Origin: Strigamia acuminata
Taxonomy: Eukaryota
Assembly: GCA_949358305.1 (NCBI GenBank)
Contig: OX442314.1
Location: 26,970,001-27,034,000 of the forward strand
Length of the DNA stretch: 64,000 nucleotides
Reading direction: 5' to 3'
In this document: one piece after another, positions 1 to 64,000 of the stretch
Layout of the letters: each line of letters opens with the position of its first letter
How positions within the stretch are numbered: position 1 is the stretch's first letter
Position numbers and translations under genes: made by a program
The notes under the pieces: generated by a model
What the model was told of the DNA's origin: nothing
The model's database searches: none
Seen by the model: only the letters and a program-made list of their open reading frames with translations

Positions 1-632
1 GCTGAACTTGAGTTTTACATATTGGTTTAAAGCGCATTTACAAACGGATCGTGGTAATTAGATCGAATAAAACAAGAGTGAAATCGGATTTTGCTCTTGT
101 TCAAACATGTTTGTGCAACAAAAACGAATGCATTGCGCGCTTATTCAATGCAGCTAGCAGTTGAGAGTTTGAATAAGCGCGAAATAAGTATATTGAATTA
201 TGCTTTTGTTCAAACAGTGTAGAACCACATTTGCAATCGCTAAAATTGCTCCCAAATTTTCGACGTTGTTAAATTGTGACGAATTAAAAATATTTACTTC
301 AAACATACACAGGACCTAGCTCTCTTTTAGGAGAGAACAGGAACTGGATAGCCAAAACACATTCAGGATAAAGTCATTGTCTTAATCTAAACGATGTGCA
401 GGTGTGAGGGGTGGCTTAATCTTGGTTTAATCCTTTGGCCAAGTTTGTTGGAAATTAGTTATTCTTGGTTATTACATATAAATATTAATTTATGTTATAT
501 TTTAAACAGTAATTCTTTTACTTACAAATGCATAAAACATTTGTATTTATGTATTTAATCAACTATATTAAATTTGCCATCTAGGGACAAAATTATTCAT
601 TTACATGAATATAGTTCATGACTGTCACACAG

Positions 633-920
633 TTACCATACAAAATCAGACAGGACAAGAGCGCATGACTTCCTGTTGGAGGGCAATATGTCTTGTGTCG
701 TCTGTATGTCTATGAGGGATGCAGGATTTTTATTAGTCATGACCGTATCAAAAATATTTCTAAGACTATCAGAGGGTTCTTCTTCAGCTCTCCTTTTCAC
801 TGCTGCAGCAACCTTACACTTAGCAAGTGCAGCAGCTAAGTCTGCCATTAGTGTTTGGGAATTACCTGTATATAAGCTACATGCTTTATCAACACATACT
901 TGTACAAGTAGTATGTACAT
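633..920 (-). pseudogene. Possible decayed Mutator/FLYWCH-associated transposase fragment
   Basis: AAAVKRRAEEEPSDSLRNIFD resembles, by eye, the segment that follows the zinc finger in MULE transposases; no DDE domain is visible. Confidence 0.25.
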
Positions 921-1315
921 TTTTCTCTGTTGATGAGCATCTTGGCTGCGGATTGCTTCACTTTAGTGACGCCGTTTTAGCGACGCCGTTTTTAAGGTGC
1001 TTAGGTTCAGTTAGTTTAGGTTAGTTTAGGTGTAGTTAGTTTAGGTTAAGTCAAGGTCATGATGCTGCATTTCCGATTAATCGGAGATGCAGCATGTGCG
1101 TGGACGCTGGCCCACAAGCCTACAGTAGGGGGTGAAGGAGAGATTGAGTGGTGACCATATTTTTTTTCAGGTTTTTAGGCTCTTAGAGTATCAAAATCCT
1201 AGCTATGGCTCTGCTAAGAGCCCATCATGCAACTTGCACACAGACCCATTGGTGTATTACTACGCCGCTGACCACGAGTACTGTATTTATGCTGTAACAG
1301 CAGTGTGCACCTATA

Positions 1316-1615
1316 CTCTGGTTCGACTCAAGAGTATGCCCTTCTAAGAGCCGCATCACTGGTGTAGTGATCCATAAATGTAGACCCAAACACCATAACA
1401 AACAATAGTTTTTCATTCACATGTCCATAGAACTTTATTTCTTACAAGGAAGTAACATTTATGTATAAAAATAATCAAAATTATATCAACTTAAATGGTA
1501 ATAACAATCACAAATGATAATAAAAATAAAAACTACTTCCCCTAGTGGTAGTAATACAACCTTGAGTTAGGAGTAATGCGGCTCTTAGAAGGCATACTCT
1601 TGAGTCGAACCAGAG
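1316..1615. mobile_element. TA-flanked MITE (Tc1/mariner-type)
   Basis: TIR ctctggttcgactcaagagtatgcc(c)ttctaagagccgcat at both ends; TA on both sides. Confidence 0.8.
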
Positions 1616-1834
1616 TATATCTATGCTGTAACAACAGTGTGCACCTACAGTATCTATGCTTTAACAACAGTGTGCACGTATCCATGACATGTAATTGCAT
1701 CCCTAAGTTCCCAATTCACTTTAAGCGACGATTTAACAGAACCAAGTAATCGCATAAAATGAGGGATACCTTTATTTGAATTTTGAAATAACAGATTTTC
1801 TTACTTAATTGATAAACAAATAAAACATTCTTAC

Positions 1835-2317
1835 TTGATGTGCTTCTACAAGCTCCAAATTGTTTAGCATACTTGAATCTAGCCACAACTGAGTGTAATT
1901 AAAAGTCTTGGTAGCACTCTTTATAATCCCTTTCACTGCATTCCCACAATCTATACGATCCTCTATGCCATTTTTTATTGGTCGCCAATATGGAGCCAAA
2001 GTTGCTGTATCTAATCCTGCCAACATGTAGCCAGGTATTTTTAGTTCTTTCGTTTCTTTATACTCAATCTCAACTTTAATTGGTTTAGACAAGTAGTGTT
2101 GCACTTTTTGATATGTCTGATAACAACAAATGGTGAGACAAAACGTTACCGCAACCAACCATACAATGCGAACTGCAACGGATTTCTGCTTGTCCAGTAA
2201 CTTATTCAATATCGGCAATGATGTCTTCTCGATTGAACTTGCAATTTCTTGTTTGCAAAGATGCCGAATGCGATGTTTTTTCAACTTCAGCATTCTTAAA
2301 TTTTCGATACGTCTCAT
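1835..2317 (-). CDS. DEG/ENaC (pickpocket/ASIC-like) subunit, paralog A1, first coding exon (N-terminus, TM1, start of ectodomain); no further exons identified in the window
   Basis: MRRIENL...TTSLPILNKLL-type N-terminus, TM1 RIVWLVAVTFCLTICCYQ, then HYLSKPIKVEIEY..ELKIPG. Ends at a CAA|gtaaga donor (phase 0). Close paralog of 29036-29503. Confidence 0.8.
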
Positions 2318-2547
2318 AATCTTGGTGCTTTTGTGAGTATAGGGTTTTTTTCAGTTTTTTAATTTGTTTTCTGGTGTAAATATGGGGGTGCCGTTCCAAC
2401 GGCGAATCGTCCAAGGGCGAATCTGGCCATTCGGACGAATGGCGAATTTCGACTTTATTCTGTCCAAAACAGTCCCAACGGCAAATTTCTCCCAATTCAG
2501 CATTGGGACTGCTTTTGGACCTTTCTAATGGCGAATTGGTAAACGAT

Positions 2548-3180
2548 TTGCCATTGGAAACGCAAAAACGTGACCAATGGCGAATATGTGTGTGCTGAAT
2601 TTCGCCATTGGAAACGCAAAAACGTGACCAATGGCGAATATGTGTGTGCTGAATTTCGCCATTGGAAACGCAAAAACGTGACCAATGGCGAATATGTGTG
2701 TGCTGAATTTCGCTATTGGAAAGGGTTTTGCGTTTCCAATAGCGAATATGTGTGTGCTGAATTTCGCCATTGGAAACGCAAAAACGTGACCAATGGCGAA
2801 TATGTGTGTGCTGAATTTCGCCATTGGAAACGCAAAAACGTGACCAATGGCGAATATGTGTGTGCTGAATTTCGCCATTGGAAACGCAAAAACGTGACCA
2901 ATGGCGAATATGTGTGTGCTGAATTTCGCTATTGGAAAGGGTTTTGCGTTTCCAATAGCGAATATGTGTGTGCTGAATTTCGCCATTGGAAACGCAAAAA
3001 CGTGACCAATGGCGAATATGTGTGTGCTGAATTTCGCCATTGGAAACGCAAAATCGTGACCAATGGCGAATATGTGTGTGCTGAATTTCGCCATTGGAAA
3101 CGCAAAAACGTGACCAATGGCGAATATGTGTGTGCTGAATTTCGCTATTGGAAAGGGTTTTGCGTTTCCAATGGCGAATT
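2548..3180 (+). repeat. 54-bp tandem array, left arm of the foldback element
   Basis: Unit ttcgccattgg-aaacgcaaaaacgtga-ccaatggcgaa-tatgtgtgtgctgaat, about 12 copies, with a variant unit every 216 bp. Confidence 0.95.
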
Positions 3181-3466
3181 GAAATTGAACGAGCCGAGTG
3201 TGTATTTAAAGTGCTTGTGAGTCACGAGCGAACGATTTGGTTTGTTTAAACTGGTCGACTGATTTATTTAGAAAGTTCTGCTGTTTAAATAAGACGAATT
3301 AAACAGAACGTTGAGTGGACGTGATTCCCTAAAGCAAACGAACTGTGGACGTGATGCCAGGCGAGAGGTGACCGGATGTCACAGTGCTAAAGCCAATATT
3401 GGCCTAATATTGGTAGGCTACAAGAACGTATTGCTAGCTGATCCGCAACAGTACCAATCGATTTTT

Positions 3467-3748
3467 ACACATGCCGCATTTGCGCGATCGAATACAGCTA
3501 AACACCCGCCGTATTTGGGCGATCGAATACAGCCAAACACCCGCCGCATTTGCGCGATCGAATACAGCTAAACACCCGCCGTATTTGGGCGATCGAATAC
3601 AGCCAAACACCCGCCGCATTTGCGCGATCGAATACAGCTAAACACCCGCCGTATTTGGGCGATCGAATACAGCCAAACACCGGCCGTATTTGGGCGATCG
3701 AATGCGGCGGATGTTTGGCTGCATTCGATCGCGCAAATGCGGGCAGTG
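3467..3748. repeat. 35-bp tandem array ending in an inverted copy (MITE-like)
   Basis: Units gccgcatttgcgcgatcgaatacagctaaacaccc alternate with a gccgtatttgggcg...cagcc variant; the last unit is reverse-complemented (about 3700-3748). Confidence 0.85.
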
Positions 3749-6700
3749 TTTGGTCGGTTCTCAGGTCTTAAAAAAATAAATAATAATTGAAATTGAACGA
3801 GCCGAGTGTGTATTTAAAGTATTTAAAGCAAACGAACTATGGACGTGATGCCAGACGGATGTCACAGCGCTAAAGCCAATATTGGCTATAATTGGTAGGT
3901 TACAAAAACGTATTGCTAGCTGACTCCGACTGGTCCGCAACACACGCAACACACGCTGCTGGTTTTAATTCAAAGTTATCTTTATTTGTAATTCTAACTG
4001 GTTATGTAGTGCAATCGTCAGCTCCTATTGGCTGTTTAAAATAAAACGTTATTGAGACGTTCTCGTCTCCTTCCCATTCTCGTGTTCGTCTCGTCTCGTG
4101 TTCCTCAGGAACCCGAAAATTCTACAATTCATTAGTTCGAGACCAGCAGGACATGAACAGTGTTACACAACAATTTAGAACCCAAACGGACTCAGCATCG
4201 AACGGAATCACATGTGCGAGGTCAAGTTAAACTTTCCATTCGATATCGATGCGAGTAACCTTGTATGTATATAAATATAACGCCTCACGCAGCACGTAAA
4301 ACGTATTTACACGACATTTTTACTGAAATAAAAGTTTGAAATTAAACAAAAAGCAATTTGAGGCACAAAACTGTGCATTTAAGTACAAAAATTCATACTT
4401 TTGGCTTAAATTTTGAAACTTGTATAAACAATGCCGTGTGGGTCCAAAAAACGCTTAAATAAATGAAAAATGAATTTTAAAATGAATTTTTGTTACAGGC
4501 ATCGAGTAACAGCACCGGACATTACGTTTACTTCACCAAACATAAAACGAAGATAGTACGACGGACAACGCACCCGAAATTTATGGAAGATACATATTTT
4601 TAATATTGTGTAAATTATTATGTCTATACATTAATGCTTCTTTTTGGAAAGGAGATCGAAAAAACCGTTAATAAAACTTCTGTTATTCTATATTATGGAA
4701 TGGATTTTTTTGTGTTAATAAAATAAATTTTAGAAATTTTTCTAATATTTGAATTAATAATCATTTGGATTGAAATGAGCACGGTGCTTTTGTAGAAGCG
4801 CGCAAAGCATTGCGGAGTACCTGCTCTGCACGCAGGAGCAGCAAGCGGTACAGCCAATCTAGCTGCCTGATTTAACATTGTTGTCCCAAGAGCAGCAATC
4901 GGAAATGTAGAAAGCGGCGCCTAATCGCTTCAAACAACACGTTTTTGAAAAGTTTAATTCTTTTCATCACATATTGTCTATGTTATTATTCATTAAGCAG
5001 AGCCGGCTTGTGGGTCTTGCAAAAAATGTTTTTATTTTGGCAAAGTATTTTTTATCCCAAAAAGTTCATTTGTAAAGTAGATTGTCTCTAAAAAGAGTCT
5101 ATTGCAGCACATGATAATGCATTTATTTGCCTAAAAATGTCTAAAAATGCATTTATTTTCGCCAGGTCGCTTACTACGACAAGACTGAAACGTTGCAAAT
5201 GAGATTGCACAAATTTTGACAATTTTGCATTAAAATGACCCAAAAAAAATGCATTTTTACACGCAGATTGCAATTTGTCTGTCGAAAGAAACGTTTTCTA
5301 GTGGTTTCTGCAGATGATGATGTTAATCTGAGCCAGCCATTTGATCTCTCTCGTTTACAATGCTACATGAAATACGGATTGCCGAAACGGGACTCAATTT
5401 TAAGATACAATCGGACTCTCCAACCCAGCTGGGTTTTGGAACACTAAAAAAACAAAAGCCGCATTGAACTTTACAAGTGTAGGGCCATCCACGTATTTGA
5501 AATGTTTCGCAACACCAAAATATAGTAGGCACTTGATTCAAAATTTGATCGTGAAGATGGTGATGAGGAAACTGAAGTGTTTCATTATTGAACATTGCAA
5601 TTATTGCACTAGAATGCAGAGAATTCTCCGCATTCATCGAGGTTTGATAACCGATCGAATGATTTGATTTTTTGACGTTTTTGATGGATTTAAATGTGAA
5701 AAAAAGTTATTTTTGGTTGGAAAATATCGATTTGAGCTCGAATTTTGATGAATTTGTTATGAAAATGTGAATTTTTGATGGTTTTTAACACTTTTAACCG
5801 ATTTACATTCTGATTAATGTGGATACGTTTAGGAATTGTTCCATTTATGGTTTGTTTTGGCCAATCATGCGCTGTTTAGTTTCGTACTGACAATTTTGCA
5901 TTAAAATAGCACGAAAAAATGCATTTTTACACGCAGATTTCAATTTGTAAGTTTGCTTACTGTTAAAACTATTTATAGGAAAAGGCAAACTGTGTAAGAT
6001 TTGTATTACTTTTCATTTTAATTTTTTTTTCTCAAATATACTTGTAGAAAGTACGATTGGGAGGACAGCAGTGCCTGCATATGGACATGATCAAGATCTA
6101 TTTTGAAAACGAATAATTATACAAAAAATATTTAATATTTTTGAAAAATTGTACTTCCTTATTTTAAATTTGATGTATTTTTCTTTCAATTGAATAAAAA
6201 CATATATTTTAATTTTTTCATCGATTTTTTCATTCCAACATGATTGACGGCCGGAAAATGAAGGCAAAATTGTCTATTTTAATAAAAATAAAAACATGAT
6301 CAAATGTTGAAGAAAGAACTAGCTGCTAAGCTGATTGAAAAAAAAAGAATTTGAAACAAACGTCGAAGAAGTAGACACGATAAGAGCATCGTCCGATTTC
6401 GTGGGAAATGAGACGCGGCATCGAAAAGTGATATCCTCGTAAGTTGCGAGGCAGGAAAGCCACGCGTAATGAACCTCGATTCAAGAAACGACCTTAAAGC
6501 CGAGACAGCAAATTACGTGAATTAATTATAACCGTTGACTAAATGCAATTAAAAGTTTTATTCAACATATTGGAACGTATTGGAACACGTATTGCAACCA
6601 GTATTAGACACTCTGGATAACTTTTTTAATGTTTTTGAGATGGCGGAAATGTAAAACCAAGATGAAACGATCATCGCTGTTCAAATATTCGTTCTAATGA

Positions 6701-9177
6701 ACACGAACCAGATGTCGGAGACGGACATGCATTTGGTCATCATTGACACAATTAGAGAGTCTCGTTTTAAAGGTGAAACGCAATAAATTGGCGGAATTTG
6801 TCATACTTATACTGAATTGGGAAATAAGACACGTGGACGACGAGAAAACAACACGACTTGGGACCATAGCTTTTGGATGAGAACAAAAAACCATTCGACT
6901 ATTTTCCGACAGTTTCGAGCACAGGACACATGTTTTATTGCAGTTTATCCAGTAGGAGGAGGTTTACCGCTCCCGTGGGCGACACAGACTTGCACATGCA
7001 GTTCTATAAAAATGAAGAAACGACGATAATTTTTGATAACATCACAGAATAAAAATTCGTGTTTTTATTTCGAATTGAAAATGTAGCGGTCGGTTTATTT
7101 TGACGATCAAATTGAAGGCAGCAATTGCAGGCTTTTGCCAATCGGTGACAAGTATTTCTTCGACTTGGAAATCCACATGAAAATCTTGGAGAGTTGTATA
7201 AATGAGAGAGAAATTGCCGGGTAGTTGGCAAAATTAAAAATGTAAAAGTCAGTGCAGAAATTCGACGGAGAAATTAATATTTTCCCGAGAGTTGATAATT
7301 CCACTGATTTATGAATACATCAGCACATTTTTGAATTCGTGGAAGATAAATTAGAGATAAACAAAATATATCGATCTCGTTCAGTTTGTGACGATTCTAC
7401 TTTTGGTTGAATTATAAGCCATTAAACGAGATAAATCGGTCGGAACAAGACATTGCTAAACCTAACAATAACCTAACCGAGATAAGCTACGAAATATGTG
7501 CAACGTGAATAAATAACCAGAATAGCAAATAACTTACGGTTTTCCATGTTTATTATCAATACAACTGGTTCTGGGTTCTGGGCATGTGTAAACATAACCG
7601 ATCGTTTTTGACGTTGCAATCGAATTCTTTCAAAGGTCGCCATGTCGTTTTTTCACTGTTCGATTGAATCTACGTTGGAACGACGTATCGTGGGCGGACA
7701 TGAGTGTATCATGGTTTTGATTATACAATACGAATGTAAATATAATCAGGTATGTGTTTATTTTGTAAATAAACTTTTAACACGAATAAACTTAAAAATG
7801 CATTGATTTGCCTAAAAAAGGTCTAACTTGCCTAAAAAAAGGTCTTTAATGCATGAAAATGTTTATAACTGCTTAAAAAAAATTTGTCGTTATTAAACCT
7901 GTTACTTTCTCTCCTAATTTTATGTTAAATGGGCCACACATAGTCTTTGCACTCGTTCCCGAAGCCTTCCAAGCCGGCCTCGCCATCAAACCGTATCAAA
8001 CATTTTTTGCAAAGCAAAAGGTAGTTGTCACAAAGTCATTCATTACTTTAAAAAGAATTTCTTGCCTTTTAGTCCTAACTCAAAAAATGTAGCACCTATG
8101 TGCCAAGTCTAATCCCTATTGTTTCAAAGTTTCCTGTCCTTTATGCAAACTTTCCCTTTGCCGACCCAATGTCGCCAGACAGGCAATTATTTCAATTAAC
8201 ATAATTTAGATCTACGAAAATACCCCTTTCCTTTGTGTAACTCAAAGGTTATAAAGACCCAAATTTTCCGATTCTCCTCACTTTTCGAAGTATCTTCTGC
8301 GTGCGTACCAACGTGCACCCAAAGATCCACTCCTTCGCAAACTGAACGCAAATTTAGGACGACCACTGAAAAACTCGATTCGAACTCTCCATTGACGGTA
8401 AGAAATTTATTGTATTGTTTCTTACCCTGTTGAATAGCTTCGAGTTGTTACATTAGTGAGACGTCTGATAATATTAACTCAGAATCGTGTATTTTCTTGA
8501 ATTCTCTTCGAATTTAGGAATCTCAACCCCTTATTGGAGGCTTTGTAAACGCGCATCACAGTACTTCGTGATTCTTGTTATATATATATACATATATATA
8601 TATTGGATATGGTTTTATTAGATTATTAATTAGTTCTTAATAAATATGTTTATCTCTTAAATGTCACACACTTGTGTTGGCTCAACATGTTATTTTGATC
8701 ACATTCACCTATCAAATCACATTGTCGATTGTTACGAAGTCGGATATTAATCCTTATTCACTTGTTTATTTCTTCTCTACACCTAAACTAATTTGTGGTC
8801 ACATGTGCAGTGACCTCCCCTACCCCCCCTACCTCTGGAGTGACTCACGGCCGCATTCGATTGCAAACGATTTTCACTGATTTCATATTGACACTGCAAA
8901 GATTAATTTTACTGATTTCATTTAATTATTCCTTTTTTTCTCTGATTTCATTTGAGATATTTTCGATTTATAGTGATTTCATTGATATATTAATAATTTT
9001 CATTGATTTCATTGAAATATTCTTGATTTTCACTACTGATTTCATTGAAATACAGTATTCCTGATTTTCAGGGAATTTATACAGATCTTCAGTGGATTTA
9101 TACTGATTTTCAGTGGATTTTTATTGATTTCCGTGGATTTAATGCAAAGCGATGTCGCCGAGATATTATTCGACAAA

Positions 9178-9900
9178 AATGGCGAAATTCAGCACACACA
9201 TATTTGCCATTGGTCACGTTTTTGCGTTTCCAATGGCGAAATTCAGCACACACATATTCGCCATTGGTCACGTTTTTGCGTTTCCAATGGCGAAATTCAG
9301 CACACACATATTCGCCATTGGTCACGTTTTTGCGTTTCCAATGGCGAAATTCAGCACACACATATTCGCCATTGGTCACGTTTTTGCGTTTCCAACGGCG
9401 AAATTCAGCACACACATATTTGCCATTGGTCACGTTTTTGCGTTTCCAATGGCGAAATTCAGCACACACATATTCGCCATTGGTCACGTTTTTGCGTTTC
9501 CAATGGCGAAATTCAGCACACACATATTCGCCATTGGTCACGTTTTTGCGTTTCCAATGGCGAAATTCAGCACACACATATTCGCCATTGGTCACGTTTT
9601 TGCGTTTCCAATGGCGAAATTCAGCACACACATATTCGCCATTGGTCACGTTTTTGCGTTTCCAATGGCGAATTTCAACATGCACATATTCGCCATTGGA
9701 AGCGTAAAAACGTTCCCAATGGCGAATTTTACATTAAAAACAAATCTCCCACATTCGCCCTTGGAAACAGAAAATATCTTTCCAATGGCGAATGTGGGAA
9801 ATAAAACATTCCTGCACTCAAAAAACGTTTCCAATGGCGAATTTAATAAAATTTGCCATTGGAAACGTCAAAATAGGTTTCTAAAGGCGAATTTCCAAAA
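9178..9900 (-). repeat. 54-bp tandem array, right arm of the foldback element
   Basis: Reverse complement of the left array, about 9 clean units then degenerate units toward the terminus. Confidence 0.95.
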
Positions 9901-11065
9901 TTCGCCCTTAGACGATTCGCCGTTGGAACAGGTACCCTAAATATGGTAATTGAGGGCCAACACGCAGAGTTGAACGTATATAATTATGGAATAGATTCTG
10001 ATAATTAAAACTTGTATTGAATTTTTTTTACGAACTTAGAATTAATTTTTTGAAAATTAATGATGTCAACTTTTCTAAAACATTCATGTTGCAGTTATTT
10101 AGCTTAACACGAATATTCGTGCGTTTGTTGCAGCAATTAAAACATTACTTCGTAATATTTTAAAGTTGAAATCTTGTGATGGTGGTGGTTTTTATCCATG
10201 GTAGCCTGGGGACTGGTTACCATGGGGTGGAACGCATACTCACGTAAATGAAAAACAAGGACTCCAGAATGTTGGATTGTTGGCCGTTAATCGTTGTCTA
10301 GGGGTTGGAGTTATCTCCCGTCTAACCGCGTGTTGGCAGTGCCACGAAAGCACGCCACACCAGGAATCGATTTGTCTCACACAGGGAGGGATCCCCATGA
10401 ATGACATAGCCGGTTGGACATAACTATTCTGTCGAAGTTAACTGTATGATCCATGCAACCGCTCATGGAGGCTGTGGTGGATCCAACATCTCACGACTGA
10501 CCGTCACAGTGGGGAATAGGGAGGGGAGCAGAGTCAGTACAGGGCACGACTGCCCTTGCTGGCTTCAGGACTTCACTTCACACGTCTGTCTCGGTTGAGA
10601 CCCAGCGTTCTTCTCTCTCCCTATCCCTACACTACTCAGCTCCCTTCTTCCTGTACTGGGTCATCCCACTCCACAAGGAGGGGTGACCTTGGGGCTTTTG
10701 GGCGGTGCGTGGAATGACGCAGGCAGTGTTGGGCAGGGTACAGTAACGGTACCGGCGGTACAGTAACGCCGGTACCGTTACTGTACCGAAGGCCTGTACC
10801 GCGGTACTTTTTAAGAAAGCATCGTGTACCGTTACCGGTACCGCGTTACTTTCTATGGGAACAGCAAGTACCGGGTACTTGTACCGCGGTACTTTCGCCG
10901 CCATGCAGTACCGGTACCGGGATTTTGCGGTACATCTCGCGGTACACGATAATAAAGTTTAAAAGTGTATGTTTTGTTTACATTGTTTTGCATTTTAAAC
11001 TTTATTGTCTCATATGTTGTGGAAAACAAATTTCTCATTAAAAAATACCTATTTATACATATATA

Positions 11066-13338
11066 CTACTACATTTCAAAAGTTTAGAAAGTGAGTGAAA
11101 AATTCACTCACTTTGTGAATAACACCAAAAATATGACTTAAAAGTTAAGCAAAACCAATTTATACCATCAGATTTGAATAAAACAATTATTTTTTATCTA
11201 AAATAGCTTGTAGTTACATATATTTTGTTATATAGTTTAGTTACAAATCGAGATTTTCAAAACATCACTTGTGTCAAAAGTTTAGAAAGTTGAAAAAATC
11301 ATTTCATAAGTTTAGAAAGTGCAACACAATTCCTTTATTTCGACTTGAAAATAGACATTACATATAATTTTGTTTAGTATTTTGTTGGATGGCCTCTGGA
11401 TCGTATAACTGCCTTCAATCTGCGAGGTATTGTAGTGTGGGGCAAAACTAAGTTAACAATTGCGACATTTGAATCTCAAGGCTGCATCTCAAGAATAAAA
11501 GTAGGAAAACCAATGAAATTTTAACTGAATACTGGTCCAACATTCTGCTTTGTTCACCTAAGATTTTATGACAATCTATCCATTAGTTCTAGAGAAAATA
11601 ATTATTTTATGAAGTGACATCAAAATTTAAGAGGCAAAGGTAAGTTAACAAACTCTGTTAACCATCGAGAAACCTTACAACAATGTCTGTTAATGCTTTG
11701 TTGGCCCTCCTTTAGCTTGTACTATTGCTTTCAATTATTCAGCCAGATTTTCAAGCAATTTTAGTAGCACTGTTTTAGACATACTTTACACCCAAACATC
11801 AAGCAAAGCTAATTTCAACTTTAAAACATTTTTTTCTCAACTCTAGAGAAACTTTTTGGTTTAAATCAAGAAATCATCTCATAACTGTTCAATTGGATTA
11901 AGTTTCAAATAACTGAGAAGGCCATTGAAGATGTCTGATTTTTTTTGGTGTGAAATATTCTCACGCAAATTTTGATGTATGTTTTTGGTTGTTATCCTGT
12001 TGCTACAACCAACCCCAATGTTTTTTTATTCTTCAAGATTTCTTTCTAAATTGTCTCTGTAAACATTAGTATCCATTATTTCTTCAATGGATTGGAGATT
12101 TCCAACCTTTCGCATCCCCAAACCAACACTGAACTATTTTTTCAGAGCAGTCACTTCATAAAATAATTTTTTTCTCTAGAACTAATTGATAGATTGTCAT
12201 AAAATTTTAGGCGAAGGAAGCAGAATGTTTGACAAATATTCAGTTAAAATTTCATTGGTTTTGCTCCTTTATTTATCGAGATACAGCCATGAGATTCAAC
12301 ATGTCACAATTGTTTTGCCCCCTACTGTATTGTCTACAATGCCTCGCAGATTGAAGGCGGTCATACGATGCAGACATCATCCAACAAAATACTAAACAAA
12401 ACAATGAAAATGTCCTATTTTCAAGTCGAAATAAAGGAATTATGTTGCACTTTCTAAACTTAAAGGTCATGGGAAGAGAAAAATAAAAATTGAGGAGAAG
12501 ATTGTTTGTGTCATTATTAGACCAAATCCATTGTTGAAACGTGTTCAATTGTTTCAAGAGTGTTATATCGTTCGTTTAAACGTTTGAAAATTCTCAAATG
12601 TCCTCCATTTTTAGTTTTCGAAAGTTTCCAAAAGTTGCCGTTGGTGGCGCTATTTATGACGTCATCGGCGACAAACAAGCAGCTTTTTAGCATGGGCTTG
12701 GCTTCATTTAAGAGCTACAAAATTTTTTTTCCAAATTTGACAACACTGTTAGGTTATTGGGATTTTAATATTCAGTAAATATTCCAATTTGCTATTTGTT
12801 GCAAGTGTATAGGTTCAAAAGAACTAATAATAAATTTTCGTAGCTCTTAAATGAAGCCAAGCCCATGCTAAAAAGCTGCTTGTTTGTCGCCGATGATGTC
12901 ATAAATAGCGCCACCAACGGCAACTTTTGGAAACTTTTGAAAACTAAAAATGGAGGACATTTGAGAATTTTCAAACGTTTAAACGAACGATATAACACTC
13001 TCGAAACAATTGAACACGTTTCAACAATGGATTTGGTCTAATAATGACACAAACAATCTTCTCCTCAATTTTTATTTTTCTCTTCCCATGACCTTTAAGA
13101 AATGATTTTTGCTACTTTCTAAACTTTTGACACAAGTGAGGTTTTGAAAATCTGGATTGATAACTAAACTATATAACAAAATATATGTAACTATAAGCTA
13201 TTTTAGATGAAAAATAATTGTTTTATTCAAATCTAATGGTATAAATTGGTTTTGCTTAACTTTTAAGTCATATTTTTGGTGTTATTCACAAAGTGAGTGA
13301 ATTCTTCACTCACTTTCTAAACTTTTGAAATGTAGTAG
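11066..13338. mobile_element. Tc1-derived palindromic element with transposase remnants
   Basis: TA TSD; arms start ctactacatttcaaaagtttagaaagtgagtg. Both arms carry PRRLKAVIR..HPTKY. The central minus-strand remnant (about 11690-12130) reads SVLVWGC, QQDNNQKHTS, WPSQ..LNPIE, LKAIVQAKGGPTKH with stops and frameshifts. Confidence 0.9.
12464..13094. mobile_element. TTAA-targeting MITE (Kolobok-like)
   Basis: TTAA TSD (12460-12463 and 13095-13098), AGG...CCT termini and near-perfect TIRs of about 260 bp. Confidence 0.85.
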
Positions 13339-14103
13339 TATCTTCTGCTTCTTTTTATTATTAAACAATAACAATCGTTTCCATGGCTACAATTGGAGCG
13401 AGACATAGGCCTATCAATACACAGGGACTCCTTCGATTATTTTTTTTTAAGTTTTAATTTTAATACTTTTCTAATTCTTCAATATCGTTCGAAATTTTGG
13501 TGTGTTATATATATATCTGCCATTTATCAGCGATTATTGGATTCTTATCGTTGAAAACGGGAGAAAACACGAGAATCTCGTGTTTTCTCGCGTTTTCTCA
13601 GGTACCGCGTACCGGTACCGCGTTACTTTTGGCGGACGCAGCAAGTACCGCGTACCGGCACCGCGTTACATTTCTCCGTTGGCGCAAGTACCGGTAACGG
13701 TACCGCGGTACGTGTTGGAAGTACCGTGCCCAACACTGGACGCAGGTCAACCTTGGGTGGCCAAGCGGTCACAATCCATGAGGCAAATATATTGAAAAAA
13801 ATTGCAGCAAAGTGTGAGAAGCTTTACAATCACAGTTTCCAAAGACTTTGTGTTTTTTTAATTCTATCTTGTCAAAATGATGCCTCATTTTCCGTGTTAT
13901 TATTTTCTCCTGACAGGTTTCTTCCAAATCAAATTTATAATTTTGGTTTGAAAGTGTAAACACGTAAAATATTAATATTAAGTTATAAAAACTGCAACAG
14001 CAACACAGAAGCAACAGCAGTACTTGTAAATCCATATTTCAGTAAATTTGTTGGCAGTTGGAATCTATGGGCATCGATTTAAACACCCCCCATTTTGGCT
14101 TAA

Positions 14104-17100
14104 TTTTCCCCCGAAGTTCAATTTAATTTTTCCCCAACCAAAACCCCCCCTGGAAACTTTAAAGAGGCTGTAAACAAAGATGTAAATTTGGATTTTGCTT
14201 TGAGCACGAGACGTCGGGACACCCTGCCCCTCGAGTCCGGTCCTGCGGAATGGTTTCTCGATTCTGGTGCCACTTCCCACATGACAGGAAATGAGATATT
14301 GTTTAAGACTTTGGATTCTGGTGCAGCTCGTATGGTCATTTTGGCGGATGGGACCGCTGTCCAAGCTACTGGCATCGGGACAGTTGATTTAATAGTTAAA
14401 TATGAAGGAGTGTGCCGTACATTACACCTGGATGAGGTGTTATATGTGCCGTCGTTAACGAACAATTTATTTTCGGTTGGCCGTGCTATTAAAAAGGGAT
14501 GCTCTGTATTGTTCGTGGACGGATTTTGTAAGATAGTGGATATGAATGCTCGAGTTGTGTTAGAGGCAGAGATGAAGAATACCTTGTTTGCGTTTAAAGC
14601 CTCATTGGGAAGATGTTCCATATCACCTGATGAAGCAGAGGCTGGTTTTGCTGGGAAAACCGTCACACAGTCTAACCAAGAATTAGACACTGTTCTCTGG
14701 CATCGAAGATTTGCACACCTAAATTTTCAGGATTTGAAGATATTGGTCACAAGGGACATGGTTAAAGACTTACTTTTGAAAAATCTCAAGCCATTGCCGT
14801 TGTGTCAGGCATGTGTGACAGGAAAGCTTACTCGTTCTCCATTTAAGTCGGTCCAGTCGATTAAGAGTACTGCACCTCTCCAGATGCTACATATGGACCT
14901 TTGTGGTCCGATGACCGTACCATCTTGTGGAGGATCAGTTTACATGTATACAATCGTGGACGATTATTCAAGAGCAATTTTTCTGAAATTTTTAAAAACT
15001 AAAGATCAAGTTACTGAAGTATTTAAGGAGTTCTTAGCGGTACAACAGAACAAGTATGATATGCGCGTCAAGACTGTAAGAACCGACAATGGGACTGAAT
15101 TTTTGAATAAAAGATTCGCCAATGTTATGGCCCAAAATGGCATTGAACATCAGAAAACTGTAATTTATAGCCCAGCCCAGAATGGAGTTGCTGAGCGCAG
15201 TAACAGAAAAATTTTGGACAAGACACGCACCATGTTGCAGGATGCTAAACTCCCTATGGAATATTGGGCAGAAGCGGCTGCAACGGCAGCCTATATTGGG
15301 AACAGGTCGCCAACTAAGCGTTTTGTTGGACAAACTCCTATAGAACGCTTGACCGGTGTGAAACCAACAGTTAAACATCTACGGATTTTTGGGTGCTTGG
15401 CATATGCTTGGGTGCCAAAGCAGCATCGTAAGAAATTGGAACCCAGAGCAAAACCAGTAATATTCGTTGGTTACCCTAATTTACAACCAGGATGGAAATT
15501 CATGGACCCGCGGACAAATCAAATAATTATTTCTCGCGATGTCCGGTTTGATGAGACAAAGAATGGGAGTGATTTGTTGCAAAAACATAATCAACTGGAG
15601 CCAATGATGTCATACATACCGGAATCAGCCCCAGTTGAAGTTGAAACAACACCGCCTATTGATCAACATGAGAATCAACCAGTGGTTAGGAGACAGTCAA
15701 CTAGAATTCGTCGACAAGTTCAGCCATATCAGGTTGCTGATTGGCGTAAACACCGCGATCGAAAATGGGCGAGTGCACGTGACGCTGCACGTCATGTTAA
15801 TCACAATGGTTTACCCGAAACGGGTCTCTCCTCGCACCATGCTGAAGAAGCGATTATAGAACCACAGAACTATAAGCAAGCGATTGAATCAGAAGAAGCT
15901 GAGCAATGGAAAAAGGCCATGGATAATGAAATGGATGCTCAGCGAGAACGTAAGACTTGGAGACTGGTATCAAAACCAGAACAAGCCAAAGTGATTGGCT
16001 CAAGATGGGTTTATAAGAAAACGATGGACCCAAGAACAAATTTACCAAAGTTTAAAGCACGGTTGGTTGCGCAAGGTTATAGGATAACAAAAGGCATTGA
16101 CTTTGAGGAATCATTTGCACCTGTTGTTCGTTTATCTACAATTCGCATGCTTTTTGCGATGGCAGCAATATTTCAATTACTAATTTTTCACTATGACGTG
16201 AAAGCTGCTTATTTACATGCCAAATTAAAAGAAACTGTTTATATGGCTCAACCACCCGGTTATGAACAAGATTTTGACGTACCTCGTGTCTGCTTGCTCC
16301 TGAGTGCAATTTACGGGCTTCCGCAAGCTGGGCGAGCATGGCACGAGGCCCTTAATCGAATATTGCTGGACGTTGGATTTAAGAAGTTGACCATAGATTC
16401 GTGTGTATATTTTTGTTATGATCATCAAAAGTTAATTTGGATGGCCGTGTATGTGGATGATCTACTGGTGTTTACAAATAACCAAGACTTTATGAACCTA
16501 CTATTGCAGAAGATAGGACAGAAGATTGATATAGTTAATCTTGGACGGGTCAAGAACATACTCGGCATTCAGGTCGAAACTAATGATGAAGATGGCTCTA
16601 TTGCAATCCACCAAAGGCCTTATATTGAGCAATTACTCCAAAAATTTGGCATGGAAAATGCCAATACCGTAAACACACCAATGGATCTTGCTCAGAAGTT
16701 TGAAGATCCAACTTACCCAAAGGGAAATCCACTCGAGGATAAGCCTTACAGGGAAATCATCGGATCATTGATGTATTTAGCACAAGGTACAAGACCCGAT
16801 TTGGCTTTTGCGGTATCAAGCCTATCACAATGGCTAACCCAGCCATTTGAATGTCACTGGACAGCCGCAAAAAGGATCTTGAGATACCTTAAAGCAACGA
16901 AAGACTACAAGTTAACTTATCGAAGAGAATTAAATCAATTAAGAGGATTCGCTGACTCCTCCTGGAACACCCCTTCTCATGATGCAAAATCATTTGCAGG
17001 TTACATAACCCTTATTGGCGGCACCGCCGTCACATGGCAGTCGCGCAAGCAACAGTTGGTTGCACTCTCTACTTGCGAGGCCGAATTTGTGGCCCTCGTA

Positions 17101-17620
17101 GAGTTAGCGAAGGAGGTTAAGTGGCAGAGTTCCTTCCTGAGTGAGCTCAAGTTGGACTCTATCGTACGACATCCTATTAAATTGTATTGCGATAACCAGG
17201 CGGCGGTCGCCTTAACCAAGAACCCACAGTTCCACGCTCGCACGAAACACTTCCAGCGTCGCGTCCTATTTTTGCGGGATGATGTAGCAAAAGGAGTTTA
17301 TGATATTGAGTTCGTACCGACAGATAAGATGTTGGCAGACGTCATGACGAAAGCCTTATCCAAGCCAAAGTTGGAAAATGTTTTGAAATTTATCGGACTT
17401 TATTGAATTAACATTTGAGTCAAAAAATGTACATTTATAATTTGAAATAGTTTAATTACTAAAGTATGCAACGTGGGCGAGTGTTGATATTAAATGCGTT
17501 GCTTAGTAATGTAACAATGATTTTAGGTTGTATGTTTGTTGTGTTACAAAAAAGAGGAATAAATATGGAGTGATGTGAATGTATTCAAAATTAACGTTGT
17601 GTGCTGAAGTTATTCCAACA
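14104..17620 (+). mobile_element. Ty1/Copia LTR retrotransposon, 5'-truncated (no gag, no 5' LTR)
   Basis: pol ORF followed by a purine-rich tract (gtgggcgag) and a 139-bp LTR tgttg...caaca at 17482-17620. No matching LTR upstream. Confidence 0.9.
14188..17406 (+). CDS. Copia Pol polyprotein (protease, integrase, RT, RNase H)
   Basis: WFLDSGATSHM; LWHRRFAH..C..C; LHMDLCGP; RTDNGTEF; QNGVAER; KARLVAQG; YVDD; ADVMTKAL, in Copia domain order. 1072 codons uninterrupted. Confidence 0.95.
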   Translation: MDFALSTRRRDTLPLESGPAEWFLDSGATSHMTGNEILFKTLDSGAARMVILADGTAVQATGIGTVDLIVKYEGVCRTLHLDEVLYVPSLTNNLFSVGRAIKKGCSVLFVDGFCKIVDMNARVVLEAEMKNTLFAFKASLGRCSISPDEAEAGFAGKTVTQSNQELDTVLWHRRFAHLNFQDLKILVTRDMVKDLLLKNLKPLPLCQACVTGKLTRSPFKSVQSIKSTAPLQMLHMDLCGPMTVPSCGGSVYMYTIVDDYSRAIFLKFLKTKDQVTEVFKEFLAVQQNKYDMRVKTVRTDNGTEFLNKRFANVMAQNGIEHQKTVIYSPAQNGVAERSNRKILDKTRTMLQDAKLPMEYWAEAAATAAYIGNRSPTKRFVGQTPIERLTGVKPTVKHLRIFGCLAYAWVPKQHRKKLEPRAKPVIFVGYPNLQPGWKFMDPRTNQIIISRDVRFDETKNGSDLLQKHNQLEPMMSYIPESAPVEVETTPPIDQHENQPVVRRQSTRIRRQVQPYQVADWRKHRDRKWASARDAARHVNHNGLPETGLSSHHAEEAIIEPQNYKQAIESEEAEQWKKAMDNEMDAQRERKTWRLVSKPEQAKVIGSRWVYKKTMDPRTNLPKFKARLVAQGYRITKGIDFEESFAPVVRLSTIRMLFAMAAIFQLLIFHYDVKAAYLHAKLKETVYMAQPPGYEQDFDVPRVCLLLSAIYGLPQAGRAWHEALNRILLDVGFKKLTIDSCVYFCYDHQKLIWMAVYVDDLLVFTNNQDFMNLLLQKIGQKIDIVNLGRVKNILGIQVETNDEDGSIAIHQRPYIEQLLQKFGMENANTVNTPMDLAQKFEDPTYPKGNPLEDKPYREIIGSLMYLAQGTRPDLAFAVSSLSQWLTQPFECHWTAAKRILRYLKATKDYKLTYRRELNQLRGFADSSWNTPSHDAKSFAGYITLIGGTAVTWQSRKQQLVALSTCEAEFVALVELAKEVKWQSSFLSELKLDSIVRHPIKLYCDNQAAVALTKNPQFHARTKHFQRRVLFLRDDVAKGVYDIEFVPTDKMLADVMTKALSKPKLENVLKFIGLY

Positions 17621-17751
17621 AATATCTCTCCCATAATAACACAATGAATTGAATATAGACATGAAAAAATACATACGGTTTTAAAGTCCACTCCGGTGAA
17701 AATTTAGCACTCAATCCACATAAAAACACCGCATTGCAGCTATATTGATGT

Positions 17752-17890
17752 TTTGTGAAAGTTGACAAGTAATTATTATTTTAAAAAATTTATGAGATTT
17801 TGTGAAAGTTGGCAAGTAATTACTATTTTAAAAAATTTATGAGATTTTGTGAAAGTTGGCAAGTAATTACTATTTTAAAAAATTCATGAA
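17752..17890 (+). repeat. 47-bp tandem repeat, about 3 copies
   Basis: ttttgtgaaagttggcaagtaattactattttaaaaaatttatgaga repeated. Confidence 0.85.
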
Positions 17891-18357
17891 ATTTCTGAGA
17901 ATTGTAATGAGTGGTTCGTGACTTACAGTACATAGATATCACAAATGCGAAATTTCATTTTGTGAAGTAGCAAAATACTCAATTCCCCATCACATTAGAT
18001 TGTACAATGTGTTTCACTCCTTCATGCACAATTGCCTATCTTGGCATGGTTTATTGTCTACGCGCAATAGGCCGATTACCATCGTAAATCAACACAAAAG
18101 GGACATTCACAATTGAGAGAAATCCAAAAAACTTACTTGTCCAGGTACATGATCTTGAAGATAAATATACTGTATGTTGGATGAATTGTGTGTATACAAA
18201 TAAGTTGCCAGCAGAAGTGTCCAAACCAGAGATGATTATTAAATGATGCTAAGACTTGTTGTTAAATGTGTTTACGACGTGAAGTAATGTTGCATAAAAT
18301 TGATATTAAAATGTTATTATGTCATTAGTATGATATATGAGACAAGCCATTTTAATC

Positions 18358-18560
18358 ACTTTTTTGTTTAAAACTTGACAATTTTTGTGACTTTTTTGTT
18401 TTAAACTTGACAATTTTTGTGACTTTTTTGTTTTAAACTTGACAATTTTTGTGACTTTTTTTGTTTTAAACTTGACAATTTTTGTGACTTTTTTGTTTTA
18501 AACTTGACAATTTTTGTGACTTTTTTGTTTTAAACTTGACAATTTTTGTGACTTTTTTTT
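18358..18560 (+). repeat. About 31-bp minisatellite, about 6 copies
   Basis: gacttttttgttttaaacttgacaatttttgt repeated. Confidence 0.9.
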
Positions 18561-19416
18561 ATTACAATTTCACAATTTTAAGAGTGAAAAATTAACAACT
18601 TAAAAGGAAAGTGTTTTAGTGACAAGAAACGCCATTGGTACAAAATGGCTACGTGGAAACTCGAGAATAAAGAGTCAGTTGGAAATGCAAAACGGATAAA
18701 CTTTTCTATACCATGACAGGAAAATGCTTTGGTACAAATGACTAATAATAAAAGGTGTCCTTGTTCCATGAAACATGATTTATACAAATTGAGAAAAATC
18801 TAGCATGTATTTGAGTGTATTGTAGCAAATGAAGCGTGCCGAATTTATTGGTAACTTTAAAAATTGTTTGTGATCATTGTTTCAATGAGTTTTAACTTCT
18901 ATTTTTGAAACTGTAAAGATAGACATTGTTTACCTATTACAAAGTTTTAGAACACCGTTTAATTAGTCTAAAAATATTTAAAGATTTATCATTTGTGGGG
19001 AAATTTTTTGAGAAAAAAATGAGAACAATGCTTTCTACCAAATAACACAGCGGCCTACTTGCACTGCAATCACGCTGTCATGCTCTAACGATCCTGCTGC
19101 AATCGTTGCAGCAAGAGGCCGAAATGGTAACTTCCATCCTAAATTAAAAAATTTAATGGTAAAACATTCCATATACATATAACCAGGCAGATGTGTGTGA
19201 TGTTGGGGCGTGTCATCTAGCGCGGCATTTTAGAATAGCGACTCAGTCTACTGCGACACAATTTACAGCGACTCAGTCACCGCCTACAGCCCCCGAATCT
19301 ACAGCGACACAACCTACACCTAATTCAAAGCAGAAAAAGAACACTGTACATCTGACACACATGACACAACTAAAAATAAACATACTTCAAAATGACAGAA
19401 TTCAACACTCAGATAA

Positions 19417-19505
19417 TAGTGAGTTTGCGGTTGCCAATTGTTCCTTATAATTATGAGTTACAAGCTCATAATTATAAGGAACAATTGGCAACCGCAAACT
19501 CACTA
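19417..19505. repeat. Perfect hairpin (41-bp arms, 7-nt loop), probably a tiny MITE
   Basis: tagtgagtttgcggttgccaattgttccttataattatgag, loop ttacaag, then the exact reverse complement. Confidence 0.9.
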
Positions 19506-19741
19506 CTATGACAAAATTATTACAGTATATATAATAATATAATGATAAAATCGAAATCTCACAAAATTTCTACTTGAGTAAGCCTACTGAATCTGAGAAT
19601 GCACGATATAATTAATTTTAAGAATTGAAGTGGATGTTTTATTTAGCTAAGAGATAAGAAAAAAGATGGGATAAATAGAAATGCATTAAACAGTATCAGA
19701 TCTAAGCTAAACATATACCGTAATTTTTAAAATACCAGTGC

Positions 19742-22700
19742 TTAAGAAAAATAAAATCTTATAGTTTTATAGAAGTTTTGAAATAACTCTGGTATGACCA
19801 GCAATGACAGACCAAAAAATAAACCAAAGGTATTTCCGATTTCACAGAAAAGAGCTTCGAGGCTGTATTTACGAACTTCAACGTATTGCTCGATGATATT
19901 TGTAGCTGGCGTTGTCATAAGAAAATGTAAATCCGATGTTTCAGGTTCGTAAAAAAAAAGATTTGTTCGTAGAACAACTCTCTTGCAAGTAGGCTGACAG
20001 CCACATTCTCCGTTTGTGTTGATATTCAGTGATAAATTAATGAATGTTGCCAAGGCTTCTTTAGCTTCTGAAGCGGAACTGCACACTTTGGCGAATGTGT
20101 TATTGGTAATTGGTAATCTATAGTTTAAAATTCAAATATGTTTTCACATTTGTGGTCCGTTACGTGCGATGCAACTGCTAATAACTTACCGACACGAGAT
20201 TAATTTGAATAACTTTTCTTGAAAGCATTTGTCCTGGCATCTGATGTACTCTTCTTCGTTTTCAACACATGGGCGTGATTTCATATTTAGTGAAATTTTC
20301 TACAAGTATAGCGCCGAGAATTGGTTAAATTACTTTTCTGTTTTCTTTTCATAGTTTGGGGTTTTCGTGATGGCGAGTAAACAATACATAAATGCATAGG
20401 TTACGTTTAGTTTTAGAGCCCATCCCAGTAATATGAAAGATTCCAGTTGCAATAAAATCTTAATACAGGTTGAGACTTAGAAACCTGACTTATTCATTTT
20501 GTATTATATATTTTGTATTATATTTTGCAAATAATGATAGATAAACTTAAAAAAGCTAAACAAAAGGGCGGTTTTTTTTTGTCCTTGACTGTTTCAGCTT
20601 GTCAATATTCTGTGGTCTTGTGACAAGAGACTTTACTTGTAAAGTAACCCCCATTGCCAATAATCACATGTGCTTCAGGGTGGAGAAAATGGAGGCTAGG
20701 GGTAATGCCATTCCGTGAAATTAGAAGCCCCAGAAATATTTGATGCAAAATAGTCATTGACACGTTTGCTGTACGGGAAGGAAGTTTTCCCATCTTGTTG
20801 TGAGACCGCAGTGTCCATACCAATTTGCAAACATTTTCCATTTTCCACCTATAAAAATGGCATTCAAATATCTGTATAATGATTGTAGTTTCAAATAAAA
20901 ATTTTAATTATTTATGGGGTAATTACTTTTGCAAAATCGGCGGGTCTCTCTGGTTCACCCGGTATTAGAAGGGCTTTTAGATAAGTTATAAACTCACACA
21001 TTTTTAAAAACTCATGAAGTGCAATAGGATTTTTTTGTTTTCAAATCATGTGTTAAATTTTTCAGAAATAATTGTTGAAAAAGGGAAATTATTTATGTCA
21101 GAAATATAATATATTTTACTTCTAGAGATGATATTTGCAGTATCGACACGGTAGAGTAATCAATGTTCCGTCTACTTGTAAGAATTGATTGTACTTTAGT
21201 TCCAGGTGGTCGAAGATACATCTACAAAATTTAAAAAAAAAAATTGAAACTACAATAATAGAAAACAAGGCTATCACAATTTTTACAGCACATAGCAGTG
21301 GTTCTTAACTTTTTAAAAGGCCATGAAACATTTTTTGAGTATTTATATTGTTGCGTTCCTGACGGTTCCAATTGAATTTTCACAACAACACTAAATTTAT
21401 ATTTAGTCACTATGGGATTTTCTAAGTGTGAGAGATCCCGGCGTTCACCTGTGGAAGCAGTTGAATGCCGTTTATAGGTCTTCTATCGGGTGGGTTAGCC
21501 GTTAACTCGGTGTCTAGGGATTTGATCTCGAATAAAGACTAGTTTAGTTATTTTAAATCAAACAGTTAATCAATTTATTAAGCGTTAATTACAGGTTCAA
21601 TTGACGAGAATGATAATAAAATGGGTTCTATGAGGATAATGTCGTCGGCGTAGAAGGCGACGTGCTCGAAGCAGCGCGGGTCTCCTTCGGGCGGGAAAAA
21701 GCAGTGCAGAAATGGCGACTCGTCGCCGCGCAAATTCTGCGAAGAGGGAAAGGAAGCGTGAAGCCGAAAGACTTCACAAAGTGGTCCGGCTGTTAAGCCT
21801 GACAATACGGGAAATCTTAGGTTAAACCCTAGATTGCAACGGGAGATTTCCGTTGGCGACAAGTAGTCAAACGGCGGGTACCGCCGATCGTTAAAACCTG
21901 ACTGGAGATCCGCTACAATCTGAATCGGAATCGTCGTCAACAGGTCGAGGAGCGGCGACGATGGCTCTGCAATCCTCGGCGGCTGGCTGGCGTCGATCTT
22001 CAACGGCGCGGGCGCGTTGGTCTTCGGGCGGCGGCGGGAACGACGGTGGTTTGGGCCGTCGTGCGTCGTCTTCGCAGCTCGGAAAGTGATTCGTTTGAAC
22101 GTTGGTTCAAACAAATCGGGTTGAAACTTGGCAAACTCACGAGTCACGGACAAAACAGTGTTTTTGGTTAGTGAACAAAGCTGTGTCGGTGTGAACGGTA
22201 TGAGTGTGATGCAAAGAGTGAGTAATAATTCGAATTATTGCTCAAAATATGGCCGGAAAACGGCCAGTGCGCAGGCGTGGCGTGTGCCAAGGCACGCTTC
22301 AGCCCTAGCAACGGTGCAAAATTTGGGGATTGACTTAGCAACGCCCCAATCCAGGGCTCAAAATGCCAGGGCAGCCGTTACAGCTTCTGGGCCAATTGCC
22401 CAAAAGCGCAACAGGTGCACGGCAAAAAACACAATTCTAATGATTATGGTTAAAATATAAATAATATCTTAAAAACGTGGTAGAAAAACTCCACCACAAA
22501 TGAAGTGAATATTTGAGATCGCAACAATATCTAGACCGAACTTAGCAGCGCCGGCTCAAGATAGGAACAAGCGGTGCAATTGCGCAGGGCGCCATGACGA
22601 ATGGGACGCATTAATGCGCCCAAAATTTACCTACGAGCATTAAAAACAATCGCACTGGACACTGATTGACTTTTAGCTGCCCCTGGGACGAAGGCAGGTC

Positions 22701-25700
22701 TTGTAAAAAATCTGAACTAGAGGGTTGCCCAATCTCCAGGCAGATCTCTTTAGATTGGACACAATCTGCAGTTGCCGTGATTCGACTTACAAGTTAGTGG
22801 CAGAGAAATACAAATATGTCGTCGGGATAAATAATACACTTTATTAAACACTTACGAATATTCCAATACAATTAACAAGTGTATGATTGATGGTCTCGGA
22901 TCCTGCTGCGAATACGAGTCATTGCTAAACAATCGGCCCTCAATTTCATTCTATTTTTTTTTTACTTTGTTTGATTTGCAGTTGTTGCGACAGAATGATT
23001 TGTCATACACCACAGGTCGTGTAATGTTGTGACCGTATATACAGTATTAAAATGATATTAATTTAAACTACCTTTAACAACTTGTGTTGCTCGAATTCAC
23101 AGTTTAAAAAACGCATTTAGACAAACCAGACTAAAAGCTTTACAACCTGTGTATTTTTGTTAACGAAAAAAATAGTGCAGTTACCTTACCTGCCATAAGC
23201 CGTAAGAACATGAGGTAGTTTTACTAATAACGGAAATCAAGAATGTAGATGCACATCCAGCGTACTTTAGAGGCTCTAAAACAAAGTATAATCGGTCTTA
23301 TAGCTTTTATTTTACACTTTATTTTATAATTTTCTCAGTACTCATCCTAAACTCCAAACATGTTCCTGAGTGCATTTTGATGTCATTGGTAGTGTATGCT
23401 TCATCTATTGGATTAAACCCGTATTCCTGGAATCAAGTAAATGGCATTATTAATTTCGGTTCTACAAAGCCTGTATGAACCCAGAAATTCATAAGGAAAT
23501 TCTTGCTGTTGATCCCTTTTTGAGTCACCATTTATAGAAAAAGGTCATTTCCCTCTTTTCTCAGAACCCACTCCTATGAACAGGTGTGTGTCCTGAGGAA
23601 AATGAGTGATGTTGCCCTAGTTGCTATTGGCTTGGGCAGTCACATGACTTTAATGTATAAAAACATGGGGTCTTCCTTTTCAAGGCAGAACCTACAAAAA
23701 AACCATACCCAACACACAACAACCATCTCACCATCAGACCTACTTCCACTGCAAGTCAGGAGTGATTGAGGAAATAACTGTGTAAGTATAATTGTAATTT
23801 CGTATAGTTTAGAAGTTTACAAGAAGACTATTTCGGCCATAATCACATTACCTCAGTTTGTAATGAATTCGGCCTCCTGAACCTGAATAACCTCCTCCGC
23901 CTCTACGACATCACGGCGATCGCTGATGCTGTCCGAAACGAGAATCATCCGGCCCATAATCATCCGGCCCATAATTACATCCGGCCCATTCTAATTTTCC
24001 GGCCCACATACTACCAGTCAGACGTCGACACCCGCATGCCACGGCGCCATCGCTTTGAAGTTACCACACGGCAGTCCACATACAAGAGTAACACGTTCCC
24101 CTATCGGTGTACCTCCCTCTGGAACGACCTCCCTAGCGACCTAAGATACTCAATATTCGACTGCACAGCGTCCCGATGCCGTTATCATTGCTGACATTTA
24201 CACAAAAGAGTGGGCAACTACCTACTCAACCAACAAAAAATTGTCTAATTCTCAACTTGTATTTACTTCACCGGAGTGTTCTTGAAATAAATAAATAAAT
24301 AAATAAATAAAGCAAAGGAACAGTCATTGTAAGCACTCATTGAATTAGTAGCTGTTGGAACAATATCTTACAAATTAACAATGTAACTTAGTTGCTATGT
24401 AACAAATGTTGTTTATTAAAAATGAAGATGAGTGTATGAATATATAAACGCCTCCATTGCATGTTTGACTTTTCATGGGTTATGAGCCCAGACACAAATT
24501 TATTATGTGGAATATGGACTGTTTTTTGGCTGAATAAGTGCATATTGTGAGCAAAGGTTCAAAATAAGAAGTTTTCAATGAAAACTTTTCATACAGTTTG
24601 AAATGTTCCATGAGAATTAGGCCCAGAATTGATTGAGTGATAAGCCTCATCCTGAACTAATAAAGTGATAAGCCTCATCCTGAACTAATAAAGTGATAAG
24701 CCTCATCCTGAACTAATAAAGTGATAGGCCTCATCTCGATCTAATAAAGTGATAAGCCTCATCCTGAACTAATAAAGTGATAGCCTGTGCAACCTTAAGT
24801 CCTGGACTGATCAGTTGATTTTAAGTGCTATTTCTGAGGAAATGTTGACAGTTCAATTTGTAATTTCAGTTGAGTACGTGGTCGAGACAGCGCGAGATTC
24901 CAGCGGGCGGGAAATAGCAGTGGGCGAAATGAGCCTGATGGCCGCGCAAATCGTCCTTAAGCCTGGAGAACGCACGGAGGCTAGCGATGTCGTAATTGGA
25001 TCCGGTTGAGAAGCCTGACCAGAATGCAAAGAATCTGGGATTGAACCCTGAAACTCAGCAGGAAATTCCCCGCTGAAGGAAGGTATCGTATGGCGTAAAT
25101 CGTCGACAAATAAAACCTTCAAAGTCTACTGCAAGTCGTACTGTTACCAGCGGCGGCTTGCTCGCGTCGATCTTCAGCGGCTCTCGCTCGTCGGTCGTCG
25201 GCAGTTTGCTGGCGCGGGTCTTCGGCGGCTTTTTCGCGTCGGTCTTCGGGCAGCGGTGGTGACAATGGCGGTTCTTTACGTGGCCCTTCGTCTTCGTCGT
25301 CCGGGAAGGATTCACTTGATGCGGATTGGCATCAAGAAAATCGAATGAATCAATGCAAACTCACGGATCATCGGCCAAAACAGTGTTATTCAGGAATAAA
25401 GCTGTGACAGTAGTGATCAGTCTGAGGTGTAGGCAAAGAGTGTCTTTTTTCGAAAAACAATTAGGGATTTGGGCCAGAAAATCGGCCAAATACGCATGCG
25501 TGGCGTGCACCTGGCCTACGCTGTGCCTAGCATAGGTGCAAATTAGAAGCCCGCCTTAGCAACCCCCTAATCCGACACCCCGGTTGCCAGGCAACGGACA
25601 ACGGCCAAGAGCATTTGTCAAGTGCAAATAAAATTAATATTTTACTTGCACAACCAAATGAATTTAAGCAGTAATTTTAACACACATTTCGTTAAATTAT

Positions 25701-26203
25701 TTTAGAATTTTCATTTAATTTTATCCCGAATTTTCCAAAATAGATTAGACCATTTGGGGTCACAACAAGTTCCAATAACAAATTAATTGGCACACCGAAA
25801 GAAAAATACTCAGTGAGCTAAACAAATAAACGCGAATACCAACGTAATCAGTACTTACCTCAGTAACAAGTTTCATTACGGCAACATTCAATTTAGGCTT
25901 TTGGTAATTCCATACATTTTTAAGCGATGGTTTCTCACCACTGTCCATTAGATCAACGAAATGAATCTTGCATGGATCTATATCAATCTTGTTTGCATAT
26001 TCTTCTCTGAGCCTGGTCATTTTTAAGCCATCGTTACAGACAATTATATTAGGCATGTAAATGGTGTCGTTTTCTTTAACTTCAACTACGACTTTGATTG
26101 GTTCGCTGTAGTATAGCTGTATTTTCGTTGCAGTTAAATATACAGCAATTATGGTATTTGTCAATAACACAATTAAACGCACGAAACGACCAATCGATGC
26201 CAT
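19742..26203 (-). CDS. DEG/ENaC subunit unit B, intact 6-exon model (about 367 aa)
   Basis: Exons 26203-25859, 23426-23342, 23275-23190, 21221-21120, 20299-20190, 20117-19742, all GT-AG with consistent phase. Motifs YYSEPIKV, MPNIIVCN, SGTCLEF, Cys-rich thumb CGCQPTC, TM2 EIGNTFGLFFGLSLL. Confidence 0.88.
21450..22498. mobile_element. GC-rich dispersed repeat (LTR-like), related to 24786-25652
   Basis: tgtgg...ccaca ends; shares blocks such as gcgtcgatcttca.cggc, aaactcacg, gcaaagagtg and cttagcaac with the second copy; no TSD found. Confidence 0.5.
23900..24311 (+). mobile_element. 3' fragment of a CR1/L2-type LINE
   Basis: Translates NTFPYRCTSLWNDLPSDL (LWNxLP C-terminal motif) and ends in a (TAAA)n tail. 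Confidence 0.7.
24353..24490 (+). mobile_element. Copia-type 5' LTR plus primer-binding site remnant
   Basis: tgttggaa...ttttca (123 bp) followed directly by tgggttatgagccca, similar to the Copia GGTTATGGGCCC primer-binding site. Confidence 0.6.
24636..24785 (+). repeat. 29-bp tandem repeat, about 5 copies
   Basis: aaagtgataagcctcatcctgaactaata repeated. Confidence 0.9.
24786..25652. mobile_element. GC-rich dispersed repeat (LTR-like), related to 21450-22498
   Basis: tgtgcaa...ttgcaca ends and colinear similarity to the 21.5-kb copy; TSD not confirmed. Confidence 0.5.
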
Positions 26204-26209
26204 TTTATT

Positions 26210-29200
26210 TTAACTATTGTAATTTGTTTTAGACATGACTTTCTCATGTATCTTCACTATTTTACTTTTAAGGTTTGTGTTTGATTGACGAAGAGGCTGA
26301 GAATTGTATCTTCTAATTTTCTCGTACAGTCGCTTAATCAATGCTTGTCCTATTGCTACCAAGGATAACAATGATAATCCCAATGAAAATCCCAAATTTC
26401 CGCCGAAGTCTACTAACAATGCGATTGTGTCGTAGTCATGCACTTCAGTCATGACTATGAATGTTGATTCCGTTTGTTTCATTTTGATGACAATTTTATC
26501 TTTGTCAGGTGATCTGGTCATAGCTACTTGCATTAAGTATATTTGCTTTGTGCAAGGTCTTAAGCAATCACAATCTGTTGCTTTTGATGAAAATACATTT
26601 CTGTGTGTGTTCTTAAGAATTGTAGCAACAGTGGTATAATTTTTTATATCGTCGCAATTCCTAATTTCTTTGTTAAAATCCATATATGGTAGTCTGGAAT
26701 TTTAAAAAGGGTTTTGTTTGTATCGGCAATGCTTTATAGATTTCAAAGTTGTATTTCAATTCTAATGAACATATTATTGACTAACCGGCATTTAGAATTC
26801 TCTTTTTGAGCCAAACAGTTGTCGTAACACTTTCTGCTATTCTCTTCGTTTGAAATGCATCCAGTGTGTTTCGACGGTAAGAAGTTGTACTGAAAATTAA
26901 AATGTTAGTTACTACTGTAGGTGCATTCAAAAACTCTAAAACGTATGCAAAACTCGTTTCGTGTTTGAACGTGACGTCATTTCCATTGAATATCATGGGA
27001 ATGTTATGTTAATTCTCATACAATTTCTAAACACAATATCACTAAAGCATTGTCTACTGCCAGGGCAAAATAACCTTTCGTAAAATTTTCCAATTATTCT
27101 CAATCTTGTAATACCGTAGACTGTTTGCATCTGAAATTTTTTTCTATTTGCAAACTACATGTTAACGGAAATAATTTTGTACTTATCATCAATACGCAGT
27201 TTGGTCCAAACATGTAAACCATTTTCCCCTGTCAATAAACACTTGCGAACATGTGTAAATACCTGTCGCGAATGATAAGTCACCAACAACATATTGCCCA
27301 TTTCTGTTGGTAATGCGTATTCAAAAGGCATTAGAGGATTTACGGTCATTATCTATCAAAAACAAATTTAATTTAGTAACTCTACTTTTTGATGGTTATT
27401 AGCGAGATTGCAGAAGGGTGTTTGTGCATTATAAAAGTCAAGTTATATTATGTACTGTGACCGTTTGGTCATCCTAGTGGCCTACGTCACTCCACACACC
27501 GCCTGGTGGCTTAGCAGGGGAGGAGGTGAGCTGAGTGGTGTGGCGAGAGAGAGACGTTGCCGAGAGAGCCGAGGGTGAAGACGTGTCAGGATGAGCTGCC
27601 ACGGTCCCAACCACAGCAGAGACAACTGCTGACTCTGCTGCTCTCGCCACTCACCACTGTGACGCTCAGTAACAGGCTTCTCATTCTGTTGCAGCCTCCA
27701 TGAGCGCCAGAGTGTTCGTCCGACGTGACCGACCCCGTCACCCATGGGGCTCACGCCCTGTGTGTGACGGGTCGGTTGCCGGTGTAGCGTGCCTAACGGC
27801 ACCGCCACACAGTGAGATAGGTGACCCAACCCCAAGACAACGATTAAAGGCCAAAACCCAACAATCTGAGTCCCTGTCTCGTTCTTACGTGAGATATGCG
27901 TCCCTCCCATGTAGTAAATCCCCATACTATGCGGGTAAGACCATATCCAGTCGCAGTACACAATACGAATAGTCTAAAGGCAATCACAGTTTTTGTGTGT
28001 ACACAAATTAGCTATAAACTTGGATTGAATGTATTAATGACATTTTTGGATGTCCTGTGCTTTATAGGATAAGTGATATACAAGTAAATGAACTCCATTT
28101 CTTACACCTTTTTAAGTTTTACACTTTTTACCAGAAGGTGTAACTGCAGTTTTACACCATGTCAATTGTGAAGTTGTTTAGGCAATGACATTATAAATGC
28201 AATATTTAAATAAAACACTTTCAAGTCTGTCTTCTGACCGTTAGAAATGGTGTCATACAGCTTCCATTTTTCCGAAACGACCACGTAAAAGAGAATCCCT
28301 CAATCATGGACAAATCTAAAAATGTTAGTACGGTAATATATAATTGGAAACTTATTTAAAGTATAGAGGATGGAAAAAAGTTCTTTCTTCATTGAATTTT
28401 TGGCAAGTCTTTGTAAATTTTTTAAAATATTTAATACATTGGTATGAAATAGGACTTGCCATCATTGTTAATGAAGCTTTGCTGCAACACTTTTTATCAA
28501 GTTGTAACTTCTTAATCAGCAACTAAAGGACTTTTTTCTATTCTGTATAAGTTGAGCAGTTTATATTACTTGTTTTGAAGATTAAAGCAGCTCCCATTGC
28601 CATATTTTTTTCTCTGATTTCCATATGTGAATTAGTTGATAAAACGTTGCGATTGTTTCCAGTTATTTGAAAAACACGCTTCTTGTACTATAAAAAATGA
28701 AGTAGCTGACTTAAATGAAATAAAAGAACAGGGAAAATCAGAAAAAGAAAGAAAGCAACTGCTTAACTCTACTTTTAAACATGGAAATGTTACTACAATA
28801 ACAGCTGAATGTGTCAACGACAAAAAAAATAAAAAAGGGCATATTCTTTTCCTCATTGATCAGAATTGACCTCTGTTAATTGATGGGACCTGGAATGCCA
28901 GACGATCACAAACAAATCAGGCAAACAATTTCTTTGATATTATAATGAAATCAACGTGTTTGTATTTAAAGTCATTGTAATTACTTCCATAGATATGGAA
29001 GTAGAGTAATAAATAAAAATAAAAAACATACTTACCTGATATGCTTCGAAAAGCTCCAAATTGTTTATCATACTTGAATCTAGCCACAACTGAGTGTAAT
29101 TAATAGCTTTGGTAGCACTCTTTATAATCCCTTTCACTGCATTCCCACAAGAAAAAGGATTCCCTGATCGCCAGTAAGGAGCCAAAGCTGCTGTATCCAA

Positions 29201-29503
29201 TCCTACCATTATCAAACCAGGTATTTTTAATTCTCCTGTTTTTTTATACTCAATCTCGACTTTAATTGGTTTAGACAAGTAATGTTGCACTCTTCGGTAT
29301 GTCTGATAACAACAAATGGTCAAGCAAAACGTTACCGCAAACAACCACAAAGTGCGAACTGCAACGGATTTCTGCTTGTCCAGTAACTTATTCAATATCG
29401 GCAATGATGTCGTCTCGATTGAACTTGCAATTTCCTCTTTGCACAGATGCCGAATGCGTTGTTTTCTCAACTTCATCATTTTTAAATTTTCTATACGTCT
29501 CAT
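26210..29503 (-). CDS. DEG/ENaC subunit unit A2, 6-exon model with a damaged exon 2 (possible pseudogene allele)
   Basis: Exons 29503-29036, 28994-28871 (acceptor CAT, in-frame TGA at 28919-28917), 28315-28239, 27352-27263, 26889-26786, 26693-26210. Intron phases match unit B. Thumb CDCLRPC; TM2 DFGGNLGFSLGLSLL. Confidence 0.8.
27456..27955 (+). mobile_element. Solo LTR (500 bp) in an intron of DEG/ENaC A2
   Basis: TG...CA ends with 4-bp TSD GTAC; homologous to the LTR at 10199-13773. Confidence 0.8.
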
Positions 29504-31398
29504 AATCCTTGTGCTTGTGAGTATTGAGTTTATTTTCAGTAAACCTGGTAATTGAGGGCGAATTGAACGTATAATTAAGGAAAAGAGCCCGTTAATTACA
29601 ACTTGGTAATTGCACACTGAACATTTGAAAATTAATTGGGTATGCTGTCATTGGTTACGGTGCACCAAACAGAAACAATCTCACGCAATGCAGTTGGCAT
29701 GGTACCAAACTTATAATTTCTACGTCCAAAATTGAACTTTAGTAGGATATTTACGAAGTTCTTGTGCATTGGGAGAAATCCGGAAAACTTATCAGTCTAG
29801 TTCCACCATCCTGAGAATAAATTGTGTGTAAATTGTGTGTTTGCAAATAGGTTGACAGCCCAAGTCTCTGCAGCAGGGAAAATTAATAAATGTTGCCACG
29901 CTTGGTGTTTAGCATGTTTTTGGTAAAAGGTAATGTGGTATAAAAGTGATATTAAAATATGTCATTAACATGATTTATGAGGCAAACTGTTTCATGACTT
30001 TTTTGTTTACAACTTCACAACTTTTATGACTTAAAAATTAACGACTTAAAATGGAAGTTTCTTCCTGACAGGAAACTCCTTTGGTTCAAAATGGTTATTG
30101 GAAAACTCGATAAAAATAAAGAGCTATATTTTGAAATTCTAAAGAGAAACTTTTACTAAAAACGTTTGAGCAGTTTGAGCGTTACTAAACAACTTCAACA
30201 ACAAGTAAAACAAAAAAAAACTACGTTTTTAAGAAAAAGGCTTTTATGCTGCATCCTTGCGAAATTGGAATCCAGACTAAAAATTTGGCAATTGACAGAT
30301 CGTTTTTTAGCAAATAAAAAAAAACTGAAGTTCAGATCAAAAAATTATTGGCACCCTTTGAAAGAGCAGCAAATTCTGCACAGGAAACATATTTTAAATA
30401 TTCTAATCGGTTCATTTTTCATATTTTTGGTTTTTTTATGGTCGAATTCAAATTTCCCACTAAATTTGCCATGCGGTCGCTGTCTATAATCGTAAAGAAA
30501 TGTACTTTTTTTTTACCGAATTGAAAGAAAAAATACACAGGCTTGTGCAGAATAAAATTTCCAATCGAATGAGCCTGCTTTCCGAATTTTTAAATCCCCT
30601 TTTGTACCGAAAACATCAAAATTCGTATCGGGCGAAAATTTTGTCATCCATTAAAGGACACGAGTTCCGCCAGGTGGCGCTCCGGTTTGCTTACATTTTG
30701 CAGTAAATCAGCATTTTATTTTGTTTTTCCTGTCCACATGCGCTTAAAAATGAACGCCTTATATGCAAACAATCCGTAATGAATACGTTCGCGAGCATTT
30801 TTTCTTCTGCAGATATACATATAATGTTGATCCGAAATGGACAGTGCTCGAATTTTAATGCATAAAATTGAACTTTTAAAATCTCGAATTTTAGTGCGTT
30901 TGTGTGGAACAAAATTGGGATGCGGAGACATCTATAGTTCCATCATCTTGAAAATAAATTATGCGTAAATTGTGTAAATTGTCAGTTTGCAAATAGGTTG
31001 ACAGCCATGGTAATGTAGCATAAAATTGATATTAAAATGTCATTACCATGATTTATGAGGCAAAATGTTTAATTACTTTTTTGTTTACACATTCACAATT
31101 TTTATGACTCAAAAATTAACAACTTAGAATGAAAGTTCCTTCCTTCCAGGAAACTCCTTTGGTACAAAATGGATGTGAAAACTCGATAAAATAAAGAGTA
31201 AGTTTGAAATTCAAAAGAGAAAAACTTTACTACACCTTGAAATGAATAAAACATCAAACATTTCTAGATTTCTAATGTTTTTGGTTAATTTTGTGGTTAA
31301 GATTGTACTGGATTTACCAAGTTACCGTACATTACATACCATTGAACTTAAATTATTCGCCGCCAGATGCCACTAGAAGTTGGTTAATTTAATTCAAT

Positions 31399-34300
31399 AT
31401 GGCGTCAAGCATGGAAGGTCCGCTCAGCAAGTGGACTAATGTGATGAAAGGATGGCAATTTCGATGGTTTGTTCTTGACGACAATGCCGGATTACTGTCG
31501 TACTACACAGTAAGATAGCTAGAGAAATTTTTAATAAACATTTTGACTCGATTATACCCATGGAGTAATCGTTAAAACTTTAAAAGCACTTGAGTGTTTG
31601 CAGCTGTCATTTGACAAATTATCTTCATTGCATTTAATTGATTTTATTTATTATTTCGTAATTAGTCCAAAGAAAAAATGATGAGAGGTGTTAGACGAGG
31701 CTGTGTACGTCTGAAGGTAAAGTCGAAATATTTTATTTCCGATTAAAACGACGTTTTATTAATTTTTTTCCTCAATTTTCTTGTTGTTTTCATTAGGACG
31801 CCGTTTTGGGTATTGACGACGACGATGACAGCACGTTTACAATAACCGTTGATGGGAAAATGTTCCATTTCCAAGGTGAGTCAGATCGAGATTAATTTGA
31901 GAGCTGGATAAGATAAGGATGGCTGAGGGTAGTGAAGTGGCAAATTGAATTAATGCGAAGAGTTTGAGTAAAGAATGAGCAGGAAGTGTGGAAAATTGTT
32001 GTTTTCGTTTTGTAAATTCAGTTTATTCGTCTATTTTGATCTATTTTTCTTCGTTTGATTTACTGTATATAATTTTTTTTGTGATAATCTAATCTACTGA
32101 TTGGATTGTTTTATTTTATTTTATCATTTATTTTATTTTCAGTGCTGGATTTAGGGTCGATGGTGAAATTCGCCTTTTAGGAGAAAAAAATTGCATTTTT
32201 TTTTTAAAAAATTCAATTTTGTTATCAAAAAGCATTTTTTTTTTTGCTTAAAAATGCACGAATGGAATTTTTAGACAAAAATGCATTTTTTAATTCATTT
32301 CTAAATAATAATAAAAAAAAAATCAATGTGGCGTCTAAATATAATATCAAAAGCCGATTTTGCAATATTTATTTCTTCGATTATAAGACGCCATCGATTG
32401 TAAGATGCAGTTTTTAGAGATGTTTGTCTGGGGAAAATAGACACATCGATTCTAAGACGCGTCGATAACATTCAATGACATGAAATCCCAGAATGTATTG
32501 CACAAAATGGTTCCCTTTTTCAAATGGTAAAAAACACTATTTCGTCATTGCTTAAAGTTTTGCAGAAAAAAATGCCACATAAAGGTTATTTTAAAGAGAT
32601 TAGAGAAATTTTTCGTTTTTCTTCCTATGACCTTTAAAACAGCGGTGAATGTGTTTTGGAAAAAATAATTACCGCACTCTGAATCACGCCAGGCAAAATT
32701 AAATCCAGCCGTGCAAATTGTTTGTGTTTTCTCGCAATACACAGCGAAAACATTTGACGTAAACACAATACAACTTTCCTCCCATTAATTCATCCAGCAA
32801 TTTGCTGCAGAAAAAAAAAATAAAAAAAAAAATTATTATTTGTTTTTAAAATAATAATTTCTTTCAAAAAAAAAACTTTGTTGGAGGTTGAAAGTGAAAT
32901 ATTCTCTATTATTTATTATTTAAAGCAGACATTAAATTGTAAGTGTTTGAAAGTGCAAAATGTGATGAAATTGTGCCAAAAATACTCGTGGAATCACATT
33001 TTCCATGTCACACTTTCGCCTTACCCGAGTTATTGATTTTTGCTATCATATCCGAATGGTGTTGTTGGATGCGTAATTTGGACGAGCAGTCTTTTTGTGG
33101 TTCCCATCTCGTCTAAGTGCTCTGGTGGAAACATTTTACATCCAGCTAACACTTAAAACTCGCTGCATTTATCAAGTTTATAGCTGAGTGTAATTAATTT
33201 ATATTTTTATAAGTCGTTTTTCCTCATTAAACGTGCATAGCCGTGCACAAAACCGTAAAGTACAATCCTTTTTATACACACGTTTTGAATTTAGCTCGAG
33301 ATCCGGATGAACGCGACCGGTGGATTAATTCTCTCGAAGGTACAATCCTAAGACACGCTCAGTTTAACCACAAGGTGAGGATAATTTTGTTAATTTCTAA
33401 AGAAATCACATTTTGTTAGTATTTTTATTTTTAACTTTTATTAAATCTTTTTTCTTGCTGTTTATCTAACGAAAAGCGTAAACGGTCAATATTAATTACA
33501 AAAACGGAATTTAATCGTGTGGTTACTGAATGACAAATTTTTTGGACGCGCAACATGAAATTCGATTTCTGAGTTTGTCGTTTGGTTAAACTGCGAAACG
33601 AATTTTACTCGAAATTTGATATTTCCAAAAAAAATTGCAATTTGCAATTTGGTTTTTGGCAAAACAACAATTTTAAGTTTTAACATGCGTTTAAACAGGA
33701 AATGATGCCATTTTTGTTTTAAAATTGAAGTAAAGCACAAAATATTTTAATTTTTCAACGCGGCTAGTGTAAATGTCAAATTTAATGTGTCAAATTTTAC
33801 ATTTAGACCGGCTATTGCGGTTGAGTAATATATTTGTAAAAAATTTGTGTGCATTCAGTGTTTGCGTGAGAGGAAACAAACTTTCTCGTCATTTTTAATT
33901 GGCTTCATCCATGCAGTTGTGAATGTAGAAATTAGATTCTTTCCACTACTTGTTTACGCTGTACGGAGCCAATTAAATTGATTCGTCTTTACTTGGCAGC
34001 AACGGTAAAGTAGTGACAGTAGACAGGGAGTCGTCACCTTGGAAACTATAAGGCTTGCCTTAAAAATTCTTATTAGGGCTTTGTGTGTACACAATCTTCT
34101 AATCCATAAATTTCGCTGAAATTTATTTCATACTTTTTTTTAAAATACAAAACTTTTGTTCTGTGTTTGCCTACTGATAATATTGTAGTAACTGGAGATT
34201 ATATTTAATCTTTTTACCATTCTCAATGGAAGTTTTGATTCATTTTGAACAATTTCAACAATTTTGTCTAAGAATTTTTGATTTGTTTGATGTTATTTTA

Positions 34301-37300
34301 AATTTTTAATAGAGGTACGATGTTAAAGGTAAAAAAAAAATAGTTTACTAAAATAAGTTGATTTTTTTTATGTTGTTTGTGTTAATTTATTATATTTGGA
34401 CATTATTTATGTGTTTTTAGAGATGGAAACCACACCAAGCTGTGCCGACGGTGCACGATTTTGATAAGAAACTTAGTGAAACTGATGCTTACCTGCAAAT
34501 TCTCATTGACCAAGTTAAAGTATGATATATTTCGATATTTTTTGGTTAGATTATCAAGTGATTAAATGTTATTTGCTTTGTAGAATATAGAAACTAGAAT
34601 AGAAAAGTGCGAAAATGAAGAAGAGCGAATTCGGTGGCTCGACATCCGTGATACGACCAATGTTAGGTTTAATTAGATTATCAGTCGGACAGAGAAAGGA
34701 TTTAATAGAGATTTTGTCTTTTCAGGAAATGTTGGATTCTATTAAGCATACTATTGTATTTTTGCAAATAGCGAAGGTAAATTGGTTTACGCTAATCGCT
34801 TTTAATAAATCCAATTGAAAATGTTTTGTTTTTTTTCCCAAGTAGAACACAGCACATCCGGTTAATGGAATTTATCAAGTCAGACAGAACATTCCCACAG
34901 TTATAAGTAAATATATTTAAAAAATAACACTATTTACTGGACAATTATGGAATTGTACAATCAAATAGTTAGAAATTATTCAAACGGTTAAAGTTTGGTG
35001 AATTTGAGAATTTGTTATTTACTATTCTAGTTTAAAATTCGTGAAAAACTTCAACAATATCTGAAACTTTTAATTAATTTCAGCAACGATTGGGAAAATA
35101 TAATTACGTACATTTAACAAAATTTGTGAAATTTGCGATAATTTTCAACAAAGTTTTGTAAAATTTCTGTTAACTTTCAAAAAGATATGAGAAATGTTAC
35201 TAGAATTTCATCTAAAATTGAGATTTTATTTCATTTTTGATTCAAGAGATGAAAATTAATGCAAATTAGCTGAATCATATACTGCTGCAGTGAATAAAAA
35301 AGTTTGATGAATTGCTCTTTTGCAATACTACTTTCTACCAGGTTCATCGTCCGAACTCATAAGAAAACGGATATTTCCACGTACAATCAGCGAAAGCTCA
35401 CCACTGGATGCCGACGTTGAAACTGGAATAGAACCCGCTTTGGAATGCTGCGAAGAAGGTTCCTCCCACCCAAAGCCGACTAATGGAAGCAACTGGCTCG
35501 CTCTTCAGCCCTCCTCCCAGAGGATAATAGCCGGCAGTGAACCCGTGAACAGCGGATCACACATTGACACAAACTTTTCTCCATCCCATCTCGTTCTCCC
35601 CATCCCCGAAACTTCGTATTCGAGCAGCGAAGATGAAGACTATTACGATGCACAAAATGACAGTTACGATAGCATTGGCAATGCAGCTCGACCGCAGAGC
35701 CCTAGGTGATGGTAATTGGAATGTAGAAACGGAGTTATAATTGGCCCAATTTGTTTACTTCATTTATAGTACTTTGACATCGGCTTTTGAAGATGCTATC
35801 GATACTTTGCCACCGTCGCTCCACGTGCAAAGTGAAACGAAATCTTTGCTACTAATGGCTAATAAAATTGATTATGATGGTATGCAGTGTTTGGCAGTGT
35901 TGTATCGAACGCCAACTAATAGTTCACGTTCAAACGTTTTGATGACATTTGATGACATTTTCATCATCAAAACATTCATTTCCAATCGCTTTTTATGACA
36001 AAAATTTTCGTCTGAAATTCACAAAATGTGCCAAAAAACATGTTAATTTCTTTTAAAAAAAAAATTAAAAAGTGAACATGAACTATTGGTTCAAGTTCAT
36101 GAACTTGAACTTAGTTCACTTTGGAAAAAATTAGAGTGAACGTGAACGTGAACGATTTCACATGGTCATGAACGCGAACTTGAACACGAGATACAACACT
36201 GGTGTTTGGTTAAATTTAGGGCAGTGGCTACGATCATGTCCGACATGAAAGTATTATTAATACATGTCGGTTCGTTTTCGAGGTTTTATCGTCTTTTTTC
36301 TTACAAACCTAACCTTATTCGTTTTTAGCAACAAAGACTGAACCGAGTATTTTCATCAATCCATCTCTCGACCAATCACAGCGCGTCATGAAAATGTCGG
36401 ACATGAAAATAGCCACTTCGTAAATTTAACGGAGTACATATGTGTCATTCTATCTCTTTATTTGCAGCTATTTACGAAGATGACGATGAAGACGATTGTA
36501 AGTTGAACACGGTATTGGGTTTGTGCGCGGTAGAAATTACAGTGGTACGCTCTAATGCGCATTTATCTTGGTAATGAGCCTGCAGCTGTCTGTGAGGTAT
36601 TAGAGAAGTTCGACCAGGCGTTAGACGGGAACAACTGACGCCTGGAAAGCCGAAACATAATCACTTTTTGTGCCGACGTCATGGAGACGGAGCTAAGTTT
36701 CACGTTGAGCGTGTAGGCTTTGTTGTTTGCTACGTGTAATTGCGGGTCCAGACCAGGCCCACCTTTACCATTGGGCTAACTGGGCTGCAGTCCAGGGGCG
36801 CCGGGCACAGGGGCTCGATGGGCACAGACAGGCGCCAGGCACAGAAAAGTGCTGGGCAAGGGGCGCCTGAGTTTTATTAGCCCAGGGCGCTGAAAAGTGT
36901 AAAGACGGCCCTGGTCCAGACGTGTAAAAACAACGGCAACGGGTGGGCGGAGCTAATTGTTCGAGTGGCCGTTCCCGACTAACGCCTGGCAGAACCTCTC
37001 TATTCCCACTTAGTTTTTACCGTCCGCAAACCTTTGCCCGACACTGCTTAGAATGGCGCACGTAACCATTAGTTGTGCGTTTCAGTGGGATCGGTGGAAA
37101 GTCACGGCAGCGTTATCAGTCATCTTCTATCTCAAGTGAAATTGGGAATGGATCTAACCAAAGTCGTCTTGCCTACTTTTATTCTCGAGCGGCGCTCGCT
37201 TCTAGAGATGTACGCTGATTTTTTCGCGCACCCAGATTTATTTGTGAGCATCACAAACTCTCCCGACCCAAAAGAGCGCATGATCCAAGTGGTCCGCTGG

Positions 37301-38570
37301 TACTTATCGGCCTTCCATGCTGGACGCAAAAGCTCCATCGCCAAAAAACCATTCAATCCCATCCTGGGAGAGATTTTCCGCTGCCATTGGGACGTGACGG
37401 GCGCGAACAACACTCCGGACAGCGAGGCCGTCGTTGCCGACGGACCGCTCCCGTGGGTCTCACGAAACCAGCTGGCTTTTCTCGCCGAACAAGTCTCGCA
37501 TCACCCACCAAGTAAGCGAAATGATTGATTGGATATTGATTGATTGATTGATTTGTGTTTAGTTTCCGCTTTTTATGCCGAGCATTACAACAAGCGAATA
37601 TCATTTTCGGCCCACATTTGGACCAAGTCAAAGTTTCTCGGCCTTTCCATTGGAGTACACATGATTGGACAGGGTTGCGTGTCCGTTCAGGATTATGATG
37701 AGGAATATATCGTAACATTCCCCAATGGTTATGGCCGATCTATATTGACTGTGCCGTGGGTAGAATTAGGCGGGACCACGAATATCAGTTGTGCCAAAAC
37801 TGGTTACTCCGCTACTGTCGACTTTTTAACCAAAGTAATATCGACTTTTTTTTTTAATTTTTGGTTTTTATTTTTTTTTGGTTGAATGAAATTTGTTTAG
37901 CCTTTTTACGGTGGAAAGAAACATCGGATATCGGCTGAGGTTTTCCAGCCGAACGACAAGAAAGCGTTTCTTTCGGTTGCAGGCGAATGGAATGGCTGCA
38001 TGAATGCTAAATGGGCAGACGGGGTGAGGTTTTTATTTGGAAAAATCGATTTTATTTTTTTTTTGGTATTAAAAGTGGGGTTTTGTTTAGAGATCGGAGG
38101 AATTTGTCGATACTAAGAAATTGGGGATAATACAGAAAATTGTGCGACCAGTTGCGAGCCAAGAACCAATGGAGTCGCGCAGGTAAACTGATTTATTTTA
38201 TTTTATTTTTTCATTTGTGATTTTATTTATTTTTTATTTTTAAATTTAAATTTAAAGGTTATGGAAAGAGGTTTCAGCTGGACTGAAACTGAGGAATATT
38301 AGTCGAGCAACGGAAGCTAAATTCCAAATTGAGCAACGACAAAGAGCGGAAGCGAAAGACAGAAAAGATTCCGGAGCCGTATGGGAGACGAAAGTAATAA
38401 ATTAACCCAAATTTGTGTTTGTTCGAACAAAACATGCCAAGAAATTCGAATATTTTTAATTTATTTATTTATTTATTTATTTTCCTTAGCATTTTCACGA
38501 AAATGGTGAAAACTGGATTTACGATACACCATTATCAAAACGTATAGTAGAAACATCAAATAAAAGATGA
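31399..38570 (+). CDS. OSBPL9: Oxysterol-binding protein-related protein 9 (multi-exon)
   Basis: PH domain [23 protein letters not shown]...RRGCVRL; FFAT-like [11 protein letters not shown] motifs [39 protein letters not shown]; stop TGA at 38568-38570. Confidence 0.93.
36602..37001. mobile_element. MITE with apparent 3-bp TSD (PIF/Harbinger-like) in an OSBPL9 intron
   Basis: TIR agagaagttcgaccaggcgttagacgggaac versus rc agagaggttctgccaggcgttagtcgggaac; ATT on both sides. Confidence 0.6.
36754..36913. mobile_element. hAT MITE nested in the previous element
   Basis: CAGG...CCTG ends with 8-bp TSD GTCCAGAC. Confidence 0.85.
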
Positions 38571-39015
38571 AAAAATATATATATCTTTACATATAAAAGT
38601 TGTTTAAATGATTAATTAATTTGTTTTTAAATATGCAAATTTTACGTTGATGAGTACAGTACCTTTATGCCTTAATTTCCCTCGACTAAACATGCAAATT
38701 TTTACTTTGTAACGGTAGGTTTGTAAAAAGTTCAATAGAGTGTGAATGAATGTGTGGAGTAGACATTATTCTTGTAGATAAGTAAAAAGAAACCAAATGT
38801 TTTCCTGAAGAAAGTGATTCGTGTAATCATGGTTATTAAATGCAGAGAAAATATTTCTTGTCGATTGCTCACTTAAACACAAATAAAAGCACGCTTTTTC
38901 GTATTTTTTCCCCAATTTTTTGCCAAGTTTTATTCAGGTAACGCGCACATACGTAATGCTATTTTTTTCAAGTAGTTTCAGGCACGAGTGAGTTACATTT
39001 TCGCAATTTTTAACT

Positions 39016-42000
39016 TCAATCTAGGCCTTTCACCTTTAAAAATGCATCTTGAGTCGGTTGACGGCCCAGAAAATTCTTCAGCATATCTTGGGCATCCTAA
39101 AACCAAAAAAAAAAGTCAAAATATCTAGATAAAAATTGGTTAACAATTAATATATTGCTTACCATTGATCCACCTGGTTCCAAAATACTTCTCCGATAAT
39201 CCCTACCAACGGATGGATTCATGATTCCCTCGATTTTAAAACGCGAGAGAAACATATCGCAACAGTAAACCTCGCTCCACTACAAAACAAACGAAGAAAA
39301 CGAATATTTTTGTGCAAATTCATGACCACTGAATCCTTTGTAAACATCAATTTGGTACGAAACTAACACGAAGTTGAATACAGTCGAAACTCTTTATAAC
39401 GAATCGCGATATAACGAATTATCGATATAACGAATTGTTATGAATGATTTGGTTGGCCAGCCATAGAACACCATGTTAAATATTTTCGTTATAACGAATT
39501 TCAATATAACGAATTATTCGTTATAACAAACAAGTTTTCATGTACACTGTAATACCAACAATCCCTCGTTATAACGAATTTTCAAAACTGATCACATGAC
39601 TCACAACATCCTATGCCCATGTTAGGGACACATTTAGAAAAAATAAAAAAATTTCTGTTTTAAAATGGCTGCCAAATGAAAAGAAATTTTGATTTAGGAC
39701 AAGTTGAACATTTTTAATGCCATTAACAATGGCAAGAAGCTATCAATTGTAGCAGTTGAGTTTAATTTGTCCCGTTTTACAATTTCAACAGTTTTTAAGA
39801 ATCGGGATAAAATTAACATGATTTTATGAATAAATAATGTTGTGTATGATGAAATTTTATTTTTTTCAGCTAATTCGTTTTAACGAATTCTCGTTATAAC
39901 GAATCGATTTGTCCGGTCCCTTGCGATTCGTTATAAAGAGTTTCGACTGTACACTTACCAAATATCCATAATATTGAGCGTCGTATGAACCGGCTAGATG
40001 CGTGAAAGATGCCGGCATATTGGTTCTTTCGGAGGGAGAAATACCGATAATTTCTTCAAACAGTCGATTGTACGTTTCCCGCGTGTTGGCCTGAGAAATT
40101 AAAAAAATAATCAATTATTTGTGAAATAATTATCTCGATTTGATTTACTTCTGCCGTCGTGTGTATCGTTTGATCCAACTTGGCATAAACGATTTGCCGC
40201 AGATTAGTAATTCCGACGTTGGCTTTCTGCGATTCGATCAACTTCTGGATCATTTCGTCGGGGATTGGTTCGTTGGTCTTGTAATGCGCCGACATTCGTT
40301 TGAGCGGTTCCATTTCCCAAACCCAATTCTCCAGCATTTGCGACGGCGCTTCGACAAAGTCCCTCTCCACTTTGGTCCCGCTAAAAATGCAGTACTTGGC
40401 GCGAGCACAAATGTGGTGCATCAAGTGGCCGAATTCGTGAAAAAAGGTTTCCACCTAAATGTAAAGAATTGAGCCAATGCAAATAAATGAAAATCGTCCG
40501 TGTGTAAGGAATTTAATTGATACTACCTCGTTATGATCTAGTAGGGCCGGTTTATCTTGTGTTGGTTTTGTAAAATTGGCCAAAATGACCGGCACCGCCA
40601 ATATTCTTTGGTTATCGGGACCGACACACCCGTTCTGAAAGAAAATCAATTGGTTACATTTTATGGCATAAATTAAGTGATTAAGTGGTGTAACTAATCC
40701 AGTTGGCATCCGCAATTAACTAGTTAAATCTCTATAAAATTTGTGAGCAATTTCTATACAATTTGTGAGCAATTTCTATACAATTTGTGAGCAATTTCTA
40801 TAAAATTTGTGAGCAATTTCTATAAAATTTGTGAGCAATTTCTATAAAATTTGTGAGCAATTTCTATACAATTTGTGAGCAATTTCTATAAAATTTGTGA
40901 GCAATTTCTATACAATTTGTGAGCAATTTCTATAAAATTTGTGAGCAATTTCTATAAAATTTGTGAGCAATTTCTATAAAATTTGTGAGCAATTTCTATA
41001 AAATTTGTGAGCAATTTCTATAAAATTTGTGAGCAATTTCTATAAAATTTGTGAGCAATTTCTATAAAATTTGTGAGCAATTTCTATAAAATTTGTGAGC
41101 AATTTCTATAAAATTTGTGAGCAATTTCTATAATATTTTTGCCATCAGATTGAGACAATTCTTTTGATTTTACAAACATTTCGAGTTGCAAGCATGATTG
41201 CTACACCACTGAACACATTACCTGTAACTTATACACGCAAGCGTGCCCGTATTTTCCTTCTCGAGGAAATAAATCGAAAAAGAAATATCCAAGCAACTCC
41301 TTTGTCTTCTCGTCAACCGCACGAAACTGAATATAAAAATTTAATTAATTTGGTTAGTCAGTAAATACAAAAAGTACAGAGTATTTATAATTATTTACCA
41401 TTTGCACATCGGGATGCCAAACATCCGCATCTTTGACTTCCTCGAATCTCACTCCTAACAAATCCTGATAAATCTTGAGCAGCCCAGCACTAACGACGCT
41501 AAGTGGAAAATATTCCTTCAACTTATTCTCATCCACAGCGTACAACTTCTCTTCGATCATCGTCATGTAATAACGCAAATCCCAGTGATTCAATTTCCCA
41601 TCAAATCGCAAACCAAGCGCGTTACACTACAAAAATTAATAAATAAATAAATAAATAAAACGAAACAAAACAAAACGTTAAAAACACCTCTTCCTCTTTA
41701 AATTGCATCATCTGTTCCTTTTCCTTGCTCCAAACCGGCTGAAGTCGGTCGTTTAAATCGTCTAAAAACTTCGAAATTGTTTCTGGCGATTTGGCCATCA
41801 GCATTTCGGTGATAAATGAAGAATGGTTCGGATAACCGAGCAAATCCGCTTGTTTCTGACGGAGCGTGATTAATTCCTCTAAAATCGGAGTGTTCTCATT
41901 AATGCATCTAGATTGAAAAAAGTAAAAACTTAAAACATAAAATTATGTTTTCCAATTTCTTTGTTCACCGAGAATTAAACGCTTTGTCCATTTCTTGTCT

Positions 42001-43124
42001 CGTGTACGAATTCTGGCATTTCCTCATGATGGGGATGACGTGAGGGTATTTTAGCGTTACTTTGCGCTTCCCGTTTTCCAGTTTCTCCAAGCTTTGAATG
42101 AAGTCGTCGGGCAATCCTTGCAGTTGTTTTTCGGTGAATTCCAACACCGTGTTTTCCTCGTTCATGTTCTGCTGAAAGTTGATGCTCAGTTCGCTCATTT
42201 TATTCTTGATCGCTTTGATTTTCACTTGGGTTTCGTACGCGAGATGCAGACCATTTCTTTTGCCCAATTTTATTTGTCTTTCTACGTAACGTTTGGCTTC
42301 CGGGTCCAAAGTTTCCATTTTGAATTTGTTTTTCTCTTGAAAATACTCCAGTTTGTCGAAAATATCTTTTCTCATGCTGAAATCATGGAGTATAATCAGG
42401 GATCGGTGCCAGGTGTATAGAAATATATTTTATTTTGCACGAAAATGCATTTTTTTAATGTAAAAATTGCATTTTTGTGTGCCAATTTATATTTTTGCGT
42501 GCAAAAATGCACTTTTATACGAAAATCAGTTCTTTATAGGTGCAAATAAAACACTTTTAAACCAAAATGTGTAGTTTATAAGCGCAAGAATGCACTTTTT
42601 CAATGCCAAAGACGACTTTAACACGCAAAAAAATTATTTCGGAGCATATTTCTAATTTCAACCTCATTTCAACACTAAATTCATCCAATTTCTGTGCCGC
42701 TGCAGTGCTCGCCTTTCTGATCTCTTTCAGCGTCGAAACTTGTTGTGGGAATACAAGCGGAGCCTGGTGAATCGAAAAATCACATTCGACGTCTGCTAAT
42801 TTCTACAAAAGAAATAAGGTCGAATAAATTATACAAAATTGATTTAAGATTTATATTTCTGGCTATTACCTTAATGACGTTATCAAACGTGACATCTTCA
42901 AATTTCAAATCCGCTATTTCATCATAAACGAGTCGACATTTTTCGATCAATTCTTTGGTTTTTTTGCATATATCCTCTTCAGTAAGCGCATCGAAATTCC
43001 AAGAATAATTAATTCCGCTTATTTTCGACATTTCTGACGATTTTCTTTGTGATAAATAACGGAATTGATTTGATCGAAGGAGGAAGGTTTGACTAAGTTT
43101 CTGAATACACTTAAATATTGTCAT
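39016..43124 (-). CDS. THOP1: Thimet oligopeptidase/neurolysin (peptidase M3A), multi-exon
   Basis: FFHEFGHLMH zinc motif, VERDFVEAPSQMLENW, HLAGSYDAQYYGYLWSE, FLGRQP C-terminus; TGA at 39016-39018. Confidence 0.9.
39381..39949 (+). mobile_element. Tigger/pogo-type non-autonomous element in a THOP1 intron
   Basis: TA TSD; TIR cagtcgaaactctttataacgaatcgc; decayed CENP-B-type HTH (DKLNIFNAINNGKKLSIVAVEFNLSRFTISTVFKNRDKI). Confidence 0.88.
40727..41130 (+). repeat. 22-bp minisatellite, about 18 copies, in a THOP1 intron
   Basis: aatttctata(a/c)aatttgtgagc repeated. Confidence 0.95.
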
Positions 43125-43151
43125 TCACTAAACAAGTGACAATTATCTCGG

Positions 43152-43159
43152 TATCGATA
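43152..43159. promoter_or_regulatory. DRE-like element TATCGATA just upstream of the THOP1 ATG
   Basis: Exact TATCGATA palindrome about 30 bp 5' of the first ATG; DRE is a known arthropod housekeeping-promoter motif, but an 8-mer can occur by chance. Confidence 0.4.
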
Positions 43160-43460
43160 GTTCTTTCTATAAAATCTTTGTATAAACTAGGATCCAGGTA
43201 AAATTAACAAAAGATACCAAAGGCAAATACAACTCTGATTTTTATCTTTATTTTATCAATGTGACGTCAAAAATTTACTGATTTGTTGTTATATCAGATA
43301 TTTGTTGACTTTAGGTGACTACCGGTATATTGCCATCTAGCGTTAAACATTACAAATAAATTAGAAAGATGGCGACTTTATTTATTACTCGCTAAGCTGG
43401 AAACTTTTCGAGTAATAAAGAAGCCGCTCTCTTTATAATCTAGCTTTATAAACAATAAAG

Positions 43461-44915
43461 TCGTCGAAAATCTCAAAAATAAGCGGAATTAGTTATATTT
43501 GGAATTTAGGTACGCTTACTAAAGTAGATATAAGCAGAAACACTAACGAATTGATCGAAAAATGTCGACTCATTTACTATGGAGTGGCGAATTTGAAATA
43601 CGAAGATGTCACGTTTGAAAATGTATTTAAGGTAATATTGAGAAATATAGGTGTAAAATGAATTTTGTATAATTTATTAGAATTTTTTCCCTTTGTAGAA
43701 GTTAGCAGATGTCGAGTATGATTTTATGGTTCATCTGGCTCCGCTTGAATTAGCAGCACAAGTTTCGATGAGAAACGGGATCAAAAATGCGTGCAATACA
43801 TCGGCACAGAAAATGGATGAATTTAATTTTGAAATGAGGTTAAAATTACAAATACGTCCCAAAAATGCATTTGTTTCGTGTAAAGTTTTTCTGTGTGGAA
43901 AAGATGCATTTTTGCGTACAGAAAGTGCATATTTTCGTTCAAAAAGTGCGTTTTTGTGACGTAAAAATATAGATTAGCATACACAAATGCAATTTTCACA
44001 TAAAAAAATGCATTTTTGGGCAAAATATAGTGTATTTCTAACTCCTGGTACCGATCCCTCATTATATTCCATATGATTTCAGTACGAGAAAAGATATTTT
44101 TGAAAAACTGGAATATTTTCAAGAGAAAAATCAAATTTAAAATGGCCACTTTGGACCCGGAAGCAAAACGTTACGTGGAAAGAAAAATAAAATTGGGCAG
44201 AAGAAGTGGTTTGCATCTCGCGGACGTAATCCGAGTGGAAATCAAAGAGATCAAGAAGAAGTAAATGAGGGAACTTGGCAAATCTTACATACAGAAGTTG
44301 AATGAGGAAAGCACGGTTTTGGAATTTACCAAAAATAAGTGCAAGAATTGCCCGAAGACTTCATTCAAATCAAAGCTTGGAGGAACCGAAACATGGGAAA
44401 CTCAAAGTGACGCTAAAGTATCCGTACCTGATGCATTTCGACAAGATTATGAAAAAATGCCAAAACTCGGAACACGAGACGAGAAATGGACGAAGTTTTT
44501 AATTCTCGGTAAACAAAAGCTTTGAAAAGAATAATTTTATTTTTTAATTTTTTTTTTTTAATTTTTTAAATTTAGATGCATTGAAAAGAACACTAATACG
44601 ATTTTAGAGGAATTAATCACGCTTCGGGTCAGAAACAAGCAGATTTGTTCGCTTATCATCGACATGCTGATGGCCAAATCGCCAGAAAACATTTCAAAAT
44701 TTTTAGGAATCTGCTTGTAGTATGCGATAGTTGAATGTAAAACGTAGCAAAAAATTGAGGAACAATATTATGTAAGCAATTATGTAAGCAATCCACAAGA
44801 AATATTTTCTCTGTATTTAATAACCACGATTACACAAATCACATTCTTTAGGCAAACCTTCTCCGTACTTACCTTCAAGAATAATTCTATTCTACTCCAC
44901 ACATTGATTTTCTAC
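43461..44915 (+). pseudogene. Inverted, internally deleted duplicate of the thimet oligopeptidase gene
   Basis: Intron-containing copy of the first exons (ATLDPEAKRYVERKIKLGRRSGLHLA) with frameshifts, a stop and a lost second ATG. 44789-44915 is the rc of about 38740-38870. Confidence 0.88.
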
Positions 44916-45273
44916 ACAGCGTGAGTCAAATGTCTGGAAATATCTTATTTTCTTGAAAATGACTGAAGATATATCAGTTCTATTAATGTGGTTGAACAGG
45001 AAGTCGATGACAGAGTATAAAGAAAGTGATGTGATGATGTAATGTTATTGTTTGAAAAGAGAATTAATGTTATTTCATTTTTAAAATTCCTCTTTTTTTA
45101 AAAAAAATAATTTGTATACTATATAATTTTAATTTTTTTTAAAAAATACATTGAAGATGTTGATGCGAATTCAGTTTTTTCCATTTCGAATGAGGCCCCG
45201 CTGGGCCACCGTACTCAACTGCTACGAGTTAGGAACAGACACTACGGTAGGCGCATTCAGAAAGTAATTTAGA

Positions 45274-47691
45274 TTATAAATCATTTTTAAACTTAAATTT
45301 TTCTTCCAACTCAAAGGCTTGGTTAACATTTCCGTTTTTGTTTTGTTCAGTGTTGGTAGTTATTGTAGTTTGGTTTTTCTCAGGTTTTGCTTTCAATATC
45401 ATTGTGCCCTCCACATCTTCAATCATATCAGGCATTGGTTTTTTGTGAGTATCCGGGAGCAGAAGAATGAGAAGAGATGATGTGATTCCAAACATCCCAA
45501 TTATCAGAAATGGTGCTGGTTTCCACAACACATTGCCCTTGTTGGATGAATAAATTATCAAATCTTTTGCCAACTGACTTGTCACTTTGTGTACGGTACT
45601 TACCAAGAGAGCTATTTGAGGTGATAAAATTCCACCAATCCTCGTACAAAATCCTGCACTTCCCTGTCCAAAACTCCTGTAAAATATATGAGAAATTGCA
45701 TAGAATTTTCCAATTGTACAAATTTATAAGAATTTGCTCAGGATTTGGGGAAGATTTGCATAGATTTGTGAGATTTGGAAATCAAAAATTTTAATTCATA
45801 CAGGGTATTCAAGATAAAGTGAATTTGAATAATTGTTATACCTTATCACTGTTGGATAGAGTTCTATTGTGTACAAAGCTATTATAGTCCAAGTAAAAGA
45901 CATAAATATTTTAGCAATGACAGCACAAACAGTCGAGGCAGTTGTTGTTGTTGATGTATCTGTGTAAACAAATATTTTCAACGATCACTACCATGCTTAA
46001 ACAATGAAATTCAACAAAATTATTTCTACCAACCTCCACCAAAATAGAAAATCAGCGGTATAGCAACGCAGAACATCCCAGACAGACCTATGGTCATCAC
46101 AACCGGTCGTTTTCGGCCAAATCTAAAAATTCCATGCAAAATAATCGACATTTTGAAATGGCCAAAATAATAAATATGAATTTTTTTTTACTTTCGTAAC
46201 ATAAGAAAACTGACTCCGCACAAACACGCTTGGATGGAATTACTGATGACTATTGTCAAGTAAACATTACTGGCAAGCGCCGTTAAACCAAAGGAAATCC
46301 CATAAGTCACCGTAGATGCAGTAAACCTACGCGAAGCACAATTACCACAAATCGTTAACTAAAACATTATTTTACTCTACCACACAAAGGCAACGACCAT
46401 TGTATATTTTCGAATTTTCGGAGTTCGAACTAGATCGAGTAAAGTGTAATTTCTATCGAGACTATTCTGCGCTCTCACTGCGCAGTCCAGGCAAAGTTGC
46501 TCAATCTGTGCTCGCACATCGGCACTTAGTTCAATGTTGTTGAATTTTGCCATTTTACGTGCTAATGTTTCCGCTTTGTCCACCTTTTGCTGTGTGATGA
46601 GCCAGCGCATGGATTCGGGAATAAACGAAAAGTAAAAGAATGAGATTACACTCGGGATTGTCATGGCTAATTGTACGTGGCGCCAGTCATCTAAAAACCA
46701 ACAGATGATGGCGATTAATGCTATTCCTGTTGTCCAGCTTAAACTAGCAAAGATGGCTGCTTTGTCCCTCATTTTCGGTTGAAGCATTTCCATCATTAGG
46801 ATATAGGAACAGCACTGACAAAGCTACATACAAAAATAATTTTGTAAATATTTAGTCTCATCAAAAATACATCTAAAATCGTCCAAAACAAATTTAAGGA
46901 TTTAACATCAGAAATTTTTTTGAATAAATTTTTACCTGCAGCACAATTGCATGGAAAAATCGAACAGCAACAAATACCCAGTAGTTTTTAATGAATGCAA
47001 CCGACAGTCCTAAAATTGCTTGTGTGTAAATTCCCATCAGGATAATGGGCTGTCGACCAATTTTATCCGCTAAGAATCCACCGGAAAGTCCACCAACCAT
47101 TACCCCCACAAAATATATGCTAAATCCAAGACTTAGCTGCCATTTATTATCACAAACTAAATCCCACTGAAAAAAAAAACAACCAATATATTTCATTTTA
47201 TTTTTAAATAATAATTATATTGATAATTCACCTCGGAAACAATAGACCTGCGTCCAAGTTTTGGGTCATAGTCCCATCCATTAGTACATGGAACAGTTTT
47301 ATTAAGTAGATCATCCATCACAGAACAACTTTGAGATGTATAATTAACTGGCATCAAATGGGTTGACTTATAAAAAAGAAAGAAATGAATAAATAAAAAG
47401 TAGTTTGTATATATTAAACCATCCACACCCATGTCAAAGGCCTCAGAGCACTTAATTATGCAAATATCGTTAGAAATGTGGCTTAGAAGTCAACGATTCA
47501 ACGAAAATTTAATTTAATAATAAATTTTTTTTTACCTTGCAATGATGTTTGGGTATTACTCCATAAAATATTGTCACAAAGTTGTTGAATGCAATTGGAT
47601 ACGTATTGCTCCATAGCAGCAAACAAGCGATTATTTGGAATCTCCCTGGTTTACCCAGAGTCAGAAGAAAATCATCAACGGTGAGTGCCAT
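45274..47691 (-). CDS. SLC22 organic cation transporter (MFS), multi-exon
   Basis: DDFLLTLGKPGRFQ, CTNGWDYD, SIVSE|WDLVCD, LADKIGRQP, IPESMRWL, ELYPTVIR, LLLPDT. Confidence 0.92.
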
Positions 47692-48757
47692 TTTCGCGTC
47701 TGGGTCTACGAAAAGTGTTGTTATCTCCGAGTTAGAATGTTCTTTTTTGTGATGTCTAAATCCACACGCGAGGAAATAGGTACAAAAATCGGTTTTTCAT
47801 GCGCAAATCCACCTGTAGATGTTTTTTACAACTAAAGTATAAAAGCACAAAAGATAGAATGGTGTTGTTGATAGATTTGCATTTAAAAAACATTATCTAA
47901 TATTTGCTTACGCAATGTAAGGATAAAAAGCTTCTGGTGGTCATTAATTTGGCTGGTGCATGCCATCAGCTTTGTGTAACTTCAGAATGATTGTAATTAA
48001 TTTACCTTGTAAAAATTCCTTATTATTGTTATGTGGTGATAAATGCTTGTAATCATAACAACATGAGTTGATTACATAGTTCTCAAGTCTTCGTGGACAG
48101 GAAAAGGAATATAAAAAAGAGAGTAAAAGAGCCAAAGGGTTGAAATTCAAGGATGCCTGTCAGGAAAATATAGGTTTAGTGCTCTAGTGGTGGGTAAATT
48201 AATTTATAAACAGGTTTGTTGTTGGGAAGATTTTTGGTGTTTGATTTATGTCAAACAATGTTTTGTTATTGATGGATTCTGTGACAAGACTCTGAAAAAT
48301 GTTTTTTAAAAGTGAATATGCGTTTGTCTATTTATTTCACGCCAAATGAAACGAAACGAAATGATTTAATAATTCTCATTAAATAATAAAAAATGAAAAA
48401 ACACACACAGAACTATTTTTTTTTAAAATTTGGATTGAAATATTTTAAAGAACAAGGTCGGAAGATATACAGGAAAGCCATTAAGAAAATGTTGTTTGAT
48501 GGTGGCGCTAGATGGCAATGGCAATGGTCGTAATTTGACGAGGCCTAGCTCATTGGCTGGGCGAAATTCAAGCTTGCAGTTTTGTGCCTTGGTTTTTGTC
48601 GTTATTTCGTTTAATGACACGTTTTCGCGTTACATTTTCATTTAGAGCCAGTTTCAGGTAATATATAACGAGTAAAACTCTTCATAAGGGTCAACGTGCA
48701 CAGATGAAAAAAATAAAATTGTGAATTTAACGTAACCAAATGATTCGTCTTTTGCAG

Positions 48758-49180
48758 ATGGCGAACAACAAAGAAAATTACGTGAAAGTGAACAGTTTAC
48801 GTTCAAAAACACTTCGGATCAAAGAAATGCGTTTGCAACGAGACAAGAACGTGATAATGAGCAATTGCAAGCAGAGAATATTACGTGGCAATACTTATCT
48901 GTAGGATTTGGGACATTGCAATTACGTTCTCCAGGAGACTGACTTCGATGTCGGAAATGGATTGAGCGAACGATAAAAAACATTTTTAACGACTTATCGG
49001 GGCCGTTGAAGAGCGCCTTATACAGCAATTATAAAACGATGAAGTGGAACAAAGAGCACTTGAGCAAGATTCAAGAATCTGACGACATTTTAAAACAATT
49101 TTATCCGTCTGTGGAAGATTTATTGACCAGATTGAAATCGACAGATGCAGTGAACGAATTCAATGGTTACAGCTACTAAT
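48758..49180 (+). pseudogene. Possible decayed ORF of unknown family
   Basis: ATG frame (MANNKENYVKVNSLRSKTLRIKEMRLQR...) continues about 140 codons with isolated TAG/TAA/TGA stops compatible with C>T changes. Confidence 0.3.
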
Positions 49181-49630
49181 TTATTTACTTTTTAGTTTAA
49201 TGTTTTTTCCCGTTCTTATGATTGTTAGCATCATGTTCGTGTTACCATTTCAAACTTACCTTGTAACCACTTTCTTTGAGGTCTTAATCTATTCATTTAC
49301 ATCGGGGAAAACCACAGGAAACCCAATTGAAAGTCGATCGCAGATATTCTTGCCGTATGAACATTCATAAAGTCATTTAAACTTGTGTATACATTTTAAA
49401 CTAGTCTAAATATAGTATTTTACACGTTAAAATTTACATTTAGACTGGTTTTAAAAGTATAAACAAATTTAAATGAATGTATACAGGTAAAAACAAATAA
49501 ATCTTTTAGTCTGGTTAAAAATACGAACATATTTTTTATTATGTTTGCTAACGAGTGCAACGAGTACATATCTAGCACTCGGTTTCACAGTCTTTGGGTT
49601 GAATACAAAAATAGAAAAACAAGCTGAAAA

Positions 49631-52600
49631 TCAAAGGGCGTAGTGAAGCCAAAAGTAGAAATTAAATATTATAAATAAGACGGGGAAAATGATTTTAGCC
49701 ACCCCGTCTACTATGCACGGCGACACAGCATCCCAATGTTTAAAAGCAGATATTACTTTGAATGGACTTCTGTGTATTGAAAAGACCTAAACACAAATCA
49801 AAATAATTAGTAATATTTCCAGCAAAAAAAGAAATTAATTTACTTTTCCAAAATTATTGGACTGCAATGGCTCTGATGTTGGCTTTGAATTTGGTCGTTT
49901 GTAGTAATTAAATGCAATGGCATATTCAACTAGAGATGCAAATACCATAAAAATACAAACAAACATCCAAATATCTAGTGCCTTTAATGTGCTGATTGCT
50001 GGCAGATTTTTTTGAGCAGAATTGAAAGTTGTTGCCAGAGTTAAAAGCGAAGTTAGGCCCAAAGCTACACGTGCAGCCGCCATTTCAACATCCAACCAAA
50101 ATGATATCCAGGACAGGATCACTATTAGCAAGCTGGGTACAAATATCAGAAGCACTTGTTGCATCGGTCTTCGACGAAAGACGTATTCATAACTGAAGCA
50201 TGTGAAGTTACCTACGCAAACAAAACTGTGTATAAATATTTTATTCACCTTATAATTAAATTTTAATAACAATTTGCTTGTATGTAAGTCCAGGGCCGGA
50301 CTGGGAACAAATTTACTACCGGGAAATCTGGATAGGTCGGGCCACGGGAACAAACTTATACTGGGATATCCGGAAACAACGAAAGGAAAAATAATTTGCA
50401 TCGTCACGGGCCATCGGGAAATTTCCGGTATCCCGCCGGGCCTTCCAGCACTGTGTATGTCCCAGGTCCCAGCTTCACAGTGTCGATACAGGGTGGCGTA
50501 TAGGGCAGGGGTCGGCAACCTGCAACTCGTGAGCCACATGCGGCTCTTTCGATGTCAAGATACCTATATACCTAATCCTAATACTAATCCTAAATTGTAA
50601 CTTTTGGCTCCTCCGTCTCAAAAGGTTGCCGCCCCCTGGTATAGGGAATCGAATCCCGGACCATTTTTACAGAACCGGGACTGAGATATGTGTGAAAATA
50701 GTTTTTCAAACATCTTTTAGCCCATATCTCTGCAAATGTGCCAGATATGCAAATTCAGACCCCGGAAATCGTTTTTTTAGTTCATTTTGCATCGATTCAG
50801 CATGGTTCCAACACTTTATCTTTTTGGCAGTTACAACAAAGGGTATTTGCTTACTGTTTTTCTGTTCGGTTAGGCAAATTTTTGGTAGGACATCTAACTT
50901 GAGCAGTTGGTATTCAGATGGCATAAAGAAATGATTTGTGTCTATGCTGCGATAGCGTTTGCGTTCTTCTTCAATAGTTAGATCAATCAAACCGTGCCAA
51001 ATGACTATGGAAAGAGAGATAATCTTAATGAAAGGTCAAACAGGAAGAGATGTTCCAATTGTTGTTTAAATACTCACTCAATTGCACACCCATTTCACAG
51101 ATCTGCACATCAAATGGATAACGAGTTAAATCAAAAACACAATTAAAGTGAAATGTTCTTCTGTAAAAAAAAATCAAAAAAAGTAAATATACTGTATAAT
51201 CTGAATATACTCAAGTTAACTCTAAGATTATCCTTTCTTTCATTGGCCGAGCCTCATTACTCCTAACTTTAGACTGTATAGTATACTATTACCAGGAGAA
51301 GTACCGTATATCTGTAAATAGCGCACCCGTGCGCTATAAGAAAAAAAAGTTTTTAACTCGCGCGCTATTAGAGGCCCGCGCTTTATTTCCAAAATGAAAA
51401 ATGAAAAAATAACGCACATATAAAATGGCCCAAAACAGTTATATCTGGGTGTAAACAAAGCCTAAAACAGTGATATCTGGGTACAAAATGGCCTAAAATT
51501 GTGTTATCTGGGTATAAAATGGCCTAAAACACATGTATAAAAAGGCTTAAAACAATGATTTCAGTGTGTAACAACAATTGTGGTACGTTTCGGAAACGTA
51601 ACAATTAGCCCCGCGCGCTAAACAAGGCCCGCGCCTTATTTGCAAAAAAAAGTTCGGCCCCGCGTGTTAAATAAGGTCCGCGGGCTATTACAGGCCTGCG
51701 TACAAATCGCAGATATACGGTAGTTTTTATTTTATTTATTTCTGTGGTTATTATGATCCTTTAAATTGATATACCGTATTTTACCGATTAAGAGTCGCCC
51801 TCGAATTGTAGCCTTTCTCGAATATTAGCCACGGCTGAGACACCAGCAAGAATATTGTATTTTTGCAAAAGTACATTATTGTTTTCGTATTTAACCTCTC
51901 ACGAACGATGAACGTACGCTATGTTTGTGACGTTCAGCCTTTGTATTTTACATTAAACAAATTAAACAAATGTAACAAACGAAAAGCCGAAATTGTATTT
52001 GCTGACAAAAATGGCAGTTTTGAATAAGAGCCACAGCTCTTAATCGATAAAATACGGTAAATTTAATTGTATTTTATTATAAAATGTTATTTCCATTTAT
52101 GAAATAAAGTTGTATGCACTTTTTAATTCATGTTTGTTCTGTTTTTTGGTTGCTTTGTTAGGAAAGCAAACAATTTCCTAACAATAGGTAATCAATTACA
52201 ATGTCTGTACATTGTAATGCAATTCTGGTGTTTGGGTCTATTTTTTGGATCACTACGCCAGTAAAATGGCTCGGCCAATGGGAGAAAGGATAATCTTGGA
52301 GTTAACTCGAGTATAGTGTATTTTATTTTGTTCAATAGGAAAATGCTCAAAATATCCTTTTAGAAGAGGCAAATTTATTGTGAGTTACTATTCAAACCAC
52401 ATGGAAAAATCCCTTTTATGTGGCAGTAAATTGATATATTAGTAATAAATAAAACCAATAAAAATTGGAGTTATCAAAACCTACTCGAGTGGCACTTGTA
52501 AAGTAAATTTTAACACTTAAAGATGTGAGCCTGAAACTTACAGGTAAAAGAAATAACCTTATTTTACATTTAAAAAAAAACAGAAAAGTGGATATTTTGA

Positions 52601-53282
52601 TCCTTCCGAATGATATTGTTTATTGTAAATATTGTAACTGCACATACCTATACAACACCCAAACTTTCTTTTGATTGACTTGAAACTTTTGTTGGTCAGG
52701 ATCGATGAGAATCTCTCTACATCCCTTACAATTGGTAAACTCTAAAAAAGGGTGCCACAACCTTGTTGCTACTTCTTTTGGTAAAATGTGCAAAGCTTCA
52801 TTTGGTATAACCAGTTGGTCATCAAACCAGTGGGTTTTAATCGAGATGTCAACACTAAACTCCTAGCAAAAGGAATTTTTTTGGTATTAGATACCGTAAG
52901 GAAGATACCGTAAGATACCGCAAGTTGCAATTTTACCATGTCTTTTGCTGAAAGACTTTGCACTCCATGTGGAATAAGGGTCCAGTTTAGTTTCACTGCA
53001 GCTGAAATAAAAAGTTGTGTTGGTACTTAATTCATTTCAAGATTGAATGCGTCCAATGTCTTATGTCTTACCACAGTTGTATGATCGATTTGCTGAATAA
53101 TTGTTTGGAACAAGGTTTTTTATGAATTGATCACTAAAAATGTACACATTGCAATATTAAAGATAGAATCCAATGATTAAAAAAAGAGTTTACCTATTTA
53201 TAGAATAGACATGTCTTAGATGAAATATTAGTATGTCTGATAGAAATAAGAAAGCAAAGCAATGTGCTTTTAAGTTTTGCAT
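49631..53282 (-). CDS. Cys-loop ligand-gated anion channel subunit (GluCl/GlyR/HisCl-like, divergent), 8-exon model
   Basis: Exons approximately 53282-53194, 53133-53072, 53001-52937, 52863-52649, 51160-51078, 51005-50855, 50211-49843, 49786-49631 with consistent phase. Motifs HWFDDQL, LWHPFLEFTN, Cys-loop CVFDLTRYPFDVQIC, loop C C..NFTC, M1-M3 PSLLIVILSWISFWL..AARVALG..KALDIW, and M4. Confidence 0.88.
50506..50638. mobile_element. Short hAT (Charlie-like) MITE
   Basis: caggggtcggcaacc ends with 8-bp TSD GTATAGGG; a deletion relative of 54592-55000. Confidence 0.85.
51209..52312. mobile_element. TA-flanked MITE containing two nested TA-flanked elements
   Basis: Outer TIR ctcaagttaactctaagattatcctttct..cattggccgagcc. 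Inner elements taccgtata...tatacggta (about 51302-51722) and taccgtatttt...aaaatacggta (about 51772-52059). Confidence 0.75.
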
Positions 53283-53797
53283 TGCTGTGTGAGTTACAAG
53301 TATATCTAAATTAAGCAATTGATGACTACCTAAGTACAGTTAAGTAATTAATTTTTTTATTAGCAATAAAAAGACAATAAGCGTGAATCATGATTTCATG
53401 ATGCACGCAATTGAGTAATTACTGTAGTTTTCAGTATAGAAATTAAATTAACAATGGTGTAAGTTTAAACATAAATACTTTTCTCAGAATTAAAATTATA
53501 TTAAAAATGTAATGTTTCTGTTTAAAAGGTGAATAATTGAGTTAATAAACACGTGGCGACATTTCAAAAGAGAAATTATTTCTTTTCTCAGAAATTAAGT
53601 TTTGAAGCAATTTTATAAAGGAAGTGTCTATTGACAGGGGGAAATACTTTGGTTCAAGGTGCCTGATGATAGATAATTCGGGGAACATTAGAAGGGTTTG
53701 GGTCCCAGAATTTTTTTCCGGTCTGTGCCATAGTGGTCAAACGTCTAAACTAAATTGGTTCCTTTGGGAACCGCTAGTTTCCACAAAGTCTTTCATT

Positions 53798-56700
53798 TTA
53801 GCGCTTTGTTGCAGAAATTTTTTGATGAACGGGCTGTACGACACTTCCATATTGACATTCAGTTGTTATTATCTGTTCGGAAGTAAATGAAAATTGTTGG
53901 AATAGAGTGGTAAAATAAAGAAATAGTTGCATTCGGGCCAGTGCTTCTCCAATACATTGCCTTTTACCTGTATGAAAAAAAAAACATTGCTCAGTAATAA
54001 TACAACTGAGATTTTAAGTTATATTTGTTTACCGATGGAAAAAGGAATCAACTCCTCCACGTGTTTAACTTTGTTTTCCTCACTAAGAAAGCGTTCTGGT
54101 TTGAAATGTTCGGGTTCTGGAAACAACTTTGGATTGTTATGAACTGACCATACATTGGCAACTATGGTTGTCTTCTTTGGAACAAAATAACCAGCTAGAG
54201 TTGCATCTTCACTTGAACTAGAAATTAATATAGAATTCATTAGCAACATCTACTAAAAATTCAGAGGGGACAGTAATAACTGTGCCGCAACATAGAACTA
54301 CTGTACGTGGGGTGGGCGTTATTCATTATGTTTTTATTGTCATTTCAATTTCGACTTGTAATTAACTGTCACCAATTGGGACTGGCAAGAGCATAGGCAG
54401 GGAGTGTTGTTATTTTGAGTCACCTTGATCCGATATGCCTCGGGGCCAAGATAATTCTCGATAATTTCACCGCTAGGTGGAGTTACGTAGGCTACCTTCG
54501 ACCTGTGTCCACTGTCTGATTCACCCATGCCGGGCAAGCGTCGAGGCAGAGCGTAGAATAAAAGTTTTCACCATTCTACATCAACCTAACTCAGGGGTCG
54601 GCAACCTGCGGCTCTTTCGATCTCAAGATATGGCTCTCTCAAGTTGTGAGCCAGATTTAACCAAACTTTCAAAAGGCATGCAAGGCCAATGCTCCCATTG
54701 ATGTAACTATTGTAACTATCTATTATTCAATAATTATAGTTATATTATTTGATTACTAATTTTATTATTCTAGCTAAAACACTTAATATATTTTGTGCGA
54801 AACATTTTTATGTTTTTATATGAATAAATATTATTTCATATGTAAAGCTATTTATTTTAGATCAAAAATTAAATTTATATACCTAATCCTAATCAAATAC
54901 CATAATATTGAAACAAAAATGTTAGTGGCTCTTTAACAACTGGGAAATTTTGTAAATTGTAACTTTTGGCTCTTCCGTCTCAAAAGGTTGCCGACCCCTG
55001 ACCTAACTCGTTCTTCTCCGTCGCGGTTAGCCAACAGCGGGTTATTTCAGCACCATCTCTTTATGAGAATTGTATTCCATCGCGGCATTGTAAATTTCCA
55101 ACAATTCGAATTGGCGCTGGTCACCATTACTGTTTAGAAGATTGTCCTGTTAGACGTTGTTTTACGTCAAAAATATTTTTTATCAGAGACGACGAGAGGG
55201 GCCCGTGTCTGACTATGTTGAATAATTAATATTGTTCAAGTCCAACATGGTTTAACTAGCCATTTGTTTAGTTATATTGTCTGTATTATTGCAACAACAG
55301 GTGGTGTCTAAATAACGTTTGTTTTGAACAACTCAGATTCAGAAAAAATTTTGAATTTAAAGGATGGTGCCAGTGTTTCTATGATGTTTAATCTACTATA
55401 CTTACGTGTGAGGAACAAGCAAAGGTACGAGCGAGACCATCCTGCTTATTTCCAGTAAAGTCGCTTCTGTATATGGCATTAACTTTTGGTCTGACATTGA
55501 TGGTTGTCTATCTTTTCCAATCACTTCGTCAATTTCCATTTGCACTTTTGCTTGTACGTGAGGGTATTTTACCATATACAAAAGTAGGAATTCCAAAGTC
55601 GTGCTTGTAGTGTCGCTTCCAGCAATAAACAATTCGCTCAATATTTTTGCCAGTTTCTTTTCTAGGAATGATAATAGAAAAATAATAAAACAGTTGGTTG
55701 CTTACAGTTAGTTTCAATTTTAAAAAATTCTGAAATTCTCATATTCTCAAAAACTTCTCAAATTTGGATGAAAATTTAACTAAAAATTCCCAAATTTGGT
55801 GGTAATTCAACTAAAAATTCTCAAATTTTATTTAAAATTTATAAAATAATTATACTCTTTCCACACTCAAGAGGAGCCCTGGAATCTTGGCTCCCATTGG
55901 TCGAGCCATTTCACTTGTGTAGTGATACATAAAAGACCCAAAACACCAGAATGGCAGAGTTTACAAATGACGTCATACCATTTGAAAACGAGGCTAAGGG
56001 GTATAAACAAACCCAAACAGCATAGAATTCACGATAAAATGTATATAAAATCTGATTATTACTGTGACAAATTTTATTTTAAAGATGTATTACACATTTT
56101 TAAACATTTTGTGTGTTTATTCACATAGTTTTACTTCTTTTTAATCAATTTCCATATTGTTTCAATGGTTATATTTTTTCGACCCGTGTTGAATTGTTTT
56201 TTCATGTTTTGAAAGATCTTTCACTCAATTTCACCCGTTTTGAATAATGTTCCTCAAATTATCATTCGTTTCATTTGTTTTTTGTACATTTTAAATGTTT
56301 TGGTGGTGACTGGTGATCCATAATACGTGCGACATTCGTAAATGCGACAACACCAGCCTCGGTTGGACATGTAACCGTTATTCATATGCGCGACATCGTG
56401 TGTATGAATCTCGCAGGCAGCTGACGATTCGGATTAACCAAAAATAGCCTAAATTAATCGGCAGCTGTCAGTTGTCAGCCGTCGACAGTCGCGGCCGTCA
56501 GTCGACAGTCGTCAGTCAACCGTCACCTGTCGAATGTCGCGGCCGTCAGCCGTCGGCTTTCGACCGTCAGCCAGCTGTCGAATGTCGCGAATGTCGACCG
56601 TTGCGGCTGACGATTGACAGTCGACGGCTGCGACATTCGACGGCTGACTGTCGACTGTTGTGTACGTCGGACGACGACTGCCGATTTCAAATGGGTGCAA

Positions 56701-59700
56701 ATGACGTCATTATGTAAACTCTGCCATTCTGGTGTTTTGGGTCTTCTTTTATGTATCACTACACAAGTGAAATGGCTCGGCCAATGGGAGCCAAGATTCC
56801 AGGGCTCCTCTTGAGTGTGGAAAGAGTATAGTCAAAATATTCCTTTTTAAATTTTGTGTCGTGGTGCCTTTTTATGTGCTTGCTCTTAATTGAAAGTTGT
56901 GACGGGTTATAACGGAATCGGAGGGTTTAATAATGAAATGAACAACATTTTTTAGGGTCATTTGTAAATGTACGAGTGTTTACCATTAAAAATGGCGGTA
57001 TTTGTATTCGGTTTCTCAGTTTCAGTTCTCCAAACATCAATAAAACTTTGTTGATTGTTTATGCCTTTGTGAATTTTGTCGTATTTTTTAACTTCGTCTA
57101 GGATCTTTCTGTACAGCAAAGCTCCTTTAACTCTGCAAAAATAAATGAAAAATGTCTTTAAAGTGCACTTAAGTTTAATGGCGTTCGGTACTGACGTCGG
57201 TTTTGTGATTCCAAGAACCTTGACTATCCAGTCTGGCAGAAATTGCGACCATTGGTCTATTCCTATCGAATTTATAAATTCGTCGGATAACTTTAAGAGT
57301 TGTTGAAAATCTTGATCCTCGTAGTCCATTCTTTCTCCATACATGATTGTGCAAATTATATTAGTAATGCTTGTTCTAAGCATTTCTCGGAAGTAAGATG
57401 GTTTTCCGTCCAAGGTTTTAATATTGCTTATTAAAAACTGTATTTCATCCTAATGGATGTAAAGAACTGTTGCAATTAATAAGATAATAAACTGGGCTTT
57501 TGAATACTTGAATACTTGAATTTTTGGTTCCAAACTTGCTTTACCCATTCCAAAGTTGCGCAGTGCAGTTAATGAGAAGCGTCGTAATGCTTGTCGAATT
57601 GCACCGCCACTTCCAAGCATACCTAAAAAAAATTTAAAACACTAGCAAAAATCACTAGTAAAAATCGTAGCAGGCGAATTCATAGTGATTTTGTGTAAAC
57701 AACATTTTTAAACTGCTGTATCTAGGATTTGTTCTGAACTGACTTCAAACAATGGTGGTGGATTTAGTCTGTTTTAATTGCAGTGAGCATGCGCACAACA
57801 TTTAAACAACAAAAGATATTTAAATAAATGTTATTACACATGCGTCTATGAATGCGCTCAGTAAAAAATTAAATCACGAGTTGCATTCGAAAGCGTACTA
57901 CCGGTATTATTCATTTCGATTTAATACATACCTTCTTGCGAATCAAATGTCATTAGAACAGAAAAGTTGTGAGGTCTTTCTGTATAGTTGTCACTTAGTT
58001 GAAACATTTCTTTGATTAGTTTAAATGACGATACAACAACAACACGTTCACTTGCAATATAGATTCTGAAAACAGGTTATTTTTAACATGTAGTGCATAG
58101 TGTAAGAAGGGATAGTGGTCTCACTCCGTCAGTTCCCTGATTCGCCACGGTGGCGCTGCTTTACACAGACAGACTACAACAGCATAGAAATGCATGTTGA
58201 AATAGGTCAAAACCACTCATTTTGATTGTTTTAGGCATCAGAAATAAAAATAATTATTACACACATATTTTAGACGACCAAACATTAATTTGGTAAAAAA
58301 GATGAATAAAATTAATTTAAAAACAATTTTTTTTAATTATTTTTTTATTTTTTATTATTTTATTATTTTTATTTTTTTATTTTTAAATTATTTTTTAAAT
58401 TATTTTTACTTCTGATGCTTAAAACAATCAAAATGAGTGGTTTTGACCTAGTTCAGCATGCATTTTTATGCTGTTGTAGTTTGTCTGTGTAAAGCAGCGC
58501 CACTGTGGCGAATCAGGGAACTGACGGAGTGAGACCACTATCCCTTCTTACACTATGATGTAGTGTATCAGAGCTCTGACAATCCAAAATGTAACAATGC
58601 AAAGTCGCCAAAGGTTTTCCTTTAGCAACTAAGTTATACAGGGTGTTCTAAAAGTATTGTTCCCTCCTATCCTGAGCAATTGCATCTAAGCCAACTTTGA
58701 TGAAGCGACCGTATAGGAAGTTGGGTGAGAGTAATCCAATGACATCATCAAATTTGACCTCGAAGGTCATTTTCAAGGTCATTTACTTGCTAACTTCTAA
58801 ACCAATCAGGTTAGAACAAAAAAGTCAATTACAAAGTTGTAGAGCACCGTCAAATTAGTACTATCCAACTTATCTTAGTCATCTTAAGTTAAATGTTTTC
58901 TTTTTAAAAAGGAGACAAATCAGAAAAAAAAATCACTAAAGTAAAATTTTTTATTCTTGCGATAAAATAATTATTGAGGCATTAAAAAAAGGCAGTGGTT
59001 TTTCTTGTTTACTTGCATAATAATGCACATTTGAACACGTTTATTTCAGTAATTCAGTATTTTTGGAGTAGAAATTTACGTTTTGTCACAATGGCTGGCT
59101 TTATTTTAGCTGATTTGTCTCCTTTTTAAAAAGTAAACATTTAACTTAAGATGACTAAGATAAGTTGGATAGTACTAATTTGATGCTGCTCTACAACTTT
59201 GTAATTGGAAATTTTGCTGTATCTTGAACGGTTTAAAAGTTAGCTAGTGAATGACCTTGAAAATGACCTTCAAAGTCAAATTTGATGACGTCATTGGATT
59301 GCTCTTACCCAACTTCCTATACGGTCGCTTCATCAAAGTTGGCCTAGATGCAATTGCTCAGGAAATATTTGGAAGGAACAATACTTTTAGAACACCCTGT
59401 ATAATAAAAAAAATAGTTAACTCACAAAAATACTTTCCCAAAAGTTAGGGAGGGCTGAGTTCAAAGCAGCTCAGCCCTATACAAATTTACCAAACTTTAA
59501 TCCTCTCTGTCTTAAAAATCTCTTAAGAGTCCTTTACGCATCCTTGTGAGCAAGCTCACAACCATCTGTAATGCAGGGCAATGTATACGATTATACATTT
59601 CAAAGCAGTTCCATGTAGGATAACGAATCTACAATAGGATTTCAGTTCTAGGTTGGACAATTGTAACGTGCCTGGCCACTGGAGACCCAACAAACTGTTT

Positions 59701-61091
59701 AATGTTGAAACATAATATTTTTTCTTTACTAGGTGCATTCAAAAAGTCTAAAACATATGCAAAACTCGTTTCGCGTTTGAACGTGACGTCATTCCCATTG
59801 CATAACATGGGAATGACGTCACGTGCAAACACGAAACGAGTTTTGCATACGTTTTAGACTTTTTGAATGCACCTACGGAAAATGATAATAGAGAGTTTGC
59901 TAGATGTATTTTCCTCTTATTTTGCTCCACGATACATTACCGTACGTTAGTGCCATATCGTTAAGCAAAAAGCTTTTAGTGTATCGTTTTCAATACTAAA
60001 ATAAAATATAGCACAGCCAATCAGAATTGAGAACACTATATTGTTAGCTCCGCCCATTGCAAATGGCGATTATTTTGTTGCAGAAACAAACGTATTCGAA
60101 TCACGATGGATTGTGCACTTTGACGATCGAAGAGACGTTTTCCGAGGTCGAATTTTAAGCAGAAACTTGAGTCAGGATTCGCCAAAGTAGGATCTGCTTT
60201 TAAATTTGAATGCGGATCACCGGACACCCATTGCCTAGATAAAAACGAATTTGACAGCCATAGTGTAGTGATAAGGGAAAAATGCAGCCCGCAAAAACAT
60301 AATTTATCATTTTTCCCTTACACTATTTTTATACCGTATAGTCTTTAACTGTAAGGGAAAAATGCATACCGCAAACTTTCTATTGGCTGCATTTGAAAGC
60401 TGGAATTTCAAGAGTAATGTACTCTGTGCAGCCCGGACATAGGAAGGGTCCCAGAAAGTTGTCCGGATGAACAGGCAGTTCGGATGGGAAGGTGAGGGAA
60501 TTTAACATTGCTCTCGCAGCTGTCCGGACGAGCTCTGGTTGATCCGTACAGAGTGCACTGTAATCACGTTTGATCAATTTTCTTGGTTATCCTTTTAGTT
60601 CTTTTCCTTCTAAAGGATGTTATCAAAAATTATATTTAACAACTGCAGCTGAAAATGATTTTTGTATCTATCTCTAGGTGCATTCTGTCTACAAGTGTAA
60701 AAAGCAAGCTCAGCAGAATTTATAATAATTTAGATTCACAAGTCCAAAGTTTGGCCGTGTATGAGTTTTTGTGCTTTTATCATTGGTATCTTGTGACTGC
60801 TGATAATAGCCTATATCAAGATGAAATTTAGAATCTCGCCTGGGTGCTGGTATTAAATTAAATTAAATTTAGTTTAGAAGGTTATACTTACGTGAGAATT
60901 TCTCCGTATTTCTCTTTAAGTTTGGTTAGCACAAGATGAGGTTTTTTACCAAGAAATGGCAAATATCCCAAGATTGGTATTCCTTTAGGTCCAGGTGGCA
61001 AATTTTTTGGAGATTTCATGTATTTTAAAGTTAGCCATAAGACAATTGCGGCGATAGCAAATACGAACAGTGGAAAATCATTAGGAATCAT
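53798..61091 (-). CDS. Cytochrome P450, CYP2 clan, multi-exon
   Basis: N-terminal anchor plus [22 protein letters not shown]-helix AGSDTT, EISR, PERF, heme motif PFSIGKRQCIG. Confidence 0.92.
54592..55000. mobile_element. hAT (Charlie-like) MITE in a CYP intron
   Basis: caggggtcggcaacct TIR with 8-bp TSD ACCTAACT. Confidence 0.9.
55855..56826. mobile_element. TA-flanked MITE with a GTCGAC-rich subterminal tract
   Basis: TIR of about 130 bp starting ctctttccacactcaagaggagccctgg; TA on both sides. Confidence 0.88.
58096..58557. mobile_element. Palindromic MITE, P-element-superfamily-like
   Basis: CATAG...CTATG termini, TIRs of about 155 bp, 8-bp TSD ATGTAGTG. Confidence 0.85.
58639..59399. 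mobile_element. Tc1/mariner-type MITE
   Basis: TA TSD; long TIRs starting cagggtgttctaaaagtattgttcc. Confidence 0.88.
59732..59873. mobile_element. Small palindromic TA-flanked MITE (partial copy at about 26918-27003)
   Basis: ggtgcattcaaaaagtctaaaac...gttttagactttttgaatgcacc. Confidence 0.8.
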
Positions 61092-61794
61092 GTTTTTTTT
61101 CCCAGAACTTTTCAATGCTGTAAATGATAACTGCACAAATTGTTTCTGTATATGGTAACAGTAAGGACTGCAGATAATTTTACGAGATTGAAGTTACATA
61201 GAAACTGATATCAATTTAAATCTGACAACGACGGTATTCGTAAGGTAACATACAGCTTTTACTAAAGGGAGTGTCTATTGACAGGGGAAAATGCTTTGGT
61301 TCGAGGTGCCTGTTGATAGATAATACAGTGAACCCCTTTAGACAGGGTCGGTCAGGGAACATTAGAAGGGTTTGGCTCCCAGAATTTTTTCAGGTCCAGA
61401 AAGGTGACCGGTCCTTTGTAGTGATCCTGAGCTTCTCTCATCGGGGGTGATGAAAACCAAATAATATAATCAAAGTCTTTTTGAGCATAAGCGCTTTTAT
61501 GACTTTTACTTGTTAACAGAAAAACGGCAACTGTCCAAATGCAAAAGGTAAACTCGAGGCAAAAAAAGAACAATACATCTGATGCGCATACTTGTACATG
61601 GCTAAAAATAAACACACTTCAAGTGACAGAATTTAACACTCAGATACTATGAAAATATTATTATACAAAAATATTATACTGATAAAATCCAAATCTCACA
61701 TCTTGGTGTGCCCTGTGAAGAGGAAATTCATTGTTGTATCCTGGTTCATATGTTCAGCTGGCAAGTGAGCTTTATCGGAAACAAGTAATCTAAT

Positions 61795-62256
61795 ATAGTT
61801 TGCAGCAGGTACTTTTCCTTTATAAAACCTCCCGTTAAGCCTATAAGCATAGTGGAGCTTACACTATAACTTGAAAATAGTGTAGCCAATCCGGTAGTTT
61901 TCCACTATTTACGTTACTGACTAAAAATCTGAATCAGCATTGACCTCCACCGCCATTTTGAATTCTCCGCTTCATTCACGCGTGGAGCACATGTTACGGT
62001 TTGTCTAAATGTTTGTGCTTTTAATTTTTTTAAATTCACAATAATAAAGTTGCAGCATTGTATTAAAAAACAGGAATTCTCTATTTTTATGCAAATGAGA
62101 CATTACTAGTTTCGGTAATCGCACGACATGTATGCGATGAACTCAAATTTTATAACTATAACTTCAAACTTCGACTGCAACCCACTTTTATCTTACACTA
62201 AATATAGCGTAAAAAATGTCATAATTGTAAGGGGAAAGTACCTGCCGCAAACTGTG
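61795..62256. mobile_element. MITE between the CYP copies
   Basis: Imperfect TIR agtttgcagcaggtacttttcc versus ggggaaagtacctgccgcaaact; TSD unclear. Confidence 0.55.
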
Positions 62257-62590
62257 TATTGATACATTTACGATAGGTTAGAACAGGTTATAAGATAAAA
62301 TCGTTTAACGGTTTGGCTTTTGGTTGAAACCAAATCTAAGTCGCAGCAGCGACTTCAAATATTATATTCTCGAAACTTATCTTAAAAAAACAGCGGATGC
62401 AGTTACATTTACAAAAAGTACTACATTTTTATTCTTGTGCAGAACAATACAAAGAAGGAATTAAGTCCCCGTTTCTAGGAATTAACATAAATGGGTCACA
62501 GGGATGATTTTACACCTGTGCCATAGTGGTCAAACATATAAACTAAATTGGTTTCTTTGGGTACCGTCAGTTTGCACAAAATCTTTCATT

Positions 62591-63012
62591 TTAGCGCTTT
62601 GTTGCAGAAATTTTTTGAGGAACGGGCTGTACGATAATTCCAGATTGACATACAGTTGTTATTATCTGTTCGGAAGTAAATGAAAATTGTTGGAATAGAG
62701 TGGTAAAATAAAGAAATAGTTGCATTCGGGCCAGTGGTTCTCCAATACATTGCCTCTTACCTGTATGAAAAAAAAACACTGCTCAGTAATAAAACAACTG
62801 AGATTTGTAAATTATATTTGTTTACCAATGGAAAAAGGAATCAACTCCTCCACGTGTTTAACTTTGTTATCCTCACTAAGAAAGCGTTCTGGTTTGAAAA
62901 GTTCGGGTTCTGGAAACAACTTTGGATCGTTATGAATTGACCATACATTGGCAAGTATAGTTGTCTTCTTTGGAACAAAATAACCAGCTAGAGTTGCATC
63001 TTCACTTGAACT
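62591..63012 (-). CDS. Second CYP2-clan P450 (tandem duplicate), last two exons; the rest lies beyond the window
   Basis: Nearly identical to 53798-54219, including the intron; PERF and PFSIGKRQCIG motifs. Confidence 0.9.
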
Positions 63013-63089
63013 AGAAATTAATATAGAATTCTATAGCAACATCTATTAAAAATTCAGAGGGGGCCAGTATGTGCCGCAACATAGAACTA

Positions 63090-63895
63090 CCGGGTGGCCC
63101 ACATAAAAGAGGCCTGACAATGCGAGGAGGGTTACCACGGGAGTCTAAAGAAATGTATGTATTGTTCAATTAAATATATACAGACTATTAATCGTTAGTT
63201 GTGTGTAGTATTTGTTTCATTAAAGTTTCTGGTGCAGTTTTTACCGCTCTTTCGTTTGGTGTTTAGTTTTTGACGATCCGAGCCTGCGTTCTCGAGATAT
63301 TTGCGATTTTAATGAATTTGTGTCCCCATTCACCAGGTTTGATTGCACTAGTCATTCCTGAATTTCAGATTGTGGTACTTTTTGAATTTTTTCAGCTTGA
63401 CTTTGCAGGTTTTGTGCAATTTTGCTAGATTTTGTAAAAGTTTGCTAGATTATGTAAATTTTTGCAAAGTTTTGTAAAGTTTTGTTAGATTTTGTAAATT
63501 TTTGCTTGATTTTGTAAAATTTTGCTACATTTGAGAAATTTTATCTAAAGTAAAGTGGTATGGTACGAAAAGTACTGTATATCTGTACCAGTACCGCTGC
63601 AGAAATCCACACAATCTAAAATTCTGGTATGACTACAGTAGTGCAATCAAACTTGGCAAATTAGGACGAACATTTATTTAAAACGCAAATATCTTGAGAA
63701 TAAAGCTCGAATCGTTAAAAACTAAACACCAAACGAAAGAGCGGAAAAAACTGCACCAGAAACATTAATGAAACAATACTAACCGCCACTAATGATTAAT
63801 ATACAGTATATTTAATTGAACAATACATACATTTTTTTAGACTTCCGTGGTAACCCTCCTTGCATTGTCGGGTCGCTTTTATGTGGGCCACCCGG
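63090..63895. mobile_element. Tc1/mariner-type MITE in an intron of CYP copy 2
   Basis: TA TSD; TIRs of about 220 bp starting ccgggtggcccacataaaag. Confidence 0.9.
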
Positions 63896-64000
63896 TACGT
63901 GGGGTGGGCGTTATTCATTCTGTTTTATTGTCATTTCAATTTCGACTTGTAATTAACTGTCACCAATTGGGACTGGCAAGAGCACAGGCAGGGAGTGTTG

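What the first reader, a model, noticed from the sequence alone, without database searches (positions are those of the whole stretch)
19742..29503. Two complete DEG/ENaC subunits in one reading frame and one shared exon: candidate natural concatenated channel
Seen: the minus strand at 26218-26201 reads AAT AGT TAA AAT AAA ATG. The last exon of unit A2 (thumb, TM2) and the first exon of unit B (TM1) form one 835-nt block (26693-25859) in a single frame with one stop. From its ATG, unit B has only about 8 residues before TM1 and lacks the usual cytoplasmic N-terminus. The tail before the stop (KTNYNS*NKM) lines up by eye with the pre-TM1 segment of the A2 N-terminus (TTSLPILNKL), and the stop falls on the Leu (TTA to TAA is one change). 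Established: DEG/ENaC subunits have two TMs and assemble as trimers. Inference: this is, or was, an approximately 820-aa, four-TM A-B tandem protein that fixes subunit stoichiometry, now split by a nonsense allele or read through.
Basis: partly seen in the sequence, partly recalled or inferred. Interest (0 to 1): 0.9.

Follow-up and report, generated by a model that had tools for sequence, protein, structure and literature searches.

The report
Natural two-in-one DEG/ENaC channel gene
This gene, likely from a centipede or a related myriapod, holds two different sodium-channel (DEG/ENaC) subunits in one reading frame, broken by a stop codon in this copy but open in another individual and in many related genes, so these animals likely make pre-joined channel subunits, a design I could not find described for this channel family.

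Summary
Confirmed and extended. An 11-exon model (29503-19742, minus strand; 816 codons, four hydrophobic segments) holds two Pfam-ASC units, A and B, 23% identical, sharing one 835-nt exon; the only internal stop is TAA at 26212-26210. The stop looks like a private nonsense allele. A contig from another sample reads TTA (Leu) there, and close paralogues read TCA (the TCA is reconstructed). No contig shown has TAA. 26 of 92 database hits align across the junction in one open chain, 23 of them Strigamia maritima gene models. Their TM2-to-TM1 spacing is 89-117 residues; the window's is 104. A and B units separate on a tree with weak support, and B units mostly replace a pore glycine. Unrelated three-unit chains occur as uninterrupted ORFs, likely in crustaceans. 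AlphaFold packs a double and a triple with pTM about 0.7. The closest solved relatives are the centipede antennal channels BRTNaC1 and PDPNaC1, both single-subunit homotrimers. No RNA evidence was available. Ten paper searches found no description. The scan's earlier notes hold only a fused Naegleria gene model, which I did not test.

The parts
29036..29503 (-). Exon 1: unit A N-terminus and TM1 (no HG motif)
   Evidence: Pfam ASC 3-60, E 3.8e-7; model
28570..28687 (-). Exon 2 (unit A extracellular), inferred
   Evidence: AG/GT ends and phase fit
28239..28315 (-). Exon 3 (unit A), inferred
27263..27352 (-). Exon 4 (unit A), inferred
26786..26889 (-). Exon 5 (unit A, Cys-rich thumb start)
   Evidence: tblastn of P0020 E 3e-13
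25859..26693 (-). Exon 6, shared: A thumb and TM2, cytoplasmic linker, B TM1 and start of B extracellular domain, in one frame
   Evidence: colinear with P0003, 38% over 269 columns
26210..26212 (-). TAA, the only internal stop (codon 447); TTA in run X1, TCA in paralogous copies
26201..26203 (-). In-frame ATG 6 nt after the stop (possible restart for unit B); AATAAA lies at 26209-26204
   Evidence: sequence
23342..23426 (-). Exon 7 (unit B), inferred
23190..23275 (-). Exon 8 (unit B), inferred
21120..21221 (-). Exon 9 (unit B), inferred
20190..20299 (-). Exon 10 (unit B, thumb start)
   Evidence: tblastn of P0053
19742..20117 (-). Exon 11: unit B thumb, TM2 (EIGN instead of DxGG) and final stop
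   Evidence: Pfam ASC 331-453
1835..2317 (-). Exon 1 of paralogue A1; the rest of that gene is not seen in the window
   Evidence: 85% nt identity to A2 exon 1; Pfam ASC; dN/dS 0.47 over 156 codons

Best explanation
The locus is one 11-exon gene model whose single reading frame holds two different DEG/ENaC units (A then B), and it likely encodes a four-helix tandem subunit of about 816 residues, with the TAA in this copy likely a recent nonsense allele in the linker. Shown: the shared exon, two ASC domains, open junctions in another sample and in paralogues, and a family of open tandems in Strigamia maritima. Inferred: an old duplication of a six-exon gene put B's first exon in frame inside A's last exon, and the pair then multiplied as a unit. 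Inferred: after A's TM2 a cytoplasmic linker of about 45-60 residues leads into B's TM1, so A and B would take two neighbouring places of the trimeric channel, and B could drift at pore positions (Gly436-equivalent to Asn/Ser) that a homotrimer keeps. The third place would come from a separate single subunit or from one half of another tandem (untested). By kinship with BRTNaC1 and PDPNaC1 it is likely a sensory cation channel (acid, heat or chemical); the ligand is unknown. The window's allele would make a complete A monomer (446 aa) or be degraded.
For: (1) X1 record 1 spans 26150-26275 in one contig, depth 29 (single-copy contigs of X1 lie at about 26-37), with 2 differences: TAA to TTA and a silent change. 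(2) Paralogue contigs in X1, X2 and X3 read TCA. This is reconstructed from two overlapping loose ends; mismatch counts fit exactly for 3 of 4 contigs (the fourth is off by one), and two 30-nt unitig overlaps agree. (3) 26 of 92 phmmer hits have one stretch across the junction: 23 S. maritima models, 1 Halocaridina model, 1 unnamed ENA ORF of 241 aa on a 1154-nt contig, 1 not looked up. (4) DxGG-to-post-TM1-Pro spacing is 89-117 (median 96) in 24 of 24 aligned homologues, and 104 in the window. (5) On a 38-row tree, linker-side and terminal units need 1 change; 0 of 500 shuffles do as well; window A pairs with P0003 at 98/97. (6) The second Gly of DxGG is kept in 23 of 23 myriapod-type linker-side units printed, but is Asn/Ser in 7 of 8 terminal units of the A-B type, window included; PMC12714832 names Asp433 and Gly436 as the ASIC1a gates. 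(7) AlphaFold model of the double P0010: pLDDT 73, pTM 0.69, linker disordered; Foldseek and HMM top hits are BRTNaC1 and PDPNaC1. (8) Engineered ASIC concatemers conduct (PMC10329638 passages).
Against: No RNA run was listed, so no transcript or protein across the junction is shown. Most homologues are automatic gene models from one species, and an invented intron in their linkers cannot be excluded one by one. The A/B split has weak support (55/91). The pre-stop segment does not score significantly as an N-terminal motif. Table 3 does not list the three differences that make the paralogue codon TCA; I first misread those contigs as keeping TAA and corrected this by bookkeeping. The TAA is not confirmed by any contig, so an assembly error is not excluded. 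Two linked subunits do not divide evenly into a trimer.
Confidence: 0.78

Rival explanations
1. The tandem gene is intact in this animal too and the TAA is a consensus error of the assembly (a shift between a T run and an A run).
For: No contig shown in three runs has TAA. The change sits at a T-run/A-run border. Every other exon of the model is intact.
Against: The eight longest X2 contigs listed match the window with 0-1 differences each over 500-1150 nt, so the assembly is accurate nearby. The window-type path is simply absent from the X2/X3 output, as bulge removal or the tool's filter would cause (inference). X1 differs from the window at several sites per kb, so alleles are common.
Confidence: 0.09
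2. The stop is functional: this copy is a fission allele that makes a free A subunit, and B by restart at the ATG 6 nt on or the full tandem by leaky read-through, so supplying the third subunit that a tandem needs.
For: The stop falls in the linker and leaves A complete. An in-frame ATG with A at -3 and G at +4, and an AATAAA, follow at once. B's exons carry no damage.
Against: The stop is not shared by the other sample or the paralogues. The ATG and AATAAA are also in the open X1 allele, so they did not arise with the stop. TAA followed by A is not a known leaky context (recalled). A recent null allele would also leave B undamaged.
Confidence: 0.08
3. A and B are separate, tightly packed genes; the open frame between them is not used, and the database tandems are annotation fusions.
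For: Tandem DEG/ENaC arrays are common. In P0041 and in P0006/P0007/P0014/P0021 the units cluster within the array, as fused neighbours would. No RNA support was available here.
Against: In the window the junction lies inside one exon, so no predicted intron is needed. Spacing is narrow across 24 homologues mostly 17-27% identical to P0010. An ENA ORF on a 1154-nt contig crosses the junction. Position-specific grouping and pore substitutions fit inheritance as a pair.
Confidence: 0.05

Closest known systems
[quoted passage not shown]
   Same: Best solved matches by profile (E 1.6e-46 and 1.9e-34), by the window block itself (E 1.1e-10 for PDPNaC1) and by fold. Compact extracellular domain; PDPNaC1 also lacks the HG motif.
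   Different: They are single 421-431-residue, two-helix subunits (PDPNaC1 is stated to be a homotrimer; the BRTNaC1 entries hold three chains each). Here two units only 23% identical lie in one chain.
Vertebrate ASIC/ENaC and insect pickpocket channels (Pfam PF00858)
   Same: ASC domain, Cys-rich thumb, TM2 signature with GxS.
   Different: One subunit per gene, with heteromers assembled from separate chains. PMC8438182 lists 46 insect PPKs (8%) with 3-5 predicted helices but, in the passages seen, does not read them as tandems.
Engineered ASIC concatemers (PMC10329638)
   Same: Head-to-tail linked DEG/ENaC subunits that form working channels of fixed make-up.
   Different: Laboratory constructs, three subunits; this is natural and two-unit.
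Two-pore channels and four-domain Nav/Cav channels (recalled, no call)
   Same: Natural concatenation of channel subunits by internal duplication, allowing an asymmetric pore.
   Different: Unrelated fold with four-fold symmetry, which two or four repeats fill evenly; two repeats do not fill a trimer.
Uncharacterised three-unit proteins: Halocaridina rubra KAK7028032.1 and KAK7013173.1, Logan clusters P0078 and P0098-P0102, Polypedilum KAG5672929.1
   Same: Several ASC units in one chain with short linkers.
   Different: Three units, which would fill a whole channel; on the trees they lie apart from the centipede tandems, which suggests separate origins. They are database entries; I found no paper on them.

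Membership tests
DEG/ENaC superfamily (per unit) | Pfam ASC domain above the curated cut-off | tested here: met
   Four exon pieces at 24.1-46.5 bits, cut-off 23.6
DEG/ENaC superfamily (per unit) | Two membrane helices around a large Cys-rich extracellular domain | tested here: met
   Hydropathy peaks 47-65, 387-405, 456-474, 782-800; the fold of homologue P0010 matches BRTNaC1 and ASIC
DEG/ENaC superfamily (per unit) | TM2 signature DxGG..G...GxS | tested here: met
   Full in unit A; unit B has E for D and N for the second G but keeps both later glycines and GxS
ASIC/ENaC-type canonical subunit | Pre-TM1 His-Gly re-entrant motif | tested here: not met
   Absent in A and before B; also absent in PDPNaC1, so not required for the superfamily
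ASIC/ENaC-type canonical subunit | One two-helix subunit per polypeptide | tested here: not met
   Two units in one frame in the X1 allele, the paralogues and 26 database hits; this is the new feature
DEG/ENaC superfamily (per unit) | Trimeric assembly and cation conduction | not testable with these tools
   Only predicted models; no physiology
Programmed stop-codon read-through gene | Stop codon conserved across alleles and relatives with conserved coding beyond it | tested here: not met
   Sense codons in the other sample, the paralogues and the homologues
Dicistronic or operon-like gene pair | One transcript, two separately translated ORFs | not testable with these tools
   No RNA holder listed

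The most novel reading that the evidence does not exclude
Arthropods have more than once turned the DEG/ENaC trimer into pre-linked chains: centipedes carry a large family of A-B tandem subunits with an asymmetric pore, and crustaceans carry single-chain three-unit channels (1245-1307 aa), the DEG/ENaC counterpart of two-pore and four-domain voltage-gated channels. This window catches one tandem in the act of splitting again by a single base.
Probability: 0.68. Interest if true: 0.9.

Novelty: new variant of a known kind. Interest (0 to 1): 0.78.

Why it matters
DEG/ENaC channels are treated as trimers of separate two-helix subunits, and subunit order has been studied with engineered concatemers. 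Natural two- and three-unit chains would show that evolution fixes subunit make-up by fusion in this family too. They would give ready-made channels for asking what each position contributes to gating and selectivity, and they pose a concrete puzzle: how a dimer fills a trimer. They would also mean that a sizeable myriapod sensory-channel family has been miscounted or mis-split in annotations. An open and a stop allele of the same gene give a natural fused-versus-split comparison.

Tried and rejected
No whole genome is held, so the A1 junction and other copies could not be read in the assembly. No RNA holder was listed; this says nothing on expression. Runs X6 and X4 gave no cover of the junction. 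My first reading, that a paralogue class keeps TAA, was rejected after mismatch bookkeeping. The pre-stop segment as a relic N-terminal motif was not significant. ORF-like pieces at 20848-20637 were considered as B exons and dropped, because exon 9 joins exon 10 in frame and by homology. A suspected frameshift in A exon 1 was a misreading. The word-index search with alignment A1 returned only the query. The complex prediction of P0010 tandem plus a third A-type domain gave no answer (score 0.01, alignment not used) and is evidence neither way. No further ASC unit was found in the window by tblastn with the hits. Literature: 10 searches listed no paper on natural multi-unit DEG/ENaC chains; several were broad and noisy. 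Term look-ups in PMC5203786, PMC8438182, PMC7067487, PMC4244043, PMC10507113, PMC9822975, PMC12714832 and PMC9974506 showed none. Vizueta et al. 2020 was not held, and no supplements were read.

Full report
Observation. The exon 26693-25859 has one frame with a single TAA at 26212-26210. Pfam ASC matches the start and end of unit A and the start and end of unit B, each above the cut-off. An 11-exon model with GT-AG introns gives 2451 nt, 816 codons, one internal stop (codon 447) and four hydropathy peaks; A and B are 23% identical over 371 columns and share intron phases 0,1,0,0,2. The inner exons are inferred without RNA. The host is likely a centipede or related myriapod: a P450 exon in the window has its best of 2 hits in Strigamia maritima at 71%, and so do the channel units. 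No genome is held.

Is the stop general? Three runs hold the exon, none on record as RNA; their depth pattern is that of genomic DNA. At the junction, X1 record 1 spans the whole 126-nt stretch at depth 29 with two differences: one turns TAA into TTA (Leu), the other is silent. Other contigs, at about two to three times single-copy depth, are paralogous copies. The tool's difference table omits some of their changes, and I first read them as keeping TAA. But two loose ends overlap in register over six bases, the per-contig mismatch counts fit exactly for 3 of 4 contigs (9, 7, 7; the fourth 10 against 11), and two 30-nt unitig overlaps link these contigs to the loose ends; the codon is then TCA and the frame is open. 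So no contig shown has TAA. The window's own path is missing from X2 and X3, so the TAA is neither confirmed nor refuted; X1 record 1 is the only contig that bridges the codon by 31 or more bases on both sides.

Relatives. A search of 1.84 billion representatives with the junction block (X at the stop) gave 92 hits; in 26 the best stretch runs from A's TM2 region to beyond B's TM1. 23 of the 26 are S. maritima gene models, one is from Halocaridina rubra, one is an unnamed ENA ORF of 241 aa on a 1154-nt contig, and one was not looked up. The closest, P0003, aligns across the junction at 38% over 269 columns with only small gaps. In the 24 homologues I aligned (the 26 without P0007 and P0017), the distance from the TM2 Asp to the Pro after the next TM1 is 89-117 residues, median 96; the window has 104. 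Full doubles such as P0010 (791 aa) and P0011 (805 aa) have four hydropathy peaks like the window. On a 38-row tree of thumb-TM2 segments (31 proteins of myriapod type; crustacean and insect rows and the P0006/7/14/21 array left out), 19 linker-side and 7 terminal units need one change, with weak support (55/91) but 0 of 500 shuffles as low; PDPNaC1 (P0034) lies on the A side. The wider trees agree in outline and are poorly resolved. The second glycine of DxGG, a gate position in ASIC1a according to PMC12714832 (passages), is kept in 23 of 23 myriapod-type linker-side units printed and replaced by Asn or Ser in 7 of 8 terminal A-B-type units.

Three-unit chains. The same search found proteins with three ASC units: two H. 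rubra models (1244 and 1289 aa), one Polypedilum model (1460 aa) and P0078. A search with P0078 gave 6 clusters of 1245-1307 aa, 45-78% identical apart from the query itself, all from Logan contigs of 4.2-5.3 kb. These are uninterrupted ORFs; their uniform size suggests transcripts and their grouping with H. rubra suggests crustaceans (both inferred). Their units group by position. In the Polypedilum model and the P0006/7/14/21 set the units group within the array, so these could be recent arrays or annotation fusions.

Structure. AlphaFold2 on P0010 with 25 rows gave pLDDT 73 and pTM 0.69, with a low-confidence linker. On residues 26-1225 of the triple P0098 with 31 rows it gave pLDDT 74 and pTM 0.70. 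Such pTM values suggest a defined packing between units; I could not inspect coordinates, so trimer-like geometry is inferred. Foldseek ranks BRTNaC1 and PDPNaC1 first for the double and ASIC1 for the triple; sequence searches of the PDB agree. The window's own full-length protein was not folded.

How it likely works. Shown: one frame, two units, open alleles and homologues. Inferred: the gene makes a four-helix A-B chain; the short cytoplasmic linker puts A and B at neighbouring places of a trimer; the pairing freed B's pore residues to diverge; the third place is filled by a single-unit relative or by half of another tandem. A sensory role (acid, heat, chemicals) rests on kinship with BRTNaC1 and PDPNaC1 (passages of PMC9974506 and PMC12714832). 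Engineered ASIC concatemers conduct (passages of PMC10329638), so linkage is compatible with function. The window's TAA is most simply a recent nonsense allele in a multi-copy family. It would yield a complete A subunit or a degraded mRNA. An assembly error or a functional fission allele remain possible.

Novelty. Ten searches of the held library and term look-ups in nine papers (passages only, no supplements) found no description of natural multi-unit DEG/ENaC chains. Subscription papers and Vizueta et al. 2020 were not seen, so this is absence in what I could search. The proteins sit in databases as uncharacterised entries. Earlier scan notes had nothing on this locus or sequence; one mentions a fused Naegleria gene model.

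Verdict. Interest 0.78.

Noticed in passing
P0078, P0098-P0102 (Logan); P0016, P0017 (Halocaridina rubra): Three DEG/ENaC units in one 1245-1307-aa ORF with position-specific units: candidate single-chain channels; worth a study of their own.
   Followed up: partly
P0006, P0007, P0014, P0021 (S. maritima); P0041 (Polypedilum vanderplanki): Models with two or three or more near-identical units in frame; recent head-to-tail arrays or annotation fusions.
   Followed up: partly
window:14104-17403 (+): Open 1100-codon Ty1/copia pol frame (protease-type, integrase, RVT_2 domains) between the two channel genes.
   Followed up: partly
window:2546-3179 and 9178-9699: Two arrays of the same 54-bp repeat in opposite orientation, about 11 and 10 copies, upstream of paralogue A1.
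   Followed up: no
window:21973-22352 and 25195-25573: Two 69%-identical copies of a high-copy repeat inside introns of unit B.
   Followed up: no
window:39900-43124 (-), with 41762-43056 mirrored at 43445-44706: Peptidase M3 (thimet oligopeptidase-like) exons, with a 76%-identical inverted duplicate of part of the region.
   Followed up: no
window:46029-47489 (-) and 52623-61193 (-): Exons of a Sugar_tr (SLC22-like, label recalled) transporter and of a cytochrome P450.
   Followed up: partly
window:40727-41138: 22-bp tandem repeat, 18.7 copies, 97% matches.
   Followed up: no
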